In this document: positions 1-64,000 of the stretch, piece after piece
How positions within the stretch are numbered: the first letter of the stretch is position 1
Layout: every line of letters begins with the position of its first letter
Source of the DNA: Candidatus Binatia bacterium
GTDB lineage: Bacteria; Desulfobacterota; Binatia; UBA9968; JAJDTQ01
Assembly: GCA_963422385.1 (NCBI GenBank)
Contig: OY729432.1
Location: forward strand, 1,237,666-1,301,665
Direction: 5' to 3'
Length of the DNA stretch: 64,000 nt
Notes under the pieces: generated by a model
Seen by the model: only the letters and a program-made list of their open reading frames with translations
What the model was told of the DNA's origin: nothing
Database searches by the model: none
Position numbers and translations under genes: made by a program

Positions 1-338
1 GCCGGCACCCGCACGTACTCGGCAAAGCCGCCATCGGTGTTGGCGCCGAGGTCGAAGCCGGTGAGGACCACGTCGTCGCCCGCAGCGAAATCGCCGACGC
101 CGCTTTCCACCACCGTGCCCGCGGCGTCGATGCCGGGGGTGTGGGGGAAGTTGCGGGTCACGCCCTTGTTGCCGGAGGCCGACAGCGCGTCCTTGTAATT
201 GAGCGAGGAATAGGCCACCGAGACGAGCAGGTCGCCGTCCGGCAGGTCGTCCGCCGCCCTCTGGCTGATGGCGCGGGAAAAGGTCTTGTCCCCGTTCTCG
301 CTCACGACCATGGCTCGAAAGCGCGTCGAGTCTGACAT
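1..338 (-). CDS. NADPH:quinone oxidoreductase / YhdH-AcuI-like MDR-family protein, N-terminal 112 codons; gene continues past window start
   Basis: Reverse translation from ATG at 338 gives MSDSTRFRAMVVSENGDKTFSRAISQRAADDLPDGDLLVSVAYSSLNYKDALSASGNKGVTRNFPHTPGIDAAGTVVESG..., typical of the YhdH/Qor N-terminal GroES-like domain. AAAGGA sits upstream on the minus strand. Confidence 0.65.
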   Translation of the reverse strand, partial: MSDSTRFRAMVVSENGDKTFSRAISQRAADDLPDGDLLVSVAYSSLNYKDALSASGNKGVTRNFPHTPGIDAAGTVVESGVGDFAAGDDVVLTGFDLGANTDGGFAEYVRVP

Positions 339-405
339 GATGGAGATCCTTTCACTCACAAGAGGTCAGATCTTGTACTGGTGCTCTTTAAGCAAAAGTA
401 CATGG

Positions 406-2733
406 TCAAGATCTGACCCCTTCGTTGCCTTGCCGGCGCTCCTGCAGGCGTTGCCATACCTTGGGCGGCGTCAGCGGCAGGTCGCGGATGCGGATGCCGA
501 CGGCATCGTCCACCGCCGCGGCAATCGCGGACGCGGCCGGCAGCACGCCGCCCTCGCCCATGCCCTTGGCCCCGAACGGCCCGGGGCCGTTTCCGCTTTC
601 CACCAGCTCCGAGATGAAATTCTCCGGCAAGTCGTGGAACGTCGGCACGCGGTAGTCCACGAGGTTGGGGTTCAGAAGCTGGCCTTCCTCGTACACCATC
701 TCTTCCAGCAGCGTGTGTCCCAGGCCGAACACCACGCCGCCCTCGTCCTGTCCCTCGGCCTGCAGCGGGTTGATGGCCCGTCCCACGTCGGCCATGGACA
801 CGTACTTGAGGATACGGATGACGCCGGTATCCGGGTCCACCTCCAACTCGACGCCGCCCCAGCCCACCTCCCAAAAGGTGGTGGGGGAACCCAGCACCGC
901 GGTCTTGCTCTTCTTGTCGCGGTAGACGCCCCGGCCGACGATCTCGGTGGCGGAGCTGCCGAAGTACTCGGCGATAACGTCGCCGTAAGGTACCCCGCGT
1001 CCCTTGGCGCCGCGCACCCGGCCGCCCTTGAGCGCGAGGTTGTCGGCCTTCTCGCCCATGACCTTGGCCGCCGCCCGCAGCAACTGCTTCTTCACGTCCT
1101 GGGCCGCCCGCTGGGTCGCGAGGCCCATGACCGTCATGGAACTGCTGGCGCTGGTGGACACGTCGAAGGGGGTGACGTCGGTATCCAACTGGGCCACGGA
1201 TACCTGCTCCAGCCTGATGCCCAGCTCCTCCGCCACCACCTGGCTCAAGGCCGTGCGGCATCCCTGGCCCACCTCCACACTGCCGGTGAGCAGCACGGCG
1301 CTGCCGTCCGAGGACATCTTCACGGTGGCGCCGGCCACCTTGTAGGTGCCCCCCGCGTCTTTCAGGCACACGCTCAGCCCCTTGCCCACGTTGGGCCGGG
1401 AAGCCTTCTTCCAGTCCAGCGCCCGGGCCACCTTGCGCAGCCCCTGCTTCAGGTCGCAGTCCACGGGGGTGTCGCCGGGGGTGTAGGGCTCGCCCTTCTC
1501 CAGCAGGTTCTTGAGCCGGAAGTCCAGCGGGTCCATGCCGAGCCGCTTGGCGATCATGTCCATCTGCGACTCGTAGGCCCACGCCACCTGGACCGCGCCG
1601 AAGCCCCGGAAGGCCCCGGCCGGCACCGTGTTGCTGTAGACGCCGTGGGCATCGATCTTGACGTTGGCGACGCGGTAGGGACCCACGGCCCGGTAACCGG
1701 CCTTCTGGGTGACCCGCGGTCCGGCGTCGGCGTAGGCGCCGGTGTCCATGTAGACTTCCAGCTCCCGCGCCACCAGCTTGCCCTTCTTGCTGACCCCGGT
1801 CTTGATGCGAATACGCGCGGGATGGCGCGTCACGGTCTTGAAGCTCTCGCTGACACTGAGAGCCAGCTTGACCGGCCGGCCGTTTCTCACCGAAAGCGCC
1901 GCGGCGATGGGGTCGGCCTTGACGTAGAGCTTGCCGCCGTAGCCGCCGCCGACGTAGGGCACCACCACGCGCACCCGGTTGAGTGGCAGCTTGAAGATCC
2001 CCGCCAAGTGCCCCCGCAGCGTGAAAGGGTCCTGGCACGAGCTCCACACCGTCAACCGGTCGCCGTCGAAGTGGGCGAGGCAGATGTGGGGCTCCAACGA
2101 GTAGTGCTGCACCCGATTGAAGCGAAAAACGTCCTCGAAGACGTGGTCGGAGCGCGCGAAGCCGCCATCGACGTTGCCGCGTGAATAACCGAAGTGATAG
2201 CACACGTTGGTGCCCTTGAACCGGTCCGGCGCGCCATATTTGGAGCCCCGCAACTCGGCCTTGGGGATGTCGCCCTCATGCACCATCGGAGCGCCGGGCG
2301 CCAAGGCATCGTCCACCGTGTCCACAAACGGAAGCTCCTCGTACTCGATCTCGATGTGCCCCAAGGCCTCCTCCGCCACCAACTCGTCCGCGGACAGCAC
2401 CGCTGCCACCGGGTCGCCGACGTAGCGGACCTTGTCCACCGCCACCACTGCCTGGTCCTTGTAGGTGGCGCCGTAGTTATAATTCAGGCCGGCCAACTCG
2501 TCCCGGGTGAGGACGTCAACGACCCCGGGCAAGGCCCTGGCCTTGCTCGCATCGACCTTGAGAATCCGCGCGTGGGGCAAGGGGCTCCTCAGAATCTTCG
2601 CATACGCCATCCCCGGAAGCTCGATGTCCCCGGTATAGAACGCCTTGCCCGAAACCTTCTCGATCGCGTCGACGCGCACCGCCGGGCGCCCGGCCACTGA
2701 TAGTCGCTGTTTTTTCATGGGTGTCTCCGACAC
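406..2733 (-). CDS. xanthine dehydrogenase/aldehyde oxidase family molybdopterin-binding subunit (CoxL/XdhA-like)
   Basis: 775-aa ORF with long aldehyde oxidase/XDH a/b-hammerhead and MoCo-binding domain-like sequence (GYGGK..., AFRGFG..., VEVGQG motifs); GGAGA 5 nt upstream of the ATG. Confidence 0.88.
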   Translation of the reverse strand: MSETPMKKQRLSVAGRPAVRVDAIEKVSGKAFYTGDIELPGMAYAKILRSPLPHARILKVDASKARALPGVVDVLTRDELAGLNYNYGATYKDQAVVAVDKVRYVGDPVAAVLSADELVAEEALGHIEIEYEELPFVDTVDDALAPGAPMVHEGDIPKAELRGSKYGAPDRFKGTNVCYHFGYSRGNVDGGFARSDHVFEDVFRFNRVQHYSLEPHICLAHFDGDRLTVWSSCQDPFTLRGHLAGIFKLPLNRVRVVVPYVGGGYGGKLYVKADPIAAALSVRNGRPVKLALSVSESFKTVTRHPARIRIKTGVSKKGKLVARELEVYMDTGAYADAGPRVTQKAGYRAVGPYRVANVKIDAHGVYSNTVPAGAFRGFGAVQVAWAYESQMDMIAKRLGMDPLDFRLKNLLEKGEPYTPGDTPVDCDLKQGLRKVARALDWKKASRPNVGKGLSVCLKDAGGTYKVAGATVKMSSDGSAVLLTGSVEVGQGCRTALSQVVAEELGIRLEQVSVAQLDTDVTPFDVSTSASSSMTVMGLATQRAAQDVKKQLLRAAAKVMGEKADNLALKGGRVRGAKGRGVPYGDVIAEYFGSSATEIVGRGVYRDKKSKTAVLGSPTTFWEVGWGGVELEVDPDTGVIRILKYVSMADVGRAINPLQAEGQDEGGVVFGLGHTLLEEMVYEEGQLLNPNLVDYRVPTFHDLPENFISELVESGNGPGPFGAKGMGEGGVLPAASAIAAAVDDAVGIRIRDLPLTPPKVWQRLQERRQGNEGVRS

Positions 2734-2799
2734 CCTTCTTAACCGAAGTTACGGGGTCAGGCAATGACGCCCCGGCGGGGAGCGGCCTAGCGCCCATCC

Positions 2800-4710
2800 T
2801 CACGGCGAGCTTCGCTCCGTCTCCTCCTTCAAGGTCTCCAGCTCGGTCCAGCGCTCCACGGCCCGGTCGAGGGTGGCCTTGGCGGCTTTGAGATCGTCCA
2901 GGACCGGCTGGACGCTGGCGAAGGGCCGCGCGTAGAAGTCGGGCTGGCGGGTCTTCTCCTCCAGCGCGGCCACGGCCTGCTCCATGGCCTCGATGCGGTC
3001 CGGCAGCCCGTCCAGTTCCAGTTGCAGCTTGTAGCTGAGCTTTGTGGGGCGGGACCTCGTCTCACGCCGGTCGCGAGCCGGTTCCCGGGCGGCCTTGCGC
3101 TTCGGGTCGTCGGTGACGTTCAGGGCCTTGCCACGCCTGGCCCAGTCGCTGTAGCCGCCGGCGTAGGGCTGAATCCGGCCCGAATCCTCGAACACCAGGG
3201 TGCTGGTGACGCAGTTGTCGAGAAAGCTGCGGTCGTGGCTCACCACCAGCAGCGTGCCCCGGTAGGCCACGAGCTGCTCTTCCAGCACTTCCAGGGTCTC
3301 GATGTCGAGGTCGTTGGTGGGCTCGTCCAGGATCAGCAGGTTCGCCGGCCGGGTGAGCAGCCGGGCCAGGATGACGCGGTTGCACTCGCCGCCGGACAGC
3401 GCGGCCACCGGGCTCATGGCCCGCTTGGCACTGAAGAGAAAGCCGCTGAGGTAGCCGACGACGTGGCGCGGTTTGCCGCTCACCATGACGTGGTCGCGGC
3501 CGTCCGCCACGGTCTCGGCCACGGTCTTGTCGGGGTCGAGCTCCCGCCGCAGTTGGTCGAAATAGCCGATCTCGAGGTTGGCGCCCGGCTCCACGGTCCC
3601 GGAGTTCGGGGTGATCTCGCCCACGAGTATACGCAACAGCGTGCTCTTGCCGACGCCGTTGTTGCCGATGAGCCCGAGGCGGTCGCCGCGCATGATGCGG
3701 AGCGACAGGTCCCGGATCAGCGGCTCGGCGCCGTAGCCGTGGGTGACGTTGCGGAGCTCCACCACCTTGCGGCCCGACTGCCCGCCGTGCTGGACGTGGA
3801 TGCGCGCCTGGCCCTGAGGCTTGAGGCGCCGCGCCGCCTCCTCCCGCATGGCCATGAGGGCGCGCACCCGGCCCTCGTTGCGCGTCCGGCGGGCCTTGAT
3901 GCCACGCCGGATCCATTCCTCCTCCTGGGCCAGCCGCTTGTCGAACAAGGCGTCGCGCCGGGCGTCCTCCGCCAAGGTCTGCTCCTTGAGCCTGAGGTAG
4001 TTGTCGTAGGTGCCGGGCCAGCTCGTGAGCCGGGTGCGGTCCAACTCCACGATGCGGGTGGCCAGCCGCCGCAGGAACGCACGGTCGTGGGTGATGAACA
4101 GGACGCTGCCCGCGTAGTTGTAGATCCGGTCCTCGAGCCACTGGATGGTGCTCAGGTCGAGATGGTTGGTGGGCTCGTCGAGCAGCAGCAACTCGGCGTT
4201 GCCGACGATGGCCCGGGCGAGCCCCACCCGGCGCTGCCAGCCGCCGGACAGTTCGTCCAGACGCCGGTCCGCCGGCAGGTCCAGCTCGCTCAGGACCGTA
4301 TCCACGCGCTGGTCCACGTGCCAGCCGCCGTGGGCGTCGATCTCCCGATGCAGCGCCTCCAGCTCCAGCAGGCCCTTGCGGTCCAGAGTCTCCATGGACC
4401 GGCGGCCGTAGAGGTCGATGAGGGCCTGGAGGTCCGCCAGCCCGGTGGCGACATATTCCCGTACCGTCTGCCGGAGCTCTTCGGGAAGCGCCTGCTCCAG
4501 CTCGCTGATCCGGATGCGGCTCTGGGTGTGGATCTCCCCGTCGTCGGGCTCGATCCGGCCGGTGATGAGACGGAGCAAAGATGTCTTGCCGGCACCGTTG
4601 CGGCCGATCAGACAAACCCGCTCCCCCGGCTCGATGGCGAGTTCGGCGTGCGCCAGCAGCCGCTGGTCGCCCAACCGGAGGGATACGTCTTCGAAGCTTA
4701 CGAGGGGCAT
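2800..4710 (-). CDS. uup: ABC-F family ATPase Uup (two ABC domains plus C-terminal coiled coil)
   Basis: 636 aa with two Walker A motifs (GRNGAGKTS, GNNGVGKST), LSGG signatures, an inter-domain KARRTRNEGRVRAL linker and C-terminal KLSYKLQ..L..LP coiled-coil. Collinear with E. coli Uup (635 aa). Confidence 0.85.
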   Translation of the reverse strand: MPLVSFEDVSLRLGDQRLLAHAELAIEPGERVCLIGRNGAGKTSLLRLITGRIEPDDGEIHTQSRIRISELEQALPEELRQTVREYVATGLADLQALIDLYGRRSMETLDRKGLLELEALHREIDAHGGWHVDQRVDTVLSELDLPADRRLDELSGGWQRRVGLARAIVGNAELLLLDEPTNHLDLSTIQWLEDRIYNYAGSVLFITHDRAFLRRLATRIVELDRTRLTSWPGTYDNYLRLKEQTLAEDARRDALFDKRLAQEEEWIRRGIKARRTRNEGRVRALMAMREEAARRLKPQGQARIHVQHGGQSGRKVVELRNVTHGYGAEPLIRDLSLRIMRGDRLGLIGNNGVGKSTLLRILVGEITPNSGTVEPGANLEIGYFDQLRRELDPDKTVAETVADGRDHVMVSGKPRHVVGYLSGFLFSAKRAMSPVAALSGGECNRVILARLLTRPANLLILDEPTNDLDIETLEVLEEQLVAYRGTLLVVSHDRSFLDNCVTSTLVFEDSGRIQPYAGGYSDWARRGKALNVTDDPKRKAAREPARDRRETRSRPTKLSYKLQLELDGLPDRIEAMEQAVAALEEKTRQPDFYARPFASVQPVLDDLKAAKATLDRAVERWTELETLKEETERSSP

Positions 4711-4762
4711 GGTCCGGTAAGCGGCACCAGCGCCCGCTCAAGCCGGTGCCGCCGCTCCAACC

Positions 4763-5104
4763 CTACTTGCGGGAGCGCGTGGCCCGGGCTCCCGGCGGCC
4801 GGTAGGGCACTTCTTTCTTGACTGCCTCATCCACCGTTTCCGGCGTGACCAGCACGGTGGCCTTGATGTCCAGGGCGCCGGCATTGGCGATGTTGAGCGA
4901 GACGGCCGTCGCCGTGGCGTCGTCGGGAAGATCGGCGATCAGGTAGAGGTCCGTGTCGCCGAAGCCGTAATAGAACCCCTCCACCGTACCGCCCATGCCC
5001 TCTATGGTCTGGACCAACGCCTCCCGGCGCCGGCTGCCGCCTTCCTTCAACAGGCCCACCAGCCCCGTTGCGGTGTACTTCGATTGGAACATGTATTTTG
5101 CCAT
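4763..5104 (-). CDS. GYD domain-containing protein
   Basis: 113-aa ORF MAKYMFQSKYTATGLVGLLKEGGSRRREALVQTIEGMGGTVEGFYYGFGDTDLYLIADLPDD... matches the GYD-family pattern. Confidence 0.75.
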   Translation of the reverse strand: MAKYMFQSKYTATGLVGLLKEGGSRRREALVQTIEGMGGTVEGFYYGFGDTDLYLIADLPDDATATAVSLNIANAGALDIKATVLVTPETVDEAVKKEVPYRPPGARATRSRK

Positions 5105-5192
5105 GGGTCTCCCTCCAAACTCAGTGATATTGGATGATGGATGATATACCGTGCTTTTTCAAGCCGCGCCCCGAATCGTATGGCCCTCACTC

Positions 5193-6074
5193 CTATTGCT
5201 GGCTTGCGATGAAGGCCCGCACCACCTCGTTGAACTCCGCCGGATGCTCGCGGTACGAGAAGTGGCCGGCCTGGTTGATGATGTGCATCTGGGTGCGGCG
5301 CTCGCTTCCCGCCAGGATCTCCATCAGGCGCATGCCCTGGTCGAGGGTCGCGGTGGGGTCGTTGTAGCCCCATACCAGCAGCGTGGGCCGTTGCAGGCCG
5401 CGGTCCCGGATCCAGCCCAGGGTCTCATCCTTCTGCCGCGCGTGCCGGGCCAGGAAGAGGTTGGTCTTGAGCCCCTGCATCTCCATCTTGTCCACGGCCT
5501 CCCGGTACTTCGGCAGTTGGGCGATGGCGGTGCAGGCGTCGAGCCAGTCGTCGGTGATGTGGTCGTGGCTGTAGGAATAGCGCTCCAGCACCCAGCGCTG
5601 GCTGTCCCGACCCAGCCGCGGCTTCGGCGCATTGGCGAACACGATATCGTTGCGCCCGACGCCGGGCGCCAGGGTGTTGGTATCCACCGGGATCACGGAC
5701 TTGACCAGATCGGCCCTTTCAAGGGTCATGCGCGCCACCAGGTAGGCGCCGCGGGAATGCCCCACGAGGTGGACGTTGCCGAGCTTCAGGGTCTCCAGAA
5801 AGGCCAGCGCGTGCCGCACCACCGCGGCCATGATGTAGTCCTCGTCGCGCTTGGGATTGTCGGTCATTCCCTGGCCGAGCTTGTCCACCGCGTAGACGTG
5901 GAACCACTGCGCCAGGCCGTCGAAGTTGAGCCCCCAGTCGAGGCTGCAGTCGGCAGCGTCGTTGGAGCCGAAATTGCCGCCGTGTAACAGCACCAGCGGC
6001 TCGCCGCTGCCCTTCTCGAAGTAGCGGGTCCGGATGCCATCCACGTCCACGAACCGTTCGTCCGCCTGGTTCAT
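5193..6074 (-). CDS. alpha/beta-fold hydrolase (meta-cleavage-product hydrolase-like)
   Basis: Start set at internal ATG 6074, preceded by GAGGAGG. It gives MNQADERFVDVDGIRTRYFEKGSGEPLVLLHGG...GHSRGAYL (GxSxG nucleophile elbow) and a C-terminal His region. The upstream in-frame extension of the 413-aa ORF is GC-junk. Confidence 0.82.
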   Translation of the reverse strand: MNQADERFVDVDGIRTRYFEKGSGEPLVLLHGGNFGSNDAADCSLDWGLNFDGLAQWFHVYAVDKLGQGMTDNPKRDEDYIMAAVVRHALAFLETLKLGNVHLVGHSRGAYLVARMTLERADLVKSVIPVDTNTLAPGVGRNDIVFANAPKPRLGRDSQRWVLERYSYSHDHITDDWLDACTAIAQLPKYREAVDKMEMQGLKTNLFLARHARQKDETLGWIRDRGLQRPTLLVWGYNDPTATLDQGMRLMEILAGSERRTQMHIINQAGHFSYREHPAEFNEVVRAFIASQQ

Positions 6075-6425
6075 GCGATTCCTCCTCGATGATCGGCCAA
6101 TCCCTGTCCGGGGAAGCCTGCCGCGGGGATCTCGTGAATCGAGTTGCTTCTGCGCCGCGGCCCCGTGGCTCTTTTCGTCGTTTGCCCCACACTGTAGCGG
6201 ATTGTCGGATGAAGGGTAAGAAAGGGGAGCGCTGAAATTCCCGTTTCCCGTGGTCGCCGCAGTCCGGGAAGACCACGCTCTTGAGAAGGCTCTTCGAGCC
6301 GCGGTTCCGCTACGTCTCCCTCGATCCGCCGGACCTTCGGGCCACCTTTGCCTCGGACCCATGCGTGCTTCTGGGGCAGTTCCCCCGGGTTGACACGTGA
6401 CGTCCGGACGTCGATACTGTGGTTC

Positions 6426-7615
6426 ATGGAACAAGGCAGATTACGAAATTTTCCTGGACAGGTACGAGACGCCATCTTGCAGGTGCTGGTGCTGACGTCC
6501 CAACCGCTGTCCGCCAAGGAGATCGAAAGCCGGGTGCGGAAAATCACTGGCCCAACGCCCGCATCCTCAATCAGGTCTTACCTGAGGCTCAATACGCCGG
6601 GGCTTTTCGTTCGCGAAGAGCGTGGCGTATACGCTTTGCGAACACGCCGAAGCCGCGGCACCGGCACTCAAAGAGAGCTCGGCTACCCACGGCAATGGCA
6701 AGCGCCGTTCCATTGTGGGAAAGCGACCATCGTGAACGCCGACTGCTTCGACTGGATAGAAAGCCGGGAAGCGAATAGTCTTCATGCCGTGGTGACCGAT
6801 CCGCCTTACGGTTTGCACGAGTATACACCCGAGCAGCAGCAAAAATTGCGCAAGGGTAAGGGCGGCGTCTGGCGCGTCCCGCCCTCCTTCGATGGGAACA
6901 GGCGTTCTCCGCTTCCCCGTTTCACTACTCTGACCCGGGATCAACTGGAGCAATTGGAGACGTTTTTCTTCGTCTGGGGCAAATCCCTGCTTCCCAAGCT
7001 CGTTCCCGGCGCACATGTCGTAGTAGCCTCCAATCCCCTCGTTTCCTACATCATTTCAAGGGCATTGGCCGATGCCGGCCTGGAGAGAAGGGGAGAGATA
7101 GCGCGCCTGACCATGACCATGCGGGGGGGGGAGATCGTCCGAAGGCGGCGCATGAAGAGTTCAGCGAAGTGAGCGTCATGCCGCGTTCGATGTGGGAGCC
7201 GTGGGTGGTATGCAGGAAGCCTTTCGACGGCCGCGTTCAGGACAACTTGAGGAAATGGCAAACGGGAGGCTTTCGCCGCCCCACACCGGACAAGCCCTTC
7301 GGCGATGTCATCGCATCGGGGCCGACGAGAAAGAGCGAAAGGGCCCTTGCCCCCCATCCGAGCCTGAAACCGCAGGCATTCATGAGACAACTCGTTCATG
7401 CCGTGTTGCCCTTGGGAGAGGGTGTGATTCTCGATCCGTTTGCAGGGGCGGGCTCTACGTTGGCAGCGGCGGAGGCGGTCGGTTACGAGAGCATCGGCGT
7501 AGAGAAGGATCCTGAATTTTTTTCCCTGGCGTGCTCGTCGATACCGAAGCTTGCCGGCCTGAAGATCAACGGCAACACTAGAGCATGTATATCCAGCTAT
7601 CCCGAAGTTTCATGA
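6426..7615 (+). pseudogene. HTH-fused beta-class DNA methyltransferase (DPPY motif before FxGxG), frameshifted in a G9 homopolymer
   Basis: Frame 0 (6426..7172) has an N-terminal winged-helix-like segment then ...VVTDPPYGLHEY... and stops just after the G run at 7123-7131. Frame 2 (7169..7615) continues ...HPSLKPQAFMRQLVHAVLPLGEGVILDPFAGAGSTLAAAEAVGYESIGVEKDPEFF. Adding one G (G10) fuses the two frames into one full-length methyltransferase. The locus is lower-GC than its flanks. Confidence 0.7.
7123..7131 (+). repeat. G9 homopolymeric tract inside the methyltransferase ORF (frameshift site)
   Basis: Nine consecutive G at 7123-7131. A G10 tract would give one full-length methyltransferase reading frame. 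Confidence 0.9.
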
Positions 7616-7994
7616 TGCCGTCTTTGTGTAGCGTGGCGGTGCGTGTTCCGAGCTCCCCTCTCGGGTTCTTCCTGAAATCATCCATTGTCACCTTGCCCGG
7701 ATAAATCTCCGTGAAAGTCATCGGCGTCCTGTCCACGGCCGGTTCGGAAACGGTATCTACCGCGTAGACGAAAACACACATCCACTGGTCTCTCGCTCCG
7801 TGGGTATCGACAGCGCCTCCGGCTTTTCTTGTGGTTTTTATTTCCACGCCTTCGGCTCCGGCCTTGCCAGCGTTGCCGGCATAAAGCCCTCTCACGATGA
7901 GATCAGGATGACCATTGAAATACCTGTTTTCCGTCAAAACGCGAGAATGATTGGCGAGGCTCGCCGTCAACATGTCGGAAAGCAGGCCCGACAT
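7578..7994 (-). CDS. PD-(D/E)XK restriction endonuclease-like protein (candidate Type II REase, possibly the C-terminal part of a split gene)
   Basis: 138 aa: ...NRYFNGHPDLIVRGLYAGNAGKAGAEGVEIKTTRK... gives a PD...(E)IK catalytic motif. Convergent with the methyltransferase and overlapping it by 38 bp; lower GC; weak SD for this ATG. Confidence 0.5.
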   Translation of the reverse strand: MSGLLSDMLTASLANHSRVLTENRYFNGHPDLIVRGLYAGNAGKAGAEGVEIKTTRKAGGAVDTHGARDQWMCVFVYAVDTVSEPAVDRTPMTFTEIYPGKVTMDDFRKNPRGELGTRTATLHKDGIMKLRDSWIYML

Positions 7995-8170
7995 GATCGC
8001 ATGTCATCAAGCCGCTGCAAACCCTTCTCGGCAAGATGCGAATTGACGTCGTAAAAGAAATCGTAGACGTCCTGCATCGCCATCTGGAAATCCTGCTGTC
8101 GCAGTCCATACGGAGGTTCTGCCTTCCGATTGAACCTGGAGCTTTCAACAGTATTGCGTATGGTTGACAT
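7967..8170 (-). CDS. small ORF (67 aa), possibly the N-terminal segment of the endonuclease gene separated by a frameshift near 7995-8003
   Basis: ATG at 8170 with GGGAG 6 nt upstream. Translation MSTIRNTVESSRFNRKAEPPYGLRQQDFQMAMQDVYDFFYDVNSHLAEKGLQRLDDM... has natural, non-GC-junk composition and ends 28 nt inside the 7578..7994 ORF in another frame. The rest of the 429-aa ORF in the track is antisense to the SDR gene and spurious. Confidence 0.35.
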   Translation of the reverse strand: MSTIRNTVESSRFNRKAEPPYGLRQQDFQMAMQDVYDFFYDVNSHLAEKGLQRLDDMRSCRACFPTC

Positions 8171-8308
8171 GGCAAACTCCCAACAGCGCGAATTCCTGGT
8201 AGTTTCCAGCAACCTCGACTCTTGATCCTTCATCTCACGCTTGGAAATCAACCGGCAATCGGATAAGGGAGAGTGAGCCGGAAGGGGCAAAATCCAAGGA
8301 GGCAGGCA

Positions 8309-9133
8309 ATGGCGAAACCGAACGGCGACGAGCATCCCATGCTGAGGGAGGGGTTGGGGCGGCTGAGAGGCAGAGTGGCCATCATCACCGGCGCCAACAG
8401 CGGCATCGGCCGGGCCACCGCCCGGCTGTTCGCGCGCGAGGGGGCCAACGTTCTGTGCTGCGACATCCAGGAGACCATGACGCCGCGGGTGGACGAGCTC
8501 ATCATCAAGGATGGCGGCGAAGCCACCTTCCTGAACGTGAACGTGACCGCGGCCGGCGGTCCCGAGGAGATGGTCCGGACCGCCATCGCACGGTACGGGG
8601 ACGTGGACATCCTCTACAACAACGCCGGCGGCGGGATACGCAAGCAGGCTCACGAGTTCACGGACGAAGAGTGGAACTTCATCATGGACCTCAACCTGAA
8701 CGCCATCCAGAGGAGTGTCCGTGCGGTCATCCCCCACTTCATCGAGAAGGGTAGCGGCAACATCGTCAGCACCGCGTCCACCTTTGGACTGCTGGCCTCG
8801 GGCAACTACCCGGCCTACTGCGCCACCAAGGCGGCGGTGATCAGCCTGACCCGGCAGATGGCGCTGGACTACGGTCCCAGGGGCATCCGCGTGAACTGCA
8901 TCTGTCCCGGCGCCACCGAGACCCCGCGCTTCCGCGGGCATCCGCCGGTACCTTCGCTGCAGGCCGCCACCCCCGAGCAGCGCAAGCGCATGGCCGACAG
9001 CAACAAGGCGCTGCTGCGAATGGCGCGGCCGGAGGAGATGGCCTACGGCGTCCTGTTTCTGGTGTCCGACGAGGCGTCCTTCGTCACCGGCCACGCCCTG
9101 GTGGTGGACGGCGGCCAGACCATCGCCGTGTAA
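8309..9133 (+). CDS. SDR-family NAD(P)-dependent oxidoreductase
   Basis: TGANSGIGRATA Rossmann motif, NNAG, YxxxK (YCATKAAV) active site; AAGGAGG 6 nt upstream of ATG 8309. Confidence 0.88.
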   Translation: MAKPNGDEHPMLREGLGRLRGRVAIITGANSGIGRATARLFAREGANVLCCDIQETMTPRVDELIIKDGGEATFLNVNVTAAGGPEEMVRTAIARYGDVDILYNNAGGGIRKQAHEFTDEEWNFIMDLNLNAIQRSVRAVIPHFIEKGSGNIVSTASTFGLLASGNYPAYCATKAAVISLTRQMALDYGPRGIRVNCICPGATETPRFRGHPPVPSLQAATPEQRKRMADSNKALLRMARPEEMAYGVLFLVSDEASFVTGHALVVDGGQTIAV

Positions 9134-9185
9134 AGCAGGACACCGGCATTTGGACGAGAGGCCATAGGGATCAGGAGGACAGGCA

Positions 9186-9905
9186 TTGTATTGCTGGCGC
9201 GGCACGGTGGGGGTGGTGAAGCCGACGCTGCGGCCCGGGTCGCTGGAGACCTTCATCCGGCTGATGCCGGAGGGGGTGTGCGTGGTGCCGCGCTACGTCG
9301 GCATCCGCACCGGCACGGAGGCGGAGTTCGACGAGGCCATCACCATGGCCGAATCCAGGGTGGCCGAGCTGGCGGAGATGGGGGTCGACCTGGTGGTGAT
9401 CCAGGGGGTGCCCCCGATCATGCTCCGAGGCTACCGCTTCGATGGCGAGCTGACCGAGCGGCTCAGCCGGCAGTACTCGGTACCGGTGCTCACCGCCGCC
9501 ACCGCGCAGGTGGAGGCGTTGCGGGCGCTGGAGGTGCGGACGATGGCCGGCCTCTCGTACATCCAGGGCGAAATGAACGCGAAGTTCGCCGACTTTTTCG
9601 AGCAGGCCGGCTTCAAGGTGACCGCCATGAGGGAGATCGGGGGCGTGACCTTCGCCGACGCCGGCCGGATTCCGGCCGAGGATATCTACCACCAGGCCAA
9701 GAATGCCTTCGTCGAGTGCGGCGGGGAGTGCATCTACCTTCTGGGGGCGGGCTGGGACTGCCTGCCCGTCATCGAGTCCCTGGAAGAGGACCTTGGGGTG
9801 CCGGTGGTCACCAACCTCAACGCCGACGTGTGGGCCACCCAGAAGCGCCTCAAGATTCACGAGCCCGTTGCCGGCCACGGACGGCTGCTCGGGACGCTGC
9901 CGTGA
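9186..9905 (+). CDS. Asp/Glu/hydantoin-racemase-superfamily protein (arylmalonate decarboxylase / maleate isomerase-like)
   Basis: 239 aa with the two-lobed racemase-like pattern (...VVIQGVPP..., ...YLLGAGWDCLPVIESLEEDLGVPVVTNLNA...). TTG start with AGGAGG 7 nt upstream. Confidence 0.72.
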   Translation: MYCWRGTVGVVKPTLRPGSLETFIRLMPEGVCVVPRYVGIRTGTEAEFDEAITMAESRVAELAEMGVDLVVIQGVPPIMLRGYRFDGELTERLSRQYSVPVLTAATAQVEALRALEVRTMAGLSYIQGEMNAKFADFFEQAGFKVTAMREIGGVTFADAGRIPAEDIYHQAKNAFVECGGECIYLLGAGWDCLPVIESLEEDLGVPVVTNLNADVWATQKRLKIHEPVAGHGRLLGTLP

Positions 9906-10062
9906 CCGGCCGTCCGCGGTTGGAAGACTTGAGGTATGGACATGGCGCCATCATGGCGCCCTTCGACTTCGCTCCGCTACGCCTGCCTTGAGCTTGCCGA
10001 AGGGCTCGGAACGAACGTTTGCGGTTTGACGGGATACCGGGATCCGAAAAAAAGGGAAGCAC

Positions 10063-11130
10063 ATGGGACAGATACTCGGCCTGGGCATCACGCACTATCC
10101 CGGACTCGGGTTTCAGGGGAACATGACCCGCCGCATCAAGATGTGCCTGGAGGACCCGGCGCTGCCGGAAAGGTTGCGCAACATGGGGAACTGGCCGGCG
10201 CCCATGCGCGAGCAGTGGAGCACGGACGATGGCCAGGACCACTCCGACGCCCACCGGCAGGACATGATCGACCGCTTCCGCATCGCCCGCCGGGCCCTGG
10301 ACGAGTTCCAGCCCGACCTGTGCGTGCTATGGGGCGACGATCAGTATGAGAACTACCACGAAGACTGCGTGCCGGCCTTCTCCATTCTCGCCTATGAGTC
10401 GGTCGACGCACAGCCTTGGATGCATAGCCGCCGGGGCGCCAACGTGTGGGACGAGCCGGATGACAAGACCTTCACCATCCAGGGCCATCAGGAAGGCGGA
10501 AAGTATCTGGCTTCCAGCCTGCTGGACAACGGCTTCGACGTGGCCTACTCCTACAAGCCGCTCCACCGAGGGCTGGGCCACGCCTTCGTCAACTCCATCC
10601 TTTACCTCGACTGGGACCGCCAGGGGTTCCCCTACCCGCTGGTGCCTTTCACGGTGAACAGCTACGGCCGCAAGCTCGTGGGCAGCCGGGGCATCCCGCT
10701 GACGCCTTCGGCCGCCCGGAACATTGCGGACCAGTGGGACCCGCCGGGCCCCCAGCCCTGGCGCTGTTTCGACATCGGCGCGGCCACCGTCCGCGCCTTC
10801 TTGAAAAGTCCGTGGCGGGTGGCCCTCATTGCCTCGTCGAGCTGGTCCCATTCTTTCCTCACCGCCAAACACGCCTTCATGTACCCGGACGTGGAATCCG
10901 ACAAGCGCTACTTCCAGGCGCTCAGGGACGGCGACTGGGAGACCTGGCGCAAGACCAACCTGCCGGAAGCCGAGGACCGGGGACACCACGAGCTGCTCAA
11001 CTGGTTCGCCTTGGCCGGCGCCATGGCCGAGATCGGCCGCAAGCCCGACGACGCAGTGTTCCTGGAGTCGTGGATCTCCAACTCCGACAAGGTGTTCGCG
11101 CTCTTTCGCCCGCCGGAGCATCGGGGTTAG
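10063..11130 (+). CDS. class III (LigB-type) extradiol ring-cleavage dioxygenase
   Basis: 355 aa: GITHYPG..., ...CVLWGDDQYENYHED..., conserved His/Asn positions of the LigB/AmnB family. Sits with the SDR, isomerase and cupin genes. Confidence 0.8.
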   Translation: MGQILGLGITHYPGLGFQGNMTRRIKMCLEDPALPERLRNMGNWPAPMREQWSTDDGQDHSDAHRQDMIDRFRIARRALDEFQPDLCVLWGDDQYENYHEDCVPAFSILAYESVDAQPWMHSRRGANVWDEPDDKTFTIQGHQEGGKYLASSLLDNGFDVAYSYKPLHRGLGHAFVNSILYLDWDRQGFPYPLVPFTVNSYGRKLVGSRGIPLTPSAARNIADQWDPPGPQPWRCFDIGAATVRAFLKSPWRVALIASSSWSHSFLTAKHAFMYPDVESDKRYFQALRDGDWETWRKTNLPEAEDRGHHELLNWFALAGAMAEIGRKPDDAVFLESWISNSDKVFALFRPPEHRG

Positions 11131-11662
11131 CCTGGAGCTGCAATTCGGACCTTCTCTACATAAAGTCCGGCCCATGGTCGAGGAAGAAGATACCAAGGCC
11201 TCAGGGGAAACCTGTTCAGCAAGCTGCATGGCGAGATCGGATCAGGGCCGATCTCGCTGCTCAAGTCGAGGCCGGTGGCACACTCTACGGCTATCGCCAG
11301 GATGGCGCGTATGTTGCCCGGACCAAGAATGGTGACGAAATCGTCACGCCGGGCGCAAGTAAGAACGCCTGAGCCGGAAGGGGATGTGAGGCGGAGGTTT
11401 GCTCGCTCGCTAACGAACCTTCGGGCGGCTGTCGCACGGTCCGACGAAACCCGGATCTACGACAATGCCAACCCTGAGAATCCACGTCGCGAGGTCACGA
11501 TTCTGACGCCCGAGTCAAGGTGGATCGCAGAGAACCCGCCGCCGTAGCTGGACACCACTGCACTCCACCTGGTGTCGTCACGCTAGACCTCACTGTCCAT
11601 AACGCAGGCAAAGTGTTGGCTTGGCGAATCGTTTGTACCTGCCACGGGAGACTTAATTCAAT

Positions 11663-11986
11663 ATGTGGGTCAATCTCTATAACCTGCCCGAACCGCTCCC
11701 GGACGCCGAGGAGTTCACCGACCTGATTCCCGACCGGGGCGTGAAGATCGAACGCATCGTCTCCCACGGCCAGACCTCGCCCGCCGACGAGTGGTACGAC
11801 CAGGACCGCGACGAGTGGGTCGTGCTGGTCCAGGGCGAGGCCGTGCTGGAATACGAGAGCGGCGAGAAGCTGCGGCTCGGCGCCGGCGACCACGTGCTGA
11901 TACCCGCCCACCGCCACCACCGGGTAGACTACACCAGCCGGACGCCGCCATGCATCTGGATCGCCGTGTTCGGGAAGATGGCATAG
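11663..11986 (+). CDS. cupin domain protein
   Basis: 107 aa: ...GVKIERIVSHGQTSPADEWYDQDRDEWVVLVQGEAVLEYESGEKLRLGAGDHVLIPAHRHHRV matches the cupin-2 beta-barrel motifs. Confidence 0.72.
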   Translation: MWVNLYNLPEPLPDAEEFTDLIPDRGVKIERIVSHGQTSPADEWYDQDRDEWVVLVQGEAVLEYESGEKLRLGAGDHVLIPAHRHHRVDYTSRTPPCIWIAVFGKMA

Positions 11987-12411
11987 TCATCCGCCCGACG
12001 CCGCAGGCCCCGTTGACATCTCTCCCCATCCCTTCCACCGTGAGCCAGATCCCTGAACGCACCCCGCCGGTGCGGCAGTCGGCACCGCGTTCCACCCCTG
12101 CACAACCCCTCTGCCACCATCCTCCGACGCACCATGTCCGCAGAGAACGAGAGCCGGGCCGTAAGAGCGCGGGCAGAGATTGGATATCCGGGAGAGCATC
12201 CCCGCTGTTCCCAACCGCCTGCACAAAGGAGACGGCACCATGACTACCAGTGTCACCTCGCAATCCTGGTAACGCAGAGGGGTCTCCCGGGCAATCTGAA
12301 GAAATTCGCACCACTGTATCTTGTCGGGCATTCAGAGCGCCGGAACCGTAGAGTTAATTCAGAATGGCGGGATCGTCGGAAGTATCGTAACGGCAGGAAC
12401 TACGGCTCACG

Positions 12412-13116
12412 TCAGCGGTCCGCGCTCTCCCATGTGCTGTGTAGGGTGTGCAAGAGTGCTTCGGCGTTCCGGGTGTCTTCTATCCAGCTCAACATGAACG
12501 CCCTGTTACCCGCATCCTTGATCGAACATCCGATATGCCAGCACCCTCTTTCATTCTCGTAGGCGAAATCGGACGGGAGATTCGCAGCCAGCAGTTCAAC
12601 CTTCAGCGGTCCCTGAACGCTGCCGAGAATGATGAAGATCGATCCGTCCATGTACGGATCGATGACGCGAACCGATTGCGTGTCGCGGCGAAAAATCGCC
12701 CTTATCTGCACGTAGGCATCGTGCTGTGTGCCTTGCGGGAAGAACAATTCGCGGACGGTTTCAGTTGCTGGCGCGAGAGTACCGCCGTCGATACGCCAGC
12801 AGATCCGCTGCAAACCGGCGTTGAGCTGTTCTACCAGACCCCCGAGGGCGAGTTCCTCGAAAACAATGAAAGCGACGCGTAGCTTGTCCTCCCCGTCCAG
12901 GGCTTCGTACGCTGCGTTGATCCGATGCCGGTACGCTGCCTTGCGGTACTTATGCGAGGAGTCTTCCCGCACCGTGAGCCTCCAATCGACCGTTACGCCG
13001 GACATGTCGATGATGCCGGGTATCTCATGGCTGTCGAGTTCGAAGAGGCATGCGACAATGACTCGCCAAGGGTCGCGTTCGCGCCTAGTCTTCCCATCGT
13101 CGTTAGGGAAAGACAT
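12412..13116 (-). CDS. hypothetical protein (island cargo, lower GC)
   Basis: 234-aa ORF with natural amino-acid composition in a lower-GC stretch; no recognisable motif by eye. Confidence 0.45.
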   Translation of the reverse strand: MSFPNDDGKTRRERDPWRVIVACLFELDSHEIPGIIDMSGVTVDWRLTVREDSSHKYRKAAYRHRINAAYEALDGEDKLRVAFIVFEELALGGLVEQLNAGLQRICWRIDGGTLAPATETVRELFFPQGTQHDAYVQIRAIFRRDTQSVRVIDPYMDGSIFIILGSVQGPLKVELLAANLPSDFAYENERGCWHIGCSIKDAGNRAFMLSWIEDTRNAEALLHTLHSTWESADR

Positions 13117-13177
13117 GCAGGGTTTCCAGGCTCCGTTTTCGTGGTCCGAACGGAAATGTCGGCAATGTGAGGTCAGG

Positions 13178-13998
13178 CTATGCGCCGTTTTCGACCAAGA
13201 GGTTGACCAACTTCGGATAGCGTCTCGCGATATCGGGATGACGGAGCAACCGGCTTTCCAGGTCGCGCTTTTCCCACCATTGGACCAGGAAATCTGTCAG
13301 TCTTCGCAGGTCTTCAAGATGATCGACGAGGGGAGCGGTGACGCGAGGATGCGCGATCAGCAGGAACCCCTTGGCATCGTGCCGCTCAAGGGTATCTCGT
13401 ATATCCTGCACATCGCCCTTCCCGACAGTGCGCCCGCGCGTTTGACCTAGGCCAGGATGCGTATGCGTTGCTTCTGGCGGTTGCCACGCGCAAAGTGGGG
13501 CCTCGGAATCGTCCAGTCGATCAGGATATCCCTGCTGCTGTCCCGGTCGTTGACACCGCCAACCGGCTTGGCGCGCGAAACGCCTGGTTCCCGGCGGAGA
13601 AGATCGACGAACAAATTCTCGAAGTTCCCCGCATCGAGCGAGGAATACCAGTCGGTGCGGGAATCGGCGAAGAAAACTTGATCCTCGGCCGTGCGCCGTT
13701 TCAAGAACCGCTTGCGCTCGGCATCGTAGACTTCCCGCCCACAATTCTCGCGGATGGCTATTAGCGTCTTATCGCCGAGAAAGATACAATGACTGTCGAT
13801 CGGAAGAAGCAGAGGCCTATCGCAGGGGCCGCCGGTCTTGTCCATGAGACGTTCGGCGAGCTTGATTGTCTTGAAAGGAACGACGTTAGTGATTCCATTC
13901 GCGAAGACCGCGAGCGCATGTTCGCCCGGTACGATGCTCCGGCGGTTCGTGCGTATTCGAACCGTACGGTAAGAATGGCGGGCTGTAGAGCATTTCAC
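13178..13998 (-). CDS. hypothetical protein, apparently frameshifted or split (two overlapping frames)
   Basis: Frame A 13447..13998 (...NFENLFVDLLRREPGVSRAKPVGGVNDRDSSRDILIDWTIP...) and frame B from about 13423 down to 13178 (GKGDVQDIRDTLERHDAKGFLLIAHPRVTAPLVDHLEDLRRLTDFLVQWW...) both look protein-like. They join only via a frameshift around 13424-13447. Lower GC. Confidence 0.38.
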
Positions 13999-14150
13999 TT
14001 TCGCCTGCGAGAATCGATCTGGTTACGTCCGCCAGTAGTATATCGGGCTCCGTTTCACGACCGATCCGGTGCCTGTCGTGCGTCACCGCCTTCCCCGGAA
14101 ACCGCTGTTGTGAATGCATGGAGTCCAATATACACCATAGCGTTGGAGAA

Positions 14151-14165
14151 ACACCAAAATGGTGT
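14151..14165. promoter_or_regulatory. perfect palindrome ACACCAAAATGGTGT (with extra ACACCA/TGGTGG half-sites nearby) upstream of the six-gene operon; candidate operator
   Basis: ACACCA at 14133-14138, ACACCAaaaTGGTGT at 14151-14165, TGGTGG at 14171-14176. A sigma70-like TTGCCA-18-CACAAT lies at 14197-14226. About 215 bp upstream of ATG 14380. Confidence 0.35.
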
Positions 14166-14379
14166 AAAATTGGTGGCCGTTTCAAGGAGTTAGGAATTGC
14201 CACAGCCAAAGTCGGAGAGGCACAATGTTGGCCTGTCCGAAGTCGACCTTCTGTGGCGTGATTGATCCGACGGACCATGTCGGAATTCGTGGCGTGGCAC
14301 CGCCACGGCCTCGCTCAGGATCTGCCGCTACGACGCCTCGAACCGGATTCGCGCGGCAGCAAGAAGGCGGGAGGATCGC

Positions 14380-16554
14380 ATGACGCATGATCCGGTGGTG
14401 CAGGACGATCCCGTTATCGCAACGGCGGAAGGAACGCTGCGGTTGCTGGACGGAGTTCGGCCACTCTACATGCTGCCTGCGGATCCGCTGGCGGAGGAAG
14501 TCCTGATCCCGGGCTTCCAGGCGGCGGGGAAGGTTGATTGCATCATGGTTGGGTTCTTCTCAAGCGAGGTGCTGGCCTCGCTTGCCCCCGGCCTCGCGAC
14601 CTACATCGCCGGTTCCGAGAACAGCTTCCGGCTTATCGTAAGCCCCCTGCTACAGACCGAAGACCAGGTGGCCATAGAGGACGGCCTGAAATCGGCGGAA
14701 GTAGTAGCGGACAGGATTCTCGAAGAACTGACCGTCACGGAGGACCTTCTTCAGCGCCATACGCTGAAGTGCCTGTCGTGGCTGCTCCGGGAGCGCAGAA
14801 TCGAAATCAAGGTCGCCCTGATGAAGGATGCTCTCTTTCATCCCAAGGTCTGGCTCTTCGAGAACAGGTCTGATGTCGTCGCGGCGCACGGGTCGAGCAA
14901 CGTAACCATTGCGGGCATTTGGAAGAACATCGAACAGATCGCCATATCCAGGTCGTGGCAGGACCCGAATCAGCGTTATATCACTGGCAAGCTTCGCTAC
15001 GAATTCGGCCGGTTGTGGGAGAACAAGGACGAGAACTGTATCGTCATCGCGATGCCGGAGGCGGTCAGACAGCGCCTGCTGCGGACGTACAGTTCAGAAT
15101 TCCCACCGACCGAAGACGAGCTGCGTGCTCTCTACGGTCGCGCGACAGGCGTATCGGAGGAGCCCGAACCCTACGAGGCCGTTTCAGTACCGGCGACGAG
15201 TTTCGCGATACCAGGCTGGCTGAGTTACAAAGACGGACCATTCGAACACCAGGGAAAAGCGGTCGATGCATGGGACGAGGCCCGGTATCGCGGTGTTCTG
15301 GAAATGGCGACCGGCTCGGGCAAGACGATCACCTCTATGATCGGCGCGTACCGTCTCTGCCAACGACACAAGCCTCTCCTGATCGTCGTCGCCGCGCCTT
15401 ATGTGCCGCTAATCGAACAGTGGTGCGATGAAATCGCGCCGTTCGGCTTGAAGCCGGTCAACCTCACCACGGCCGGGAGCGCCGCGAAACGCGCGAGCGA
15501 GTTGCAAAAACTGAAACGACGGCTGCGCACCGGCCTGTCGGATGTTGAAGCGGTTGTCGTCAGCCACGACACGCTGTGCACTCCGGAGTTCCTTGCCGCC
15601 ATCGAGGCGTTCGACTGCGCACGCCTACTGATCGCGGACGAGGTGCACAACCTCGGGCGGCCATCCTTTATCAACGATCCGCCCGAATTCTTCGAGTACC
15701 GTCTTGGCCTCTCGGCGACGCCGATACGCCAGTATGACGAAGACGGAACGGAAGCGTTGTTTGGGTTCTTCGGACCTGTGGCCTTCCGGTTCACGCTCGA
15801 AGAAGCCATCGGCCAGTGCCTTGTCGAATACGACTACTACGTCCATGCCGTGTACCTCACGAAAAGTGAGATGGACGAATGGTTCGACCTCACGGGAAAA
15901 ATCAAGCAGAACGCGTGGCGCAGTGAGGGCGGAAAGCCGGAAGAATATCTCGCCAAGTTGCTGCGGGACCGGCGCGCTTTGCTGGAGACGGCGTCGGGCA
16001 AGGTTGCCACCCTAGGTACTCTTCTGAAGGAAGAGAACACGGGCAACCTGCGGCACACGCTGGTCTACACGTCGGACAAGGGACCAGATCAGCTCGACAA
16101 CGTGAACCGGCTGCTGCGACACAGGAATATCCTGTTCCACCAGCTCACAGCCAAGGAGACAGCAAGCCGGCATCAGACGAAGCAGATCATCAAATCCTTT
16201 CAGGAGGGTGAAATCCAGATGCTGACCGCAAAGCGTGTGCTAGACGAAGGGGTGAACATCCCGCAGATATGCAAGGCGTTCATCCTCGCGAGCACGACGG
16301 TCGAACGGCAATGGGTGCAGCGGCGCGGGCGACTTCTGCGCAAATGCAGCGCCATTGGCAAGACTCACAGCGTCATCCACGACCTGCTAGCCCTACCACC
16401 GGGCATGGAGGAAGGGCTAGATACCGATGCGCGCGCTCTTGTGCGCTCAGAGCTGCACCGGGCACAGGAATTTGCGAGGCTTGCGAGAAATGCAGGCCGA
16501 CCGGACGGGCCGCTGGTGACAATCGATAGAATGGTTGACGCCGCGTTCCTGTAG
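14380..16554 (+). CDS. PLD-family nuclease / SF2 (DEAH-type, ResIII-like) helicase fusion protein
   Basis: 724 aa. N-terminal HxK...GSSN phospholipase-D-like motif (HPKVWLFENRSDVVAAHGSSNVT). Helicase motifs I (ATGSGKT), II (DEVHNL), III (LSATP), VI (QRRGRLLR). GGGAGGA 4 nt upstream of the ATG. First gene of the operon. Confidence 0.82.
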   Translation: MTHDPVVQDDPVIATAEGTLRLLDGVRPLYMLPADPLAEEVLIPGFQAAGKVDCIMVGFFSSEVLASLAPGLATYIAGSENSFRLIVSPLLQTEDQVAIEDGLKSAEVVADRILEELTVTEDLLQRHTLKCLSWLLRERRIEIKVALMKDALFHPKVWLFENRSDVVAAHGSSNVTIAGIWKNIEQIAISRSWQDPNQRYITGKLRYEFGRLWENKDENCIVIAMPEAVRQRLLRTYSSEFPPTEDELRALYGRATGVSEEPEPYEAVSVPATSFAIPGWLSYKDGPFEHQGKAVDAWDEARYRGVLEMATGSGKTITSMIGAYRLCQRHKPLLIVVAAPYVPLIEQWCDEIAPFGLKPVNLTTAGSAAKRASELQKLKRRLRTGLSDVEAVVVSHDTLCTPEFLAAIEAFDCARLLIADEVHNLGRPSFINDPPEFFEYRLGLSATPIRQYDEDGTEALFGFFGPVAFRFTLEEAIGQCLVEYDYYVHAVYLTKSEMDEWFDLTGKIKQNAWRSEGGKPEEYLAKLLRDRRALLETASGKVATLGTLLKEENTGNLRHTLVYTSDKGPDQLDNVNRLLRHRNILFHQLTAKETASRHQTKQIIKSFQEGEIQMLTAKRVLDEGVNIPQICKAFILASTTVERQWVQRRGRLLRKCSAIGKTHSVIHDLLALPPGMEEGLDTDARALVRSELHRAQEFARLARNAGRPDGPLVTIDRMVDAAFL

Positions 16555-16571
16555 CGGCTGGAGGAAGAGAT

Positions 16572-16817
16572 ATGGCACTAAACGACAAAAAGATAATCTC
16601 GATCATCCTTGAGCAGTACTCGGGAATCGAGAAACGGTGCGAAGGCTACCGGGAACAGATTATCCAAGTGATTTCCGAAATTCTGGAATACGAACGAAGC
16701 CACAGGGTCTCCGCGACGAATATCCAGAAGAAGATCAACGACAAGTGCAACGCCACGGCGCGGTTCCTTGCGACGCAGCGCGGCCAAGACACCGGCACGG
16801 AGGAACTGGACTCATGA
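16572..16817 (+). CDS. small hypothetical protein (81 aa)
   Basis: Natural composition (MALNDKKIISIILEQYSGIEKRCEGYREQIIQVISEILEYERSHRV...). Its stop overlaps the next start (ATGA at 16814-16817), indicating translational coupling. Confidence 0.5.
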   Translation: MALNDKKIISIILEQYSGIEKRCEGYREQIIQVISEILEYERSHRVSATNIQKKINDKCNATARFLATQRGQDTGTEELDS

Positions 16818-18949
16818 AACTTCTCCGCGCCGAATTTCAGAACTTCCGTCTGCTCCGCGACCTTGAGCTTGAATTCTCCAGCGATCCCGACAGGAAGCTG
16901 ACGGTCATCCGCGCGGCGAATGAGTCGGGCAAGACGACGATCCTTCACGGCCTGCAATGGGTGCTCTATGGAGACGGGGCGTTACCTGGTAAAGGCGAGG
17001 GCTTTCGGCTCCATCCTATCGACTGGGATGCCAGCGAAGGCCAGCGCGTCCCGATCACAGCCACGGTGAAGTTCGAGTTGACGAAGTATCGTCGCACTTC
17101 AGGTGAAATGCGCGAAATGCGCCGGCGCTATCGCCTCGTGCGCTCCGCATTCGAGGATGTCGACAGTCAGGTCCATCGTTCCGCCTCGACCGTGAAGCTG
17201 TTTGCGCTGAACGAGACTGGAGCAAGTCCTATCGACGCGCCGGAAGCTCTGGTCAACGAGGAACTGCCGCCGGAGCTGCGGGAAGTCTTTTTCACCGATG
17301 GCGACCGGGCTCTAAGCTTTATTGAGGCGGATATCGCCCTGTCCACAAAACGCGAGCGCGTGCAGCGGGCGATCCGTTCCCTTCTCGGCCTCGGCGTGAT
17401 CGACGACGCAATCAAGCATGTGCGCAAATCGGCGGCGGAAGTGAACAAGAAGGCGAAACAGGTCGGTGGCGGCAGCGAACTGAACGCAATCGCTACGCGC
17501 CTCGAAGAGATGGAAAACAACCGCGAGAAATTAGAGGCCGACCTTGATGACGCGAAACAGCAATTCGGCGCTTTCGACGAGAAGATTGACGAAATCGATC
17601 GCAAGATCGCAGCGGCCCTCCAGAAGGGTGACAAGGAGAAGCTGCGCAAGGACCTCGACCACGCACGGGCCGAAATCAGGCACTTCGACAGCCAACTGGC
17701 GGCAGCGAACAAAGAACACTCGGCACTGTTTCACAGTCGGTCTATTGCAACCGACCTGCTCGCACCTGTGCTCACGGGCGCATTTGACAAGCTGGAAGAG
17801 TTGCACGACCAAGGCAAGATTCCGAACACGACGATCCCAGTGCTGCATGACCGCCTTGAAGCAAAAGTGTGCATTTGTGGCGAAACGCTGGAACCTGGTA
17901 ACCCGGGTGGCGACAAGCGCCGCGCGCGTATCCGAAAGCTGATCGACGACAACCAGCGCGTCGATGAAATCCAGGAAATCATCACAGACCTGTACTACAG
18001 CGCAAAGCCGCTACAGGGCAGCGGCGGATCGAGCGGGTGGCTAGAGGAATACAAGAAAGTGGTCAAGGGTCGCGACGGCATCCAGGCACTACGCGACAAA
18101 GCGGGCCGGAAGTTCCGAGCGCTGGAAATGCAGCTCGACTCGCTTCCCGACACGGACATCCAGGGCCTGCGCGAAACGTGCCGCCAGTACAAGGACAATC
18201 GTGACCGCCACCTGTCGAAAAGGTCGGCCATCGAAACCCAGCTTATGGGGCTGAGGCGCGATCGCGAAGGGATGGAAGCGAAGCGCGACCGCCGGCTGCG
18301 CGAACAGAAAAAGGGCGCGCGTATTCTGGCCGAGCGGGACGTCACGCAGGACGTGATGAAGGTGCTGAAAAGCGCTTATGCGCAAATTACGAACGAGGAA
18401 TTGCAAAAAGTCAGCGATCTGATGAACAGCATATTCCTCGAAATGATCGGTGCGGACCCTGAACAGGGCGCAATCATCCGGCACGCTGAGATCAGCCCGG
18501 AATTCGATATCATTGTCTATGGTCCGCAGGACAGGACACTTAACCCCGACCGGGACCTGAACGGTGCGTCACGGCGGGCGCTGACGCTCGCATTCATTCT
18601 GGCGCTGACGAAGGTCAGCGAGGTCGAAGCGCCGAATGTGATCGATACGCCGCTCGGCATGACGAGCGGCTTTGTGAAACGGTCTATTCTGCGCACGGCC
18701 GTGCGGGAGAGTGCGCAACTGATCCTGTTCCTGACGCACGATGAAATCGCCGGCTGCGAGGAGATCATCGACGAGGCCGCGGGCGTCGTCTTCACGCTGA
18801 CGAACCCGGCGCACTATCCGAAAATGCTCATCAACGATCCGGGGGTCGTCGAGCGCAAGGTGGTCCGCTGCGCCTGCGACCACTTGAACGAATGTGAACT
18901 CTGCCAGCGCCGCTCGGATGCGGAGGTCGAGTTGGGTATAGCGTCATAG
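16814..18949 (+). CDS. SMC/Rad50/DndD-like ABC ATPase with coiled coil, central CxC zinc hook and C-terminal Cys cluster
   Basis: 711 aa from ATG 16814. N-terminal FQNFRLL...IRAANESGKTTILHGLQWVLYG Walker A. About 350 aa of coiled coil with KVCICGE in the middle. C-terminal ABC signature/D-loop region (LTLAFILAL...VIDTPLGM...LFLTHD) and CACDHLNECELC. Confidence 0.82.
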   Translation: MKLLRAEFQNFRLLRDLELEFSSDPDRKLTVIRAANESGKTTILHGLQWVLYGDGALPGKGEGFRLHPIDWDASEGQRVPITATVKFELTKYRRTSGEMREMRRRYRLVRSAFEDVDSQVHRSASTVKLFALNETGASPIDAPEALVNEELPPELREVFFTDGDRALSFIEADIALSTKRERVQRAIRSLLGLGVIDDAIKHVRKSAAEVNKKAKQVGGGSELNAIATRLEEMENNREKLEADLDDAKQQFGAFDEKIDEIDRKIAAALQKGDKEKLRKDLDHARAEIRHFDSQLAAANKEHSALFHSRSIATDLLAPVLTGAFDKLEELHDQGKIPNTTIPVLHDRLEAKVCICGETLEPGNPGGDKRRARIRKLIDDNQRVDEIQEIITDLYYSAKPLQGSGGSSGWLEEYKKVVKGRDGIQALRDKAGRKFRALEMQLDSLPDTDIQGLRETCRQYKDNRDRHLSKRSAIETQLMGLRRDREGMEAKRDRRLREQKKGARILAERDVTQDVMKVLKSAYAQITNEELQKVSDLMNSIFLEMIGADPEQGAIIRHAEISPEFDIIVYGPQDRTLNPDRDLNGASRRALTLAFILALTKVSEVEAPNVIDTPLGMTSGFVKRSILRTAVRESAQLILFLTHDEIAGCEEIIDEAAGVVFTLTNPAHYPKMLINDPGVVERKVVRCACDHLNECELCQRRSDAEVELGIAS

Positions 18950-18955
18950 GAGGCG

Positions 18956-19420
18956 ATGATGACGGATCGATATTTCAATCCGTTCCAGGCAATCGATATC
19001 AACGTGCCAGTCGAATTCCATGAGGCGTTCATACGGTACTGCCAGCGAAGCGCCAACGCGGTGATCGACCAGAGCCCGTTTCCGCGCATGGTCGATCTCT
19101 GGTTCCTGTCCGTATGCGTCGCGAGTCGGCTCGGGCTTGATCCCGCCGACATCGCGAAATTCGATACGCGCAAGATCATTGATGGGTCGATATTTGGCAG
19201 CGATCCATGGCGTGTTCACACGATCATGCTCATTGCGATTGGCACATTGGGCGATGTGCAGGTCGTCTCCGAACCCCGCAAAATGATGACGCTGGCTAAC
19301 GGCCTTGCCGTGGCCGGCCTTCCAAAAGTCATCGAAATGCTCAAGGACGGCGATGCGGAACCGATCTGGAACCTGTCGGACGCTGTTGACGCTCTCTTGC
19401 GCAAAGAGAGGACAGCGTAG
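18956..19420 (+). CDS. hypothetical protein (154 aa) coupled to the SMC-like ATPase
   Basis: ATG 7 bp after the ATPase stop, with GGAGG spanning that stop. Natural composition; no motif recognised. Confidence 0.55.
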   Translation: MMTDRYFNPFQAIDINVPVEFHEAFIRYCQRSANAVIDQSPFPRMVDLWFLSVCVASRLGLDPADIAKFDTRKIIDGSIFGSDPWRVHTIMLIAIGTLGDVQVVSEPRKMMTLANGLAVAGLPKVIEMLKDGDAEPIWNLSDAVDALLRKERTA

Positions 19421-19534
19421 GAGCCGGTGCATGTCGATATCGGTTTGTGGGAATGCCTGGCGAAAAGCCGAATTTGGTGGCAGCAGTTGGGCGGGCGTAA
19501 TTGGGAAGCCGCATAACAAACGGAGATAAACGGC

Positions 19535-21907
19535 TTGTTCAAGATTTGTGCCCGCACAGTTCTGGAGCTAGGCGCTGAACTTATCAGTTCCGATGTCATC
19601 GCGTTCTATGAACTGATCAAGAATGCATTCGATGCCGAGTCCCCGACGGGAGCCGAGATTCGTTTCGAGATCACCCTGAGACGGAACGATTACCTGAAAT
19701 TCCGCCATCGGGCGGTCGAAGGACTTGCAGATATAGAGCATCTGAAATCCGACATCGAGAAATCACTCGACCAGTCGGCGCCGAAGGACTCACTGAACCG
19801 TTTCCGCAACGCGATACAGGGTGCGGATAATCTGGAAGAGCTTGTTGGAGTTCTGGACGCGGCGCACGCTTCGGAGAACAGGATTATCGTGTCCGACGAG
19901 GGCACGGGGATGTCGCGACAGGATTTGATAGACAACTATCTCGTTATCGGCACGGCATCGCGCAAGCGCGCGATCAACGCGGCCCTTGCGGGACACCACG
20001 CGGGAGACCGGCGCGCCCCGTTCCTCGGCGAGAAAGGCATCGGTCGGCTGTCGGCGATGCGACTCGGCGACCGGCTGATGGTCGAAACGGCCGAGCGTCG
20101 CGACAAGCGGCTAAACCTGCTCAGGATCGACTGGTCGGTTTTCGAAGACCTCGACGCGATGCTGGACGAGATCCATGTCGCGCCCGAGCATGGCACGTCC
20201 AAGCCGGATGGGAACTGGAGCGGCACGAAGCTGATTATGACCGCGCTCACTGCGGACTGGACGCATGATCGCGTCAAGCATCTTGGCGAGCATGATATTG
20301 CGCGGCTGACCGACCCGTTTGCCGATGTGAAACGGCGTCCACGTATCGCGATCTTCTGGAACGGCACACGCATCCCGGTTGCTCATATGAATCGAAACCT
20401 GCTGTCGCACGCCCATGCGTCCGTCAAGGGCCGGTTCATATACAGAGAATCAGGACCGATGTTACAGTGCACTTTCGAGGCGCTCGATCTTGGGTTTGAG
20501 CATCCGCACGAAGTGGAGAAGAGAGAATTTGTGCGGGCCGACCTCGAGGGCTCGATCATCGGTACCTCCAGCGAAGTTCCGTTGTCCGCACTTGATGGTC
20601 TTGGACCGTTCGAGTTCGAGGTCTACTGGTTTAACCGGCAGCGCCTCGGTCGCATCGACAGCATCGGCGACCGAAAGATTGTCCGTGACCTGCAAAGGAG
20701 GTGGTCAGGAATCCTGCTGTTCCGCGACGGGTTTCGCGTACTTCCCTATGGGGAAGATGATGACGACTGGCTTGCTCTGGACCGGCGCGCTCTGGCCAGC
20801 ACCGGATATCTCTTGAACAAGACACAGTTCGTCGGACGAGCCACAATCTCCCGTCTTGGCAATCCGTTGCTGATTGACCAGACAAACCGTGAAGGCTTGC
20901 GGGTTTGCTCCGAACAGCAAGCGTTCGTCAGCTTGTTGCAGCTCGCTATCCAGTCTCAGCTTCGCGATTTCATCCGGGAAGTCGAGCGCCGTCACAAGAA
21001 CCAACCTCTTGACATGACCGAGGCAAAGACCGGTGTGTCGAACCTCGAAAAGAGAGCGAAGGCCGCCCTCCGCCAGATCAGGAAAATTGCACCACAGTCC
21101 TCCGAGACGATCGAGGAATTGCAGCACACCTTCTTCGAGATCAAGGAGTTCTTCGACCGGGCGCAGCGCCGAATCGACGAAGTGGAGAGCGAGAACCGAC
21201 AGATGGTGCAGATGGCGGGCGTGGGTCTCTTGGTCGAAGTTGTAGCGCATGAACTTGCGCGATCGACCGAGAATGCGCTGGCGGCTCTTGAGGCTCTGCG
21301 CGGCAGGGACCTACCGGAACAGATCGGCGGCCTGCTCAACGCCCTCAGATCGGAGATGACATCGGTCAGTAAACGCGTCCGCGTGCTCGACCCGCTGAGC
21401 GTATCAGGACGACAACGCAAGGAAAGCTTCGATTTCGGCGCGTTGATTGAGGACATACTGAGCGGGCACGAGCTTCAGTTCGAACGTCATGACGTAAAAC
21501 TCAAGGCCAGCTTGCCTGACAACACCGTCCGCATCCGCGCGGTGAAGGGCATGCTCGTGCAGATTTTCGAAAACCTCTTGTCCAACTCGCTATACTGGCT
21601 CGACCTCCGTAAACAGCATGAGCCAAACTTTCGGCCGCGGATTGCCATTGCGATGGAAGACGACCCTCTCACGATCATCTATGAGGACAATGGCCGCGGA
21701 ATTGCACAAGAGAATCGTGAAAGCGTCTTTCGTGCCTTCTTCTCTCTGAAGGAGAAGTCGAAGCGCCGGGGGCTTGGCTTGTATATCGCGCGCGAATGCG
21801 CAGAATATCATGGTGGCAGCTTGACGCTGGACAATCACGTCAATCGCCAGACGGGACGCCTTCACCGTTTTGTGCTGCGACTGCCGGACGAGGTTATGGT
21901 CTCGTGA
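19535..21907 (+). CDS. dual GHKL ATPase: N-terminal MORC/MutL-like domain plus C-terminal histidine-kinase-like (H-box plus HATPase_c) module
   Basis: 790 aa. N-terminal N-box ELIKNAFDA, G1 DEGTGM, G2 GEKGIGRLS. C-terminal VAHELARSTEN (H-box-like), N-box ENLLSNSLYW, G1 EDNGRGI, G2 GLGLYIAREC. A 115-bp gap upstream suggests a possible internal promoter. Confidence 0.78.
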   Translation: MFKICARTVLELGAELISSDVIAFYELIKNAFDAESPTGAEIRFEITLRRNDYLKFRHRAVEGLADIEHLKSDIEKSLDQSAPKDSLNRFRNAIQGADNLEELVGVLDAAHASENRIIVSDEGTGMSRQDLIDNYLVIGTASRKRAINAALAGHHAGDRRAPFLGEKGIGRLSAMRLGDRLMVETAERRDKRLNLLRIDWSVFEDLDAMLDEIHVAPEHGTSKPDGNWSGTKLIMTALTADWTHDRVKHLGEHDIARLTDPFADVKRRPRIAIFWNGTRIPVAHMNRNLLSHAHASVKGRFIYRESGPMLQCTFEALDLGFEHPHEVEKREFVRADLEGSIIGTSSEVPLSALDGLGPFEFEVYWFNRQRLGRIDSIGDRKIVRDLQRRWSGILLFRDGFRVLPYGEDDDDWLALDRRALASTGYLLNKTQFVGRATISRLGNPLLIDQTNREGLRVCSEQQAFVSLLQLAIQSQLRDFIREVERRHKNQPLDMTEAKTGVSNLEKRAKAALRQIRKIAPQSSETIEELQHTFFEIKEFFDRAQRRIDEVESENRQMVQMAGVGLLVEVVAHELARSTENALAALEALRGRDLPEQIGGLLNALRSEMTSVSKRVRVLDPLSVSGRQRKESFDFGALIEDILSGHELQFERHDVKLKASLPDNTVRIRAVKGMLVQIFENLLSNSLYWLDLRKQHEPNFRPRIAIAMEDDPLTIIYEDNGRGIAQENRESVFRAFFSLKEKSKRRGLGLYIARECAEYHGGSLTLDNHVNRQTGRLHRFVLRLPDEVMVS

Positions 21908-23814
21908 CGGAGCTGAAGGATCTTCTCGCAGCACGGGGAATCACACGCGCCCTCGTCATAGACGACGTGTTTGACTCCCTTCCACGTCCCGAGGAACTCA
22001 ATGACGGTGATTGGTCGAATTTCTTCGATGACCTCGGCGATGCCGGAAACGAACTGCTCAAGGAATTGTATAAAGGATATGAAGAAGCATCAGCCGAAGA
22101 GCTGAAGGCATCTCAGGATTTTATCACGGTAGTTTGGGAAAACCGTACGAAACTGCCGAACGCGGCCTGCGATCACCTGTTCCACGACTATGAGGAGACG
22201 AAGACTACGGAACGCGCGGGCCTCGATGTGCTCGTCGGCGCACTGGGAGCGCTGGGGCTGGCCTGCACAACGATGGGGCGCGAACTTAACGAGGGAGCGA
22301 AGCAAGCAGAGCTGATCTTTGTCGACTTGTTCTTGGGTTTCCATCAGTCCGAAGACGATATGGAACGAGCAGTCAGACGTGTCGGTGAACTGGTCGAAGG
22401 GCGTGTTCAGAACCCGCCGCTCGTCGTCCTCATGTCACGTAGTCCCCGGCTTCAGGAAAAACGAAACGAGTTTCGGGACACGGCGGGACTCTTAGGGTCC
22501 ACGTTTCGCGTCGTCAGCAAAGCTGACCTCGCCAGGGAAGGAACGCTGGAGACCCTGTTGACGCGGCTGGCGAATCACTACGAGGACGCAAAACGTGTTG
22601 CTGGCTTTGTCCATGCGTGGGACAGCGGCCTCGACCAGGCACGGCGGAATTTTGTCCGCATACTGCGCCGTCTGGATCTATCGGACCTTGCACAGGTGCG
22701 GGCGCTGCTGCTCGACTTCGAGGGGCAGCGCCTCGGTGAGTATCTTCTCGACGTTGCCGACCGGGTTTTGCAGCATGAGATAGAAGATGACGACAATACG
22801 ATTGCGGCGGCTCTGAAGCTGAACAAAATCGATTTGAGAAAATACCCAGCCCCGCATCTGGCCGGTTCTCCGGATTTGCAGGAACTCGTGCACCGCATGG
22901 TGTTTGTGCACCCTGATCGCCTGCGTCTTTCGGCGAACGAAAACAAGGTGCAATTGCAGTTTGGCGACGTGCTGCGTTGGAAGGCTGATGAGGGCGATGG
23001 CTACGGTGGTGCTGTTTCGCTGGTCGTGAGTCCGGCATGTGATCTTGTGCGCGACGGCGCCGAGCGCGTCATGCTGCTTTCGGGTACGCTCGAAGAGCTT
23101 CAGCCCAAGAATTGGTCTTACAGGGCCGGCCCGATCAGAACAGCCATTGTGATACTACCCGACGAGGGGCGGAAGTGGATCAGGTGGAACCTCAAGAATG
23201 TCAGAAGCCTGGAGTGGAACAAGCTGGACAAGTTGATCGGAGAGGACGTCAGTCTAAAGCGCATTGGCCGGCTCCGGGAAATCTACGCAATCGAAATCCA
23301 GCAAATGCTCCTGACGAACCTAGGCCGAATCGGCCAGCCCGCGAACCTGCCGGTCCCATTCCCGGTTGCCATTTCGTTGTTCTACGTAGGAATCGATTGC
23401 AAGGCGCGTAGACTTGCTGTCAACCATATCGACTCCGCTGCCTGCTACGTCGGGCGCGGCGAAAGGCCGCAACCGGTACACCGGCTGGTCCTGTCGGAGC
23501 AAACTTGCGATCACATAGAGCAGGCTTTGCAGGCGTTGGGCCAGGATGCCGTTCGGCAATCCGCCCAAGCCAGCCTTGCAGCCGTAAAGGCGGACCGCGA
23601 CTTCTTCACCAAGTTCGAGCGAGGCGAGATCGAGATGCCCACCGACGCAGGCACGAAGGTCATCAAGGCGGACAACAATAGGGTCTATGCCGCGATCATT
23701 CGAGGCGGAAAATTCGACGAAGGAAGTGATATCGTAGGCGAACCCCGGAAAGCGGCTTTGATCGTCAAAGTGACGGATATCGCCGGCCATGACGGGGACC
23801 AAAACGGTCCCTGA
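21904..23814 (+). CDS. hypothetical protein (636 aa), last gene of the operon; possibly a receiver-like N-terminus
   Basis: GTG start overlapping the preceding stop (GTGA). N-terminal ...RALVIDDVFD... and later ...LIFVDLFLG...PPLVVLMSRS... resemble a degenerate receiver domain (inference only). The remainder is unassigned. Confidence 0.6.
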   Translation: MTELKDLLAARGITRALVIDDVFDSLPRPEELNDGDWSNFFDDLGDAGNELLKELYKGYEEASAEELKASQDFITVVWENRTKLPNAACDHLFHDYEETKTTERAGLDVLVGALGALGLACTTMGRELNEGAKQAELIFVDLFLGFHQSEDDMERAVRRVGELVEGRVQNPPLVVLMSRSPRLQEKRNEFRDTAGLLGSTFRVVSKADLAREGTLETLLTRLANHYEDAKRVAGFVHAWDSGLDQARRNFVRILRRLDLSDLAQVRALLLDFEGQRLGEYLLDVADRVLQHEIEDDDNTIAAALKLNKIDLRKYPAPHLAGSPDLQELVHRMVFVHPDRLRLSANENKVQLQFGDVLRWKADEGDGYGGAVSLVVSPACDLVRDGAERVMLLSGTLEELQPKNWSYRAGPIRTAIVILPDEGRKWIRWNLKNVRSLEWNKLDKLIGEDVSLKRIGRLREIYAIEIQQMLLTNLGRIGQPANLPVPFPVAISLFYVGIDCKARRLAVNHIDSAACYVGRGERPQPVHRLVLSEQTCDHIEQALQALGQDAVRQSAQASLAAVKADRDFFTKFERGEIEMPTDAGTKVIKADNNRVYAAIIRGGKFDEGSDIVGEPRKAALIVKVTDIAGHDGDQNGP

Positions 23815-23817
23815 GAC

Positions 23818-24657
23818 CTACTTGTGGCAGGCAAGACAAACCTTTGCCTGCCCGTACAGGTCGTCAATGTCCAGCGGCTCGATATCCGGCCTTAAGGGGT
23901 TGGTCTGTACCTTCGAGCGCATCCGTGCAAGCCGTTGTTCATGATCCTGCCTGATCTGTTCGACGCGATCCGGCCGTTCCAGATCTTCAAGCGACTCCCC
24001 CTGACTCCAGGTAAAAGGCGAGCCGTGCTCGACGGCGTTCTTCTCGTATGCCTTGGCCTCTTCGAACGCCTCAGGGTGCTGCTCTTTGAGCCGTACCCAT
24101 TCAATCTTTTGCTGGAAGAAGCAGAAGGTGCAGCCGCTACGCGTGCGCCAGGAATAGTATTTGGGTAGACCGAGCCCAGCCCCATCGAGAATCTCAAGGA
24201 CCCCTGCCTTGTCGATCCCCGCCTGCTTGAACGGCAAGTTGATGACCAGGTTGTCGTGCTTGGAAGAATAGCCTTCGCGGTATTCCTCATCGCTGCGGAT
24301 CGCGACGTAACTATGGACCGTCGTCCCATCGACCAGCAGCGGGCGAAGCCAGTGCTCGAACGGACGGAGTTTTAGCTGCCGCGTGCACCAGCGCGTCTGT
24401 GGCGAAGGAAGGAAATCATTGTATTGCTTGAGCCAGAAGTCGAAGTCGCGGTCCGGGTTCAGTTTGCGTATCGGTTGACCGAGAAATCCCTCCAGCAGCC
24501 CGAGATATTCGTAAACCTCGGGCAGTTCCTTGCCCGTATCCGTAAAAAAGTATTCGATTTCGAGTTCGGGGTGACGCTGTCGCATGTAAACGGCGAGCGC
24601 CGCGCTGTCGCGCCCGCCGGATAGGCCAAGTACGTGTTTCACAGGACCGGTCGTCAA
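23818..24657 (-). CDS. sspD: SspD/DndC-like PAPS-reductase-family ATP pyrophosphatase (phosphorothioation)
   Basis: 279 aa with PP-loop LSGGRDS and conserved Cys cluster (CTFC...). TTG start overlaps the sspC stop. Small size fits SspD rather than the roughly 500-aa DndC. Confidence 0.8.
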   Translation of the reverse strand: MTTGPVKHVLGLSGGRDSAALAVYMRQRHPELEIEYFFTDTGKELPEVYEYLGLLEGFLGQPIRKLNPDRDFDFWLKQYNDFLPSPQTRWCTRQLKLRPFEHWLRPLLVDGTTVHSYVAIRSDEEYREGYSSKHDNLVINLPFKQAGIDKAGVLEILDGAGLGLPKYYSWRTRSGCTFCFFQQKIEWVRLKEQHPEAFEEAKAYEKNAVEHGSPFTWSQGESLEDLERPDRVEQIRQDHEQRLARMRSKVQTNPLRPDIEPLDIDDLYGQAKVCLACHK

Positions 24658-27600
24658 GAAGCGGCCTTTTCTTTCCCATTTTTTTGTGCAGGCGGATAAT
24701 TTTGCATGTAGCGCGTGCTGAGTTCCGCCAGCGCCGCCAGAATGATGCTCCGGCGGCTAGTGTCGGCGGCCTCCAACGAGGCGGCAACACGCTCGATGAG
24801 ATCATTGACGGCAACACGGTCGGCGTCGGCGATGTCGAATTCCTCGAGCAGCGGCACCGGCCGGCCGTCCATACCGATGATGACGGCCATGGCCTGTCGC
24901 TTGTCGGGGCGGCCCTGAACGCGCGCATACGTCTCGGCCCGGAGGAATTTCTGCGCCATGTCGGCAAGCTCGATTGCCGCATGGTCTATATCGGGATCGA
25001 CCCATTCACGCGGCGACTTGTTCGCGGCAAGACTCGCGATCCCTTCGAAACTCTCGTCCGAACCGTCGAACTGCGCCAGTCGGCCGACGAAGGCGTCGAG
25101 CCGGAAATCTCCGGCAAGCCGCCTGATATTCTCGGCGCGCTTGCGCAATTCCACCAGGGACTGCGGAGAGACGTTAGGAACCTGCATCTCCTCCAGCATG
25201 ATATCGCGCAGGCGGTGAAGCATCGACGGATAGGCCATTACCAGTTCTTCCAGGCCTTCGCGGACGCTTACGACGACACGGCGCAAACCGTCTTCGTCTT
25301 CATTGGCAAGCGAAACGTCTTCGCCAAGCGTTTCCGGTATGTCGTCGAACAGGAACCGGTTGGGATCGTGCGCCCGTTTGAACAGATCGCGAATTTTTAC
25401 AGCATTGGATGACAGCCGCATCGTCAGCCCGGTCCATTTGGGAAGCCGGTCGTAGATCCCGACAAGGCCGCGCCCGACATCGATGGGCTCCAGGTGAACA
25501 AGCTCGTTCGCGTCGTCGAGATCGCGGACTACCTGCGCCATACCCGACAACAAGCGGCGTGCAACATCGGTCAGATCCATCCAGCGCAACTGGATGAAGG
25601 TCGGGTCCTTGGCAAGATACTCCACGTCCACGTCGTCGAACTTGGTCCTAAATATGCCATTCCGGTAGACCGCCAGTTTTTTGTGCTGGGACAGAACGAA
25701 TGCTACGGCAAGGATCGGCATGAGACCGTCCTTCACGCCAAAGGGCATCTCGCGCCATAGTTCGAACAGCTCGGATACCGCGACGGTGCGCGAGGAGCGT
25801 TCCTTCACATGGTCGAGCGCGGCAGTCCACAGCGGGGCCAGGTGGCAAGGATCTGCACCATTCGTCGGGGCAACGAATCGCCACCCCTTGCCTTCCCGGG
25901 CATAGAGCCCAGTCGCTTCCAGGACGGATTCGAACAGCCCACCCTCGGCCGGGTACCCTTGGATACCAAGGCGAGCTTCGCCCTCGTTCAGGACCATGCG
26001 GCGCAACAGGGCGTTCTGTGCCGCGATGGCATTGCTTGACGGTTTCTGCCGACTCAGCAATTCGTTATGCAGCCGCGGCGACTTCGCGAAGCGGCGGTCT
26101 GCTAGCTCGGAGGCGATGCCGTTCAGATCGGCCTGCCGCAGGCGTTTGGGCAGGTAGTTTTTCCGGAACCACAGCGCATTGTCGAATGCCTTGTGCAGTT
26201 CGGTTTCAAGCAGGGCCTGCAAGGCCGCAAGGCGAGCGGAGACTTCCCGCCGCGCAACGAAATCGCCCGCGAGTTCCGGATGATCATTGCTGACACTATC
26301 GAGCGCAAACAGCTCCCGCGCTAGGGGCACAACTACCCATGACTTTTTCGAAATCCCGACGACGACGTCCCATGCATCGCTATACCGCGCGGCTTTGCGG
26401 CACAGGTCCTCGGCACAGGCCTCGCTCTCTCCCTCGGTCGGAATCGCCAGCAGGAATTGTCCTATAGCGCCGTTCTCCGGCCCAAGCCTCGTGGCGAATT
26501 CGACGAGGCCACTGATCGGCACGACGTATACGTCGAACCATCTCAGCGCGCCGGTGTCATGATAGTGGCGCTTGGCGAGGATCGGCTGAAGTCCCGCGAC
26601 GGATTTCAACTCGGTGAAATCCACCTCGTCAATCTCGTCGAGCGCGGCCCGCACCGCTCTATCAATATCGAAATCGCTCCCTGCGAAGATGGCGCGTGCG
26701 TCGAGGAATTTCTTGAAGATCGTGAACGACCATGTGTCCAGTTGCGAGAGCACTTTTTCAAGCGCCTTGTCCGATGTACCGTGGAAACAGGTGCGCAGCA
26801 GGTCAAAATTTGCCACGAGGCCCGAGCGTTCCTTGAACAGGTCAATGACGGCGATTGTCTTGAGTAACCCGACATGAAGGGAGTCGCCGCCAATGGATTC
26901 GCATCGTTCGATCGCTTCCGCTGCCAAGGCCCACCGATGTCCGTCCGGCGAAGCGAGGATGGACGGTTCCAGGTTGGCGCGAAGATAGTCCCAAAGCCGG
27001 TCGGGGCCGTACAGTTCGCCGTCCCCGTCATGGTTCAGATAGTCCTGAAATCCGTGCGGTTCGGAGGAATTCAGGAAACCGAATATGCTGCGCTGATTTT
27101 GCCCGAATCGCCGCCGCGATATCGGTCCAAGCAAACAAGCGACAACGGGATGCAGTGGCCAGCATGCTTCCAGCATTGCGGCGAGCCGTGCAACGTCACC
27201 AGCGCGTTCCCGACGTGCGAAACCGGCGACGGCGGACGCGAGCGGGCCGGGCTTCTTTGGACGATAATCACTCTCGATGGCGCGTGAGATCAGGTCGATT
27301 TGCTCTTCAACCGCAGTGTTGACAACGAGGTCGATGAAACGCCCCTGAACTTTCGCCCACTCGTCGCGCATTTCGTGCGAGAGGCGATGGGCGTATTCCT
27401 CGAACGCTTGGTGCAACACGCCGATGACAAGAAAACGCCCCTTGCTTCGCGACGCGGCTTCAGCAAGCTGCTGGAGGATGTAGATGTCGGAGCCGTCCCG
27501 CGCGGCGGCCTCCAGAAACTTGCCCATCTCGTCGATGACCAGGACTAGCCCGCCGTGCGTCTTCGGCCTGGATGCAGCCGCCTCGGTCAGGGTGTCGATC

Positions 27601-28049
27601 AGATTGCTTTCAGTCCAGCCGTCGCGTGGCTGCCGTGCCACGAGTCCTGTTCGCTTCACAGCCTCGCCGATGACCGCGACGGGGTCGTCGCGACGCGCGA
27701 CGACGGGAAGGATGCGCCATCCCTTCGTGCCTGTCGGTAACGCGGTCCAGATCGTTTTCGCCAGATTCTGTCCGAAGACCCCGGCGGCCTCCTTCTGCAA
27801 ACCGGCCTTGCCCCTCAGCAAGGCGCTCAGGGCCACGACGAGGCTCGATTTGCCGCTGCCGTAGGGACCTGTCCATGTGAATGCGCCTTGGCCCGTTTCG
27901 GAGACGTGGCGCGCCATCGTTGCCAGAACATCGGCGGATGACTGCGGACAAATGAATCCTTCAAGGGCGGCGGCGTCACCGAGATCGGCATCAATGCGGA
28001 TCGATCTGAGAAAACGGCGGGCGATCCAGACACGTTCGTTGAGCACCAT
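24654..28049 (-). CDS. sspC: SspC-like large P-loop ATPase (DUF499/BrxC-like)
   Basis: 1131 aa with N-terminal Walker A TGPYGSGKSSL and Walker B LVLVIDEMGKF. ATG 28049 is preceded by GAGGAGG and overlaps the sspB stop (ATGA). Confidence 0.75.
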   Translation of the reverse strand: MVLNERVWIARRFLRSIRIDADLGDAAALEGFICPQSSADVLATMARHVSETGQGAFTWTGPYGSGKSSLVVALSALLRGKAGLQKEAAGVFGQNLAKTIWTALPTGTKGWRILPVVARRDDPVAVIGEAVKRTGLVARQPRDGWTESNLIDTLTEAAASRPKTHGGLVLVIDEMGKFLEAAARDGSDIYILQQLAEAASRSKGRFLVIGVLHQAFEEYAHRLSHEMRDEWAKVQGRFIDLVVNTAVEEQIDLISRAIESDYRPKKPGPLASAVAGFARRERAGDVARLAAMLEACWPLHPVVACLLGPISRRRFGQNQRSIFGFLNSSEPHGFQDYLNHDGDGELYGPDRLWDYLRANLEPSILASPDGHRWALAAEAIERCESIGGDSLHVGLLKTIAVIDLFKERSGLVANFDLLRTCFHGTSDKALEKVLSQLDTWSFTIFKKFLDARAIFAGSDFDIDRAVRAALDEIDEVDFTELKSVAGLQPILAKRHYHDTGALRWFDVYVVPISGLVEFATRLGPENGAIGQFLLAIPTEGESEACAEDLCRKAARYSDAWDVVVGISKKSWVVVPLARELFALDSVSNDHPELAGDFVARREVSARLAALQALLETELHKAFDNALWFRKNYLPKRLRQADLNGIASELADRRFAKSPRLHNELLSRQKPSSNAIAAQNALLRRMVLNEGEARLGIQGYPAEGGLFESVLEATGLYAREGKGWRFVAPTNGADPCHLAPLWTAALDHVKERSSRTVAVSELFELWREMPFGVKDGLMPILAVAFVLSQHKKLAVYRNGIFRTKFDDVDVEYLAKDPTFIQLRWMDLTDVARRLLSGMAQVVRDLDDANELVHLEPIDVGRGLVGIYDRLPKWTGLTMRLSSNAVKIRDLFKRAHDPNRFLFDDIPETLGEDVSLANEDEDGLRRVVVSVREGLEELVMAYPSMLHRLRDIMLEEMQVPNVSPQSLVELRKRAENIRRLAGDFRLDAFVGRLAQFDGSDESFEGIASLAANKSPREWVDPDIDHAAIELADMAQKFLRAETYARVQGRPDKRQAMAVIIGMDGRPVPLLEEFDIADADRVAVNDLIERVAASLEAADTSRRSIILAALAELSTRYMQNYPPAQKNGKEKAAS

Positions 28050-29005
28050 CACGCATCCTCCTCAGCGGGCCCGCCGTAATCGCCTCGAATCCACAACAAG
28101 GCTGCCTCTTTACTGATTTCGACGTTGCGCTCAACATGCTTTACCCCGGCGGTTTCGGTCCAGCGGAGCGCGCCGCCCGTCACGTCTTCGAGCGTCGCCA
28201 AGCGGTCAGCCACATCGTTCTCATCGAAAAGGAACACGCGGCCAGGCCCGCCGGGCGCATGGGCGATGGCCTCGAACGAGAGCGTGGCGACATTCGGAGC
28301 GTAGCGCGACCAGAAGTCGATCAGCGCATAGGTAAAAACAGCATCGCCCAATGTCGTCTTGGGACCTCGCACAAAGCGGAAGCCGTCCTTCCTGCCGATG
28401 GCCTTGATCAGCCCGAGTTCCGTGAGAGGCGACTCAAGCGCGTCGTCGTGCCCGGTCTTGCCGGACAGTTGCCGCGCGACATAGGTGCGAATGAAACATG
28501 CGACGTCATTTCTTATCGTCGTGTTAGCGGGCTGAGGCCAATTACGGTCCTTGGCAAGACGGTCGAGCCTCTTGATTAGCCCGTCCCGCTCGAAGGTGAC
28601 GGCGGGATAGTGGCTGAACGCCCAGAACCACGTCGTCTTCTCCTCGCGGGCCGCCAACTGCCAATGGATCAGCCACAGCGTGGTGGGGTGCTCCATATAC
28701 GGATCAAGGCCTTTCGGGCCGAACAAGAGATCACCGAGTTCCGTCGTTTGAACGGAAGTCGTTTCCGGCTCGGAGATTATTCCGCTGGCTTTCGCCCAAT
28801 GGCGCATCGACGTGACCATGTTCTTGCCGACGCCGAATCGCGCGATGGCGTCTTTGTCCCAACAGGCGGCCCTGTTGCCGGGTCGGTCTTGGGTTTCAGC
28901 GACGCGGTCGTACACCTTCTTCAGCCACCCGTAGCGCAACGGGAAGGTATCGTGGCCTGAGAATTGCGGGATGTAGTCTGTTTGATATAAAGGACCGTGT
29001 GACAT
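28049..29005 (-). CDS. sspB: SspB-like protein (DUF4007-type; proposed nickase of Ssp systems)
   Basis: Start set at ATG 29005 (GAGGGGAG immediately upstream), giving MSHGPLYQTDYIPQFSGHDTFPLRYGWLKK... (318 aa). Position between sspA and sspC, size and N-terminal motif fit SspB; the family call needs HMM confirmation. Confidence 0.68.
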   Translation of the reverse strand: MSHGPLYQTDYIPQFSGHDTFPLRYGWLKKVYDRVAETQDRPGNRAACWDKDAIARFGVGKNMVTSMRHWAKASGIISEPETTSVQTTELGDLLFGPKGLDPYMEHPTTLWLIHWQLAAREEKTTWFWAFSHYPAVTFERDGLIKRLDRLAKDRNWPQPANTTIRNDVACFIRTYVARQLSGKTGHDDALESPLTELGLIKAIGRKDGFRFVRGPKTTLGDAVFTYALIDFWSRYAPNVATLSFEAIAHAPGGPGRVFLFDENDVADRLATLEDVTGGALRWTETAGVKHVERNVEISKEAALLWIRGDYGGPAEEDA

Positions 29006-29159
29006 GCTCCCCTCGGTCACTGGATGATGCCTCCAGTTCGACTGTAGCCGACGAGTCATGCTATGGTCAACAGATACTTGGATGGTGCACCTAGAAGCAC
29101 ACGGTCGCCGGAACCCCGGCAATCAACAAGCCTTTGTGGTTCTAACTCATTGAAGCACA

Positions 29160-30347
29160 ATGAAAATTAGAAACACGATCTACCTTGATCATCAGGCGAC
29201 GACCCCGGTCGATCCGCGTGTTTTGGCCGAAATGACGCCCTATTTCAGCGACTCGTTCGGTAATCCGCACTCGTCGGATCATTGCCTCGGGTGGGAATCT
29301 TCACGCGCCGTCGAGGTCGCCGCCGCGCGAGTCGCACACCTGATCGGCGCGGACGCAAACGAAATCACCTTCACGTCCGGCGCAACCGAGTCGAACAATT
29401 TTGCCCTGCTCGGCCTCGGACACTACGCGGCGTGCGGCAAGCGCCGCCGAATTCTGCTGAGCGCCATCGAGCATAAATGCGTGTTGGCGGTGGGAAGAGT
29501 CCTGGACGAGCGCTACGGGTTCGTCGTCGAGTCGATCCCCGTCGATTGCGAAGGTTTCGTGAAGCTGTCGGCTCTCGAAGCAAAGCTAGACGAAAGTGTT
29601 CTTGCCGTGTCGGTCATGGCAGTGAACAACGAGATCGGAACCATACAGGACATCGAGAGAATCTCGCAGCTCGTAAGAGACTGCGGCGCCCTATTCCATT
29701 GCGATGCGGCGCAAGCGCCTGTTGCAATGAACGTCGAAGGAATTGGAAGGCATGCTGATGTCCTCAGTCTCTCGTCGCACAAGATGTACGGGCCGAAAGG
29801 GATCGGCGTCGTCTATATCGCGCGCGGGTTGCAAGACAGGTTCGAACCCCTGATCTACGGCGGCGGCCAACAGAACGGTTTACGCTCAGGCACCGTGCCC
29901 GTTCCGCTCTGCGTTGGCATGGGGGCTGCAGCAGGTTTACTGGTTGGCGACACCGCCGAGGAAAGGCGCGCGAACCTGAGCCGTCGGCGCGACATGTTCG
30001 TCGAAAAACTGAAGGGCCTGACGTGGCCGGTGGCTGTAAATGGCCCTGGAAATCGCGACCGGCATCCGGGCAACGCGAATGTGCGATTCGCGGGTTTTGC
30101 CGCGCATGACACCTTGAACACGCTTCAACCGCGACTCGCAGCCTCAACGGGTTCTGCTTGCACCTCCGGTATCCCGGAGCCTTCACACGTCTTAAGGGCA
30201 ATTGGTCTAAACACTGACGATGCCGAGTCTTCTATCCGTTTCAGCCTCGGCTTCAGTACAAGTGATGAAGACGTTGAAGAGGCTGTGGGCCTGATTGACG
30301 AGACGTTGGCGAAATTGTCGAAGACCAAGCCGGTGTGCTCAGCCTGA
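29160..30347 (+). CDS. sspA: cysteine desulfurase (IscS/NifS class V; SspA/DndA-like)
   Basis: 395 aa with PLP-lysine motif SSHKMYGPKG and active-site Cys in STGSACTSG. Divergent from sspB across a 154-bp intergenic region. Confidence 0.88.
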   Translation: MKIRNTIYLDHQATTPVDPRVLAEMTPYFSDSFGNPHSSDHCLGWESSRAVEVAAARVAHLIGADANEITFTSGATESNNFALLGLGHYAACGKRRRILLSAIEHKCVLAVGRVLDERYGFVVESIPVDCEGFVKLSALEAKLDESVLAVSVMAVNNEIGTIQDIERISQLVRDCGALFHCDAAQAPVAMNVEGIGRHADVLSLSSHKMYGPKGIGVVYIARGLQDRFEPLIYGGGQQNGLRSGTVPVPLCVGMGAAAGLLVGDTAEERRANLSRRRDMFVEKLKGLTWPVAVNGPGNRDRHPGNANVRFAGFAAHDTLNTLQPRLAASTGSACTSGIPEPSHVLRAIGLNTDDAESSIRFSLGFSTSDEDVEEAVGLIDETLAKLSKTKPVCSA

Positions 30348-30679
30348 CTTGACTATTGAAATGCCTCGAACGGATGCAGCCCACCGGGCCGGCTCGGACG
30401 GCTGCCCAAGGCATGTTCGTTGCATGGCTAGGAAGGGCGGCACCGCATCCGTCCTGGATTGCCACGCCACGTGCCACAGCGTCTCGCCGATTTTCGGTGC
30501 CGAACCCGGATAGTGATGGGCCTGCATCAGGCGTCGATAACGCCCTTCCTCCCAGCCGCCACCGGCTCGACCACCACCTCGCGCAAATTCAAAGGAGTCC
30601 CCTCGCTCCATCCTGTAATCTCCGCCTTTCTACTCCTTTCCTCCCCGAAAGTTCATACCTGACCCTAACTCCGTGTCCT

Positions 30680-30853
30680 CTAACTCTTTTTGGAAGGGAC
30701 AAATCCTACATTGGTCGTAAGGGGTAAAACCTGAACCCTGTTCAAGTAAGATAGAGCCAAATCGTTGGTCACGACGACCGCCGGCCTCTGTTTACGGATT
30801 TCTCCGCCAACAGACGGCCCGAACCTTACCCACCAGGCTTCACCCCGCTTCAT
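30680..30853 (-). pseudogene. MazF/PemK-family toxin, C-terminally truncated
   Basis: MKRGEAWWVRFGPSVGGEIRKQRPAVVVTNDLALSYLNRVQVLPLTTNVGFVPSKKS* covers only about half of a 110-aa PemK. No MazF-like continuation is found in the other frames downstream. Confidence 0.55.
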
Positions 30854-31070
30854 CCCTGATGTCCTCGGCCGTCCCCTCCATCCACTCCGTCGCCTCGGCT
30901 TCTCGTTGGGTATCTGCCGCCATCCGACGGTAACCCTCCTGAATATCGCCATATATGACGTAAGGCCTGACCAGGGACTCGATGAATCGACTGATCTTGC
31001 GTCTGCCTACGACCTGATAGAGACCTGCGTACACACTTTCATCCAGGGTGATTGTCAGCTTCTTTTGCAT
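30840..31070 (-). CDS. type II antitoxin (RHH/MazE-like), cognate of the truncated toxin
   Basis: MQKKLTITLDESVYAGLYQVVGRRKISRFIESLVRPYV...; AGGAG 5 nt upstream of ATG 31070; overlaps the toxin start by 14 nt. Confidence 0.6.
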   Translation of the reverse strand: MQKKLTITLDESVYAGLYQVVGRRKISRFIESLVRPYVIYGDIQEGYRRMAADTQREAEATEWMEGTAEDIRDEAG

Positions 31071-31160
31071 GGCGACTCCTAATACGTATATTACGCGAAT
31101 AGTACACGTATGTACCGTCATGACCGAAGAGACGCAATACGGCCGGCCTCTGTCACTGAA

Positions 31161-32054
31161 CTAACCGCGCGACTGGAAGAGAAAGAAGACGCCGGCCACC
31201 ACCAGGACGGCAGCCAGACCGTCCTTGACGGTTACGGTCTCGTCTTCTCTCAGGATCAACCGCGCCAGCGAGAAAGTGATCAGCGGTTGAACGTTCCAGA
31301 TGGGGGCGACGATGATGGCCGGGGCGTAGCTCACCGCGAGATAGGTCAGGATCGAGCCCACGCCCTGAAAGAATCCCGACAGGAGGAGAAAGAAGTAGCT
31401 GTCCCCGGAGATCCGGATGCCTTCCCGCCAGTCGATGCGCAGGACCCTGCCGAACAGCATGACGAGCGTGAGTCCCGTGACGTGGGTCACCAGCGATCCC
31501 GGAACGGGCGTGCCGCCGGCAAGGATCGCCACCTTCTTGAGGATTGGCCCGAAGCCGAAGAACACGATGGACAGGAGCGGGTTGAGGAACGCCTTGTAGC
31601 TCACGGGCCGTCCGGTGACCTTATCGTCGGGGGTCTTGCGGGTAATGAGCAGCAGCCCGGTCACGATCAGGACGACGCCGATGACGATGAGCGGGGTCGC
31701 GGTCTCCCCCAACAGGATGATGGCATAGACGGCGGTCAGCAGCGGCGCGGAGTTGGCGATGGACTGGGCCTTGGAGGCGCCGAGCTCGTCGATGCCCTTG
31801 AGCACGAAGGTGCGGCCGAGGAAACTTCCCACCAGACCCACGGAAACGAAGCCCCCGGCCGCGGTCCAGGGCATGCGGAGATGTACATCGCTGAACGGAA
31901 GAACCATGATCAGCACAAGGATGAGCACCGAGCCCACCTGTTGCAGCAGCACCGCGGCGCTGACGTTGGAGTGCCTGAGGCCGCGCTTGACCAGGACTGG
32001 AGAGGTTCCCCAGAATAGCGCGGCCGCCAGCGCGTAGGCGACGCCGGTGTCCAT
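31161..32054 (-). CDS. DMT-superfamily (EamA-like) transporter
   Basis: 297 aa from ATG 32054, about 10 TM helices and two EamA-like repeats. The upstream extension of the 481-aa ORF is GC-junk. Confidence 0.78.
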   Translation of the reverse strand: MDTGVAYALAAALFWGTSPVLVKRGLRHSNVSAAVLLQQVGSVLILVLIMVLPFSDVHLRMPWTAAGGFVSVGLVGSFLGRTFVLKGIDELGASKAQSIANSAPLLTAVYAIILLGETATPLIVIGVVLIVTGLLLITRKTPDDKVTGRPVSYKAFLNPLLSIVFFGFGPILKKVAILAGGTPVPGSLVTHVTGLTLVMLFGRVLRIDWREGIRISGDSYFFLLLSGFFQGVGSILTYLAVSYAPAIIVAPIWNVQPLITFSLARLILREDETVTVKDGLAAVLVVAGVFFLFQSRG

Positions 32055-32056
32055 CC

Positions 32057-32653
32057 CTAGGGGATAGCACCGCCCGGAGCGGGCCGGAAGTAACGCGAGG
32101 CACCCCGACCCTTTTTGTTGTCGGTGACCTGTGAAGACATGTAGGGCGGGTTTCTGACCCGCCCGCGCTCGGGCGCCGCCTCGGCCAGGTAGAACGGCGG
32201 AAGACCGCCGAACCGGAATCGGTGATCGAGTCCGCGGGCTCCGAACTCCTGCTCGTCCTGCCTCAACATCGGCGTCAACCACGGATCCCGCTTGCGGTCG
32301 GTGAGGGTGTCGCGGAATCTTCGAGACGCCCCCAGGGACGATGAGCCCGTGGCGATGACCTTCGCTTTCGGGTGGTAGTCTGCGGCGATCTTCAAGACCT
32401 CCGACGGATTGGGCAGGCGATGGACCTCGTTCAACACCACCCTCTTGGGCCCCAGGTCCTGGAAAAAGCCTTCGGGATCGGCCAGTCTGCGGCGCGTGCT
32501 CGGCAACTCGCAATCGAGATACTCGACATCCGGCAGGGATTGGCAGAGAACCGTCTTGCCCGCTCTGCGGACACCCGCGAGCCAGACCACGGACTTCGTT
32601 ATCCAAAGGTCCTCAATGGCTTTTATCCAATGACTTCGTTGAACCATATGCAA
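32057..32653 (-). pseudogene. AAA-family ATPase (AAA_14/DUF4143-type) N-terminal fragment, truncated
   Basis: Walker A WLAGVRRAGKTVL and Walker B-like ...RVVLNEVH..., but protein-like sequence ends after about 150 aa and the tail is GC-junk running into the transporter start. Full-length members are about 390 aa. Confidence 0.5.
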
Positions 32654-32835
32654 AATATGATTGCGTTTAGTGCTACTACATGAAGTTTATTGGCGTTTGG
32701 TACACGAGTCGCATCACCTCCGACCGACCAGGCGCCCGTCCGAGTAGTCGAATCGGCTTGAAACCCTCCTCCGACATGTCATGGTTAAGGGATCGGGATT
32801 CGATGCAGCACGGTTCCTTGCGAAAGGAGACGGTA

Positions 32836-33480
<645 letters not shown>

Positions 33481-33541
33481 ATCCGGGGCCTCCGCCACCG
33501 GACAGCCAAGGCTGTTATGCCCGCGTTGCCGGGTGGGGGCA

Positions 33542-34456
33542 ATGGGTGCTAATGTCCTGTCCCCTATGCTCTACGACTATGTCGCCTTTCCCGACCGCCC
33601 GCCGTTACATTGGCCCCACGGCGCGCGGGTGGCGCTGATCTTCACCATCAACATCGAATACTGGGAGATGACCCGCGACGGCGCGGAGCCCCTCTACCCC
33701 GGCGGTCCGGCGACGATTCCGCACGTGCTCCCGGGCAACGTCCCCGATTACGCCAACTGGACCTGGCGCGAGTACGGGCAGCGCGTCGGAGTCTGGCGCA
33801 TCATCGACGTGTTCGACAAGGCCGGCGTGCCCGCCACCTGCACCATGAACGCGCTCACCGGCATCGAGCGACGCCGCATCATCGACGCCGCCAACGAGCG
33901 CGGCTGGGAGATCCTGGCCCACAACTACGCCCAGAACGACGTGCTGACCTACTACGCGCACCAGCCCGACAAGGAGCGCGAGGTCATCCGCCGCACCCTG
34001 GACGCCTACGCCGAGGCGGTGGGACGGCCGGCCCGGGGCTGGCTGTCGTCGTCGCTCAGGAGCACCCACGAGACCCCACACATCCTGAAGGAGCTGGGGC
34101 TGCTGTTCCAGGCGGACTATCTGAACGACGATCAGCCCTACCTGCTCGACACCCGCCACGGGCCGCTGGTGTGCATCCCCTACTCCAACGACGTCAACGA
34201 CTTCGCGGTCTTCTCCCGCGGCGGCCGCACCACCTCCCAGGCGATGGAGCTGTTCAAGGAGCAGTTCGACCAGCTCTATCTGGAAGGAGCCACGAGCGGC
34301 CGCATCATGAACGTGGGCATGCACCCCCACGTCATGGGGCAGGCCTACGCCATCCGCGCCCTGCGCGACTTCGTTGACTACGTCAAAACCTTCGACGGGG
34401 TATGGTATCCCAAGCGCGAGGAGATGGCCGAGTGGTACCTGGAGAGCAGGGCATAG
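33542..34456 (+). CDS. polysaccharide deacetylase-family protein (PuuE/allantoinase-like)
   Basis: NodB-type deacetylase pattern (TINIEYWE..., ...LAHNYAQND..., ...MNVGMHPHVMGQ). Start ambiguous among GTG 33533, ATG 33542 and ATG 33566. Confidence 0.78.
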   Translation: MGANVLSPMLYDYVAFPDRPPLHWPHGARVALIFTINIEYWEMTRDGAEPLYPGGPATIPHVLPGNVPDYANWTWREYGQRVGVWRIIDVFDKAGVPATCTMNALTGIERRRIIDAANERGWEILAHNYAQNDVLTYYAHQPDKEREVIRRTLDAYAEAVGRPARGWLSSSLRSTHETPHILKELGLLFQADYLNDDQPYLLDTRHGPLVCIPYSNDVNDFAVFSRGGRTTSQAMELFKEQFDQLYLEGATSGRIMNVGMHPHVMGQAYAIRALRDFVDYVKTFDGVWYPKREEMAEWYLESRA

Positions 34457-34465
34457 GGAGGTGTC

Positions 34466-35317
34466 ATGAAACCGTATCGTGTGGCTTTGATTCAGCAGCA
34501 GACCCGGGTGATCGTGGAGCCGAAGGAGCGTAACGCGATCATCGACGAAAATCTCGACCGCATCTTCGAGCTGCTGGACTGGACCGCCATGCGTCTGGGC
34601 GACGTGAAGCTCGCGGTGTTCTCGGAGTACGGGATTATCGGGCAGTACCGGCCGCGGTCGGTGGACGAGTGGCTGGCCCTGGCCGAGACCATTCCCGGCG
34701 ACGTCTACACCGAGTATACCGAGCGTTACGGCGAGGACTCCATGTTCCCGGTGGCCGACACCGACATCGGCCGGCTGGCGTGTCTGACCTGCACCGACGT
34801 CGTGTTCCCGGAGATGGCCCGCTGCCTGGCGCTGCGCGGTGCCGAGGTGCTGGTCCACCCCACCGCGGAGCCCTACGCGCCGGAAGGAGAGGCATGGGAC
34901 GTGCTGCGGCGGGCCCGGGCGTATGAGAATCTCTGCTATTTTCTCTCGGTCAATGCCGGGGCTTTCGTCGGTTCCAACCGGCCTACCGGAGGCTATCGCG
35001 GCATGACGCAGCTCATCGACTACATGGGGCACGTGCAGTCCGCGGCGTCCGCTCCCGGAGAGGCGGTGGTCACCGGCACCGTGGACCTCGACAACCTGCG
35101 CTGGGAACGGACGCGCATGGCCGACTCGGGCCACGTATGGAACTTCCTCGTGGAGCTGCGCAGCGATCTCTACGCCCCGGTGTACGCCAAGGCCAGGCGC
35201 TGGCCCAACGACGGCTGGAGCGACCGAAACCTGCAAGACACCGTAGAGACCCGCGCCGAGGCCCGCAAGATCATCGAGCGGCTGGTGCGGGAAGGGCGGC
35301 TGGTGAAACCGGAATGA
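34466..35317 (+). CDS. carbon-nitrogen hydrolase (nitrilase-superfamily) protein
   Basis: 283 aa with Glu (FSEY), Lys and Cys (LACLTCTD) catalytic-triad spacing of the CN-hydrolase fold. Confidence 0.78.
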   Translation: MKPYRVALIQQQTRVIVEPKERNAIIDENLDRIFELLDWTAMRLGDVKLAVFSEYGIIGQYRPRSVDEWLALAETIPGDVYTEYTERYGEDSMFPVADTDIGRLACLTCTDVVFPEMARCLALRGAEVLVHPTAEPYAPEGEAWDVLRRARAYENLCYFLSVNAGAFVGSNRPTGGYRGMTQLIDYMGHVQSAASAPGEAVVTGTVDLDNLRWERTRMADSGHVWNFLVELRSDLYAPVYAKARRWPNDGWSDRNLQDTVETRAEARKIIERLVREGRLVKPE

Positions 35318-36774
35318 GCCGTTCGGCGGTGTCATCGCGCGAGACCGACGTGGCCGTGGTGGGTTACGGTGGGGCGGGCGCCGCGGCGGCCATCACCGCC
35401 GCCGACCACGGAGCCAAGGTCCTGATCGTCGAGAAAGCGGCCTCGGGCGGCGGCAACACGCGGCTGTCCGCCGGCTCGGTGCGCACCTTCGGCGCCCTCG
35501 ATCGGGCCGTGGAGCACATCACCTTCCTGTGCGGCGGCGCCACCGATCCCGGGGTCATCGAAGCACTGGTGCGCGAGAGCCACGACAACGAACCGTGGCT
35601 CCGCTCCCTCGGGGGCGAGGTGGTCGTCGACCCGCTCCAGGCTGCGCCCCCCAGCTATCCCGTCTATCCCGCCGGCGCCGCCTCGCCGAAGCAGCCCGGA
35701 GCGGACGGCGTCGGGCCGCGGCTCAGGGTCAAGGGCGAGACCACCGCCAAGGGCAGCGACCTGTGGGAGCTGCTGGCCCGTAACGTCGAGGAACGCTGCA
35801 TCCCGGTGCTGTTCGAGAGCCCCGCTCTCCGGCTGCTCCGGAACAGCGACGGCGCGGTCGACGGACTCGTGGCGCGCCGCGACGGGGAAGAAATCTCTAT
35901 CCAGGCACGGAAGGCGGTGGTCCTCACCTGCGGCGGCTACGAACGAGACCCCGACATGCAACTCCAGTTCCTGGGACAACGGTACTGGTCCCTGGGGGCG
36001 TCCGGTCACACCGGGGACGGCATCCGCCTGGCCGCGGACGTGGGCGCGTCCCTGTGGCACATGAATGCCGTGGCCGCGGGCTTCGGCTACCGGGTGGACG
36101 GGTTCGACGGCGCCGTCATCCACGCCATGCCGGGTCCGGGATTCATCTACTTGGACCGGAACGCCCGCCGTTTCGTGGACGAGACGGCCATGGACGCCCA
36201 CGCCGTGGGCTCGCTGGTGACGGAGCTGGACCTGGAAACCATGGAACGGCCTCGGGTGCCCTCCTTCGTGGTCTTCGACGAGGCCACCCGCACGGCCGGG
36301 CCGGTGGCCAGCACCGGTCGCGGCGCGGCGGCCGAACGGTACCGGTGGAGTGATGACAACGCGACGGAGATAGCCAAGGGCTGGATCAAGACGGGATCCA
36401 CCCCGGGGGAGTTGGCCGCCGCGCTCGGGCTGGACCCGACGGCGCTGGAACGGACCATCGAGGCGTACAACAAGGCCTGCGCCGACGGGAATGATGCGAA
36501 TTTCGGTCGATCCGTCGCGACCCTGAAGCCCCTGGAGCACGGCCCGTTCTACGGCGCCGCGCTGTGGCCGAGCCTGTTCAACACCCAGGGCGGCCCCCGG
36601 CGGAACGACAGAGCGCGGGTGCTGGACGCCTGGGGCCATCCCATCAAGGGGCTTTACAGCGCCGGCGAGCTGGGCTCCATGTGGTCCCGGAACTACCCGG
36701 GAGCGAGCAACCTGACGGAGGCACTGGCGTTCGGCCGCATCGCGGGCCGCAATGCCGCCGCCGAAAGCCGATGA
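35314..36774 (+). CDS. FAD-dependent oxidoreductase (fumarate reductase/succinate dehydrogenase flavoprotein-like)
   Basis: ATG overlaps the previous stop (ATGA). N-terminal VAVVGYGGAGAAAAITAADHGAKVLIVEK dinucleotide-binding motif and C-terminal ...LYSAGELG... FAD motif. Confidence 0.82.
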   Translation: MSRSAVSSRETDVAVVGYGGAGAAAAITAADHGAKVLIVEKAASGGGNTRLSAGSVRTFGALDRAVEHITFLCGGATDPGVIEALVRESHDNEPWLRSLGGEVVVDPLQAAPPSYPVYPAGAASPKQPGADGVGPRLRVKGETTAKGSDLWELLARNVEERCIPVLFESPALRLLRNSDGAVDGLVARRDGEEISIQARKAVVLTCGGYERDPDMQLQFLGQRYWSLGASGHTGDGIRLAADVGASLWHMNAVAAGFGYRVDGFDGAVIHAMPGPGFIYLDRNARRFVDETAMDAHAVGSLVTELDLETMERPRVPSFVVFDEATRTAGPVASTGRGAAAERYRWSDDNATEIAKGWIKTGSTPGELAAALGLDPTALERTIEAYNKACADGNDANFGRSVATLKPLEHGPFYGAALWPSLFNTQGGPRRNDRARVLDAWGHPIKGLYSAGELGSMWSRNYPGASNLTEALAFGRIAGRNAAAESR

Positions 36775-37108
36775 TCCGGTTCGGGGGCACAGAGGAACGC
36801 AGCGAGAGGCAGGGTATGGCGATTTACCGCCGGAGCATGGACCTTGGTCATGTTCTTCAAGCATTTCGCATCCTGATCGGGAATGCGGTGACGAGCCGGA
36901 GCACGTCATCCCCGTTGTCAATGATCCAGATGGTTCTCACGCGCGGGTTGCGGCCATCGGGTGTCTCCATAACGCCATCGACGCTATAACGCACACCATA
37001 ATCGGATGCTGCGACGCTGACCTTCACCCCTGCCCCTCTCCCAGAGGGAGAGAGTTGGGGAGGGCTACAACTGGCTTCCCGCCTGATCGAACCGGGAAAG
37101 GAGTCCCT

Positions 37109-38581
37109 TTGGAACTCATCGAATTCGTGGACACGACGTTGCGCGACGGGCACCAGAGCCTGTGGGCCGAGTCCATGCGCACGGGCATGATGCTGGCGGT
37201 GGGCGACCGCATGGACCGGGCCGGTTTCAAGGGCATGGAGCTGATGTCGAGCTCCCACATCAAGAAGTGCGTGCGGGAGCTGCACGAGGACCCTTGGGAG
37301 CGGATACGGCTGGTGGCCGGCCGGATCCGGGAGACGCCGCTGCGGGTCATCATCGGGAGCCGGAACGGTTTCGAGCTCACACCGGAGTCCATTCAGCGGA
37401 TCTTCCTGGAGCGGATGGCGGCCAACGGCGTCCGCCAGGGCCGCATCTCCGACGAGTGGAACGACCCCGCGGGCTGGCGCAAGACCCTGCGCATCGCCAC
37501 GGAGGCTGGGCTCGAGCCCATCCTGAATATCATCTACTCGGTTTCGCCCAGGCATACCGATGCCTACTACGCGGAACGGGCGCGGCAGGCGGCGACGCTG
37601 CCGGTGGCGCGGCTTTGCTTCAAGGACCCCGGAGGCCTGCTGACGCCGGACCGCACCCGCGCGCTGGTGCCGCTCATCATGGAGAACATCGGCGGCATCC
37701 CGCTGGAGTTCCACACTCACTGCACCACCGGCCTGGGGCCGCTGTGCGCCCTGGAGGCCATCAAGCAGGGCGTGCGCATGGTCAACACCGCACTGCCGCC
37801 GCTGGCCAACGGTTCGTCCAACCCATCGCTTTTCAACGTCGCGGCCAATGCCCGGAGCCTGGGCTACGAGACGGCAGTGGACGAGGGGATCCTGCGACCG
37901 GTGTCCGAGTACTTCACCAACGTCGCCCGCCGGGAGGGGCTCCCGATAGGCGCGCCGGTCGAGTACGACTACAACCAGTACCTGCACCAGGTGCCGGGAG
38001 GCATGATCTCGAACCTCCGCCACCAGCTCGCCCGCGTCGGGCTCGGTGATCACATGGAACGGGCCCTGGAGGAAGTGGTGCGGGTGCGGGAGGAGCTGGG
38101 CTATCCCATCATGGTCACGCCCCTGTCCCAGTTCGTGGGGAGCCAGGCCGCCATCAACATCATTGTCGGGGAGCGTTACAAGGAAATCACCGACCAGGTG
38201 ATCCTCTACGCCCTGGGGCGCTGGGGCCGGGAGGGGAGCGACTCCATGCACGCCGACGTCAAGGACAGGATCCTCGCGTGCCCGCGGGCCCGGGAGCTGG
38301 CCGCGTGGGAGCCGCCGGAGCCCACGGTCCGCGAGCTGCACGCAAAGTACGGCGGCAGCGGGGTGTCGGACGAGGAGCTGCTGCTACGGTATTTTCTGAC
38401 CCGGGAGGAGATCGACACCATGCGCGCCGCCGGCAGCCCGAAGGACTACCCCTTCGCGGCCGAGCCGGCGTCGCGGACGGTCGAGCGATTCACACAACGG
38501 CGCGAGTACTCGCACATCCAGGTTCGAAGCGGCGGCTTCGCCCTGAGTCTGTCGCGGCGAGCTCCCTCGGTCGGAGGCTAA
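37109..38581 (+). CDS. pyruvate carboxyltransferase (PYC subunit B / oxaloacetate decarboxylase alpha-like, HMGL-like domain)
   Basis: ELIEFVDTTLRDGHQS..., ...FKDPGGLLTP..., ...FHTHCTTG... TIM-barrel motifs. TTG 37109 with AAAGGAG 5 nt upstream; GTG 37127 is an alternative. No C-terminal biotinyl domain seen. Confidence 0.78.
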   Translation: MELIEFVDTTLRDGHQSLWAESMRTGMMLAVGDRMDRAGFKGMELMSSSHIKKCVRELHEDPWERIRLVAGRIRETPLRVIIGSRNGFELTPESIQRIFLERMAANGVRQGRISDEWNDPAGWRKTLRIATEAGLEPILNIIYSVSPRHTDAYYAERARQAATLPVARLCFKDPGGLLTPDRTRALVPLIMENIGGIPLEFHTHCTTGLGPLCALEAIKQGVRMVNTALPPLANGSSNPSLFNVAANARSLGYETAVDEGILRPVSEYFTNVARREGLPIGAPVEYDYNQYLHQVPGGMISNLRHQLARVGLGDHMERALEEVVRVREELGYPIMVTPLSQFVGSQAAINIIVGERYKEITDQVILYALGRWGREGSDSMHADVKDRILACPRARELAAWEPPEPTVRELHAKYGGSGVSDEELLLRYFLTREEIDTMRAAGSPKDYPFAAEPASRTVERFTQRREYSHIQVRSGGFALSLSRRAPSVGG

Positions 38582-38687
38582 CCAACTGCCTCCGCGCCCC
38601 GAGACTCGGCGCTGGCGGGGTCGCGACAATCATCTGACGACGCGGAGACGGATACGGCGGTCGGAGGCGGACTGCACGAGACAGGTA

Positions 38688-40892
38688 TCAACGCTCTTGT
38701 CCCGACGACGGGCAATCTCCGGCGTTCTCGACGATCTCGATGGCGGCCGCGTCGAGGCCCAGCGATTCGAGTGCGGGACCGAAGTACCCTGTGAAGGTGC
38801 CCGTCACGGAACCGTCGACAATCAGACGCTGGTCGCCACCGCAATGGATAATGAGGGCATCCGCCAGGGAGAGTGACAGGCGGTTGAAACGGACCTCGTC
38901 TTTCAGGTAGGTCCTCGGTTCGCCGTCGTCGAGTGAGAAATCCTCTTTCGGAACCTCACCCACGACGACGCGGTCGGCAAACAGGAGCACCCAGCGCGCC
39001 CGGGCGTTGCCGGAAGACGCCTCGAACACCGCGACGGCCCGGGTCTGAACGCCCGAAACGACGACGCGGCCTGCCGGCGCAGGGAGCTCCCGGTCGCCGA
39101 TCTGCCGCAGGATACCCGGCGCCGACCCTGGCGGGACGGTGGATAGCGTCCCGTACCCCAGGCGATCACGCAGCCGTGACTCCACCGCTTTCAGGTATCG
39201 CGACCAGAGCGTAGTGACTTGCTTGCGCTCCGGGAGCAACACCGAAGCGTTGAGCAACACCATATGGTCGTGTTCGACCGGCCAGTCCGCCGCAGCCTTC
39301 GTCGCCAGCAGATCGACGAAGGACGAGAGCAGTGGCTCGGCCAGGGGGTCTCCGATCAGATCGCGCGGGGGCTCGATCAGGCGTTGCTCCCTTTCCGCAA
39401 CCCGGTCAGCGTCGGAGCCGCCATCGTCGAAGGCGATCGACATCGCCCTCTCCAACGGCACACGGTTCACGTCGGCGTCACCGATGCGCTTGTGCGCCGC
39501 CATGGCGAATGCGCTGCCTTCGATCACCTGCTGCGCTTCCTCGATGTCGAGTCGACACCAGTCGCGGGCAAGCATCGCGAGCTGAATGAATCCCTCCTCG
39601 ATACATATCTCCTCACGGCTGCCGGCATTGATCAGATCGACCTGCAGACCTATCGACAGCCCCTTCTCCATTTCCTCTATCGCCTTGCTGGCCTTCGGCT
39701 CGTTCAATCCACGCATGTCCCGCAGGACCGCGCCGAGACGCTCGGCAATGGCCTGGCGTTGCGCGGGGCGCAGGGACGCGAAGTCGATGGGCGGCGTCAG
39801 CGTGGAGTCCGGTTCGCCGTCGTCGGCAAGTGCGCGCAGCAGCGCCAACTTGGCGAACTCGTCCGGGATCTGCGCGCACAGAATGCGGTCCAACAGGAGC
39901 TTGCGGTTGTGGTCGATGCCCGGAACCAGCTTGTGAATGCGAAGCGCCTCGGCGAGCCCCAGCCAGTCAGCGCTCCGATACGTGTGGCGCGGATCGTATG
40001 TGCGCGCCACCTGCAGATAGACCAGCGCAACGGAACCTTCCAGCAGTTCCTTCAGCCAGCCCTCGGCGTACCTCTTGAGGACGGGTCCGCCGACCTGCTT
40101 GAATGCCTCCCAGCCGAGAGTCCCCGCCGCCAGCGTGACCGGGTTCATACCGAGAGCAAGGCGTGCGGCCAGCGTCGCGCCGCGCACGTAATGCTGCCAG
40201 GGCGTGAACTTCCGGTGGAGGTTGCGCACCTTCTGCACCCGTTCGAGCCACGCCACGACTTCCCTCACGGTCCAACCGGAGACGTTGACGACCGGCACCT
40301 GCCGCGCCACTTGCAGGAAGTCGCCGATAGCGGACCGGGCGGCGAGCGCGATATCACCGATGCGCGCATCGAGTTCCGCTCTCTCCGCATCCTTCCCGTA
40401 CAGGCGGGCGACTTCCTCCACAACGCCGCGGATTTCCTCGAAAATGGCGCGGCCGTCGAGGCCGGCGACCTCCCCGTGCTCTTGCTTCACGTAGCGCCGG
40501 TCGCGGATACCGTCCCAGACGCGGTCGCAGCGGGCCTGGATCATCCTCCCGAGCCGTGCGTCCAGTTCCGACGGCACCCCGTCCGTTTCGGGGTCGGGCG
40601 ACCACTGGAGCGCGCGCCAAGCCTGCTCGACCGGCGACATGCCCTCAGCGAGCCAGCGCTTCTCGACCTCTCTCAGATCGCACTCACGCAACTCGTCGAT
40701 GTGCTGCTCGATCTCCGTGACGAGCCTACGGTCAACGGCAGCGGATCGCATGAGGCCCACCGCGAAACCGAGCGCACCGGCGCCGAGCAGGCCGAGCGCC
40801 ATTCCCACTTCTACCGAGAGCAGGAAGAAGAGAGAGACCCCGGAGACCATGACTCCGCACCCTGCCATGAACCAGCCGGCGGCCGCGCTCAT
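38688..40892 (-). CDS. hypothetical membrane-anchored protein (734 aa), last gene of the metal-uptake operon
   Basis: Two N-terminal hydrophobic helices followed by a large soluble domain of natural composition. Immediately downstream of the ZnuB-like gene on the same strand. Confidence 0.6.
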   Translation of the reverse strand: MSAAAGWFMAGCGVMVSGVSLFFLLSVEVGMALGLLGAGALGFAVGLMRSAAVDRRLVTEIEQHIDELRECDLREVEKRWLAEGMSPVEQAWRALQWSPDPETDGVPSELDARLGRMIQARCDRVWDGIRDRRYVKQEHGEVAGLDGRAIFEEIRGVVEEVARLYGKDAERAELDARIGDIALAARSAIGDFLQVARQVPVVNVSGWTVREVVAWLERVQKVRNLHRKFTPWQHYVRGATLAARLALGMNPVTLAAGTLGWEAFKQVGGPVLKRYAEGWLKELLEGSVALVYLQVARTYDPRHTYRSADWLGLAEALRIHKLVPGIDHNRKLLLDRILCAQIPDEFAKLALLRALADDGEPDSTLTPPIDFASLRPAQRQAIAERLGAVLRDMRGLNEPKASKAIEEMEKGLSIGLQVDLINAGSREEICIEEGFIQLAMLARDWCRLDIEEAQQVIEGSAFAMAAHKRIGDADVNRVPLERAMSIAFDDGGSDADRVAEREQRLIEPPRDLIGDPLAEPLLSSFVDLLATKAAADWPVEHDHMVLLNASVLLPERKQVTTLWSRYLKAVESRLRDRLGYGTLSTVPPGSAPGILRQIGDRELPAPAGRVVVSGVQTRAVAVFEASSGNARARWVLLFADRVVVGEVPKEDFSLDDGEPRTYLKDEVRFNRLSLSLADALIIHCGGDQRLIVDGSVTGTFTGYFGPALESLGLDAAAIEIVENAGDCPSSGQER

Positions 40893-40908
40893 TCAGATCA
40901 ATCGCATG

Positions 40909-41727
40909 TCACCGTCCGAACCTCCACGCTCCTCGCCTGCCCAGAAGGCGTGCCAGCAGAGAGACGAAGAAGAGCGCAACAGCGACCATCACGATGGTGC
41001 CGCCGGCGGCGATGTCAAACTGATACGCCAGCACGAGCCCCGCCACACCTGAAAGCGATCCGATCAACGCCGCCAGCAACACCTGCCACCGGAAATTCAA
41101 CGCCCAAAGCGCCGCTATGGCAGCGGGCACCACCAGCAAGGCCTGGATGAGCAACAGGCCCACCAGCCTCACTCCGATGACCACGGTGAGGGCCAGCACC
41201 ACCAGCAGCAGCACGTTGAGAGCCAGAACCCTGTGGCCGTAGGCCGCCGCCACCTCTTCGTCGAACGCGATCAGCAGATGCTCCTTGAAGGTCATCAGCA
41301 TGATCACCATGAGCACCGCACTGACGCCGGCGAGAGCCACGAGCTCGCCGGTGGAGATGGCCAGCACGTTGCCGAAGAGGTAGCTGAAGAGATCCTGTTG
41401 ATAACCGCTCTTCAGGCTGAAGAGGACCACGCCCAAAGCCATGGAGCCCGAGAAGAACACGCCGATGACCGCGTCTTCGCTGATGTTGTCGCTCTGGGTG
41501 ACGAGGGCGATACCCAGCGCCACGGCCACGCCGAAGACCGCGCCGGTCAGCAGGGGATTCCATCCCGCCAGGATGCCGATGGCCACGCCTCCGATGGCGG
41601 AATGGGAGATCCCGACGCCGATGAAGGCCAGGCGGCGCAGCACCACGAAGAAACCCAGGATGCCGCACAGCAGGCCCACCAGGACCGCTGCCGCCAAGGC
41701 GCGCTGCATGAAGGCAAAGTCGAACAT
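40909..41727 (-). CDS. znuB: ABC-3 family metal (Zn/Mn) ABC transporter permease
   Basis: 272 aa, 8-9 TM helices, conserved ...GVGISHSAIGG... of ZnuB/MntB/TroC permeases. Confidence 0.82.
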   Translation of the reverse strand: MFDFAFMQRALAAAVLVGLLCGILGFFVVLRRLAFIGVGISHSAIGGVAIGILAGWNPLLTGAVFGVAVALGIALVTQSDNISEDAVIGVFFSGSMALGVVLFSLKSGYQQDLFSYLFGNVLAISTGELVALAGVSAVLMVIMLMTFKEHLLIAFDEEVAAAYGHRVLALNVLLLVVLALTVVIGVRLVGLLLIQALLVVPAAIAALWALNFRWQVLLAALIGSLSGVAGLVLAYQFDIAAGGTIVMVAVALFFVSLLARLLGRRGAWRFGR

Positions 41728-41772
41728 CAGGGAGGGTTCTCGAATTTCGGGAAACAGGACGCTACCGGCGTG

Positions 41773-42564
41773 TCACGTCCCATAATAATGGCCCTGTTGC
41801 TCGTGATGGGCGAGCTCGCCACCCAGGAAGTCGAACTCGCAGCGGTAGGCTTCGCGAATGGCGTGGCTGTGGATCACGTCTTCGGCGTTCCCGTGGATGT
41901 GCATACGGCAGTTGATGCAGATCAGCTCATCGGTTTGGCCGGCCATGGCCACGAGATCATGGGACACCGTGACGATGGTCAGGGTCAGGTCGCGGACAAG
42001 CCTGCGAAGCAATCCATAGAACTCATGCTCCGCGGGCAGATCGAGGCCTACCGTGGGCTCGTCGAGCACCAGCAGCCGGGTGCTGGCGCACAAGGCCTGG
42101 GCCAGCATGACCCGGCGCTGCTCACCTCCGGACAACCGGCCCACGGGACGGTCCCTGTGATCCTGCATGCCCACCAGCTCGAGGCTGTCCTCCACCCGCT
42201 GCCAGTCCTTCCGGCCCGGAAACCCGAATGCGCCTAGATGCCGCAGCCGCCCCATTATCACCACGTCACCGACGGTTGCCGGAAAGTCAGCCGCGACACT
42301 CTGCCGTTGCGGGACGTAACCGATGGCGTGAGAGCCTTTCCGGCCCGGCGGGTAGCCGAACACCTCCACCCGCCCGCTCAACGCCGGCACGAGTCCCATG
42401 ATCGTTCGCATGAGCGTGGTCTTGCCGGCCCCGTTGGGGCCGACGATCCCCACGAAACCGCCCTCGTGCACGTCGAAGTTGATGTCGTGCAGCACGCAAC
42501 AGCCGTCCAGCTCCACCGTAACGCCGCTCAAGCCCACGACGACGTTCCGGTCTCCTTCGCTCAA
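41773..42564 (-). CDS. znuC: metal ABC transporter ATP-binding protein
   Basis: Walker A GPNGAGKTTL, signature LSGGEQRR, Walker B LLVLDEP; overlaps the end of znuA. Confidence 0.85.
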   Translation of the reverse strand: MSEGDRNVVVGLSGVTVELDGCCVLHDINFDVHEGGFVGIVGPNGAGKTTLMRTIMGLVPALSGRVEVFGYPPGRKGSHAIGYVPQRQSVAADFPATVGDVVIMGRLRHLGAFGFPGRKDWQRVEDSLELVGMQDHRDRPVGRLSGGEQRRVMLAQALCASTRLLVLDEPTVGLDLPAEHEFYGLLRRLVRDLTLTIVTVSHDLVAMAGQTDELICINCRMHIHGNAEDVIHSHAIREAYRCEFDFLGGELAHHEQQGHYYGT

Positions 42565-43556
42565 TTCTGTTTCCCCTGTAGCGCCCGCCCGAAAGCGCGC
42601 GCGTTGTACAGCATCAGCCCTTCGTAGGTGGAACGCTCCGGATCGCCGGGGTCGCCCAGCGGGTCCACGAGGACGGTCCCGGCACCGAACTCGCCGGCCA
42701 TGGTCTGCGCCACCCGCGGGCTCAATTGCGGTTCCACCAGAATGGCCCGGATCCCCGCGGCCCGAGCGCTGCGCACCAAGTCGGCGACCTCCCTCGGCGT
42801 CGGCTCCTCGCCGCCGAACTCCTGGACTACTGCGACCTCCTCAAGGTCATACCTTTCGGCAAAGTAGCGCCAGGCATCGTGAAAGGCGATGAACTTGCGC
42901 GACTTCGCCTTGCCGAGCTCCCGTCTGATCTGCCCGTCCAATGCCGTCAACCTGTTTCGGAAGTGGTCGCTACGCCTCTGGTAGTAACTCTTGCCGTCCG
43001 GGTCCGCGGCGATGAGATGCTCGACCACGGCCGGGACCACCGCGTCTCTCACCCGGATGGGGTCCAGCCAGAAATGGGGGTCGAACGCTTCGCCTTCCTT
43101 TTCACCGCCCCCCTTGGCAGCCTGTTCCTCGCCGTGATCTTCGTTCTCCCTGACGGCTGCCTTCTCCTCACCGTGTTCCTCGCCGTGATGATGGTCCTCC
43201 CCCTCCAGGGGCTTCAGGTCCGGAACCTTCATGAGAGCCAGGGTCTTGAGGGGGTGGGATGCCGCCCCCAGGAGCCTTTCCGACCACGCGTCGAAGCCTC
43301 CGCCCACGACGACAAAGAGCCGGGCGCGCGAAACCTTCCTTAAATCGCTCGGCACCGGCTCGAAAGTATGCGGGCTCGCGCCCGGCGGCACCAGTGAATC
43401 CACTTTGACGCGCTCACCGCCCAACTCGCCAACGATATAGGTCACGGGAATCACGCTGGTCACCACGCCAAGGGGCTGTCCGCTTGCCAGTGCCGGGGCG
43501 GCACCGATCCAACAGCTTGCGATGACCGTGAGCACAAGGCTTCCCAGTCTCTTCAT
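42561..43556 (-). CDS. znuA: metal ABC transporter substrate-binding protein (ZnuA/TroA family) with His-rich loop
   Basis: Signal peptide MKRLGSLVLTVIASCWIGAAPALA. Cluster-9 SBP pattern and a His/Glu/Asp-rich loop (EDHHHGEEHGEEKAAVRENEDHGEE) typical of zinc-binding ZnuA. The start lies in a 21-bp tandem duplication (alternative start 43577). Confidence 0.82.
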   Translation of the reverse strand: MKRLGSLVLTVIASCWIGAAPALASGQPLGVVTSVIPVTYIVGELGGERVKVDSLVPPGASPHTFEPVPSDLRKVSRARLFVVVGGGFDAWSERLLGAASHPLKTLALMKVPDLKPLEGEDHHHGEEHGEEKAAVRENEDHGEEQAAKGGGEKEGEAFDPHFWLDPIRVRDAVVPAVVEHLIAADPDGKSYYQRRSDHFRNRLTALDGQIRRELGKAKSRKFIAFHDAWRYFAERYDLEEVAVVQEFGGEEPTPREVADLVRSARAAGIRAILVEPQLSPRVAQTMAGEFGAGTVLVDPLGDPGDPERSTYEGLMLYNARAFGRALQGKQN

Positions 43557-43595
43557 TGCGTCATCCTCCTGAATCATTGCGTCATCCTCCTGAAT
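43554..43595. repeat. perfect 21-bp tandem duplication (x2) covering the SD plus ATG of znuA
   Basis: cattgcgtcatcctcctgaat repeated head-to-tail. On the coding strand attcaggaggatgacgcaATG x2, giving MKRLGSL... or MIQEDDAMKRLGSL... Confidence 0.9.
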
Positions 43596-43597
43596 CT

Positions 43598-44224
43598 TCA
43601 GTCTGCCGGATCCCTTTCGAGCGCCCGCAGATCCTTCAACAGCACGTCGGGATCCGGAGCGGATCCGAAGTAGGCAAAGCGCATGTGGCCGTCCCCATCC
43701 GCCACCACGGTAAGCGTCGTGTGCTCGATGAGCCCCCGTGCCAGCCGCCGCACGCTCACCCCGAACTCCTGCCACACCGGGGCCAGCTCCCGGGCCTCGC
43801 CCGTGAGCCACGACCAGCGGACGGCGTCCGCTTTGTGCCGCCGGCTGTAGGCCTTCAGCACCTTCGGCGTATCGACCTCGGGATCCGTGGTGATGGAGAG
43901 GAAGCGGATGTCCCTGGCCTCCGCGGGTTTCATGTGCTCTCGGACGATCTTGAGGCTCGCGGTCAGCAGCGGACAGACGTCCGGGCACGATGTGTACATG
44001 AAGTTGATCACCACCGGCTTGCCCCTGAGTTTCCGGAACGCCACGCGCTTGCCGTTCTGGTCGGTGAGGACGAAGCTGCCGATGAGGACGTTCATCTCGC
44101 GTCTTTCCGCGAACTTGACCTTGAGGATGGACTTGTGGGTGAGTGCGTCCGCCCCCGGCATGAACAGGACCGCCAGCGCCAGCACCGTAACTCCCAGCGT
44201 CCTCGAGAAAAGAACCCCCCTCAT
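43598..44224 (-). CDS. SCO1/SenC-family copper chaperone (thioredoxin-like)
   Basis: 208 aa with N-terminal TM/signal and CPDVCP metal-binding motif. Confidence 0.8.
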   Translation of the reverse strand: MRGVLFSRTLGVTVLALAVLFMPGADALTHKSILKVKFAERREMNVLIGSFVLTDQNGKRVAFRKLRGKPVVINFMYTSCPDVCPLLTASLKIVREHMKPAEARDIRFLSITTDPEVDTPKVLKAYSRRHKADAVRWSWLTGEARELAPVWQEFGVSVRRLARGLIEHTTLTVVADGDGHMRFAYFGSAPDPDVLLKDLRALERDPAD

Positions 44225-44251
44225 GTCCTCCGCCCCTTCACCGGTCCGGCT

Positions 44252-45685
44252 TCATACGCCCCATTTTCTGGCGACCGTCTCCTTGTACTCTCGCTTGAAC
44301 GCGTTCACCGGCGGGAACCGGTCGATCCACTGGTACGGACGGCAGGCGTCGATGAGCACGCGATCCGTCACGTAGCCTTTGGTGTCCCGGTCCATGGGGG
44401 AGATGACCGGCTCGCATACCGAGGCCCACACGTTCTTCACGATGTCGATGCCCTCGCGCGGGTCGCAGCGGGTGGAGATGGCCCAGATGACTTCGCCGGG
44501 ATTGGTGATGTCCACGTCGTCGTCCACCACCACCACCATCTTGCCGCCGTACGCGCCGGCCCGGGCGCCCGCCGCCACCAGCAAGGCCTGCTTGGCGTGT
44601 CCGGTATAACGCTGCTTGATGGAAATGACGGTGAACGGACCGGTCTGGCCGCCGTAGACGAAGCCCCAGACTCCCGTCACGTCCGGAATCCCGGCCTTTT
44701 CCAACTGTTCCCACAGCGTGATGGCGCCCAGGGGAATGGGCAGGTAGCTGTTGGGCGGCCGCACCGGCGGTGCGCCGAGAAGGATGGGGTCGTCGCGGTA
44801 GTAGACCCGCTTGACGGTCATGAGCGGGACGTCGCCCTCGGTGGCGTCGGTGTAATAACCCGGCCACTCGCCGAACGGACCCTCCCTGGGCAACTGCTCG
44901 GGCGGCAGCGGCGGGATTTCGCCTTCCAGCACCACCTCGCCGTTGGCGGGGATGGGCAGGCCGGTGACGGCGCCGCGGACCACCGGGACGGGACTGCCCT
45001 GCATCCATCCGGCGAACTCGTACTCGTTCACCGAGGGCGGCAGCGGCATCTGGGACGACAGCATCACGGTGGGCTCCTGTCCCAGCGTGATGGCCACGGG
45101 CAGCGGCTGGCCCCGGGCGTGGGCGCGCTCCATGGCCAGCCGCCCGTGCTTGCCCTTGTTCATCTTGACCGAGACCTTGTTCTTCTCCTGGATCATCACC
45201 CGGTAGGTGCCGATGTTGATGCCGCCGGACTCCGGGTCCCTGGTGATGATACCGCATCCGGTGCCGATATAGCGGCCGCCGTCGAGGTCGTGCCACAGCG
45301 GCGTGGGAAACCGCGTCAGGTCCACCTCATCCTCTTCCATCCGGTTTTCGAACACCGGCCCGCCTTCCACCTGCTCATAGGGCACCGGCTGGAATTCCAG
45401 CGACCGGTTGCGCCAGGCGTGGAGAAAGTCCACCCCCTTGACGTCGGTGGGCAGGCCCATGGCCACCGCCGAGCGCCGGCAGGTGCGGAACAGGTTGGAG
45501 ATGATCCGGAAACCCTTGGGAAATCCCGTGAATCCGTCGAACAGGAGCGCTGACGATTCCACGTCGCCCATGTACTCCGTGAGCGCCCCCACCTCCGTGT
45601 CGAGATCCGCCCCCTCGACCCGCCTGACCTCGCCCATGTCATCCAGTCGCTCGATGAAGCTTCTCATGTCGGTTACCGGCTGCAT
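44252..45685 (-). CDS. UbiD-family (prFMN-dependent) decarboxylase
   Basis: 477 aa from ATG 45685 (GGGGGAGAG upstream), collinear with UbiD/Fdc. The upstream ORF extension is junk. Confidence 0.82.
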   Translation of the reverse strand: MQPVTDMRSFIERLDDMGEVRRVEGADLDTEVGALTEYMGDVESSALLFDGFTGFPKGFRIISNLFRTCRRSAVAMGLPTDVKGVDFLHAWRNRSLEFQPVPYEQVEGGPVFENRMEEDEVDLTRFPTPLWHDLDGGRYIGTGCGIITRDPESGGINIGTYRVMIQEKNKVSVKMNKGKHGRLAMERAHARGQPLPVAITLGQEPTVMLSSQMPLPPSVNEYEFAGWMQGSPVPVVRGAVTGLPIPANGEVVLEGEIPPLPPEQLPREGPFGEWPGYYTDATEGDVPLMTVKRVYYRDDPILLGAPPVRPPNSYLPIPLGAITLWEQLEKAGIPDVTGVWGFVYGGQTGPFTVISIKQRYTGHAKQALLVAAGARAGAYGGKMVVVVDDDVDITNPGEVIWAISTRCDPREGIDIVKNVWASVCEPVISPMDRDTKGYVTDRVLIDACRPYQWIDRFPPVNAFKREYKETVARKWGV

Positions 45686-45713
45686 TCGGCTCTCCCCCAT
45701 CTTTACCCTGATG

Positions 45714-46388
45714 TCACTGCACGTAAATCTTCCTGGCGGCTTCCAGGCCAAGGACGACCTGGTCTGTCTGGTCTTCGTCCACCCGGAGGCTAATGGTACC
45801 CAGCGACGGGGCGACGTCATCGACCATGATCGTCGATCCGGGACGGACCTTGTGATCGTAGAGGAACGAAAGCAGCCGCTCGTCGCGCACCCCGGTCTCG
45901 GTGATGCAGCGGAAGATGACCTCGGTGCCCGCTTCCACCGTATTCAGGGGGTTCCACTCCCGGCGCGGAGACGGCTGTCCCTTTACGGGTATGGGATTGC
46001 CGTGGGGGCAGGTGGAGGGATTGTCGAGGATCGCGCTCAGGCGTTCCTCCACCACCGGCGATATCGCGTGCTCCAGGTGGTGCGCCTCCTGGTGGGCCGT
46101 GACCCAGTCCAGCCCCAACAGGTCCGTCAGCAGCCGCTCTGTCAGAAAGTGCCGGCGCAGGATGGCCTCGGCGACCTCACGGCCCTTGAGGGTCAGGTAG
46201 ATGTTCTTGCGACGCTCCACCCTGACGAACTCTTCCTTCTCGAGCCGCCGCAGGGCGCTGAACATGGTGGAGGGCGTCACGCCGATCTCTTCCGCCACCC
46301 GCGCCGCGATGACCTGGTCGCTTTCCTCGGCCAGACTGTAGATGGCCTTCAGGTAGTCTTCGGTCGCTTCCGAGCGTTTTACGGCCAT
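45714..46388 (-). CDS. DtxR/MntR/IdeR-family metal-dependent transcriptional regulator with C-terminal FeoA/SH3-like domain
   Basis: N-terminal HTH (EDYLKAIYSL...), metal-site residues and C-terminal SH3-like domain; 224 aa. Confidence 0.85.
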   Translation of the reverse strand: MAVKRSEATEDYLKAIYSLAEESDQVIAARVAEEIGVTPSTMFSALRRLEKEEFVRVERRKNIYLTLKGREVAEAILRRHFLTERLLTDLLGLDWVTAHQEAHHLEHAISPVVEERLSAILDNPSTCPHGNPIPVKGQPSPRREWNPLNTVEAGTEVIFRCITETGVRDERLLSFLYDHKVRPGSTIMVDDVAPSLGTISLRVDEDQTDQVVLGLEAARKIYVQ

Positions 46389-46422
46389 TTTGGTCTTGTC
46401 TCGATGACGCCGGCCACTGCCC

Positions 46423-46917
46423 TCACGCGCCGCCTTCCGTGCCGCCGTCCTTGTAAATCTGTTGAGCCAGGTAGTTCTCCCGGCCTACCTGCTGCATCAG
46501 GTTGAGCTGCGCCTCGATCCAGTCCACGTGACCCTCCTCGTCTGCCAGAATCTGCTCCAGGAGCTCGCGGCTCACGTGGTCTCCCGCTTCATGGCATGTC
46601 GCGATAACGGCGTGCAGCACCTTGATGGCGGCCTCTTCCAGCCCGAGATCGTTCTCCAACTGTTCCTTGACGGCCTTGCCCACCGTTATCTTGTCATAAC
46701 CGGCAACGTTGGGGACGCCGTCCAGCAGCAGGATGCGGTTGATGATCCGGTCCGCGTGCTGCATCTCCTCGATGGATTCCCTGAAGAGGGCGTCATCCAG
46801 GACCTGATACCCCCAATTGCGGCACATCCGCGAATGCATGAAGTATTGATTGATCCCGGTCAGCTCTTTCCGCAGCACGTCGTTGATCGCCTTGAGCACC
46901 CTCGGATCGCCTTTCAT
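46423..46917 (-). CDS. bfr: bacterioferritin
   Basis: MKGDPRVLKAINDVLRKELTGINQYFMHSRMCRNWGY... with ferroxidase-centre Glu/His and heme-ligand Met positions; 164 aa. Confidence 0.9.
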   Translation of the reverse strand: MKGDPRVLKAINDVLRKELTGINQYFMHSRMCRNWGYQVLDDALFRESIEEMQHADRIINRILLLDGVPNVAGYDKITVGKAVKEQLENDLGLEEAAIKVLHAVIATCHEAGDHVSRELLEQILADEEGHVDWIEAQLNLMQQVGRENYLAQQIYKDGGTEGGA

Positions 46918-47052
46918 GTCACTTCCTCCTCCGTCAATGGGCTCCCTTTCCCCGACCGAAGAGCTCCGGGACCAGGATCATAGTCGAATATCGCCGGGCT
47001 TGAAAGGCGAAACCTACGCCGCTCGCTACGATTCGCTTACTCGGACAGGACA

Positions 47053-48087
47053 CTAGGGAATGCCTACACGGTCGAAGATCCTGAGCGCCGTCGCCCGGTT
47101 CCGGGCGATCTTGACCATGTCGATGGTGTCCGCCTTGAACTTGCCCCAGGACTCCACGATGCCGGACCAGGGCACGCCGGGCTTCACGGGATACTCGAAG
47201 TTCTGCTCGGCGTACATCTTCTGTGCGAGGTCATCGCTCAGGAACTCAAGCAGCTTGACCGCGTTGTCCTTCCGCCCCGAGTGCCTGGTGACGCCGGCGC
47301 CGCTGATGTTCATGTGGGCACCGCGGTCCTTCTGGTTGGGGAAGAACACGTTGACGGCCTCCGCCCAGGCGATCTGCTTCTTGTTGGTGAGCATCTTGCC
47401 CATGTAGTAGGAGTTTCCGAGGGAGATGTCGCATTCGCCCGCGAAGATGGCCTTGACCTGGGCTCGGTCGTTGCCCTGAGGCTTGCGCGCCAGGTTGGCA
47501 TTGAGGCCCTTGGCCCACGCCTCGGCCTTTTTCTCGCCGTGATGAGCCACCAGCGAAGCAAGCAGCGCCACGTTGTAGACGTGTTGCGACGAGCGGATAC
47601 AGATGCGGCCCTTCCACTTGGGAGTGGCGAGGTCCTCGTAGGTCGAAAGCTCGCCCGCCTTCACCCTTTCCCTGGAGGCGTAGACGATGCGGGCGCGCCT
47701 GGTGAGCCCGAACCACAGACCCGAGGGGTCCCGGTCATGCGCCGGAACGTTGGCGGTGAGCTTCCCGCTCTTCACCGGTTGCAGCACCCCGGCTTCCACG
47801 GCGTCGTTGATCCGGCCGATGTCCACGGTCAGGACCACGTCGGCGGGGCTGTTCCTGCCTTCCTTCCGCAGGCGCGTGATCATCCCCTTGGGCGCGAACA
47901 CCACGTTGGTCCTGATCCCGGTCTGCTGGGTGAAGGCGTTCAGCATAGGCTTGATGAGGAACGGCTGCCGGTACGAGTAGATATTGACTTCCCCGTCCGC
48001 CAAGGCGTTTGCCGCAATGCCCACGGACAGGGCAGCGGCCGCCACCACGGACACGACAAAACTGCTCCCCGACATTCTTGCAGTCAT
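47053..48087 (-). CDS. Fe3+-type ABC transporter periplasmic substrate-binding protein (FbpA/FutA-like), orphan
   Basis: Family-1 SBP with signal peptide ...FVVSVVAAAALSVGIAANALA. The start region holds a 30-bp tandem duplication giving in-frame ATGs at 48075, 48087 and further upstream. Start set at 48087 (GGGGGAG 7 nt upstream). Confidence 0.75.
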   Translation of the reverse strand: MTARMSGSSFVVSVVAAAALSVGIAANALADGEVNIYSYRQPFLIKPMLNAFTQQTGIRTNVVFAPKGMITRLRKEGRNSPADVVLTVDIGRINDAVEAGVLQPVKSGKLTANVPAHDRDPSGLWFGLTRRARIVYASRERVKAGELSTYEDLATPKWKGRICIRSSQHVYNVALLASLVAHHGEKKAEAWAKGLNANLARKPQGNDRAQVKAIFAGECDISLGNSYYMGKMLTNKKQIAWAEAVNVFFPNQKDRGAHMNISGAGVTRHSGRKDNAVKLLEFLSDDLAQKMYAEQNFEYPVKPGVPWSGIVESWGKFKADTIDMVKIARNRATALRIFDRVGIP

Positions 48088-48134
48088 TGTCATGCTCCCC
48101 CTTGTTCTTGCAGTCATTGTCATGCTCCCCCTTG
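48075..48134. repeat. perfect 30-bp tandem duplication (x2) covering the SD plus ATGs of the Fe3+ SBP gene
   Basis: ttcttgcagtcattgtcatgctcccccttg x2. On the coding strand caaGGGGGAGcATGacaATGactgcaaga x2, an in-frame 10-aa duplication TRGSMTMTAR at the N-terminus. Confidence 0.9.
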
Positions 48135-48182
48135 GAGGGTTACTTCGGCTACATACTTCATTGATCACGGTAATGCAATACC

Positions 48183-48201
48183 TAAAGTTAGGCTAACACA
48201 A
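48183..48201. promoter_or_regulatory. IdeR/DtxR-type iron box (TAAAGTTAGGCTAACACAA), 15 of 19 positions matching consensus TTAGGTTAGGCTAACCTAA
   Basis: Perfect palindromic core GTTAGGCTAAC in the divergent promoter region between the Fe3+ SBP gene and the fused ABC exporter. A DtxR-family regulator gene lies 2 kb away. Confidence 0.55.
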
Positions 48202-48472
48202 TTTTTTTCTTTTGCCCGCAAACAGGATGCCGGCTGATCAAGGGGCCCTGTACGCCGGCCAGCCTTGTATTCGCGGCCATGACCTTCTAATGTCACGGGA
48301 CTGGTGTTGTGTCTCACAAGCAGGGTTAAGAAGATGCTCGGGATTTTTTGTTGCCGGCAAGGCGACGAGCACTGGCCAGTACCACGGGCGGAGGAGCAAC
48401 GCAGCCGACGACAAAAAGACCGGCGGATTTGTAAACCTGCTTGTGAGACGCAACACCGGGATCGGTGAATTC

Positions 48473-51400
48473 ATGTACCTGGACCGACGACTGCTGACCC
48501 ACACCCGCGGGGTGCGCGTGCGCATTGCCGCGGCCGCCGTTCTCGGCCTGTGCGCGGTGGCCGCCGGCATCTCGCGCCTGGCGTTTTCCGGGCTGATCAT
48601 CGCCGGGGTCCTCACCGGCGCCGCTTTCTCGTCGCTTGTCCCCTACCTGGCGGCCGTCGCCGGCTTCATCGCGCTACGCGCGCTGTTCCAGTATCTGCGG
48701 GATATGGTGAGTCAGGAGACCGCCGCCCGGGTGAAGGAAGGGCTGCACGACAAGCTATACCGGCACGCCCTCGACCTGGGTCCCGGGCACTTCAACCAGG
48801 AGCGAACGGGTGACGTGCTGGTCTCGCTGGGCGAGGGGGTGGAGCGGCTCCAGGTCTTCTACGGCCAGTTCCTGCCGCAGATGGTGGTGGCCGGGGTGGC
48901 GCCGGTGCTGATCTTCTTCCTGATGGCGTCCTTCGACCTAGTCATCGGGCTCATCTTCGTGGTCTTCGCCCTGCTGACGCTGGCGGCGACGCCGCTGTTC
49001 CTGCTCTTCACCGAAGAGAGCAGCCGGCGCCGGCGCACCTCCTACGGCGCCTTCGGCGCCGATTTCCTCGACGGTATCCAGGGCATCGCCACCCTCAAGA
49101 TCTTCGGCCGGAGCCGCAGCCAGGGGGAGCGCCTCGCGGACCGGGCGCGCCATCTCTACCGCACCACCATGGGCGTCCTGGCGGTCAACATGGTCTCCGT
49201 CGGCGTCACTACCTTCGGCATCCTCGGCGGCACCGCCTGCGCCCTGGGCTGGGGCGCCCTCCAGGTCAGCGCCGGCGACCTGGAGGTGCGCTCGCTGATC
49301 GTGATCCTGATCATGGGCGCGGAGATCTTCCGTCCCATGCGGGAGCTGATGATCCTGTACCACCAGGGCATCAATGCCATGGCTGCGGCCGAGGGCATCT
49401 TCGAGCTGCTGGAGGCACCGGTGATGGTGCGGGAGCCGGCGGCGGCCGAGGCAGCGGCCGGGACCTCCTTCGAGCCCGCCGTCCGTTTCGAGGACGTGAG
49501 CTTCGCATACCAGGAGGGCAGCCGCCCGGCCCTCCGGGACGTTTTCCTCGAGCTTCGCGCGGGCGAGAAGCTCGGCGTCGTGGGCCCCAGCGGCGCCGGC
49601 AAGTCCACGCTGGTCTCGCTGATGCTGCGCTTCGCCGACCCCCGGCAGGGTCGCGTCTTGCTGGGCGGCCAGGACATCCGCGCCATCCCCCTGCACGTCC
49701 TGCGCCGGCACGTCGCCGTGGTGGCCCAGGACATGTACCTCTTCTACGGCACCATCGCCGACAACCTGCGCATGGCCAAACCCGAGGCCACCCCGGAGGA
49801 GATCGCGGCGGCGGCCCGGGCGGCCAACATCCACGAGTTCATCGCCGGGCTGCCCGAAGGGTACGACACCGTGGTGGGCGAGCGCGGCGTGCGCCTCTCG
49901 GGCGGCGAGCGCCAGCGCATCGCCATCGCCCGGGCCATTCTCAAGGACGCCCCGATCCTGGTGCTGGACGAGGCGCTGTCGAGCGTGGACGCCCGGAGCG
50001 AGGCGGTGATCAACCAGGCGCTGCGCAAGCTCATGGAGGGGCGCACCACCCTGATCATCGCGCACCGGCTGTCGAGCGTCATCCACGCGGACCGCATCCT
50101 GGTGCTGGAACGGGGTCAGGTGGTGGAAACCGGCGGCCACGGCGCGCTGCTGGAGAGCGGCGGCACCTACGCCCGGCTCATGGCCGCCCAGGCCCAGGCC
50201 GGCGACGCCGAGGCGATGGCGGAGCGCGCGGCCCCGGCCGCGGCGGCCGAGCCCGAGGAAGCCGCCGAGACGCCCGCCACGCGAACCGCACGCGCGCGGG
50301 CGCCACTGGCCGCCCTCACGGTGCTGCGGCGGCTGGCGGAACTGGTACGGCCCTTCCGCCGGAAGCTCGCGGTATCGTTCTCCGCCGGGGTGCTCTTTCA
50401 GGCTTCGGTGGTGGGCGTCGGCGCGGCCGGCGCGCTCCTGGTGAGCCAGTTGATACGCGGCGAAGACATCGCGTTCCACCTGCTCCTGCTGGGTTCCATG
50501 GTGGGGCTGGCTTCCGTGCTTTCCTGGGCCGATTGCTGGCTGCCCCACGACCTCGCCTACCAGCTCCTGGCGGAGATGCGCATCGACTTCTACGACACAC
50601 TGGACCCGCTGGCGCCGGCCTATCTGACCCGCCGCCGCTCCGGCGATCTCGTGAGCATCGCCGGCGCCGACGTGGAGACGGTGGAGCTCTTCTTCGCCCA
50701 TACCATCACCCCGGCCTTCATCGCCGTAGTGGTTCCCGCCGGGATCCTGACGGTGCTGGGCCTGGTGGGCTGGCCGCTGATGCTGGCCCTGGCCCCCTTT
50801 CTGGTGCTGCTGGCGCTGTCGCCGTTCCTGGCGCAGAAGCGTTCGGACCGGCTGGGCGGAGCGGTACGCCGGGAGCTTGGGCACCTGAACGCCCACCTGG
50901 TGGACAGCATCCAGGGCATGCGCGAGGTGGTCTCCTTCGGCCACGAGAAGCGCCAGGTCGCCGCGGTGTTGGCCAACAGCCTGCGGCTCGCCAAGGCCCA
51001 GCTCGCGTTCCACAAGGACCAAGCCTTTCAGGCCAGCTTCAACGAGGCAGTGACCGGCATCGGCGCCCTGGCGGTGCTGAGCACGGGGGTCTGGCTCGTG
51101 AGCCAGCTCGAGATGGACCGGGCGCTGCTGCCGCTGGCCAGCGTGCTGGCGCTCCTGGCCTTCGGGCCGGTGACCGACGTCGCCCGCACGGTCAAGGAGC
51201 TGATGGAGACGCTGGAGTCGGGCCGCCGGGTGTTCGCGGTCAAGGACGAGCCCGTGCCGGTGCGGGACGGCGCCGGGGTGCCGGCGCTCGTCGGCAACGG
51301 CCACACCCCGCCGGCCATCCGCTTCGACCACGTGAACTTCGGCTACGACGCCGGCAACGGCTTGGCGCTGCGGGACGTGTGCCTCGACGTGGAGCCGGGC

Positions 51401-52096
51401 CAGACCGTGGCGCTGGTGGGTCCCTCGGGCGCCGGCAAGACCACCTGCGCTCACTTGCTGCTGCGTTTCTGGGACCCCGCCAACGGCGCGGTAACGCTGG
51501 CCGGCCGGGACCTGCGGGAGTTCACCCTGGACCACCTCCGGGCCCAGGTCTCGCTGGTGTCCCAGGACACCTATCTGTTCAACACCACGCTGCGCGACAA
51601 CATCCGTCTGGGCCGGCCCGAGGCCTCCCGGGAGGAGGTGGAGGAAGCCGCCGGCCTGGCCCACATCCATCGTTTCATCAGCCGCCTGCCCTCGGGTTAC
51701 GACACGATGATCGGCGAGCGCGGCGTGCGGCTTTCCGGGGGCCAGCGGCAGCGCATCGCCATCGCCCGGGCGTTGCTCAAGGACGCCCCCGTGCTGATAC
51801 TCGACGAGGCCACCTCACATCTCGACGCCATCAACGAGGAGCTGATCCACCAGGCGGTGGACCGGCTGACGCAGGGCCGCACCACGTTGGTCATCGCCCA
51901 CCGGCTGTCCACCATCCGCGACGCGGACCGGATCGTCGTGCTGGATTCCGGCGACATCGCCGAGCAGGGAACCCACGACGACCTGCTCCGGGCCAACGGC
52001 CTCTATGCGGACCTGGTGATGACCCAGCTCGTCAGCGCCAACGCGCCGGCGCGGATGGCGGAGGACCAGGAGCCTGTCCGAGTGAGCGAATCGTAG
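48473..52096 (+). CDS. fused ABC exporter with two TMD-NBD halves (CydDC-like type I exporter)
   Basis: Two 6-TM domains each followed by an NBD (Walker A GPSGAGKST / GPSGAGKTT, signatures LSGGERQR / LSGGQRQR, Walker B ILVLDEA / LILDEAT). Start ATG 48473 is uncertain (weak SD); the 300-bp upstream region is AT-richer. Confidence 0.78.
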   Translation: MYLDRRLLTHTRGVRVRIAAAAVLGLCAVAAGISRLAFSGLIIAGVLTGAAFSSLVPYLAAVAGFIALRALFQYLRDMVSQETAARVKEGLHDKLYRHALDLGPGHFNQERTGDVLVSLGEGVERLQVFYGQFLPQMVVAGVAPVLIFFLMASFDLVIGLIFVVFALLTLAATPLFLLFTEESSRRRRTSYGAFGADFLDGIQGIATLKIFGRSRSQGERLADRARHLYRTTMGVLAVNMVSVGVTTFGILGGTACALGWGALQVSAGDLEVRSLIVILIMGAEIFRPMRELMILYHQGINAMAAAEGIFELLEAPVMVREPAAAEAAAGTSFEPAVRFEDVSFAYQEGSRPALRDVFLELRAGEKLGVVGPSGAGKSTLVSLMLRFADPRQGRVLLGGQDIRAIPLHVLRRHVAVVAQDMYLFYGTIADNLRMAKPEATPEEIAAAARAANIHEFIAGLPEGYDTVVGERGVRLSGGERQRIAIARAILKDAPILVLDEALSSVDARSEAVINQALRKLMEGRTTLIIAHRLSSVIHADRILVLERGQVVETGGHGALLESGGTYARLMAAQAQAGDAEAMAERAAPAAAAEPEEAAETPATRTARARAPLAALTVLRRLAELVRPFRRKLAVSFSAGVLFQASVVGVGAAGALLVSQLIRGEDIAFHLLLLGSMVGLASVLSWADCWLPHDLAYQLLAEMRIDFYDTLDPLAPAYLTRRRSGDLVSIAGADVETVELFFAHTITPAFIAVVVPAGILTVLGLVGWPLMLALAPFLVLLALSPFLAQKRSDRLGGAVRRELGHLNAHLVDSIQGMREVVSFGHEKRQVAAVLANSLRLAKAQLAFHKDQAFQASFNEAVTGIGALAVLSTGVWLVSQLEMDRALLPLASVLALLAFGPVTDVARTVKELMETLESGRRVFAVKDEPVPVRDGAGVPALVGNGHTPPAIRFDHVNFGYDAGNGLALRDVCLDVEPGQTVALVGPSGAGKTTCAHLLLRFWDPANGAVTLAGRDLREFTLDHLRAQVSLVSQDTYLFNTTLRDNIRLGRPEASREEVEEAAGLAHIHRFISRLPSGYDTMIGERGVRLSGGQRQRIAIARALLKDAPVLILDEATSHLDAINEELIHQAVDRLTQGRTTLVIAHRLSTIRDADRIVVLDSGDIAEQGTHDDLLRANGLYADLVMTQLVSANAPARMAEDQEPVRVSES

Positions 52097-52121
52097 CGAG
52101 AGGCATGGAAATGGAGGCCAT

Positions 52122-53132
52122 TTGCGGACGGTTTCAAGGAGAATACAGGAGGGGCGGAGTGTCGCGGGCATGGCCCTGGCGCTGCTGCTCGGACTGATAC
52201 TGGCGCTTCCAGCCCGGCTCTCGGCGGCGCCCCTGCGGGTGGTCGCCACCGTGGCGCCGATCACCAGTATCGTGGAGAACGTCGCCGGGGATCGAGCGCA
52301 GGTGACCGGCATCGTCCCGGAAGGGGTAAACTCCCACACTTTCCGGCCGGTTCCGTCGGACGCCAGGACCATGGCGAGGGCGGATCTCATCATCCTGAAC
52401 GGCCTTGATCTGGAGATCCCCACCCTCAAGCTCGCCCGCGCCAACAAGCGGCCGGATACGCCGATCCTGCTGCTGGCCGACCTCACCGTCACCGAGCGGG
52501 ACTACGTCTTCGACTTCAGCTTTCCCCGGGACCGGGGGCATCCCAACCCGCACCTGTGGCCCGATCCGGTGCACGTGATGAACTACGCGCGTCTCGTGCG
52601 CGACGCCTTGGCCGGGGCGGACCCCGAGGGGCGGACGGTGTATCAGGCCAACACCCAGCGCTACTTGGCGAAGCTCAGGGCGCTGGACGGGGCCATTGCC
52701 GCGGCCGTGGCTACCGTGCCGCCGGGGAACCGACGGCTCCTCACCTATCACGACTCGTGGCCCTATTTCGCCAAACGCTACGGCTTCAGCGTCATCGGCG
52801 CGGTGCAGCCCTCCAGCTTCTCCGAACCGAGCCCGCGGGAAGTGGCCCGGCTCATCGATCAATTGAACCGGGCACGGGTGCCGGCGGTATTCGGCTCCGA
52901 GGTGTTTCCCAGCCCGGTCCTTCAACAGATCGCCCGGGAAGCGACGACGACATTCGTCGAGAGCCTTAGAGACGATGACCTCCCCGGGGAGTCCGGCGAC
53001 CCGATCCATTCCTACACCGGCATGATGCTCATGAACATCCGGACCATCGTCTCGGCATTGGGCGGCTCGCCCGACGCCCTGAAGACCGTGGACCCGGCGC
53101 CGGTGGCCGGCCATCACGCGCGCTACCGGTAG
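52122..53132 (+). CDS. metal ABC transporter substrate-binding protein (TroA/ZnuA/MntC family, no His-rich loop)
   Basis: Signal peptide ...MALALLLGLILALPARLSAAPL; cluster-9 SBP pattern. TTG 52122 with GGAGG 4 nt upstream; ATG 52170 is an alternative. Confidence 0.75.
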   Translation: MRTVSRRIQEGRSVAGMALALLLGLILALPARLSAAPLRVVATVAPITSIVENVAGDRAQVTGIVPEGVNSHTFRPVPSDARTMARADLIILNGLDLEIPTLKLARANKRPDTPILLLADLTVTERDYVFDFSFPRDRGHPNPHLWPDPVHVMNYARLVRDALAGADPEGRTVYQANTQRYLAKLRALDGAIAAAVATVPPGNRRLLTYHDSWPYFAKRYGFSVIGAVQPSSFSEPSPREVARLIDQLNRARVPAVFGSEVFPSPVLQQIAREATTTFVESLRDDDLPGESGDPIHSYTGMMLMNIRTIVSALGGSPDALKTVDPAPVAGHHARYR

Positions 53133-53228
53133 GCACATCGAAGGCCGCCGGTCCGGCACGAAAATGGTACTGCCCGTCGAATAGTGGTACTGTTCTTCGC
53201 ATTCGCAGCAGAGGAAAGGACGGTACCG

Positions 53229-54260
53229 ATGATCAACGTGGACTACCCCATTATCGACGGCGACGGCCACGTGGTGGAGCCCGACAAGGAGATGGCCCGG
53301 TACCTGCCGGAACGGTTCCGGCGCATTCCGGGCAACCGCGAGTACTCCCTGTTTCCCCAGGATTCCTGGGCCTTTGGTGTCGTCGATCCGCACAAGCAGG
53401 ACGTCCCGGACGCGGCCATGTGGCTGAGCTTTCTGGACGAGGCCGGCATCAGCGCCACCGTGCTGTATCCCAGCAACGCCGCGGCCGTGGGCATGGTGCG
53501 CCGGGTGGAGTGGTCGGTGGACCTGGCGCGGGCATACAACGACTGGCTTCACGACAAGTTCCTGCGCCAGAGTGAGCGGCTCCTCGGGGTGGCCCTGCTG
53601 CCGGTGCACGACGTCGCCGCGTGCGTCACGGAACTGCGCCGATGCGTGGGCGAGCTCGGCTTCGTGGGCGCGGTCCTGCCGTCCATCTCCTCGCCCCTGA
53701 TGGCCTACGGCAACCCGGAGTTCGACCCCATCCATGCCACCGCCCACGAGCTCGACACCATGATCGCCGTCCACGGCGGCTTCGTGGGGGCCCACAACTT
53801 CGCCGATCCGCTGCGCACCTATCGGGAGGTCCGGGCGCTCAAGCACGTGATCCCGCTCATGAGCCATGCCACCAGCATGATCTCCCAAGGAGTGTTCGAC
53901 CGCTACCCGAACCTTCGGGTGGCCTATCTGGAGGCGGGCTGCGGCTGGGTGCCGTACCTGATGGACGTGCTCGACGAACAGTTCGAGCGCAAGGGCGCCG
54001 GCGACCTCAAGCGCAAGCCCAGCGAGTACCTGATGGACCCCAACGTCTACTTCTCCTTCGAGATCGAGGAGAGGACCCTGCCCTTCTTCATCCAGCTCGT
54101 GGGAGACGAAAAGCTCGTCTGGCCGTCAGACTATCCGCACGAGCGGGCGCGGGCGGAGTTCTTCGGGGATCTGCCGGAATTCTTCGCGCGGGAGGATGTC
54201 TCGGCCGACTCCAAGCGCCGTATCCTGTCGGAGAATCCCAAGCGATTGTACAAGATCTAG
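53229..54260 (+). CDS. amidohydrolase-2 family metal-dependent hydrolase (ACMSD-like) within the transporter operon
   Basis: MINVDYPIIDGDGHVVEP... N-terminal HxH-like metal site (D-x-H), ...AYLEAGCGWVPY..., C-terminal D...H pattern of amidohydrolase_2. AGGAAAGGA upstream of ATG 53229. Confidence 0.75.
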   Translation: MINVDYPIIDGDGHVVEPDKEMARYLPERFRRIPGNREYSLFPQDSWAFGVVDPHKQDVPDAAMWLSFLDEAGISATVLYPSNAAAVGMVRRVEWSVDLARAYNDWLHDKFLRQSERLLGVALLPVHDVAACVTELRRCVGELGFVGAVLPSISSPLMAYGNPEFDPIHATAHELDTMIAVHGGFVGAHNFADPLRTYREVRALKHVIPLMSHATSMISQGVFDRYPNLRVAYLEAGCGWVPYLMDVLDEQFERKGAGDLKRKPSEYLMDPNVYFSFEIEERTLPFFIQLVGDEKLVWPSDYPHERARAEFFGDLPEFFAREDVSADSKRRILSENPKRLYKI

Positions 54261-54369
54261 TGTGGTGTCCTCCGAAAAGCATACCGACAGGGTCCACCAC
54301 GTACACGGCAGGCTTCACGGGCACCGGCATGCCGAAGGCCGCGAGTGGAGCGAGCAGGGGAGCCCCATC

Positions 54370-55122
54370 GTGGAGCTCACCGACGTGTCCGGCGGCTACC
54401 GGCAGACCCTCGGCATCGCCCACGTCAACCTGAAGCTCTGGCCGGCGCAGTTCCTCGCGGTGGTGGGGCCCAACGGCGGCGGCAAGACCACGCTGCTCCG
54501 CACCATCCTGGGGCACATCCGACCCAGGGAAGGCCGGGTGACGGTCCACGGCCCGTCCCTCGGAGCGGTGGGCTACGTGCCGCAACTGGAGCAGATCGAC
54601 CTGAGCTTTCCCATCACGGTGGAGGAGGTGGTGCTGCTGGGGTTGTCCCGGCGCCGGCAATGGTTTCGCCGCACCAGCGCGGAAGACCGCGACCGCGCGT
54701 ACGAAATCATGCAACGGCTCAACCTGCTGGATCTGCGGGACCGCCAGATCCGGGAACTTTCCGGTGGTCAACAACAAGCCGTGTTCATTGCCCGCGCCTT
54801 GCTGGGGGAGCCGGAGCTGATCCTGCTCGACGAGCCCACCTCCGGCCTGGATATCCGCTCCCGCGACGAGGTGATCCATTTCCTCCACGAGATCAACCAC
54901 TCGGGCGTCGCCATCCTCATCACCAGCCACGACCTCAACTGGGTGGCCGCGCACCTGCCGTGGGTGGTGTGTCTGAACCGCCACGTCATCGCCGAAGGCG
55001 GTCCCCAGGAGGTCTTCAACACCCAGGTACTGGGGGAGACCTACAAGGGGGAGATGGTGGTCTTCCAGCATGGCGACATGATCATGGTGGGAGAACGGCC
55101 CCACTCCCCCAACGGGCGCTGA
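54370..55122 (+). CDS. metal ABC transporter ATP-binding protein
   Basis: GTG 54370 with GGGGAG 7 nt upstream; Walker A GPNGGGKTTL, signature LSGGQQQ, Walker B LILLDEP. Confidence 0.8.
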   Translation: MELTDVSGGYRQTLGIAHVNLKLWPAQFLAVVGPNGGGKTTLLRTILGHIRPREGRVTVHGPSLGAVGYVPQLEQIDLSFPITVEEVVLLGLSRRRQWFRRTSAEDRDRAYEIMQRLNLLDLRDRQIRELSGGQQQAVFIARALLGEPELILLDEPTSGLDIRSRDEVIHFLHEINHSGVAILITSHDLNWVAAHLPWVVCLNRHVIAEGGPQEVFNTQVLGETYKGEMVVFQHGDMIMVGERPHSPNGR

Positions 55123-55958
55123 TGCTGGAGCCGTTCGCGTACGAGTTCTTCCGCAACGGCATGATCGCCGCGATCATCGTGGGGGCGGTGTGCGGCTTCG
55201 TCGGCGTGTATGTCGTGCTTCGGCGCATGAGCTATATCGGCCACGGGCTGGCCCACGCGCTCTTCGGCGGGGCGGTCCTGAGCAACATCGTCGGCGTCAA
55301 CTTCTTCATCGGCGCCGGCGCCTGGGCGCTGGTCAGCGCGGTGCTGATCCACCTCATCAGCCACCGCCGGCTGGTGGGGGCCGATGCCGCCATCGGGGTG
55401 GAGACCACGTCGAGCTTTGCCCTGGGGGTGGCCGTGGTCTCCACCTACCGGAAATTCACCCTTGACTTCGAGGCCGCGCTCTTCGGCAACCTGCTGGGCA
55501 TCACGCCGCTGGATCTCTGGGTCATCGCGCTGACTTCCGCCGCGGTGGTGTTCGTCATGATCGTCATCCGCCACCAGCTCCTGTTCTCGACCTTCGACCC
55601 CGAGGTGGCGCCGGTCTACGGCATCTCCACCAACCGCACCGAGCTCATCTTCATCCTGCTCCTGGCCGTCGCCATCGTGGCCTCGACGCGCATCCTCGGC
55701 GTCACCCTGGTGTCCGCGGCCGTGGTCATCCCCCCCGTCATCGCCCGTTACCTGACCCAGCGGTTCCAGACCCTCCTGATCGTGGCGCCGGTGGTCGGCG
55801 CCGTGTGCGCGGCATCGGGTATGTACCTCAGCTATTTCATCGATATCTCCTCGGGCGCCATGATCGTCCTCACCTTCGCGCTGGTCTTTTTCTTCGTGGG
55901 TGGCCGCCGGTGGCTACGCGGTAGCCGCCAGGAGCCCGTCCGAGCAAGCGAATGGTAA
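55122..55958 (+). CDS. ABC-3 family metal ABC transporter permease
   Basis: ATG overlaps the preceding stop (TGATG); 278 aa, ABC-3 TM pattern (...YIGHGLAHALFGG...). Confidence 0.82.
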   Translation: MLEPFAYEFFRNGMIAAIIVGAVCGFVGVYVVLRRMSYIGHGLAHALFGGAVLSNIVGVNFFIGAGAWALVSAVLIHLISHRRLVGADAAIGVETTSSFALGVAVVSTYRKFTLDFEAALFGNLLGITPLDLWVIALTSAAVVFVMIVIRHQLLFSTFDPEVAPVYGISTNRTELIFILLLAVAIVASTRILGVTLVSAAVVIPPVIARYLTQRFQTLLIVAPVVGAVCAASGMYLSYFIDISSGAMIVLTFALVFFFVGGRRWLRGSRQEPVRASEW

Positions 55959-56093
55959 TTTGACGAAAATCCAACCACACATGGACCCATTTCCCTGCCT
56001 CGCAGTAGATTCCTGCTTTACCCGGACAGGCCCCCGGAAGCCTGTCCGGTTGCAGGGCAATGCACTTGGCGTACGTTCATGCTTTAATGGGGA

Positions 56094-56909
56094 GTGTCCC
56101 GCGGCCGGCCGATCATGAACCCCTTGAACGACAAGAAACGTCTTTGCGCACGGTCGGCCTGGTTGGCCGCGGCCGTGATTGCCGTTGTGCTTTGGGCCGG
56201 TTTCGCCCGGGCAGGCACCGAGGAAGCGGACGCCGAGTATCTCAGCGTCATACAGTGCTTCTGCTTTCTGCGGGAAACCCTGAAACCCGGCCAGGAAAAG
56301 GAACTGCCCCTGGTGTTTCGGATGAATTGGGACGTGCCCCGCGAAAACAAGGCGTTCCATGTCACCTATCAGCTCTATCCGAGCGACCGGTTTCCCGACG
56401 GCGCCCACGAGGCCCGGGCTCGACAGGAAGGGACCCTGGAGGTCCGGGTCAAGGACCACCGGAACGCCATCGACGACTTCCGAAGCCTCGACCTGAGCCT
56501 CGGAAAATTGCGGCTGGCGCCGAACCGGCGCCTGAGTTCCTCCGATCCAGGGTGGCTGGATCTGACGCCGCAACTCGACCGGATGGACCTGACCCGGTAC
56601 AAGGACGGAACCTCGGCCGCGACGGTGTACCGGGGCGAGCTCCGGCCGCAACGGTTCGCGGCCGTCGACCTGCAAGTCACCGGAATCCAGGGAATTCTCC
56701 GGAAGACCGGGGCTCCGGTCCGGGTCAGGAACGCCGTGGGCCCCATCCGCCTCGACTTCGAGCTCAAGCCGGCCGTGGCCACCGTGGTGATCCTGGATCT
56801 CGAGCTGCTCGACCTGAGCGATCATCCCGGCAGGGGTTACGAGTTGCTGATCAAAGGGTACGAGCTCTACCAGGATGACAAACTGCTGCAGCGGATTCCG
56901 CCCGGATAG
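56094..56909 (+). CDS. hypothetical exported protein
   Basis: Signal-peptide-like N-terminus (…LAAAVIAVVLWAGFARA). No recognisable domain; start could be 56094 or 56115. Confidence 0.5.
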   Translation: MSRGRPIMNPLNDKKRLCARSAWLAAAVIAVVLWAGFARAGTEEADAEYLSVIQCFCFLRETLKPGQEKELPLVFRMNWDVPRENKAFHVTYQLYPSDRFPDGAHEARARQEGTLEVRVKDHRNAIDDFRSLDLSLGKLRLAPNRRLSSSDPGWLDLTPQLDRMDLTRYKDGTSAATVYRGELRPQRFAAVDLQVTGIQGILRKTGAPVRVRNAVGPIRLDFELKPAVATVVILDLELLDLSDHPGRGYELLIKGYELYQDDKLLQRIPPG

Positions 56910-56942
56910 CGGCCTGTCTCGGAGCGGCGCGGGGTCCGGAAC

Positions 56943-57581
56943 ATGACGCAACGGCGTTTCCTGATCCACGTCACCGTGGGGACGGTGCTGTTCGCCGTCC
57001 TCGTGGGCCTGGTCATCCAGCAGCTTCGAACGCCCGCGGCCCCGCCCCGCCAGCCCGCCCTGGAGCGACTGGCGCGGTACGGTCCGGCGCCGGACTTCTC
57101 ACTGGTCGAACGTAGCGGCAGGCCCTTGTCCGCCGGCGACCTCCGGGGCCACGTGTGGATCGCCGACTTCATCTACACCAAGTGCCAGGACACCTGTCCG
57201 CTCCAGAGCCGCGCCATGGCCGCGCTGCAAGCGGACCTGAAAGCCTACGGCGACCTCCGGTCGGTGTCCATCACCGTGGACCCGCTCACGGACTCCGCCG
57301 CCCTGCTGTCCCGATACGCGGACCGCTACGGCGCCGACCCCGAGCGCTGGCTGTTCCTCACCGGCGAGTTGCGGGATATCCGCCGGATCGTGCAGGAAGG
57401 CTTTCGCCTGAGCGCCGCCCCGGTTGACGACAATGCCCCGGATCCCGTGGTCTTCCACAGCGCTCGCTTCGTGCTGGTGGATCGTAACGGCGAGATCCGC
57501 GGCTACTACGACAGCAATGACCCACGGGCATTGAAACGCCTGCGCGAGAATGCCCGGAGCCTCCTGGACGGCAAGGCGTAG
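56943..57581 (+). CDS. SCO1/SenC-family copper chaperone (second copy)
   Basis: N-terminal TM helix, CQDTCP motif, thioredoxin-like fold residues. Confidence 0.8.
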   Translation: MTQRRFLIHVTVGTVLFAVLVGLVIQQLRTPAAPPRQPALERLARYGPAPDFSLVERSGRPLSAGDLRGHVWIADFIYTKCQDTCPLQSRAMAALQADLKAYGDLRSVSITVDPLTDSAALLSRYADRYGADPERWLFLTGELRDIRRIVQEGFRLSAAPVDDNAPDPVVFHSARFVLVDRNGEIRGYYDSNDPRALKRLRENARSLLDGKA

Positions 57582-57698
57582 GCCACCCGCTGCCACGAAG
57601 CGCCGTTTCTTGTCCTGGAAGCGCCGGGTCTGTTAGACTCCACTTGAGCGTCACGGACGGACTGCCACCGAGGGCCGGCCGTAATCGGGGGGAAATTC

Positions 57699-58595
57699 AT
57701 GGGCAAAGCATCCAGGAAAAAGGGGGGCCGGGGACCCCGGCAACAGGCGCCGGCGACCCCGCCGCCAAGCCCCGACTGGCCGGTTCTGGCCTTGGCGGTG
57801 GTGGGGCTGGTGCTGGCGGGATATTTGACCGGCACCACCTGGTCGGGGGAGAAGGCCGCCTTTTGCGAGGCCGGGGCCGACTGCGACATCGTGTTGCACA
57901 GTCGCTGGTCCACGCTCCTCGGCCTGCCCACCTCGCTCTGGGGATTCCTCGTCTACACGGTGCTGGCGGGCGCTGCTTTCATCAAGCGCCGGAGCCAGCG
58001 CTGGAAGGTCACGGCCGCGGTGTCGCTGTTCGGCGTCGCCTACAGCCTTTATCTCACGGCCATTTCCGTGTTCCGGCTCGAGGCCGCCTGCCCGTACTGC
58101 CTGACGTCCCTGGGGCTGCTTGCGGCCATCCTCGGCGTCACCCTGTTCCAGATACCGCAGGCGAGCCGGCGCGTGGCATGGAGACCCTGGCTCGTCTCGA
58201 GCTTCATGGCCGCCGCGGTGGCGGTGCTGGCGGTTCATCTGATCTTCTATTCCGGCGGCACCGTGGTTGCGGCGGGCAAGGAGGACCCCTGGATGAAGGG
58301 GTTGGCCACCCACCTGGAGGAGAGCGGCGCCAAGATGTACGGGGCGTTCTGGTGTCCCGCCTGCGAGAGTCAGAAGGAGATGTTCGGGGCGTCCGCCCAC
58401 CGCATCCCGTACATCGAATGCAGCCCCGCCGGACGCAACGGTCCAACGTTGTCCAAGTGTCTGGCGGCCGGCGTCCGTTCGTATCCCACGTGGATCATCA
58501 AGGGCCAGCGTCACACCGGAGTGTTGTCGCCCGGGGCGCTGGCGGACCGCGCCGGCTTCGCCGGCATCAGGACCCCGGAAAGGCAGGGAGGCTGA
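57699..58595 (+). CDS. vitamin K epoxide reductase (VKOR)-family protein fused to a thioredoxin-like domain
   Basis: Multi-TM VKOR core with CPYC, then C-terminal Trx-like domain with CPAC. Confidence 0.78.
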   Translation: MGKASRKKGGRGPRQQAPATPPPSPDWPVLALAVVGLVLAGYLTGTTWSGEKAAFCEAGADCDIVLHSRWSTLLGLPTSLWGFLVYTVLAGAAFIKRRSQRWKVTAAVSLFGVAYSLYLTAISVFRLEAACPYCLTSLGLLAAILGVTLFQIPQASRRVAWRPWLVSSFMAAAVAVLAVHLIFYSGGTVVAAGKEDPWMKGLATHLEESGAKMYGAFWCPACESQKEMFGASAHRIPYIECSPAGRNGPTLSKCLAAGVRSYPTWIIKGQRHTGVLSPGALADRAGFAGIRTPERQGG

Positions 58596-58763
58596 TTTGC
58601 TAGACAGGACACGGCACTTTGCCATCGGCCTGTCGGACCGCAAAAGGCTATCCCATCGAGCATGAACCGTCGCCCACGACGCCGTGAACTCGCTACCGGC
58701 TCCGGAGATTGTCCCGGGTCTCGTCGGTGATGGCCGGCGGACGCCCCGGACGGCCAAGCAATC

Positions 58764-59573
58764 GTGTCGAGAGTCATCACCCTGACCACCGACTTCGGTT
58801 ACCAGGACCCCTTCGTCGGCATCATGAAGGGGGTGGTGTCCGGGATCGACCCGACGGCCACGATCATCGACCTGACCCACGGCGCGGCGCCTCAGGACGT
58901 CGGCGGTGGGGCGCTGGCGCTGGCGGCCGCGGTGGACTTCTTTCCTGACGGCGCGATCCACGTGGCGGTGGTGGACCCCGGGGTCGGCGGGGACCGGCGG
59001 CCCATCCTCCTGGAAACCGACCGCGCCTGCTTCATCGGACCGGACAACGGCCTCTTGAGTCTTGCGGCGAACCGGCAACGGCTGATCCGCATCGTCCACC
59101 TTTCCAATCCCGCATATCACCTGCGGCCCACCAGCACGACGTTCCACGGCCGGGACATCTTCGCGCCCGTGGCCGCCCACGTCTCCGCGGGCGTTCCGCC
59201 GGAAAAGCTCGGCCAAACGGTGGATGCCTACAAGGCTCTGACCCTTCCGGCCCCGGAAAAGCACGCCGCCGGCCGCATTGCCGGCAAGGTGATCCATGTC
59301 GACGTCTTCGGCAACCTCACCACCAACATCCGCCGCGAGGACCTGGAGCGGTTCGACCCGGAGAACGTTTCGGTACGTACCGGCGACAGGCTGATCCGCG
59401 GCCTGTCAGCCAACTACGCCTCGGCCGGAACCGGCAACTATCTCGCCCTCATCAATAGCTGGGGATTTCTCGAGATATCCCGGTGTGACGGCAACGCCCG
59501 GGCCGGCCTTGGCGCCCGGGTCGGCACCCCGGTGTGGGTGGCCGGGAACACCGTAGCCGTTGGCGCGCAATAG
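58764..59573 (+). CDS. SAM hydroxide adenosyltransferase-family protein (DUF62, fluorinase/chlorinase-like)
   Basis: ITLTTDFGYQDPFVGIMKG... and ...FHGRDIFAP... motifs of the SAM-hydrolase family. Confidence 0.78.
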   Translation: MSRVITLTTDFGYQDPFVGIMKGVVSGIDPTATIIDLTHGAAPQDVGGGALALAAAVDFFPDGAIHVAVVDPGVGGDRRPILLETDRACFIGPDNGLLSLAANRQRLIRIVHLSNPAYHLRPTSTTFHGRDIFAPVAAHVSAGVPPEKLGQTVDAYKALTLPAPEKHAAGRIAGKVIHVDVFGNLTTNIRREDLERFDPENVSVRTGDRLIRGLSANYASAGTGNYLALINSWGFLEISRCDGNARAGLGARVGTPVWVAGNTVAVGAQ

Positions 59574-59728
59574 CCCCCGCCCCAACGGGTCCCTACCAAT
59601 GAACGGCCCGCCCCAGCTCCATGGCTTCGAACATCGGAACCGGCTTGACGAGTGCCGCGATACGAAGAGGCTGCCTGATATGTTATCCTTTCAAGGCGGA
59701 TGCGCGGCTGAAAGGAAAGGCCCGAAAG

Positions 59729-60193
59729 GTGAGCACGGAAGACGAACGGCCAAGCTGGGATCAGTACTTCATGACCATCACGCGGCAAGTGGCGGAACGT
59801 TCCACCTGCACCCGCGCCAAGGTAGGCGCCGTGATCGTCCGGGACCGGAGCATCCTCGCTACGGGCTACAATGGCTCGCCGGCGGGCATGCCCCATTGCA
59901 CGAGGGTGGGCTGTCTGATCTACGAATCCAGGACCCCGAACGGGGAGATCGAGCAGAACTGCTTTCGCACCATTCATGCGGAGATCAACGCCATCGCCCA
60001 GTCCGCCAGGAACGGTGCCAGCATCAAGGAAGCCTCCATCTACATCACCCACACCCCCTGCATTCACTGCCTCAAGGTCCTCGTCAACACCGGGATCCGC
60101 GACATCTTCTACGAGAAACCCTACAAGCTCGATACCGTAGGGGACATTATCGAGTACACCGGGGTCAACCTGCACCCGGTGGCCATGCCCTGA
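59729..60193 (+). CDS. dCMP deaminase (ComEB-type cytidine/deoxycytidylate deaminase)
   Basis: Zn-binding HAEINAI and PCIHC motifs. GTG 59729 preceded by AAAGGAAAGG; the upstream part of the ORF is junk. Confidence 0.82.
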   Translation: MSTEDERPSWDQYFMTITRQVAERSTCTRAKVGAVIVRDRSILATGYNGSPAGMPHCTRVGCLIYESRTPNGEIEQNCFRTIHAEINAIAQSARNGASIKEASIYITHTPCIHCLKVLVNTGIRDIFYEKPYKLDTVGDIIEYTGVNLHPVAMP

Positions 60194-60269
60194 AGACTTG
60201 ATGTGGAAAGGCAGGAGCCACCATGGGCGGCCCCTGCCTGAAGGTTTCCGCTGGGCGCCGCGAATGCGC

Positions 60270-60596
60270 CTAAACCTTGCCCGCGAGAATAAAAGCGATG
60301 ATCAGGGCGTAGATGCCCAGCGCTTCGATGAGGGCCAGGGACAGGATCAACGGGGTGAAGATCTTGTCGGCGGAGTTGGGGTTGCGGCCGATGCTTTCCA
60401 TGGCGGCGCCACCGACCCGGCCTTGCGCGAGCGCGCAGCCGAACGCGGCAATGGCGATGCCCAGACCGGCACCCAGCGCAACGATACCCGGGACCAGGCT
60501 TGCCGTGCTCGCGCCGGCGGCATCCGCCGCGGCGGCGACCCCGCACAGGATCAGCAGGAAGAGTCCCGTCAGAACAAAGACTGTCATTTGCTTCAT
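60270..60596 (-). CDS. atpE: F0F1 ATP synthase subunit c
   Basis: Two-helix proteolipid with conserved Glu/Asp region (...GLGIAIAAFGCALAQGRVGGAAMESIGRNP...ALIEALGIYALIIAFIL). AAGGAG 8 nt upstream of ATG 60596. Confidence 0.85.
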   Translation of the reverse strand: MKQMTVFVLTGLFLLILCGVAAAADAAGASTASLVPGIVALGAGLGIAIAAFGCALAQGRVGGAAMESIGRNPNSADKIFTPLILSLALIEALGIYALIIAFILAGKV

Positions 60597-60673
60597 CCTT
60601 TTTCTCCTTTCCGGCGCTGCGGACGTGTTGGCCAACCTCTCCTCTTCATCCTCTCCGGGTGCCGCCGTGGCGC

Positions 60674-61384
60674 TCAATGATCATGGCTCAAGGCCAAGGA
60701 CGCATAAATCATGCTCAACAGGGTGAAAACAAAAGCCTGGATGACTGACACCAGTGCCCCCAACAGATAGAAAAGCACCGGGATCACCACGTAGGTGAGA
60801 CCGGTGAAAATCTCCACCACCAAGTGGTCGGCGAACATGTTGAATGCCAGCCGCAGGCCCAACGTGAGCGGCCGGAACATGTGGGAGAACATCTCGATCA
60901 GGAAGAACAGCGGCGCGATCACCAGAAACGGCCCCATGAACTGCTTGATGTAGCCGCCGCCGTGCTCCCGGATGCCGAAGTAGTGATAGGCGCCGAAGGA
61001 GATCAGCCCCAGTCCCAGCGTGATGTTCAGATTGCTTGTCGGGGGCGAGAACCCCGGCACCAGACCGATGAAGTTGGAGATCAGGATAAAGATGAAGAAG
61101 GTGCCATAAAGGGAAAGATACTGCCGCCCCTGGCGGCCGATGATGCTATCGCTCAAGCCCCTCACGAACTCGATCAGCAGCTCGAAGACGTTCATCAGCG
61201 TGATGCGGTCGCTGGGGATGACCGGGTCATGGGTATCCAACAGCCGGCGCCTGACGCCCAACGCGAGAAAGACCAACAGGACCATGGTCACCAGCGAGAA
61301 GAAGATCTGCAGGGGCAGCACGCCTTGCAATGCCACCGGCAACAGATCGTACCATGTAAACGGATGATGTCCCATCTTACCCAC
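60674..61384 (-). CDS. atpB: F0F1 ATP synthase subunit a
   Basis: 236 aa, 5-6 TM helices, conserved Arg in ...LTLGLRLAFNMFADHLV... Start is GTG 61384 or ATG 61375. Confidence 0.88.
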   Translation of the reverse strand: MGKMGHHPFTWYDLLPVALQGVLPLQIFFSLVTMVLLVFLALGVRRRLLDTHDPVIPSDRITLMNVFELLIEFVRGLSDSIIGRQGRQYLSLYGTFFIFILISNFIGLVPGFSPPTSNLNITLGLGLISFGAYHYFGIREHGGGYIKQFMGPFLVIAPLFFLIEMFSHMFRPLTLGLRLAFNMFADHLVVEIFTGLTYVVIPVLFYLLGALVSVIQAFVFTLLSMIYASLALSHDH

Positions 61385-61751
61385 CGAACTTCGTATCGTA
61401 GAGCCGATCCCACAAGAGCGCGAGGATCAGGCAGTTGACACCCACGGCAAACGACACCGCATCCGGCGCGACCCGGGTCAACAGAACCCAGGAAGCGCCG
61501 AGCAGGAAGCAGAACTTCAGGATCAGCAACGCCACCCCTGCCCGGACCCTGCCCTTGCTCGCGAACGGGGTGATGACCCAACGGATGCCCACCGCCAGGA
61601 GCAGGAAGTTGACGCCCATGAACAGGCCGCCCAGCAAGAGGCCGACCGGCTCCACCCAGTCCAGCGGCGCCAGCACCATCGACGCCAGCACCAGGAGCCC
61701 ATGCCAGAGCTCCACCCGAAACACCGGCAAACCTTGAGCTTCCCAGCTCAT
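61377..61751 (-). CDS. atpI: ATP synthase protein I-like small membrane protein
   Basis: 124-aa hydrophobic protein directly upstream of atpB; ATG 61751 with GGAGAG 4 nt upstream. Confidence 0.55.
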   Translation of the reverse strand: MSWEAQGLPVFRVELWHGLLVLASMVLAPLDWVEPVGLLLGGLFMGVNFLLLAVGIRWVITPFASKGRVRAGVALLILKFCFLLGASWVLLTRVAPDAVSFAVGVNCLILALLWDRLYDTKFGG

Positions 61752-61993
61752 CTGCTCTCCGCCGAGAAGTGACGCAACAAGAGAACCAGCCGGTAGAAGG
61801 CGACGGCAAGCCCCAGAAGCCCCAACACCAGCACCATCCACGGGGAGCTTCCCAAGTATTGATCCGCGTAGTAACCCAGGACCAAGCCGGCTCCGACCGT
61901 CGAGGGGAATTCAAACCCGACCGCCGTATACTTGGCGGCTCGAAAGAGAAGGGGACTCTTTGGAGGCGGGCCGTCTCCGCTTTCATTGCTCAC
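61748..61993 (-). CDS. AtpZ/AtpR-like small membrane protein of the F0 operon
   Basis: 81 aa with two TM segments, overlapping the atpI-like start (ATGA). This position at the head of an atpZIBE-type operon occurs in lineages with split atp operons. Confidence 0.55.
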   Translation of the reverse strand: MSNESGDGPPPKSPLLFRAAKYTAVGFEFPSTVGAGLVLGYYADQYLGSSPWMVLVLGLLGLAVAFYRLVLLLRHFSAESR

Positions 61994-62027
61994 CGGAAAG
62001 GTTCTTTAACATGCGGGCCGCGGACGG

Positions 62028-63326
62028 TCAATGTCGCGACGAGTCTTCGTCCGCCCAATCGGCAAACGCCGCCACGGTGGCGGCGATGTCGTCTTCGCTG
62101 TGGGCCAGGGACAGGAACAACGCCTCGAAGGGCGAGGACGGAAGGTGGATCCCTCGCGCCATCATGCCATGAAAGAAGCGCGCGAAACGATCCCGGTCGC
62201 TGTCTCGTGCATGATCCGGTGCGGTAACCCGTTCGGGCCCCAGAAACAGCGTCAGCATGGAGCCCACCCGGTTCACCGTGCCCTGGACACCGGGGCCGAG
62301 CACACCCTTCAGCCCCTCCTCGAGTCTCCGCCCCTTCTCCTCCAGCTCCGGGTACACGCCCGGCGCCTCCAGCGCCTTCAGGGTGGCCAATCCGGCGGTG
62401 ACCGTCACCGGGTTTCCCGAAAGGGTGCCCGCCTGATAGACCGGGCCCACCGGCGCCAGGCAACTCATGATGTCCCGGCGCCCGCCGAAGGCTCCCACCG
62501 GCAGTCCGCCGCCCAGAACCTTGCCCAGACAGGTAATATCCGGGGTCACTCCGTACCGCTCCTGGGCGCCGCCCCGGGCCACCCGGAAACCCGTGATCAC
62601 CTCGTCGAAGATCAGCACGATGCCGTAGCGGCAGGTCAGCTCCCGCAGCGCTTCCAGGAAACCGGGGGAGGGCGGGATCACTCCCATGTTGCCGCACACG
62701 GGCTCGACGATCACCGCCGCCAGGTCCTCGTGGTTCTCCCGGATCAGGCTCCGGACCGAAGCCACGTCGTTGAAACCCGCGATCAGGGTCTGCCCGGTGA
62801 AGCTCTCGGGTACGCCGGCACTGTCCGGCAGGGAAAAGCTGGCCACGCCCGAACCTGCCTTCGCCAGCAGGGCGTCCACGTGCCCGTGGTAGCAGCCGTC
62901 GAACTTCAAGACCTTGTTTCTGCCGGTATACCCGCGCGACAGCCGGATGGCGCTCATGGTCGCCTCGGTGCCCGAGTTCACCAGCCGCAACTGCTCGATG
63001 CCGGCGATCCGCTCACTCACCAACTCGGCCAGCTCCAGCTCATTCCTTGTCGGTGCGCCGAACCCCGTCCCCTGCGGCACCGCGTTGACGACCGCTTCCA
63101 CCACCGCCGGCGGCGCGTGGCCCAGGATCAACGGCCCCCAAGCGCAGACGTAGTCGAGGTAGCCGCGGCCCTCTTCGTCAAAGATCCTGGAGCCCTCGCC
63201 GCGGCCGACGAAAAGCGGCTCGCCGCCCACCGCGCTCCAGGCCCGCACCGGGCTGTTGACGCCACCCGGCACCACCCGTTTCGAGCGCTCGAAGAGCCCG
63301 TGCGACACCCGTGAACCCCTACCCAT
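62028..63326 (-). CDS. hemL: glutamate-1-semialdehyde 2,1-aminomutase
   Basis: 432 aa, class-III aminotransferase collinear with HemL (...GGVNSPVRA..., ...LIFDEVITGFR..., PLP-Lys region ...CLGKVLGGGLP...). Confidence 0.9.
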   Translation of the reverse strand: MGRGSRVSHGLFERSKRVVPGGVNSPVRAWSAVGGEPLFVGRGEGSRIFDEEGRGYLDYVCAWGPLILGHAPPAVVEAVVNAVPQGTGFGAPTRNELELAELVSERIAGIEQLRLVNSGTEATMSAIRLSRGYTGRNKVLKFDGCYHGHVDALLAKAGSGVASFSLPDSAGVPESFTGQTLIAGFNDVASVRSLIRENHEDLAAVIVEPVCGNMGVIPPSPGFLEALRELTCRYGIVLIFDEVITGFRVARGGAQERYGVTPDITCLGKVLGGGLPVGAFGGRRDIMSCLAPVGPVYQAGTLSGNPVTVTAGLATLKALEAPGVYPELEEKGRRLEEGLKGVLGPGVQGTVNRVGSMLTLFLGPERVTAPDHARDSDRDRFARFFHGMMARGIHLPSSPFEALFLSLAHSEDDIAATVAAFADWADEDSSRH

Positions 63327-63559
63327 ACGACGCCCCTAACAAGCCATCGGCGTCGGGACGGCGATCCCGTGGATTTCGTTAGAGAAAATCCGACAACCCA
63401 TTTTGTCCTTGCAATACACCCGAAAAACCATTAGACGATCCCCTTTTCTTGCATCATTTCACAAGCTCAACAAGCCGAAAACTTGCCGTCGCCATCAGAA
63501 TCCTCAGCGGCCAAGAGGAACTTTGTATGGCTTGAATCCCCGGTCAGGAAGACGAAAGG

Positions 63560-63591
63560 TTATCCACAATAGTGGATAGATTTGTTGATAA
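63560..63591. promoter_or_regulatory. cluster of DnaA boxes upstream of dnaA (dnaA promoter/oriC-proximal)
   Basis: Perfect TTATCCACA at 63560-63568, inverted near-consensus box (cTATCCACt) at 63571-63579, and TGTTGATAA (reverse complement of TTATCAACA) at 63583-63591. Confidence 0.7.
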
Positions 63592-63619
63592 CTCGTGTCC
63601 CCCAAGCATTCGGAAAAGG

Positions 63620-64000
63620 TAAGAAAACGATGAAATCGGTTCCCCGCAATATACAGGATCGCCTCAAGGAAAAAGTCGGCTTACACAATTTCGAGACATG
63701 GATCAAACCTTTGCAAATGGCCGAAATCCAGGATGGCACAGTCGTCATCGGGGTCCCCAGCACCCTGTTTCGGGATTGGCTCAACGACAACTATCTCGGG
63801 ACCATTGAAGCAGAGCTTTCGCGCCACTATGACAAGCCTGTAGCCATAACCATTTCGGTCAACCCGGCCAACGGGAGCGACGGCCAACAAACCCGTCCCA
63901 AGCGGAAACCGCGGCAACCCGAACCGTCGACCCTGATCCTGCGCTATACCTTCGATGATTTCGTGGTCGGCACCAGCAATCAGTTCGCCCACGCTGCCTG
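63620..64000 (+). CDS. dnaA: chromosomal replication initiator DnaA, N-terminal part (continues past window end)
   Basis: MKSVPRNIQDRLKEKVGLHNFETWIKPL... (domain I) through ...RYTFDDFVVGTSNQFAHAA (start of the AAA+ domain). AAGGT upstream of ATG 63620; DnaA boxes immediately upstream. Confidence 0.88.

Follow-up and report, generated by a model that had tools for sequence, protein, structure and literature searches.

A probable PbeABCD cassette linked to an SspABCD PT module in a Candidatus Binatia bacterium

Described Pbe systems and the organization of the locus

The PbeABCD cassette of Haloterrigena/Natrinema jeotgali A29, which is partnered by dndCDEA, was described in the order helicase, PbeB (66 aa), ATPase, and PbeD (152 aa) (Xiong et al. 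2019, PMC6459918). In this archaeal Dnd-linked homologue all four pbe genes were needed, protection depended on phosphorothioate (PT), and viral DNA replication stopped with no visible degradation (PMC6459918). A re-annotation names the four products an HKD-SF2 protein, a small protein, a CxC ABC ATPase, and a cognate of DndE, and counts the cassette among the CxC ABC-ATPase systems (Krishnan et al. 2020; Rakesh et al. 2024, PMC10853773). PbeABCD also goes by the name of "CxC ABC-ATPase + DndE" system, directed against invaders. Its action is disputed, restriction without cleavage (PMC6459918) being set against cleavage of invader or self DNA (PMC10853773). The partners described for CxC systems are Dnd PT genes, cytosine methylases, and MTaX1, and Ssp is not mentioned among them (PMC10853773). 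The SspABCD module carries out modification by itself, having an ATPase (SspC) and a DNA-binding subunit (SspB) of its own (PMC10853773); 83.9% of sspBCD sets lack SspE or SspFGH, and other partners have been predicted (PMC8092258).

In a window of 64,000 nucleotides (the whole stretch of DNA analyzed) from a Candidatus Binatia bacterium, the region at 16572–19420 very probably encodes PbeB, PbeC, and PbeD of a PbeABCD cassette genomically coupled to an SspABCD PT module. The gene identities, their order and coupling, the conservation of motifs, the predicted folds, and the linkage to Ssp were established here, while the mechanism proposed below is inferred. The cassette itself is already known; what sets it apart from the characterized archaeal system is an Ssp partner in place of Dnd and a conserved cysteine tail of PbeC.

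Three co-oriented ORFs were confirmed on the + strand of this region, namely a pbeB-like gene (16572..16817, 81 aa), pbeC (16814..18949, 711 aa), and pbeD (18956..19420, 153/154 aa). The mechanical ORF call began pbeC at GTG 16637, while its true start is ATG 16814, which has GGAGGA ahead of it and overlaps the stop of the 81-aa gene as ATGA. Of 78 related loci, 56 share this –4 overlap, and the pbeB-like gene has its own Shine–Dalgarno sequence, GGAGGAAGAG, upstream. The start of pbeD, preceded by a TAGGAGG Shine–Dalgarno sequence, lies 6 nt (ATG 18956) or 9 nt (ATG 18959) past the pbeC stop, and ATG 18959 was favored because the database homologues are of 153 aa. The original prediction had described both small proteins as translationally coupled to the ATPase; this holds for pbeB and pbeC, but pbeD is closely spaced and does not overlap.

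Directly upstream on the + strand lies pbeA (14380..16554, 724 aa), which joins an HKD (PLD-family) nuclease domain to an SF2 DEAD/DEAH helicase. Its product matched the PADLOC PbeA model at 3.1e-191 and TIGR04095 (dnd_restrict_1) at 9.5e-108, the latter below the cut-off, and the Pfam domains ResIII, DEAD, Helicase_C, and PLDc_2 were found in it. Both motif sets are in place: the HKD motif HPKVWLFENRSDVVAAHGSSN at residue 154, with the pattern HxK(x)4E...GSSN, and the helicase motifs GSGKT at 312 and DEVH at 420. PbeA was found at 75 of the 80 related loci; it probably acts as the effector/translocase, and would be the motor of the cassette as well. This gene, which lies outside the coordinates of the original prediction, had been passed over there, as had the adjoining complete SspABCD module.

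Taken together, the genes form a four-gene cassette of an SF2 helicase with an HKD domain, a small protein, a coiled-coil ABC ATPase, and a protein of ~150 aa. The order PbeA-PbeB-PbeC-PbeD was conserved in 75–80 of 80 related genome loci, and pairwise identities correlated with those of PbeC for PbeD (rho 0.90), PbeB (0.86), and PbeA (0.78), the observed values being reached in 0 of 300 permutations. Gene order and sizes are the same as in the jeotgali cassette, including a 50–80-aa protein, a coiled-coil ATPase of ~650–710 aa with a CIC hook, and a protein of ~150 aa, and the Pbe layout of two archaeal plasmid loci (L082 and L084, the latter a canonical dndCDEA-pbeABCD locus) also agrees with that found here. 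In contrast, the partner in jeotgali is dndCDEA and here sspABCD, PbeC shares just ~22% identity with the copies on archaeal plasmids, which lack its cysteine tail, and PbeA has an intact HKD domain, while the copy on the Natrinema plasmid (L082) measures just 469 aa. The CxC ATPase, the small protein, and the HKD+SF2 protein are likewise common to this locus and the CxC ABC-ATPase systems.

Linkage between the Ssp module and the cassette

Beyond the cassette, PADLOC identified the full set of SspA, SspB, SspC, and SspD. On the – strand lie sspD (23818..24657), encoding a PAPS-reductase-like ATP pyrophosphatase (PADLOC SspD, 1.5e-136), sspC (24654..28052), encoding the P-loop ATPase of the modification module (PADLOC SspC, E = 0, 1332.8 bits), and sspB (28049..29122; PADLOC SspB, 7.3e-107). 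The cysteine desulfurase gene sspA (29160..30347, + strand; PADLOC SspA 1.4e-123, DndA 1.7e-120) is divergent from sspBCD. Thus the neighboring module is sspDCB/sspA and no dndCDEA set is adjacent. Unlike in DndABCDE, neither DndC nor DndB is encoded next to the cassette; DndC models matched the SspD protein at only 1.8e-4. The locus resembles SspABCD-SspE and SspABCD-SspFGH in that the same modification module stands beside a candidate restriction arm, but the candidate arm here is PbeABCD, possibly with a pair of GHKL-type genes. SspE, DndFGH, and SspFGH gave no match among the 14 island ORFs scanned against PADLOC, and no description of Ssp-Pbe coupling was found in the literature that could be searched.

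The slot between pbeD and sspD holds two genes on the + strand. The first (19535..21907) encodes a double GHKL ATPase of 790 aa, with HATPase_c_3 at residues 111–204 and HATPase_c at 673–785 (Pfam) and a match below the cut-off to the NCBIfam BbrUII/HgiDII restriction enzyme (4.9e-15); its membership of the system is uncertain. The second (21904..23814) encodes a 636-aa partner, for which no Pfam, PADLOC, or NCBIfam match was found; it starts with a GTG that overlaps the stop of the 790-aa gene as GTGA. Elsewhere the partner is a gene of 632–636 aa with a 4-nt overlap with the 790-aa gene, and among the genome and metagenome loci compared it always co-occurred with it. Among the 80 related genome loci, 16 carried the 790-aa gene, and so did all 8 metagenome loci that a search with the 636-aa partner retrieved. 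The contents of this slot vary, including SspE, the GHKL pair, DUF262 with a kinase, DUF262 with SIR2, DndB-like proteins, or nothing at all. SspE, the established Ssp effector, occupied it in nine related loci (PADLOC E 0 to 7.6e-207 in the three tested).

How closely the two modules belong together can be judged from the related loci. At 66 of the 80 loci an sspD gene lay no more than 10 kb from pbeC; ssp was followed by co-directional pbe in 26 loci, and in plasmid CP099618 the order is sspA-B-C-D-pbeA-B-C-D, where the sspD and pbeA genes share 4 nt. Ssp was lacking within 10 kb of pbeC in the other 14, including Chloroflexota loci on complete chromosomes, and the pairwise identities of Ssp and PbeC correlated with a rho of only 0.33–0.46. 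In two loci (L035 and L041) the pbeD-sspD slot was empty, so that Ssp has no candidate partner there other than Pbe. According to the reading that we prefer, SspABCD would put the PT mark on host DNA, and DNA without the mark would be recognized by the cassette and either blocked in replication or cut.

On the other hand, Pbe may be an independent neighbor, since its linkage to Ssp is loose in three respects: the weak correlation, the 14 loci without Ssp, and the SspE genes in nine. PbeABCD would then be an autonomous defense or abortive-infection system that shares an island with SspABCD and does not read the PT mark, and the true PT-dependent effector would be the occupant of the slot, which is SspE elsewhere and here the GHKL ATPase with its partner. 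The variable cargo of the slot agrees with this scenario, as does one locus (L088) that has the GHKL pair and Ssp but no Pbe; it has also been argued that CxC systems exist apart from PT genes as well and that suicide may be their mode of action (PMC10853773). Nevertheless, so frequent an adjacency, seen in many phyla and in two arrangements, is hardly explained by island clustering alone, and the operon-level fusions, the loci with an empty slot, and the experimentally PT-dependent archaeal homologue (PMC6459918) all argue against it. We therefore consider an autonomous cassette unlikely, though of the alternatives it survives best.

The small proteins PbeB and PbeD

The PbeB-like gene was found in 78 of 80 related loci with 36–84% identity, and its 364 homologues are all unnamed or annotated as "hypothetical." Its median dN/dS was 0.12, and its mean pairwise identity was 0.56, compared with 0.62 for PbeC. 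The protein had no Pfam or PADLOC match; the weak NCBIfam matches, below the cut-off, were to stalk subunits of ATP synthase (E 0.007 and 0.07), and its sequence has the periodicity of an amphipathic helix. In size and position it fits the small protein of CxC-ATPase systems. However, that protein was published as rapidly evolving and mostly disordered (PMC10853773), whereas PbeB is conserved within its clade. PbeB may be a small helical protein, translationally coupled to and co-evolving with PbeC, that works in stoichiometric amounts as a regulator or adaptor.

PbeD had 1098 homologues, the best 120 of which were 81–100% identical, and the median dN/dS of its gene was 0.07. The AlphaFold model (pLDDT 96.7) contains a strand at residues 13–17 with helices at 18–27 and 44–57, a strand at 70–75 with a helix at 76–97, and further helices at 106–129 and 135–152. 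These make up two strand-helix-helix units with a 12-residue linker (58–69), a long core helix, and a C-terminal helix of 18 residues. DndE proteins of clade 2, which are linked to CxC ATPases, are described with two such units, a linker of 10–20 residues, an extended core helix, and at the C-terminus a helix of ~19 residues or more (PMC10853773), and the model of PbeD has this fold, which has been published for TraY as well. The top Foldseek match in the PDB, a weak one, was 9f0y_G, a chain of the F-plasmid relaxosome (target-normalized TM-score 0.54, E 1.6); it is probably TraY, which that entry contains.

At the level of sequence, no likeness to DndE could be demonstrated. No member of the PbeD family (0 of 82) matched Pfam DndE, and PbeD gave no match to NCBIfam DndE (TIGR03184), against which Halorubrum DndE scored 7e-23. 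A profile search of the PDB returned nothing relevant and no DndE, hhalign gave a probability of 0.2% against canonical DndE, and solved DndE structures were not among the entries that Foldseek returned for the model. The suggestion that the downstream protein is DndE-like agrees with the predicted fold and with the literature, in which PbeD is assigned as a cognate of DndE (PMC10853773), but not with sequence comparison: PbeD appears, from its model, to be a DndE-like tandem ribbon-helix-helix (RHH) protein, and the likely counterpart of the obligate DndE-type tandem-RHH partner of CxC systems (PMC10853773). The other suggestion, a kleisin or LmuC-like partner, found no support, because the model lacks a winged-helix kleisin-like architecture. 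PbeD may be a monomeric pseudo-dimer of two RHH units whose C-terminal helices would dock on PbeC while the two-stranded sheet enters the major groove, and a PbeC2-PbeD2 clamp could then search along DNA for a target motif and sense whether it bears PT.

The same pair might instead be considered a target-scanning pair of the DndD-DndE type that serves modification, for example, by recruiting or directing the sulfur-insertion enzymes of Ssp. PbeC matched DndD models (PADLOC 2.6e-28; NCBIfam TIGR03185 2e-26), DndD/CxC ATPases with DndE have been regarded as a generic DNA-scanning core that recruits different modification enzymes (PMC10853773), and Ssp has no DndE of its own. But the TIGR03185 score, 92.7 bits, is far below the cut-off of 245.85, SspABCD is self-sufficient, with SspC and SspB of its own (PMC10853773), and PbeCD is accompanied in 75 of 80 loci by the HKD-helicase PbeA, which is typical of a restriction arm. 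Moreover, PT persisted in each single pbe deletion strain of the archaeal system (PMC6459918). A role in modification is therefore quite improbable.

The ATPase PbeC and its cysteine motifs

PbeC, with more than 1600 homologues in the database, is a coiled-coil ABC ATPase of the Rad50/SMC superfamily related to DndD, as had been proposed from the DNA alone. It matched the PADLOC PbeC model at 4.9e-51 and Pfam AAA_23 at 9e-16, and the PADLOC matches listed (25) were every one PbeC or DndD. The best Foldseek match in the PDB was Rad50 (7.5e-17), and JetC, LmuB, Rad50, and SMC heads were matched at 1e-7 to 1e-17; sequence comparison with the PDB gave one weak match (E 0.003). With DndD-DndE of DndABCDE the pair shares a sister-clade coiled-coil ABC ATPase, a Walker B of the D-T-P type, and a small tandem-RHH binder, but DndD has no CxC hook (PMC10853773) and PbeC has one. 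An assignment of PbeC as DndD itself was rejected on account of this hook, the score below the TIGR03185 cut-off, and the absence of an adjacent dndC.

The head motifs were located as Walker A AANESGKT (residues 34–41), a signature-like LNGAS (582–586), Walker B NVID-T (608–612), and an H-loop TH (641–642). On inspection of the motifs, no catalytic Glu followed Walker B, where D611 is followed by T612, and no D-loop Asp was evident in GMTSG, contrary to the D-loop of the original prediction. Lacking this Glu and an obvious D-loop Asp, PbeC may turn over ATP slowly or in an unusual way.

The AlphaFold model of PbeC (pLDDT 72) has an N-terminal head lobe (1–170), helices at 176–332, a turn at 333–363, helices at 364–545, and a C-terminal head lobe (557–663). 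The motif KVCICGE (351–357) falls in this turn, so that C353 and C355 lie between ~157 and ~182 helical residues, at the apex of the predicted coiled coil, where a cysteine hook had been expected. The codons of C353-I354-C355 (17870..17878, + strand) encode this putative zinc hook. The coiled-coil insert of CxC ATPases is ~400 residues long with the CxC at its apex, and here it comprises ~340–370 residues. Both cysteines were invariant in alignments A1, A3, and A6, the motif C[IVF]CG was present in 77 of 80 related loci, and a CxC motif also occurs in Dnd-linked archaeal PbeC. PbeC might dimerize at two points in the manner of Rad50: the ABC heads would sandwich ATP, and one Zn ion would be shared by two CxC motifs, each at the end of an antiparallel coiled coil of ~170 residues.

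With Rad50 (Mre11-Rad50) and SbcC, PbeC shares the split ABC head, the antiparallel coiled coil, and the apical cysteine zinc hook, but its hook is CxC instead of CxxC, its arms are much shorter, and it is associated with an HKD-helicase as nuclease. An SMC system of the Lamassu/Wadjet or SbcCD/Rad50 type, with the 154-aa protein as a kleisin-like or nuclease-adaptor subunit, is very improbable, because the structural matches and the weak NCBIfam matches to Rad50, SMC, and SbcC reflect a common ABC head and coiled coil, whereas the listed PADLOC matches point to PbeC or DndD, the apex is neither an SMC hinge nor a Rad50 CxxC, the neighbors are PbeA, PbeB, and a tandem strand-helix-helix PbeD, and no Mre11/SbcD, LmuA, JetA, JetB, or JetD gene is adjacent. 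PbeC was accordingly rejected as Rad50/SbcC, to which its likeness goes no further than the fold and the one weak PDB sequence match, and as LmuB or JetC, and the kinship to Lamassu and Wadjet that had been suggested extends to the superfamily and no closer.

Past the head lies a second cysteine cluster, at residues 686–697 (CACDHLNECELC; 18869..18904, + strand), with the pattern CxC[D/N]Hx3-4CxxC; it had first been read as CxxC...CxxC and is in fact CxC...CxxC plus a His. In an alignment of PbeC spanning 42–85% identity, C353, C355, C686, C688, C694, and C697 were invariant and H690 was conserved in at least 90%. The cluster had rightly been called atypical: it was not found in the Dnd-linked archaeal PbeC of Natrinema and Halorubrum, it falls past the end of all matches to the PADLOC PbeC model and of all matches to plasmid PbeC without Ssp linkage, and it is not described for CxC systems (PMC10853773). 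The confidence of AlphaFold was low over it. The clade-specific cluster is putatively a second zinc site; this CxC..H..CxxC tail could form a small zinc module of the Ssp-associated clade and may offer an interaction surface. It was retained in 79 of 80 related PbeC loci and was also present in an Ssp-linked Sphingomonadaceae plasmid PbeC of 41% identity.

The PbeABCD cassette in the window

Based on the gene identities and on the published cassette, the genes at 16572-19420 (+) are those of PbeB, PbeC and PbeD of a known, PADLOC-recognised kind of system, and the gene of PbeA lies just outside the interval covered by the original prediction. PADLOC assigned the 724-aa product of 14380-16554 (+) to PbeA (3.1e-191) and the 711-aa ATPase to PbeC (4.9e-51), the remaining listed matches of the ATPase being to PbeC or DndD models. 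The cassette pbeABCD was defined beside dndCDEA in a haloarchaeon, with a PbeB of 66 aa and a PbeD of 152 aa; protection of about 10^4-fold against virus SNJ1 needed all four genes and depended on phosphorothioate (PT) modification, and viral DNA replication was blocked with no visible degradation (Xiong et al. 2019, PMC6459918). Subsequently, PbeA was re-annotated as an HKD nuclease with an SF2 helicase, PbeB as a small protein, PbeC as a "CxC" zinc-hook ABC ATPase in a sister clade of DndD, and PbeD as a DndE cognate with two ribbon-helix-helix (RHH) repeats and the topology of F-plasmid TraY (Rakesh et al. 2024, PMC10853773). The four-gene requirement, the PT dependence and the replication arrest are known from a distant homologue only, and they are carried over to the window by analogy.

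Six consecutive genes occupy the + strand from 14380 to 23814. After pbeA come the 81-aa pbeB-like gene (16572-16817), pbeC (ATG at 16814, to 18949), pbeD (153 or 154 aa, from 18956 or 18959 to 19420), a 790-aa double-GHKL gene (19535-21907) and a 636-aa gene (21904-23814, probable start GTG). Translational coupling is seen at pbeC, which is preceded by GGAGGA and whose start overlaps the stop of the 81-aa gene as ATGA; TAGGAGG lies upstream of pbeD. A mechanical ORF call placed the ATPase start at GTG 16637, and this was rejected because the added stretch would run out of frame across the conserved 81-aa gene and because the homologues begin with MKLLRAEF. On the - strand follow sspD (23818-24657, PADLOC 1.5e-136), sspC (24654-28052, E = 0) and sspB (28049-29122, 7.3e-107), from which sspA (29160-30347, 1.4e-123) is divergent.

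In PbeA, Pfam found PLDc_2, ResIII, DEAD and Helicase_C; the HKD motif is intact (HPKVWLFE...HGSSN, residue 154), and both helicase motifs I and II are present. In some loci the PbeA orthologues are only about 455-485 aa long, as in Chloroflexota loci (such as L064:8232-9683), a Natrinema plasmid (L082:6342-7751) and a Lactiplantibacillus plasmid (L083:6475-7842). Pfam found only helicase domains in the L064 copy, the PLD/HKD being absent, so that the nuclease module of the cassette is facultative.

The ATPase and its two small partners

The ATPase matched AAA_23 in Pfam, and its nearest NCBIfam family was DndD, far under the cut-off (92.7 vs 245.85 bits). A Rad50- or DndD-like protein with a coiled coil and a hook had been proposed, and both elements appear in the AlphaFold model (pLDDT 72, from a shallow alignment of 19 sequences at 58-88% identity): the N-terminal head lobe is followed by helices 176-332, the CIC hook sits in a turn at 333-363, and helices 364-545 lead to a C-terminal head lobe at 557-663. 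The predicted fold is Rad50-like, since Foldseek against the PDB gave Rad50 as the best match (7.5e-17), then SMC heads, JetC, Smc5/6 and LmuB. The expected D-loop was not borne out, no clear D-loop Asp being seen, and Walker B is VID-T and lacks the catalytic Glu. Residues 611-620 (18644-18673) carry DTPLGMTSG, in which Asp611 is followed by Thr; throughout the clade D611-G615 and G619 do not vary, whereas the archaeal Natrinema PbeC (MDSPFGALD) keeps the D-loop Asp. The missing catalytic Glu might, speculatively, point to a slow, switch-like ATPase.

The C-terminal cysteine cluster was also found, with a spacing of CxC-DH-x3-CxxC in place of the CxxC...CxxC first described. The hook cysteines C353 and C355, together with C648, C686, C688, C694 and C697, were invariant both in 18 close homologues and in 37 homologues at 42-85% identity, and H690 was conserved at 90% or more in the same alignments. 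Among the 80 genome loci with PbeC relatives, the motif CxC[D/N/T]Hx3-4CxxC occurred in 79, the exception (L021) having a disrupted 3' end; it was also present in a plasmid copy of PbeC that is Ssp-linked and only 41% identical. The tail was absent from the Natrinema and Halorubrum PbeC, both with a CIC hook; no PADLOC PbeC model match went past query residue 654, and none of the 14 plasmid matches without Ssp linkage extended past residue 696. Judged from this distribution in sequences, the tail is a clade-specific addition to PbeC. A neighbouring Ssp module is not a strict companion of the tail, which persists in Chloroflexota loci that have no Ssp within 10 kb; the Chloroflexota loci L064-L068 thereby hint against the idea that the tail couples PbeC to Ssp. 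In the AlphaFold model the tail was poorly modelled and not confident.

The 81-aa ORF is a real gene by its sequence conservation: 364 homologues of constant length were found, the median dN/dS was 0.12, and it was present in 78 of the 80 loci. Its mean pairwise identity was 0.56 vs 0.62 for PbeC, and in this clade PbeB is not "rapidly evolving", unlike the published small protein of CxC systems. The sequence has an amphipathic-helix periodicity, and its alignment to the small proteins of the archaea and of Lactiplantibacillus is very poor (15-29% identity). No Pfam or PADLOC family matched it, and NCBIfam gave only weak, below-cut-off matches to ATP-synthase stalk subunits. The Halorubrum PbeB (L084:7731-7922) bears the RefSeq name "CxC ATPase DNA modification system associated small protein"; in the NCBIfam release searched, with E up to 10, no family was found for it, and no such family for the 81-aa protein of the window.

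The 154-aa protein had been suggested to be DndE-like, and this held for its predicted fold (tandem strand-helix-helix) and not for sequence matches. A total of 1098 homologues were found, the best 120 of which were 81-100% identical and came from many phyla, and 228 relatives emerged when representatives at 50% identity were searched exhaustively. PbeD (153 aa) matched no Pfam, PADLOC or NCBIfam family; phmmer and a profile of 82 diverse relatives recovered no DndE among PDB sequences, and none of the 82 members matched Pfam DndE. The hhalign probability was 0.2% against a canonical Halorubrum DndE (TIGR03184 score 7e-23) and only 8% against the archaeal Halorubrum PbeD. Sequence-level membership of DndE is therefore not demonstrated, but methods that miss even the archaeal PbeD have too little power for this fold to count strongly against membership when they find nothing. 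The AlphaFold model (pLDDT 96.7) has a strand at 13-17, helices at 18-27 and 44-57, a 12-residue linker, a strand at 70-75, helices at 76-97, a long helix at 106-129 and a C-terminal helix at 135-152. Only two strands are present, so they must pair with each other, and the model, a predicted tandem RHH, matches the published description of clade-2 (CxC-linked) DndE (PMC10853773). The top Foldseek match in the PDB was weak (E 1.6, target-normalised TM-score 0.54), namely chain G of 9f0y, an F-plasmid relaxosome; the entry holds TraY as three chains, and chain G is probably TraY. A Lamassu or Wadjet identity of the locus and a kleisin/LmuC-like partner were rejected on the neighbour content and the predicted fold of the partner.

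Linkage to Ssp modules and the slot between pbeD and sspD

The 80 loci, with PbeC relatives at 51-85% identity, came from a scan that took one genome per species, and almost all lie in metagenome-assembled genomes (MAGs). They span Alpha-, Beta- and Gammaproteobacteria, Binatia, Acidobacteriota, Bacillota, Latescibacterota, Poribacteria, Chloroflexota, Rhodothermales, Verrucomicrobiota, Nitrospirales, Planctomycetota and others. By tblastn with the window proteins, PbeC was found in all 80 loci, PbeB and PbeD in 78 each, PbeA in 75, SspD in 66, SspC in 64, SspB in 55 and SspA in 36, many of the misses being at contig ends. The genomic linkage to Ssp is thus strong. The arrangement was convergent as in the window (pbe into sspDCB) in 34 loci and co-directional (ssp, then pbe) in 26, and on the Sphingomonadaceae plasmid CP099618 sspA-B-C-D-pbeA-B-C-D form one eight-gene operon, in which sspD and pbeA overlap by 4 nt. 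Pairwise identities of PbeC correlated with those of PbeD (rho 0.90), PbeB (0.86) and PbeA (0.78), and only at 0.33-0.46 with those of the Ssp genes; in every case 0 of 300 permutations reached the observed value. These results indicate that PbeBCD, with PbeA, is one co-evolving unit, and that Ssp is a linked but exchangeable module.

According to the record titles of the loci, PbeC is 75-87% identical across MAGs of very different phyla (Rhodospira, Binatia, Burkholderiales, Bacillota, Thermodesulfobacteriota, Rhodothermales, Latescibacterota and Bryobacterales), and many of the more distant copies are in Poribacteria, Latescibacterota and Chloroflexota MAGs. Such identity across phyla suggests that pbeC has moved widely and recently by horizontal transfer, perhaps among organisms of the same habitats.

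In convergent loci, the slot between pbeD and sspD varied in content. It held SspE in 9 loci (PADLOC E 0 to 7.6e-207 for three tested), and in 16 of the 80 genome loci a double-GHKL ATPase of 790 aa and its partner of about 633 aa; a query with the partner retrieved 8 metagenome loci, all with the pair in the slot. Other loci had DUF262 proteins there (an NsnA-like one with a Ser/Thr kinase, or one with SIR2), a DndB-like protein of 420 aa accompanied by a small protein, or a MORC-like ATPase of about 665 aa (examples, among L003-L062, are L009:5700-8039, L003:7243-9406, L043:12605-14523, L005:6414-8197 and L038:12690-14696). In the window, the 790-aa protein combines an N-terminal MORC/BbrUII-like GHKL domain with a C-terminal histidine-kinase-type HATPase_c domain, and its 636-aa partner has no family match and a receiver-like N-terminus (RALVIDDVFD). 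Genes named "histidine kinase" adjoin SspE in 211 Acinetobacter strains (PMC7464106). These two proteins could be an effector or sensor pair, so far uncharacterised, that is associated with Ssp. The slot genes, rather than Pbe, could be the PT-dependent effectors; this is supported by a locus (L088) that has the GHKL pair and Ssp but no Pbe, whose place is taken by another helicase/MzaB-like/PLD set. However, the slot is empty in two loci (L035 and L041), and this, like the operon fusions, argues that Pbe itself is the partner of Ssp.

SspE and SspFGH are the described partners of Ssp, and 83.9% of sspBCD loci have neither (PMC8092258), and the partners listed for CxC systems are Dnd genes, cytosine methylases and MTaX1 (PMC10853773). 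In the searchable literature, a scope that the 2020 CxC paper falls outside, no paper with "pbe" and "SspABCD" or "sspBCD" describes the pairing. The CxC clade was reportedly first described by Krishnan et al. in 2020. We tentatively hypothesized, giving it somewhat less than an even chance, that SspABCD-PbeABCD is a distinct, undescribed PT defence combination, in which PbeBCD and PbeA would be the restriction arm for single-strand-type Ssp PT, the PbeC tail and the conserved PbeB would be adaptations coupling the scanner to Ssp-type marks or proteins, and the cassette would have spread by recent horizontal transfer (PbeC 75-87% identical, more than 10 phylum-level groups). In the mechanism proposed for the locus, whether or not the combination is distinct, PT written by Ssp would be the self mark and PbeD would read sequence and mark through its beta-sheet; two PbeC subunits would close into a dimer at their ATP heads and, at the CxC hooks, through a Zn that they share, with the tail as a second Zn module for interaction; PbeB would be a stoichiometric regulator and PbeA the translocase-nuclease effector.

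PbeABCD is among the least understood PT-linked defence systems, one group reporting replication arrest without DNA damage and another predicting nuclease action or suicide. If the linkage is functional, Pbe extends from double-strand Dnd marks to Ssp marks, which would help to explain why most sspBCD loci have no recognised restriction partner (PMC8092258), and the combination would supply part of the "missing" partners of the roughly 84% without SspE or SspFGH. If it is only positional, the locus is another homology-annotated copy of PbeABCD in a defence island. The bacterial clade, highly conserved and very widespread with more than 1000 homologues, suits structural and genetic work: its HKD nuclease is intact, its tandem-RHH partner is modelled with confidence, its small subunit is conserved, and it has an additional zinc-type tail.

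The surrounding low-GC block

The GC content was 0.575-0.609 at about 12-32 kb and about 0.63-0.68 in the flanks, and ordinary metabolic genes, a cupin (11663-11986) and MsrA (32680-33480), border the block. The composition and the border genes give the whole block the look of an inserted island of defence genes. No tRNA was found in the window; in the promoter and terminator scan, promoter-like sites were at chance level, and no terminator-like site was found in the gap between pbeD and the GHKL gene. At the left edge, the gene at 12412-13116 (-) encodes a 234-aa product with a weak PADLOC match to PDC-S05 (2.5e-10), and that at 13447-13998 (-) a 183-aa product with no match; both are possible additional defence genes. 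Downstream of sspA, inside the block, two ORFs on the + strand (30356-30727, 123 aa; 31110-32018, 302 aa) had no Pfam or PADLOC match, and a copy of the 302-aa ORF, 69% identical, also follows sspA in another of the 80 loci (L012).

Follow-up and report, generated by a model that had tools for sequence, protein, structure and literature searches.

A divergent kinase–receiver-like gene pair adjoins Ssp phosphorothioation genes in a Candidatus Binatia bacterium

Two overlapping genes beside sspABCD

The window analysed here is a 64,000-nt stretch of a Candidatus Binatia bacterium genome. Within it, two genes that we call A and B lie between a Pbe-like block and the phosphorothioation (PT) genes sspABCD (Table 1). 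The start codon of B overlaps the TGA stop of A by 4 nt (GTGA), and B homologues begin at the same MTELK... position. On the far side of the pair, the real start of SspB is probably ~40 codons within its open reading frame.

Table 1. Features of the locus, in window coordinates
Feature	Residues	Position	Strand	Evidence and remarks
Pbe-like block		14380..19420	+	ends 115 nt upstream of A
PbeA, HKD + SF2 helicase		14380-16554	+	PADLOC E=3e-191
81-aa protein in Pbe-like block	81 aa	16572-16817	+	
PbeC-like CxC ABC ATPase		16814-18949	+	'VCICGE'; PADLOC PbeC E=6e-51
154-aa protein in Pbe-like block	154 aa	18956-19420	+	
Gene A	790 aa	19535..21907	+	TTG start, GGAG about 9 nt upstream; ORF and start-region reading
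A, N-terminal MORC/Hsp90-type GHKL ATPase module	1-240	19535..20254	+	HATPase_c_3
A, middle domain	241-458	20255..20908	+	no Pfam match, fold not recognised
A, coiled-coil-like stalk	459-562	20909..21220	+	long helices leading into DHp
A, DHp helical hairpin (HEF_HK-like)	563-622	21221..21400	+	with H-box
A, histidine-kinase catalytic (CA) GHKL module	630-785	21422..21889	+	N, G1, F, G2 boxes
Gene B	636 aa	21904..23814	+	GTG start
B, receiver-like (βα)5 domain	1-215	21904..22548	+	AF2 topology, hhalign
B, all-helical receiver insert	28-116	21985..22251	+	between β1 and β2
B, conserved helical linker (LRRLDLSDLAQ...)	216-347	22549..22944	+	invariant E294; predicted
B, β-rich C-terminal output domain	348-625	22945..23778	+	fold not recognised
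SspD, PAPS-reductase-like		23818..24657	-	PADLOC E=1.5e-136; convergent with B, 3 nt apart
SspC ATPase		24654..28052	-	PADLOC E=0
SspB (DUF4007)		28049..29122	-	PADLOC E=7e-107; Pfam DUF4007 E=3e-86 from aa 54
SspA cysteine desulfurase		29160..30347	+	PADLOC E=1.4e-123; Pfam Aminotran_5

Gene A joins a MORC-type ATPase to a histidine-kinase-like core

Judged from its sequence, gene A encodes a soluble histidine-kinase-like protein that has two GHKL modules, one of them an extra MORC/Hsp90-type ATPase head; at least 120 homologues of ~790 aa were present among the matches listed. Both GHKL modules are complete, as a first-pass annotation of this DNA had proposed, and Pfam recovered the first as HATPase_c_3 (aa 111-204, E=5e-13) and the second as HATPase_c (aa 673-785, E=2e-19). 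Its description of the first module as MORC-like was also borne out by alignment with NF050001 and with the N domains of GRP94/TRAP1/HtpG (E~1e-5). This module contains a helical insert (aa ~46-110), and none of its motifs (E26, N30, D33; D121xGxG125; G165xKGxG170) varies among 34 sequences that are 30-89% identical.

The middle domain was without a match in the Pfam search. Its segment at aa 357-458 (WSGILLFRDGFRVLPYGEDDDDW...DQTNREGL) is the best-conserved part of the protein, with a mean column conservation of 0.78, above that of both ATPase modules, and W365, N367, R368, W390, G392, R397, R401, G406, D411, W412 and R452 are invariant across the middle domain (n=34). The AF2 model of A has a low pLDDT of 63, with confidence <50 over aa 368-457; this segment is effectively unmodelled, which we count against our best explanation below. 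An S5-type transducer domain was not confirmed by the Pfam search and the AF2 model, and A yielded no nuclease domain. Three predicted helices (459-486, 495-518 and 520-551) form the stalk.

Beyond the stalk, a DHp hairpin (AF2 helices 563-588 and 594-617) carrying the putative phospho-acceptor His572 (codon checked at 21248-21250) precedes the second GHKL module. Residues ~528-785 align with NCBIfam models and solved histidine kinases, including the H-box 'VAHELARS'; in the match to LvrB (E=5.5e-14) 'vvahelarste' falls on the LvrB H-box, in agreement with the H-box-like HELxRS segment originally read from the sequence. The C-terminal ~230 residues of the AlphaFold model superpose in Foldseek on the complete DHp+CA cores of HK853, WalK, CpxA and ZraS (prob 1.0, TM-target 0.6-0.66). 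H572 and E573 are invariant, as are the CA boxes (N680/N684, D718xGxG722, F732, G746xG748), each over 34 homologues at 30-89% identity. By alignment and predicted fold, the kinase core of A agrees with complete histidine-kinase cores. The Pfam HEF_HK model scores 15.3 bits on aa 563-622, below its 24.1 cut-off; two homologues score 24.5 (P0199, above the cut-off) and 22.8 bits (L049).

Gene B begins with an insert-split receiver-like domain

B matched no Pfam, NCBIfam or PADLOC model, and the family is large, with 922 clusters at 50% identity (E<=1e-3). AF2 predicts the strand/helix order of a (βα)5 receiver at pLDDT 80-93, divided by an insert of ~90 residues (AF2 helices 34-116) that measures 85-97 aa in every family member. 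The segments RALVIDDVFD, VDLFLG, VVLMSRS and FRVVSK are all present and lie at the C-terminal ends of predicted β1, β3, β4 and β5, with D20/D21 after β1, D141 (22324-22326) after β3, S178 after β4 and K206 after β5. An hhalign comparison with the REC profile (P=1.4e-5, prob 80%) aligned D141 with CheY D57, S178 with T87 and K206 with K109. The first-pass annotation had recognised a receiver-like partner that carries a large insertion, which these data uphold, and had considered it possibly degenerate, which they contradict: D20, D21, D141, S178 and K206 are invariant in 52 homologues of 23-50% identity. The A. baumannii B-type partner has near-canonical motifs (ILIIDDE / LLIVDW / ILLTSH), and partners of related dual-GHKL kinases match Pfam Response_reg (E=2e-5 and 4e-3). 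On alignment and modelling, the B receiver-like domain is intact but unusual, split by its insert rather than degenerate. The original domain calls hold: Foldseek supports the DHp fold, AF2 predicts (βα)5 topology, and neither His572 nor Asp141 varies among homologues. The sequence features and conservation of A and B are far beyond chance expectation.

Pseudo-receivers and kinase-dead histidine-kinase-like ATPases are known, and these precedents would allow a reading without a phosphorelay, in which A acts as a MORC-like DNA clamp, its second GHKL module serving for ATP hydrolysis only, and the B N-terminus is a pseudo-receiver for protein docking. Consistent with this, neither Pfam Response_reg nor Response_reg_2 recognised the B domain, even with the insert taken out, and no receiver was among its best 50 PDB matches in Foldseek. 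However, pseudo-receivers have typically lost either the Asp that accepts the phosphoryl group or the acidic pair that binds metal. The invariance of the DD/D/S/K set in B and of H572-E573 in A, at the divergence given above, is difficult to account for if no phosphoryl chemistry takes place, and we regard this reading as quite unlikely.

The remainder of B is less readily classified. The linker has pLDDT <50 over aa 246-347 although it is strongly conserved, and aa 501-636 are the most variable region. In the output domain D355, C379-D380 (23038-23043), W428 and R475 are invariant, and a motif spanning the first three of these residues, 'GD-x(~20)-hhhh[ST]PxCD[LI]', recurs in the partner from A. 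baumannii as well as in a 340-aa C. jejuni 'response regulator'. Fold and sequence searches with the C-terminal domain gave no similarity to a nuclease or other enzyme, and searches of B turned up no DNA-binding output domain, HTH or otherwise.

The pair is linked to ssp genes across phyla

The A–B pair is kept in at least 10 phyla, with A immediately preceding B in the same orientation at every locus containing upstream sequence; this constant order and the GTGA overlap argue for coupling of the two genes. The pair adjoins sspABCD wherever the flank is long enough: ssp genes are present at 21/23 genome loci, at 8/8 metagenome loci with long flanks and in 6/6 plasmid/chromosome records, and one further locus has an SspH-like gene.

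Three settings were observed. First, as in the window, the pair occurs with a Pbe-like block. Second, it occurs with SspFGH, as in Agrobacterium, where PADLOC SspF/G/H match three adjoining genes (E~0). Third, it occurs alone with Ssp in Rhizorhabdus wittichii RW1, Ensifer, Methylorubrum and Acinetobacter baumannii; on Ensifer pC, Methylorubrum pME152, R. wittichii pSWIT01 and in A. baumannii it is the sole non-modification module beside sspABCD/sspBCD.

The proximity of the Pbe-like block on the same strand raises the question of whether A and B are fifth and sixth subunits of that HKD-helicase / CxC ABC-ATPase system, with no Ssp function of their own. Most of the 23 genome loci contain the six genes side by side, among them Rhodothermales loci in which the four Pbe-like genes, A, B and the ssp genes are co-directional. 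Yet the block is a dispensable neighbour, absent from L005, L008, L010, L015, L017, L024-L038 and all plasmid/chromosome records, and the pair is found with ssp genes but without Pbe at those first five loci and at L027-L038, as well as in every plasmid record and in A. baumannii. Where PMC10853773 describes PbeABCD, it has four genes and no GHKL kinase. We consider the subunit reading improbable. The pair and the Pbe-like block each serve as an accessory module in PT islands, but the proteins differ, and Pbe is described with Dnd genes (PMC6459918, PMC10853773) rather than with Ssp genes as here.

Comparison with known systems

HEF_HK / Response_reg_2 'two-component-like' pairs (PF19191/PF19192) were predicted in 2021 near restriction-modification genes, where they are enriched, and beside DNA methylases, with an inferred paraMORC origin (Bellieny-Rabelo, Pretorius & Moleleki; PMC8011034). 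The pair shares with them a soluble kinase-like protein (HATPase_c_3, DHp-like hairpin, HATPase_c), a neighbouring receiver-like gene with conserved DD/D/T/K and loop extensions, and a DNA-modification setting with that same inferred origin; P0199 reaches the HEF_HK threshold, and the C. jejuni partner carries the B 'GD...TPxCD' motif. In contrast, A of the window falls under the cut-off, Response_reg_2 matches no B-family member, B exceeds its counterpart by about 300 aa and has the constant helical insert of ~90 aa, and the modification is Ssp phosphorothioation instead of C5 methylation. The pair is a divergent, PT-linked variant of this predicted architecture. PT, Ssp and Dnd are not mentioned in PMC8011034, and we found no paper tying the pair to PT and no experimental work on the family. 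The novelty first suggested for a kinase–receiver step in a PT island does not extend to the kind of pair, but the obligate association of this divergent clade with ssp genes appears undescribed so far.

SspE and SspFGH are known restriction partners of SspABCD (PMC8092258). Like them, the pair directly adjoins sspBCD, is modular and sometimes stacked in one island, and takes the SspE or SspFGH position in many genomes. It is unrelated to them in sequence, the PADLOC SspE/F/G/H models miss A and B, and neither SspE nor SspFGH is known to use His-Asp chemistry. With MORC/paraMORC ATPases and the GHKL type II restriction enzymes BbrUII/HgiDII (PMC2292703), A shares the HATPase_c_3 module, which aligns with NF050001 (E=5e-15) and PADLOC REase_II, and a restriction-modification neighbourhood; A differs in adding the DHp and a kinase-type second GHKL module. 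Detocs (DtcABC), a phosphorelay anti-phage system offered as a precedent, is apt only in concept, as a histidine kinase handing a phosphoryl group to an effector-fused receiver in a defence context, and not as a homologue: no Detocs component was matched in PADLOC, the pair has no Hpt intermediary gene or PNP-type effector, and A has the extra MORC-type ATPase and a tie to a DNA-modification module.

Proposed function

The pair adjoins ssp genes across many phyla and is therefore likely a defence or signalling arm of the DNA-marking system. Catalytic residues are intact at all three nucleotide/phosphoryl sites. We somewhat favour a model in which A and B constitute a cytoplasmic, two-component-like phosphorelay that operates together with the neighbouring SspABCD and gates the B effector, as an arm of Ssp for restriction or sensing. 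The N-terminal ATPase and the highly conserved middle domain of A would provide the input, most plausibly DNA engagement by analogy with MORC/paraMORC ATPases of restriction systems, and could report the host mark on DNA or an infection cue. The stalk would carry this signal to the kinase core, which would autophosphorylate His572 and pass the phosphoryl group to Asp141 of B. The phosphorylated receiver would turn on the output domain with its invariant D355 and C379-D380. This domain is most probably a toxic effector, of the nuclease type or another, and would act on unmarked DNA or the cell. Neighbours of relatives (dcm in C. jejuni; in B. finegoldii, a separately encoded HNH nuclease and an N6 methylase after a receiver-only protein) and the published enrichment near restriction-modification genes (PMC8011034) count for a restriction-like role. 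Weighing against the model are the lack of Response_reg, Response_reg_2 and PDB receiver matches for the B receiver-like domain and the lack of enzyme similarity in its C-terminal domain.

The pair could instead regulate, in expression or in activity, the Ssp modification genes or the neighbouring restriction module by sensing cellular or DNA state, without being an effector. Two-component systems usually regulate, and PT levels are tightly controlled; DndB autoregulation of dnd genes, cited in PMC10853773, would be comparable. Frequent co-occurrence with full restriction partners (SspFGH, the Pbe-like block) suggests that the pair may be accessory or regulatory, and the lack of a nuclease signature in the B output domain fits this. 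However, several replicons have the pair as sole sspABCD partner, B lacks a detected DNA-binding output, and the invariance of its acidic and Cys residues points to catalysis. Moreover, the stand-alone HNH nuclease takes the place of the output domain in B. finegoldii, and separate XRE-type regulators are encoded beside ssp genes at some loci. We consider a purely regulatory role unlikely, if less so than the two other alternatives.

If the gated-effector model is true, the pair would be a third kind of Ssp modification partner, beside SspE and SspFGH, and a plug-in restriction/sensor cassette whose relatives use C5- or N6-methylases in place of PT.

Gene order and composition of the island

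Gene A, which encodes the dual-GHKL, histidine-kinase-like protein (790 aa), and gene B, which encodes its 636-aa partner, lie in an island at about 12-33 kb of the window, where GC is 0.58-0.60 compared to 0.65-0.67 in the flanks. The four Pbe-like genes upstream of the pair here accompany the Ssp genes of DNA phosphorothioation (PT), whereas PbeABCD has been described together with Dnd genes. The last of the four, a 154-aa protein, occupies the PbeD/DndE position and is 57-90% identical among related loci, and no Pfam, NCBIfam or PADLOC model matched it. Promoter and terminator scans of the island gave signal no better than shuffled sequence, and no tRNA genes were found in the window. At the left island edge, a 234-aa ORF without a Pfam match resembles the PADLOC candidate defence family PDC-S05 (E=2.5e-10, aa 120-179). 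Just outside the island, a local GC dip of 0.59 at 6-8 kb surrounds an ORF with a weak N-terminal HARE-HTH-like region and the DNA-methyltransferase motif 'TDPPY', which stops abruptly after about 270 aa and is possibly an N4/N6 methylase cut short by truncation or a frameshift.

Features of the island and its left flank (window positions)
Feature	Position	Strand
ORF with HARE-HTH-like region and 'TDPPY' motif	6348-7172	+
234-aa ORF, PDC-S05-like	12412-13116	-
PbeA-like HKD nuclease and SF2 helicase	14380-16554	+
81-aa protein	16572-16817	+
PbeC-like ABC ATPase, CxC zinc hook 'VCICGE'	16814-18949	+
154-aa protein	18956-19420	+
Gene A	19535-21907	+
Gene B	21904-23814	+
SspD, SspC, SspB, then SspA	23818-30347 overall	- (SspD, SspC, SspB)

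Gene A carries two GHKL modules, the second in a histidine-kinase-like core

The first-pass annotation had proposed two Bergerat-fold modules in gene A, the second preceded by an H-box-like segment, and a receiver-like partner in gene B; this anatomy was right and withstood the tests of fold and residue conservation named in advance as able to refute it. In gene A, Pfam identified HATPase_c_3 (aa 111-204, E=5e-13) and HATPase_c (aa 673-785, E=2e-19), and the segment 'VAHELARS' ahead of the second module lines up with the H-box of solved kinases. With a profile of 29 homologues, aa 528-784 aligned with solved histidine kinases (LvrB, E=5.5e-14) and aa 81-192 with Hsp90-family N domains. The AlphaFold model of A is of moderate confidence only (pLDDT 63); the DHp helices (563-588 and 594-617) and the CA domain are visible in it, and this part of about 230 residues superposes on the whole kinase cores of HK853, WalK, CpxA and ZraS (Foldseek probability 1.0, TM-target 0.6-0.66). 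A histidine-kinase-type DHp/H-box fold was thus found by PDB kinase alignment, predicted helices and structural search. Of the hallmarks of two-component kinases, A has both the H-box DHp hairpin and a CA domain with N, G1, F and G2 boxes, the invariant residues of which are N680/N684, D718xGxG722, F732 and G746xG748. His572, the conserved histidine on which the proposed kinase depended, is invariant together with Glu573 and all ATP-binding motifs of both modules across 34 distinct family members of 30-89% identity, including one from Acinetobacter baumannii.

The GHKL (HATPase_c_3) module expected of a MORC or paraMORC protein is also present in A. The site expected for an S5-fold transducer, aa 240-520, has no Pfam match and is modelled with low confidence, and the middle segment at aa 357-458 is highly conserved (conservation 0.78).

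Gene B begins with a receiver-like domain

Gene B starts at a GTG within a GTGA that overlaps the stop codon of A. Its first 215 residues are predicted by AlphaFold (pLDDT 80-93) to form β1, a helical insert (aa 34-116) and then β2-α-β3-α-β4-α-β5, the (βα)5 order of a receiver. The receiver motifs noted in the first pass fall at the strand ends of this model, with D20-D21 after β1, D141 after β3, S178 after β4 and K206 after β5. An exhaustive profile search delineated a B family of 922 clusters at 50% identity, in which the helical insert has a constant length of 85-97 residues. Among 52 full-length members, which are 23-50% identical to the window protein and have a mean column identity of 29% in their alignment, D20, D21, D141, S178 and K206 are all invariant, including the aspartate that would accept the phosphoryl group. 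Alignment of the B profile with a small receiver alignment by hhalign (P=1.4e-5, probability 80%) equates D141 with CheY D57, S178 with T87 and K206 with K109, and the acidic pair also aligns with REC after removal of the insert.

Database searches with B were negative. No Pfam, NCBIfam or PADLOC model matched B or 52 diverse relatives; neither the Pfam receiver model PF00072 nor Response_reg_2 (PF19192) matched the receiver-like domain, and ten receiver sequences with the insert excised gave no Pfam match to Response_reg. A profile search of PDB sequences found no match, and a Foldseek search of the PDB with the complete B model returned generic α/β matches (Ras, LDH, SsuE) and long junk alignments, none of them specific. 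B therefore has the (βα)5 fold and residue set of two-component receivers but lacks a match to PF00072 or to a solved receiver structure. On topology, catalytic residues and profile alignment, we describe its N-terminus as receiver-like and stop short of assigning it to the Pfam receiver families. The earlier description as receiver-like is kept, given the predicted (βα)5 order and the REC alignment; the suggestion of degeneracy is not, as the five catalytic residues are invariant and the receiver is intact. In HAD enzymes the motif order is D, S/T, K, DD. A HAD phosphatase, considered for its helical cap after β1 and its aspartyl phosphate, was excluded because the chain order in B is DD, D, S, K, the order of receivers.

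The C-terminal domain of gene B

The receiver-like domain is followed by a conserved helical linker (aa 216-347) that is poorly modelled and contains an invariant E294. The C-terminal domain of B is β-rich and carries invariant D355, C379-D380, W428 and R475; variability in the protein is greatest over the last ~135 residues. Linker and C-terminal domain together gave no family, solved-structure or fold match. Readings of the 'PxCD' motif as caspase/CHAT, sortase or PD-(D/E)xK were rejected, there being no invariant His (H318 varies) and no (D/E)xK. In a C. jejuni plasmid relative, the partner protein contains 'GD...IILTPSCDIV', resembling 'FGD...SLVVSPACDLV' of B; the match is short and weak, and on this shared 'GD...PxCD' motif an output domain seems common to the two proteins.

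Two side observations concern these regions. First, A aa 368-457 (20636-20905) and B aa 246-347 (22639-22944) are the most conserved stretches and the worst modelled by AlphaFold (pLDDT <50); they may fold only in an A-B complex or on DNA. Second, two loci (L043, 1769-2578; L042) contain a 269-aa ORF corresponding to the C-terminal domain of B only (profile positions 368-629), with a phage-type integrase nearby and no kinase gene near, which represents a remnant or, alternatively, an output domain that stands alone.

The pair is linked to ssp genes across diverse bacteria

A genome scan recovered 23 MAG loci with the pair, from Binatia, Thermodesulfobacteriota, Rhodospirillales, Acidobacteriota, Latescibacterota, Gemmatimonadota, Burkholderiales, Rhodothermales and Spirochaetia. 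A lies directly upstream of B in every one, and wherever the upstream sequence is present the two genes adjoin or overlap. The ssp genes were found in 21 of the 23, the remaining two being cut by contig ends, while the Pbe-like block occurs in most and is missing from L005, L008, L010, L015 and L017. The arrangement recurs in metagenome loci of a distant clade, recovered with an alignment of the most distant B sub-clade (B 24-39% identical) as query: sspABCD adjoins the pair in 8/8 loci with long flanks, and Pbe genes are absent from these. One of the metagenome loci, L031, has an SspH-like FtsK-domain giant gene upstream; the sequence of another, L026, ends 2 kb upstream. On Rhizorhabdus wittichii RW1 pSWIT01 (Swit_5323/5324), Ensifer adhaerens pC and Methylorubrum extorquens pME152, only the pair stands beside sspABCD. 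Minimal loci of sspABCD and the pair are Swit_5323-5329 in R. wittichii RW1 and, together with IscS, FDE89_18550-18570 in A. baumannii. B diverges faster than A across loci (in L014, A is 75% and B 55% identical), a pattern typical of conflict-system components.

After the pair, two Agrobacterium plasmids (pAtK224b and that of T29) carry a block of three genes, which encode two hypothetical proteins and a protein with an FtsK/SpoIIIE domain; SspD/C come next. The PADLOC scan covered the block of pAtK224b and identified it as SspF, SspG and SspH (E~0). The pair, SspF, SspG, SspH and SspD/C form one array (A. tumefaciens pAtK224b, L045, 9635-25899; L046). This array adjoins a VapBC toxin-antitoxin pair, an integrase and an 'RHE_PE00001 family' gene; VapBC and RHE_PE00001 are also left-hand neighbours in Ensifer pC, which suggests a common mobile-island backbone. 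Separately, an insertion of ~2-2.6 kb, presumably a mobile element, splits A or B in three MAG loci (L015, 5272-9998; L021, 5004-9995; L022, 10001-14009), which leaves some genomes with an inactivated pair beside intact ssp genes.

In A. baumannii VB1190, SspD-SspC-SspB directly adjoin genes for a 779-aa protein annotated as 'sensor histidine kinase' and for a 637-aa hypothetical protein. The 637-aa protein is matched by the B profile (E=1e-16), shows receiver motifs close to the canonical ones along with the PCD motif, and occurs as the exact sequence on at least 1000 contigs; its UniRef cluster is named 'Response receiver domain-containing protein', and it scores E=2.8 against Response_reg_2. 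In A. baumannii global clone 2, the dominant clinical lineage, which carries Ssp without SspE, SspE is absent from 5,518/5,530 Ssp-positive genomes (PMC12421847).

Relation to known systems

Detocs consists of the DtcA kinase, the DtcB Hpt protein and the DtcC receiver-PNP effector. A and B are not accompanied by a third small gene, either between them or after them, and PADLOC gave no Detocs match in either. Its SspE, SspFGH, PbeABCD and DndFGH HMMs likewise matched neither protein, the only signal being a weak REase_II match for A, and membership of the pair in SspE, SspFGH, Pbe or Detocs was rejected. The same library detects SspF/G/H, PbeA/C and SspA-D in neighbouring genes.

The kind of system had already been predicted; the PT-linked clade appears undescribed. 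In 2021, proteins with HATPase_c_3, the new DHp-like domain HEF_HK (PF19191) and HATPase_c were predicted to work with neighbouring Response_reg_2 proteins as a two-component-like system (Bellieny-Rabelo et al., PMC8011034), with 91.6% linkage across 644 regions and enrichment in the vicinity of type II R-M genes, C5 methylases, Vsr and HNH; PT, Ssp and Dnd are never mentioned there, and we found no follow-up literature on these pairs. Like those kinases, A has both HATPase domains, and HEF_HK spans its aa 563-622 end to end, at 15.3 bits against a cut-off of 24.1; homologues of A score 24.5 (P0199), 22.8, 19.0 and 18.8 bits, so some pass. Response_reg_2 matched neither the window B nor 52 diverse and 5 plasmid members. 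Tight gene adjacency in a DNA-modification neighbourhood is shared, but the modification genes near A-B are ssp, not methylases. Two plasmid relatives exemplify the broader class: the C. jejuni kinase is accompanied by a 340-aa 'response regulator' (PF00072, E=2e-5) and dcm, and a B. finegoldii plasmid (L051, 6713-11815) encodes a related dual-GHKL kinase, a 209-aa receiver-only protein, a separate HNH endonuclease and an N6 DNA methylase. The latter array looks like the cassette in split form and gives a hint of the function of B's output domain. The pair and both relatives are absent from PADLOC 2.0, and B from Pfam and NCBIfam; current defence annotation therefore misses the pair.

A putative phosphorelay attached to DNA phosphorothioation

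The best reading of the pair is a putative cassette for His-Asp phosphorelay, attached to a module that marks DNA, in this case by phosphorothioation. Its input would likely be the MORC-type head of A with the very conserved middle segment (aa 357-458), and its output likely the C-terminal domain of B. Between two putative roles, we favour an effector role (restriction or abortive) over a purely regulatory one because a separate HNH nuclease takes the output-domain position in B. finegoldii and because the pair is the sole sspABCD partner in several replicons. More tentatively, and with our doubts outweighing our confidence, the pair may be a general 'phosphorelay-gated restriction' cassette, in which a MORC-like ATPase would read the modification state of DNA and His-Asp transfer would license an effector of new fold, the 'GD...PxCD' domain; one cassette would then be coupled to 5mC, 6mA and phosphorothioate marks, and its Ssp-linked form would be the missing restriction partner of many 'orphan' sspBCD systems, including that of A. 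baumannii global clone 2. The obligate Ssp association, the presence in A. baumannii and the output domain, as well as the PT-linked clade itself, appear to be undescribed.

Only ~15% of sspBCD clusters are reported to have a known restriction partner (SspE 7.4%, SspFGH 7.3%; PMC8092258). The pair sits where an Ssp partner would be, in A. baumannii and at least 10 phyla, and makes the partner question testable with a concrete gene pair and the residues H572, D141 and C379/D380. Control of an effector by the phosphorelay would add His-Asp signalling to the ways in which modification-based immunity distinguishes self from non-self, and would define a new effector domain; a regulatory pair would instead be the first signalling input dedicated to PT modification.

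Follow-up and report, generated by a model that had tools for sequence, protein, structure and literature searches.

Organization of the ssp locus

In the 64,000-nucleotide stretch of DNA analysed here (the window), which derives from an uncultured Binatia-like bacterium, we observed four intact ssp genes between positions 23818 and 30347. The minus strand carries sspD, sspC and sspB; sspA runs divergently on the plus strand (Table 1). The positions assigned to these open reading frames in a preliminary description of the sequence proved exact when the ORFs were checked. This layout recurs across many phyla, with sspA adjacent and divergent in 72 of 80 related loci, which are not phylogenetically independent samples. 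The SspABCD module is complete and intact, the identity of its four genes and their linkage being established, and the cluster by itself is an ordinary, known system for phosphorothioate (PT) modification of the DNA backbone. It lies in a relative of Candidatus Binatia, on a chromosomal island of low GC content: 57-61% across the locus, compared with 63-69% in the sequence outside about 5 kb to 33 kb. Housekeeping genes flank the island, and the flanks are 85-91% nucleotide-identical to a Binatia MAG (L002).

Table 1. Coordinates of the ssp genes and of the neighbouring genes in the window
Feature	Position	Strand	Remarks
pbeA, HKD (PLD-type) nuclease fused to SF2 helicase, 724 aa	14380..16554	+	PADLOC PbeA 635.4 bits
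pbeB candidate, small protein, 81 aa	16572..16817	+	GGAGGAAGAG precedes the ORF
pbeC, DndD-related ABC ATPase of the CxC type, 711 aa (start M60 within a 770-aa ORF)	16814..18949	+	PADLOC PbeC 171.9 bits
pbeD, 154 aa	18956..19420	+	By position only, directly after pbeC
Kinase, N-terminal MORC/HSP90-type GHKL ATPase and C-terminal histidine-kinase core, 790 aa	19535..21907	+	Pfam HATPase_c_3 5.4e-13, HATPase_c 1.9e-19
Receiver-like N-terminus and MazF-fold domain, candidate Ssp-linked effector, 636 aa	21904..23814	+	No family match
sspD, small PP-loop PAPS-reductase-like ATP pyrophosphatase, 279 aa from TTG	23818..24657	-	PADLOC SspD
sspC, BrxC-like P-loop ATPase, 1131 aa	24654..28049	-	Alternative GTG start at 28052 (1132 aa)
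sspB, DUF4007 protein, 318 aa from probable start M40	28049..29005	-	Longest ORF to 29122, 357 aa
Divergent intergenic region sspB/sspA, 154 bp	29006..29159	.	Sequence read
sspA, class V PLP cysteine desulfurase, 395 aa	29160..30347	+	Pfam Aminotran_5 2.6e-75

Identity of the Ssp proteins

All four proteins gave full-length matches, far beyond chance, to the Ssp profiles of PADLOC (SspC, 1332.8 bits over profile positions 1-1044 of 1045; SspD, 452.6 bits over 1-277 of 277; SspA, 410.9 bits; SspB, 355 bits), and their catalytic motifs were invariant or nearly so among 73-79 homologues. The preliminary description had favoured SspABCD over DndABCDE on the grounds of a small SspD in place of a DndC of about 500 aa and the lack of DndB. 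The profile matches bear this out, and neither a DndB homologue nor a long DndC is present in the window.

SspA carries the PLP-binding lysine and active-site cysteine that had been recognised in the desulfurase, K208 (in SSHK) and C334 (in GSACTSG), both invariant in 73 of 73 homologues. As had been proposed, the gene between sspA and sspC encodes SspB: in addition to the PADLOC match, the product matches Pfam DUF4007, the family suggested as a check (2.7e-86, 289.7 bits), and the solved SspB structures PDB 6JUF/6LB9 (E 9.8e-34). The real start of sspB is probably M40, at 29005, because the DUF4007 and SspB profiles match the 357-aa ORF only from residue 53-54 onwards and most homologues have 316-345 aa; it is this start that gives the divergent intergenic region a length of 154 bp. 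That region contains one weak sigma-70-like match per strand (9/12 each; 2 found versus 0.5 expected), which are consensus matches only and not evidence of function.

SspC has a Walker A motif, GPYGSGKS (K67), and a Walker B motif (D173/E174) that are conserved in 73-74 of 78 homologues, and no sequence relative of it was found in the PDB. It had been described as DUF499-like, and failure to match a DUF499-type profile had been named as grounds for rejecting the Ssp assignment. Pfam DUF499 (PF04465) gave no match to SspC even at E≤10, and the only Pfam matches were sub-threshold ones to AAA_16, nSTAND1 and DUF6079. We consider the DUF499 test too narrow, since the dedicated SspC profile matches the protein end to end.

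SspD is 80-91% identical across many phyla. The SGGRDS sequence noted earlier in this small PP-loop protein (residues 13-18) was invariant in 79 of 79 homologues, as were cysteines C91, C176, C179, C274 and C277; Pfam PAPS_reduct scored 23.4 bits, barely over its cut-off of 22.5. With regard to the 4-bp overlaps previously reported at the gene junctions, the sspC stop and sspD start do overlap as TTGA, while the sspB/sspC junction reads GTGATG and contains no ATGA. A GTG start for sspC would produce a 4-bp GTGA overlap there and the ATG start at 28049 an overlap of 1 bp; the latter is better spaced from the Shine-Dalgarno sequence GAGGAGGA and gives the 1131 aa of the preliminary description.

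In comparison with the characterised SspABCD systems of Vibrio cyclitrophicus FF75, E. coli 3234/A and Streptomyces (Xiong et al. 2020; PMC8092258), the locus has the same four protein families, and shares the sspBCD operon, the adjacent cysteine desulfurase and the small PP-loop SspD. It differs in its host, in that the alignment with the solved Streptomyces SspB covers only part of the protein (E 1e-33), and in having neither an sspE nor an sspFGH partner; no SspE, SspF, SspG or SspH homologue was detected in the window.

The neighbouring pbeABCD genes

On the sspD side of the Ssp cluster we observed a complete pbeABCD set (14380-19420). PbeA matches Pfam ResIII, DEAD and Helicase_C, with PLDc_2 below threshold, and its HxK, GSxN and helicase I and II motifs are conserved. 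The pbeB candidate has no family match; an ATGA overlap joins its stop codon to the ATG of pbeC, and a related locus (L081) has an 80-aa gene in the same position. PbeC has a CxC motif, C353-I-C355, that is retained in 28 of 29 cases. PbeD, called a DndE cognate in the literature (PMC10853773), has no Pfam, PADLOC or PHROG match, and a protein cluster from 20 loci holds the same position. The four parts (HKD-SF2 helicase, small protein, CxC ABC ATPase and small DndE-position protein) and their order are those of the published PbeABCD, a CxC ABC-ATPase/DndE system (Xiong et al. 2019; PMC10853773), but here they are paired with SspABCD and not with DndCDEA. Pbe genes adjoin sspD in 28-29 of the 80 loci, and these Pbe genes form at least 3 divergent groups and occur in both orientations; the literature searched contained no description of this pairing.

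A histidine kinase/receiver pair linked to ssp genes

Between pbeD and sspD lies a two-gene histidine kinase/receiver pair (19535-23814). In the kinase, residues 515-784 match the LvrB histidine kinase in the PDB (1.3e-13), a HEF_HK match at residues 563-622 is sub-threshold (13-21.5 bits versus 24.1), and H572 and the ATP-binding residues N719, G746 and G748 are invariant in 38 of 38 homologues, down to 37% identity. The receiver gene overlaps the kinase stop through its GTG start, as GTGA, and its own stop codon is 3 bp from that of sspD.

The 636-aa product has at least 486 homologues, and none of those listed is functionally named or contains a Pfam domain. By sequence its receiver homology is not significant (hhalign against CheY, probability 0.1), and Pfam Response_reg and Response_reg_2 do not match; a receiver-type quintet is retained down to 22% identity, with D20, D21, D141 and S178 invariant in 38 of 38 homologues and K206 in 37 of 38. 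MazF toxins were the top 8 PDB matches to a model of the C-terminal half (E 6.6e-4 to 2e-2, TM 0.56-0.65), a likeness at the level of fold only (12-17% identity), and the full-length model had no PDB match at E≤0.001.

Through the receiver protein alone we retrieved 47 loci, down to 22% identity. The kinase gene adjoins the receiver gene in all 47, and ssp genes (sspBCD or sspFGH homologues) adjoin the pair in each of the 38 loci with enough flank (22-77% identity), the other 9 having flanks of <2.5 kb each. Divergent loci show the arrangement sspB-sspC-sspD-kinase-receiver, all on one strand, and in the syntenic Binatia genome L002 sspE occupies exactly the slot held here by the pair. We regard the pair as a candidate Ssp partner module, and came across no account of it in the literature searched. 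Of 2,678 sspBCD clusters, 84% reportedly lack both sspE and sspFGH, and other partners have been suggested (PMC8092258); candidate modules such as these bear on the question of which partners serve such clusters.

The kinase has the same three-part architecture as the HATPase_c_3, HEF_HK and HATPase_c kinase-like proteins of Bellieny-Rabelo et al. (2021; PMC8011034), in both cases a receiver-like protein follows, and in both the context is one of DNA modification. Those kinases have Response_reg_2 partners and are linked to type II R-M and C5 methyltransferases, whereas the present one is sub-threshold for HEF_HK, is linked to Ssp PT genes and is followed by a protein that is unmatched by Response_reg_2 and whose only recognisable domains are the receiver-like N-terminus and the MazF fold.

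Proposed function and alternative explanations

We consider it likely that the locus is a complete SspABCD PT module on a low-GC island, with a mark that is probably read by neighbouring genes. Roles for the Ssp proteins follow published work on the systems of Vibrio, E. coli and Streptomyces (PMC8092258, PMC10853773); the PT motif of the known systems is 5'-CpsCA-3'. For the present locus, PT chemistry, a motif and any functional coupling to the neighbours are inferred. SspA would take sulfur from cysteine and hold it as a persulfide on C334; SspD, drawing on ATP at the PP-loop and on its conserved cysteines, would transfer the sulfur to a DNA phosphate; SspB (DUF4007, multi-wHTH) would recognise the target and nick one strand; and SspC would power scanning. 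The predicted product is a single-strand PT mark. In place of sspE and sspFGH, which are missing from the window, candidate readers are pbeABCD and the translationally coupled pair, in which a paraMORC-type histidine kinase may switch a receiver-domain, MazF-fold protein by His-Asp phosphotransfer, making the latter an Ssp-dedicated effector.

It is possible, though we think it improbable, that SspABCD is real but an orphan that provides an epigenetic mark or a redox function only, and that pbeABCD and the pair are independent defence systems co-transferred in a shared island. Some sspBCD clusters have been proposed to be true orphans (PMC8092258); Pbe/CxC systems occur also without PT genes, and doubt has been cast on any role of Pbe in PT-dependent restriction (PMC10853773). 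Linkage in defence islands can arise by co-transfer instead of joint function, the position following sspD is filled by many unrelated cassettes among the 80 loci, and in L081 the whole 10-gene set lies between an integrase and AlpA/primase, which makes co-transfer plausible. Against such independence stand the adjacency of the pair to ssp genes in every informative locus, including those with all five genes on a single strand, its substitution for sspE in the syntenic genome, and the close approach of the receiver and sspD stop codons.

Other readings reassign the ssp genes themselves. Ordinary sulfur metabolism, with an assimilatory PAPS reductase and IscS unrelated to DNA, is hardly credible: the Pfam names PAPS_reduct and Aminotran_5 would fit, and IscS is the best NCBIfam match of SspA, but SspA falls well under that equivalog cut-off (366 versus 643; DndA, also below, 346 versus 480), and the genes sit with DUF4007 and the 1131-aa ATPase in conserved Ssp order, on a low-GC island adjoining nuclease and helicase genes. 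DndABCDE, which makes double-strand PT, has a cysteine desulfurase and a PP-loop sulfurtransferase in common with the module, and the DndA profile gives SspA almost the same score as its own (400.8 versus 410.9 bits). A hybrid Dnd-like machine, in which SspA and SspD act with PbeC and PbeD to give double-strand PT as in archaeal DndCDEA-PbeABCD, could draw on the DndD scores of PbeC (96.8 bits in PADLOC; 92 bits in NCBIfam, cut-off 246), and on published statements that call PbeD a DndE cognate and describe the mixing and matching of such modules (PMC10853773). We judge it very unlikely. SspB and SspC, which stand in place of DndE and DndD, are intact, overlap the genes beside them and are kept together with SspD in almost every locus, about 50 without Pbe among them; the 279-aa SspD does not qualify as a DndC (16.4 bits versus a cut-off of 290; ≤18.6 bits in PADLOC); and PbeC has the CxC motif of a separate clade. 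Dnd and BREX type 4 were both excluded as the identity of the module. BREX type 4 (BrxC, PAPS reductase, DUF4007, PglZ, BrxL; PMC12839542, PMC12914056) has an ATPase, a PAPS reductase and a DUF4007 protein that are homologous to those of Ssp, as is recognised in the literature (PMC12839542), and SspC and SspD do match BrxC (355.6 bits) and BrxP (30.8 bits). A BREX type 4-like PT system nonetheless has a negligible likelihood here, for no PglZ or BrxL domain was detected among the ORFs scanned from 14 to 32 kb, the PAPS reductase and DUF4007 proteins are encoded by separate, unfused genes, and the Ssp profiles score 4-15 times higher.

The sspABCD genes and their products

A preliminary description had placed an Ssp-type DNA phosphorothioation (PT) module at positions 23818-30347, and its four open reading frames (ORFs) were found exactly there, with an ORF matching Pfam DUF4007 occupying the place between sspA and sspC that had been claimed for SspB. 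The identities of the products were scored with the Ssp-specific profiles of PADLOC, with Pfam, with the NCBIfam equivalog cut-offs and by PDB sequence search. Coordinates and PADLOC scores are collected in the table below.

Genes of the Ssp/Pbe locus, with window positions and PADLOC profile scores
Gene	Position	Strand	Product and start	PADLOC profile (bits; profile positions matched)	Best rival profiles (bits)
pbeA	14380-16554	plus	HKD nuclease-SF2 helicase fusion	PbeA (635.4)	
pbeB candidate	16572-16817	plus	81 aa; own Shine-Dalgarno; stop overlaps pbeC start as ATGA; named by position		
pbeC	16814-18949	plus	CxC ABC ATPase	PbeC (171.9)	DndD (97)
pbeD candidate	18956-19420	plus	154 aa; right size and position; cluster conserved in 20 loci		
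kinase	19535-21907	plus	790 aa; N-terminal HATPase_c_3 (MORC/HSP90 type), C-terminal histidine-kinase core		
receiver-like	21904-23814	plus	636 aa; GTG start overlaps kinase stop as GTGA		
sspD	23818-24657	minus	279 aa; TTG start	SspD (452.6; 1-277 of 277)	BrxP (30.8), DndC (<=18.6)
sspC	24654-28052	minus	1132 aa; 1131 aa when begun at ATG 28049	SspC (1332.8; 1-1044 of 1045)	BrxC (355.6)
sspB	28049-29122	minus	357 aa (longest ORF)	SspB (355; 2-280 of 282)	none
sspA	29160-30347	plus	395 aa	SspA (410.9; 1-373 of 374)	DndA (400.8)

SspB also matched DUF4007, the profile expected of it, at 289.7 bits (E 2.7e-86; cut-off 27), and its PDB matches included the solved SspB structures 6JUF and 6LB9 (E 9.8e-34). 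SspA matched Pfam Aminotran_5 (2.6e-75), and its translation contains the PLP-lysine and active-site cysteine motifs reported for the cysteine desulfurase, SSHK (K208) and GSACTSG (C334), both residues being invariant in 73 of 73 homologues. SspD, described as a small PP-loop protein, does carry SGGRDS at residues 13-18; its score against Pfam PAPS_reduct was barely over the cut-off (23.4 bits; cut-off 22.5). The sole PDB sequence relative of SspD was a chain named 'PptA' (21fy_C, E 1.4e-7), and our literature search found no paper tying PptA to phosphorothioation.

SspC had been described as a DUF499-like P-loop ATPase of 1131 aa. The length and the P-loop held up, the translation showing GPYGSGKS as Walker A and a DE pair as Walker B, but Pfam DUF499 (PF04465) gave no match even at E<=10. 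At the Pfam level we observed only weak matches, to AAA_16, nSTAND1, DUF6079 and BrxC, and the PDB sequence search returned no relative of this protein. SspC is stated to be a BrxC homologue (PMC12839542), and the weak matches, BrxC included, fit that homology. Judged by these profiles, the DUF499 label is wrong, or loose at best, and the assignment as SspC stands; the missing match is a labelling problem and no failure of SspABCD membership.

Three other interpretations of the module were tried and rejected. The preference for Ssp over DndABCDE that had been expressed is borne out, in that the Ssp profiles are matched end to end, SspD is not DndC (16.4 bits on NCBIfam TIGR03183 vs a cut-off of 290.4), and a DndB-like match was not found in the window. 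The NCBIfam equivalog cut-offs likewise separate SspA from DndA (346 vs 480) and from IscS (366 vs 643); the IscS result and the wrong gene context dispose of ordinary sulfur metabolism. As for BREX type 4, scanning ORFs from 14 to 32 kb detected no PglZ or BrxL domain, and scores on the Ssp profiles are much higher. The preliminary finding is correct in all but small details.

One such detail concerns the gene junctions. The sspB, sspC and sspD genes form a single tightly packed operon in which stop and start codons overlap, and their order is kept in at least 70 related loci. Two types of 4-bp overlap, ATGA and TTGA, had been claimed. The TTGA overlap is present, between the sspC stop and the TTG start of sspD; ATGA does not occur at the sspB/sspC junction, where the window sequence reads GCGTGATGG, the overlap being GTGA for a GTG start of sspC and 1 bp for an ATG start. 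The ATG, which yields the 1131-aa product, is better spaced than the GTG from the GAGGAGGA Shine-Dalgarno sequence. The true start of sspB is probably M40, at 29005, since the SspB profiles match the long ORF only from residue 53-54 onwards and most homologues are 316-345 aa in length. With this start, the intergenic region between the divergent sspB and sspA genes would be 154 bp.

SspD was used to scan one genome per species. The scan gave 553 relatives, and the analysis kept the best 80 loci, in which SspD is 78-91% identical to that of the window. Their hosts include Terriglobia, Binatia, Gamma- and Alphaproteobacteria, Rhodothermales, Planctomycetota, Dehalococcoidia and others, and many of the loci come from marine or sponge-associated metagenome-assembled genomes (MAGs). 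We observed sspA divergent from sspB-sspC-sspD, with full-length matches, in about 72 of the 80. The PP-loop of SspD and its residues C91, C176, C179, C274 and C277 are invariant in 79 of 79 homologues, and the Walker A/B residues of SspC are kept in 73-74 of 78. From this conserved layout and these motif residues we infer that the Ssp genes of the window are intact and subject to the constraint that a functional system would show. Four related loci (L025, L026, L036 and L072) have 1-4 small genes (150-290 aa; protein clusters c19, c32 and c57) between sspC and sspD, which break the usual overlap of these genes.

By analogy with published Ssp work (PMC8092258; PMC10853773), SspA would provide persulfide sulfur, SspD would use ATP for activation and transfer the sulfur, SspB would recognize the target and nick one strand, and SspC would scan in an ATP-driven manner. 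The predicted product is a single-strand PT mark, the motif being 5'-CpsCA-3' in the known systems. On its own, the module is of modest interest, as one more member, in a barely studied Binatia-like lineage, of a system first described in 2020. Its surroundings raise that interest.

A variable slot after sspD

Homologues of SspE, SspF, SspG and SspH were not found in the window, either by tblastn with queries from related loci or by PADLOC on the neighbouring ORFs. Of these known partners, SspE gives protection that depends on PT, whereas the toxicity of SspFGH is relieved by PT. According to PMC8092258, 84% of 2,678 sspBCD clusters are without both sspE and sspFGH. When ORFs from all 80 loci were clustered and representatives scanned, the position after sspD proved to be a cassette slot with alternative contents in different genomes: Pbe genes adjoin sspD in 28-29 of the 80 loci, a trio of SF2 helicase, HATPase_c_3 protein and PLD nuclease in 20, a DndB-like gene in 14, a kinase/receiver pair in 10, sspE in 8 and sspFGH in 7-8. 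These contents are concrete, cloneable candidates for readers of the PT mark, and we suggest that the mark may be read by such neighbouring genes. The window holds two candidate replacements for sspE/sspFGH, namely pbeABCD and the kinase/receiver pair, which, if they do act in this way, would explain part of the 84% of clusters lacking a known restriction partner.

Among the neighbours of sspD, the trio ranks second in frequency. In locus L004, for example (11107-15520), it comprises an SF2 helicase, a paraMORC-like HATPase_c_3 protein (~625 aa) and a PLD-type nuclease (~313 aa); PADLOC matches are weak only (MzaB, DrmC, PbeA), and the trio may be another uncharacterized Ssp partner. The DndB-family protein is ~420 aa (Pfam DndB 5e-26; for example L016, 1017-2800) and usually has a small gene of ~120-190 aa before it. 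DndB is normally a component of Dnd systems, not of Ssp. A weak HATPase_c_3 match was also given by an 810-aa protein that recurs beside the Ssp cluster, in 5 of the 80 loci (for example L038, 12170-14602) and also in L083, L101 and L114.

In the window, six plus-strand genes upstream converge on sspD: a complete pbeABCD set, the CxC ABC-ATPase system, followed by the kinase/receiver pair. The roles of the Pbe parts follow PMC10853773. The helicase domains of PbeA are above the Pfam threshold and its PLDc_2 match is below it, with HxK and GSxN motifs conserved; the CxC zinc hook of PbeC (C353-I-C355) is kept in 28 of 29 sequences. For the pbeD candidate there was no DndE or other profile match at E<=1, and PHROGs gave nothing for pbeB or pbeD. 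In a simple ORF list the pbeB candidate is hidden within a 770-aa ORF. Ssp-adjacent Pbe genes fall into at least three divergent groups, with PbeA 74-87%, ~50% or ~37% identical to that of the window, and occur in both orientations. L006, a locus from another Binatia MAG, is collinear with window 14399-30354 at 87.6% nucleotide identity. A protein of 700-900 aa with a sigma-70 region 4 HTH precedes pbeA in 5 loci (for example L027, 10801-12900).

Pbe-bearing loci usually have the order sspD, variable cassette, pbeD-C-B-A, the cassette being sspE in 6 and the kinase/receiver pair in another 6. The syntenic L002, a locus of an uncultured Candidatus Binatia MAG, has sspE exactly where the window has the pair (L002 segment 10842-13145, compared with window segment 19380-23818). 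Homology between the two is lost at 19380, close to the pbeD 3' end, and restarts at the sspD stop, 23818. On nucleotide alignment, the difference looks like a clean cassette swap. A hybrid machine, with PbeC and PbeD acting in place of SspB and SspC, is unlikely, since the window has intact copies of sspB and sspC and both are conserved with sspD in loci that have no Pbe genes.

The kinase/receiver pair

The two genes of the pair are translationally coupled, the kinase being a paraMORC-type GHKL protein. The receiver-protein stop is 3 bp from that of sspD. PADLOC assigned the pair to no defence system, giving only one weak REase_II match on the kinase. Both HATPase domains of the kinase are above the Pfam threshold; in three members of the kinase family HEF_HK matched one and the same position, with 15.3, 21.5 and 13.1 bits, short of its cut-off (24.1). 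All 38 of the 38 sequences compared, down to 37% identity, share H572 of the H-box, N719 and G746/G748. Bellieny-Rabelo et al. (PMC8011034) linked proteins of HATPase_c_3+HEF_HK+HATPase_c architecture to type II R-M systems, and the below-threshold HEF_HK matches would make the kinase a distant relative of these. Unlike the HEF_HK/Response_reg_2 pairs of that study, however, the partner protein in the window does not match Response_reg_2 (PF19192), which was unmatched at E<=10 in three members of the receiver-protein family.

The 636-aa partner has at least 486 homologues, and those listed carry neither a functional name nor any Pfam domain. Its residues D20, D21, D141 and S178 are invariant in 38 of 38 sequences, and K206 in 37 of 38, down to 22% identity. 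In a full-length structure model (pLDDT 77.5), these conserved residues fall where successive strands of a five-stranded alpha/beta domain end. As modelled, this placement is the pattern of a receiver domain, in pattern and fold only. An hhalign comparison of the receiver-protein alignment with CheY was not significant, PDB sequence search with the 672-aa ORF of this protein and PHROGs both gave nothing, and Foldseek with the full-length model found no PDB match at E<=0.001. When residues 345-636 were modelled separately (pLDDT 79.6), the top 8 PDB matches were all MazF toxins (E 6.6e-4 to 2e-2, probability 1.0, TM 0.56-0.65), the next match having E 0.2. Residues G354/D355 and C379/D380 of the MazF-fold domain are conserved.

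Linkage of the pair to Ssp genes was assessed in loci retrieved through the receiver protein alone, without Ssp selection, namely 43 metagenome loci and 4 contigs (22-77% identity). A kinase homologue lies directly upstream of the receiver gene in 47 of 47. Homologues of sspBCD or sspFGH adjoin the pair in 38 of the 47, and the other 9 all have a flank of <2.5 kb; among informative loci the linkage is therefore strict, at 38 of 38. In divergent lineages, whose Ssp proteins are 25-49% identical to those of the window, a single strand carries the genes in the order sspB-sspC-sspD-kinase-receiver. Three lineages instead have the pair immediately next to sspH of an sspFGH-like set; in two of these it comes after a co-directional sspF-sspG-sspH, and in the third it lies beside opposite-strand sspG-sspH.

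The main alternative is that pair and Ssp genes are associated through co-transfer inside a defence island. In L081, a locus from a Betaproteobacteria MAG (1-21908), pbeABCD, kinase, receiver, sspDCB and sspA are bracketed by an integrase plus HTH gene on one side and an AlpA/Toprim-DUF3987 primase on the other, which suggests that this ten-gene set moves together on an integrative element. Against it stand the strict adjacency, single-strand orders included, the exchange of the pair for sspE in syntenic L002, and the 3-bp spacing of the receiver and sspD stops. We tentatively propose, at somewhat under even confidence, that the kinase/receiver pair is an undescribed, Ssp-dedicated class of partner, alongside SspE and SspFGH, that couples PT state to a toxin-like effector by His-Asp phosphotransfer. 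In such a scheme, the paraMORC domain of the kinase would sense the state of the DNA, the kinase would phosphorylate D141 of the receiver, and this phosphorylation would switch the MazF-fold domain. As a candidate reader of PT marks, the pair would tie a modification of the DNA backbone to a two-component phosphorelay and to a MazF-like domain. Our literature searches found no described link of Ssp with a histidine kinase, MORC or two-component pair, and such a link may have been published elsewhere.

Setting of the locus

The tRNA scan of the window found none, and with it no tRNA-linked integration site; att-like direct repeats around the island (11500-31500) were only short, imperfect, chance-like pairs. 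The GC content is 57-61% over the locus and 63-69% beyond roughly 5 kb and 33 kb, the outer genes being of housekeeping type (molybdopterin oxidoreductase, ABC-F ATPase, carboxylase, ZnuA, aminotransferase). Flanks at 10177-12207 and 31161-33703 are 79-91% identical to L002 at the nucleotide level, which makes the host probably a relative of Binatia; window 12207-14140 is missing from that locus. The low-GC stretch reaches to the left of the Ssp/Pbe genes (5000-14000). An ORF at 6348-7172 matches a type II methyltransferase profile in part only (46-186 of 331), and a 234-aa ORF at 12412-13116 has PADLOC PDC-S05 matches.
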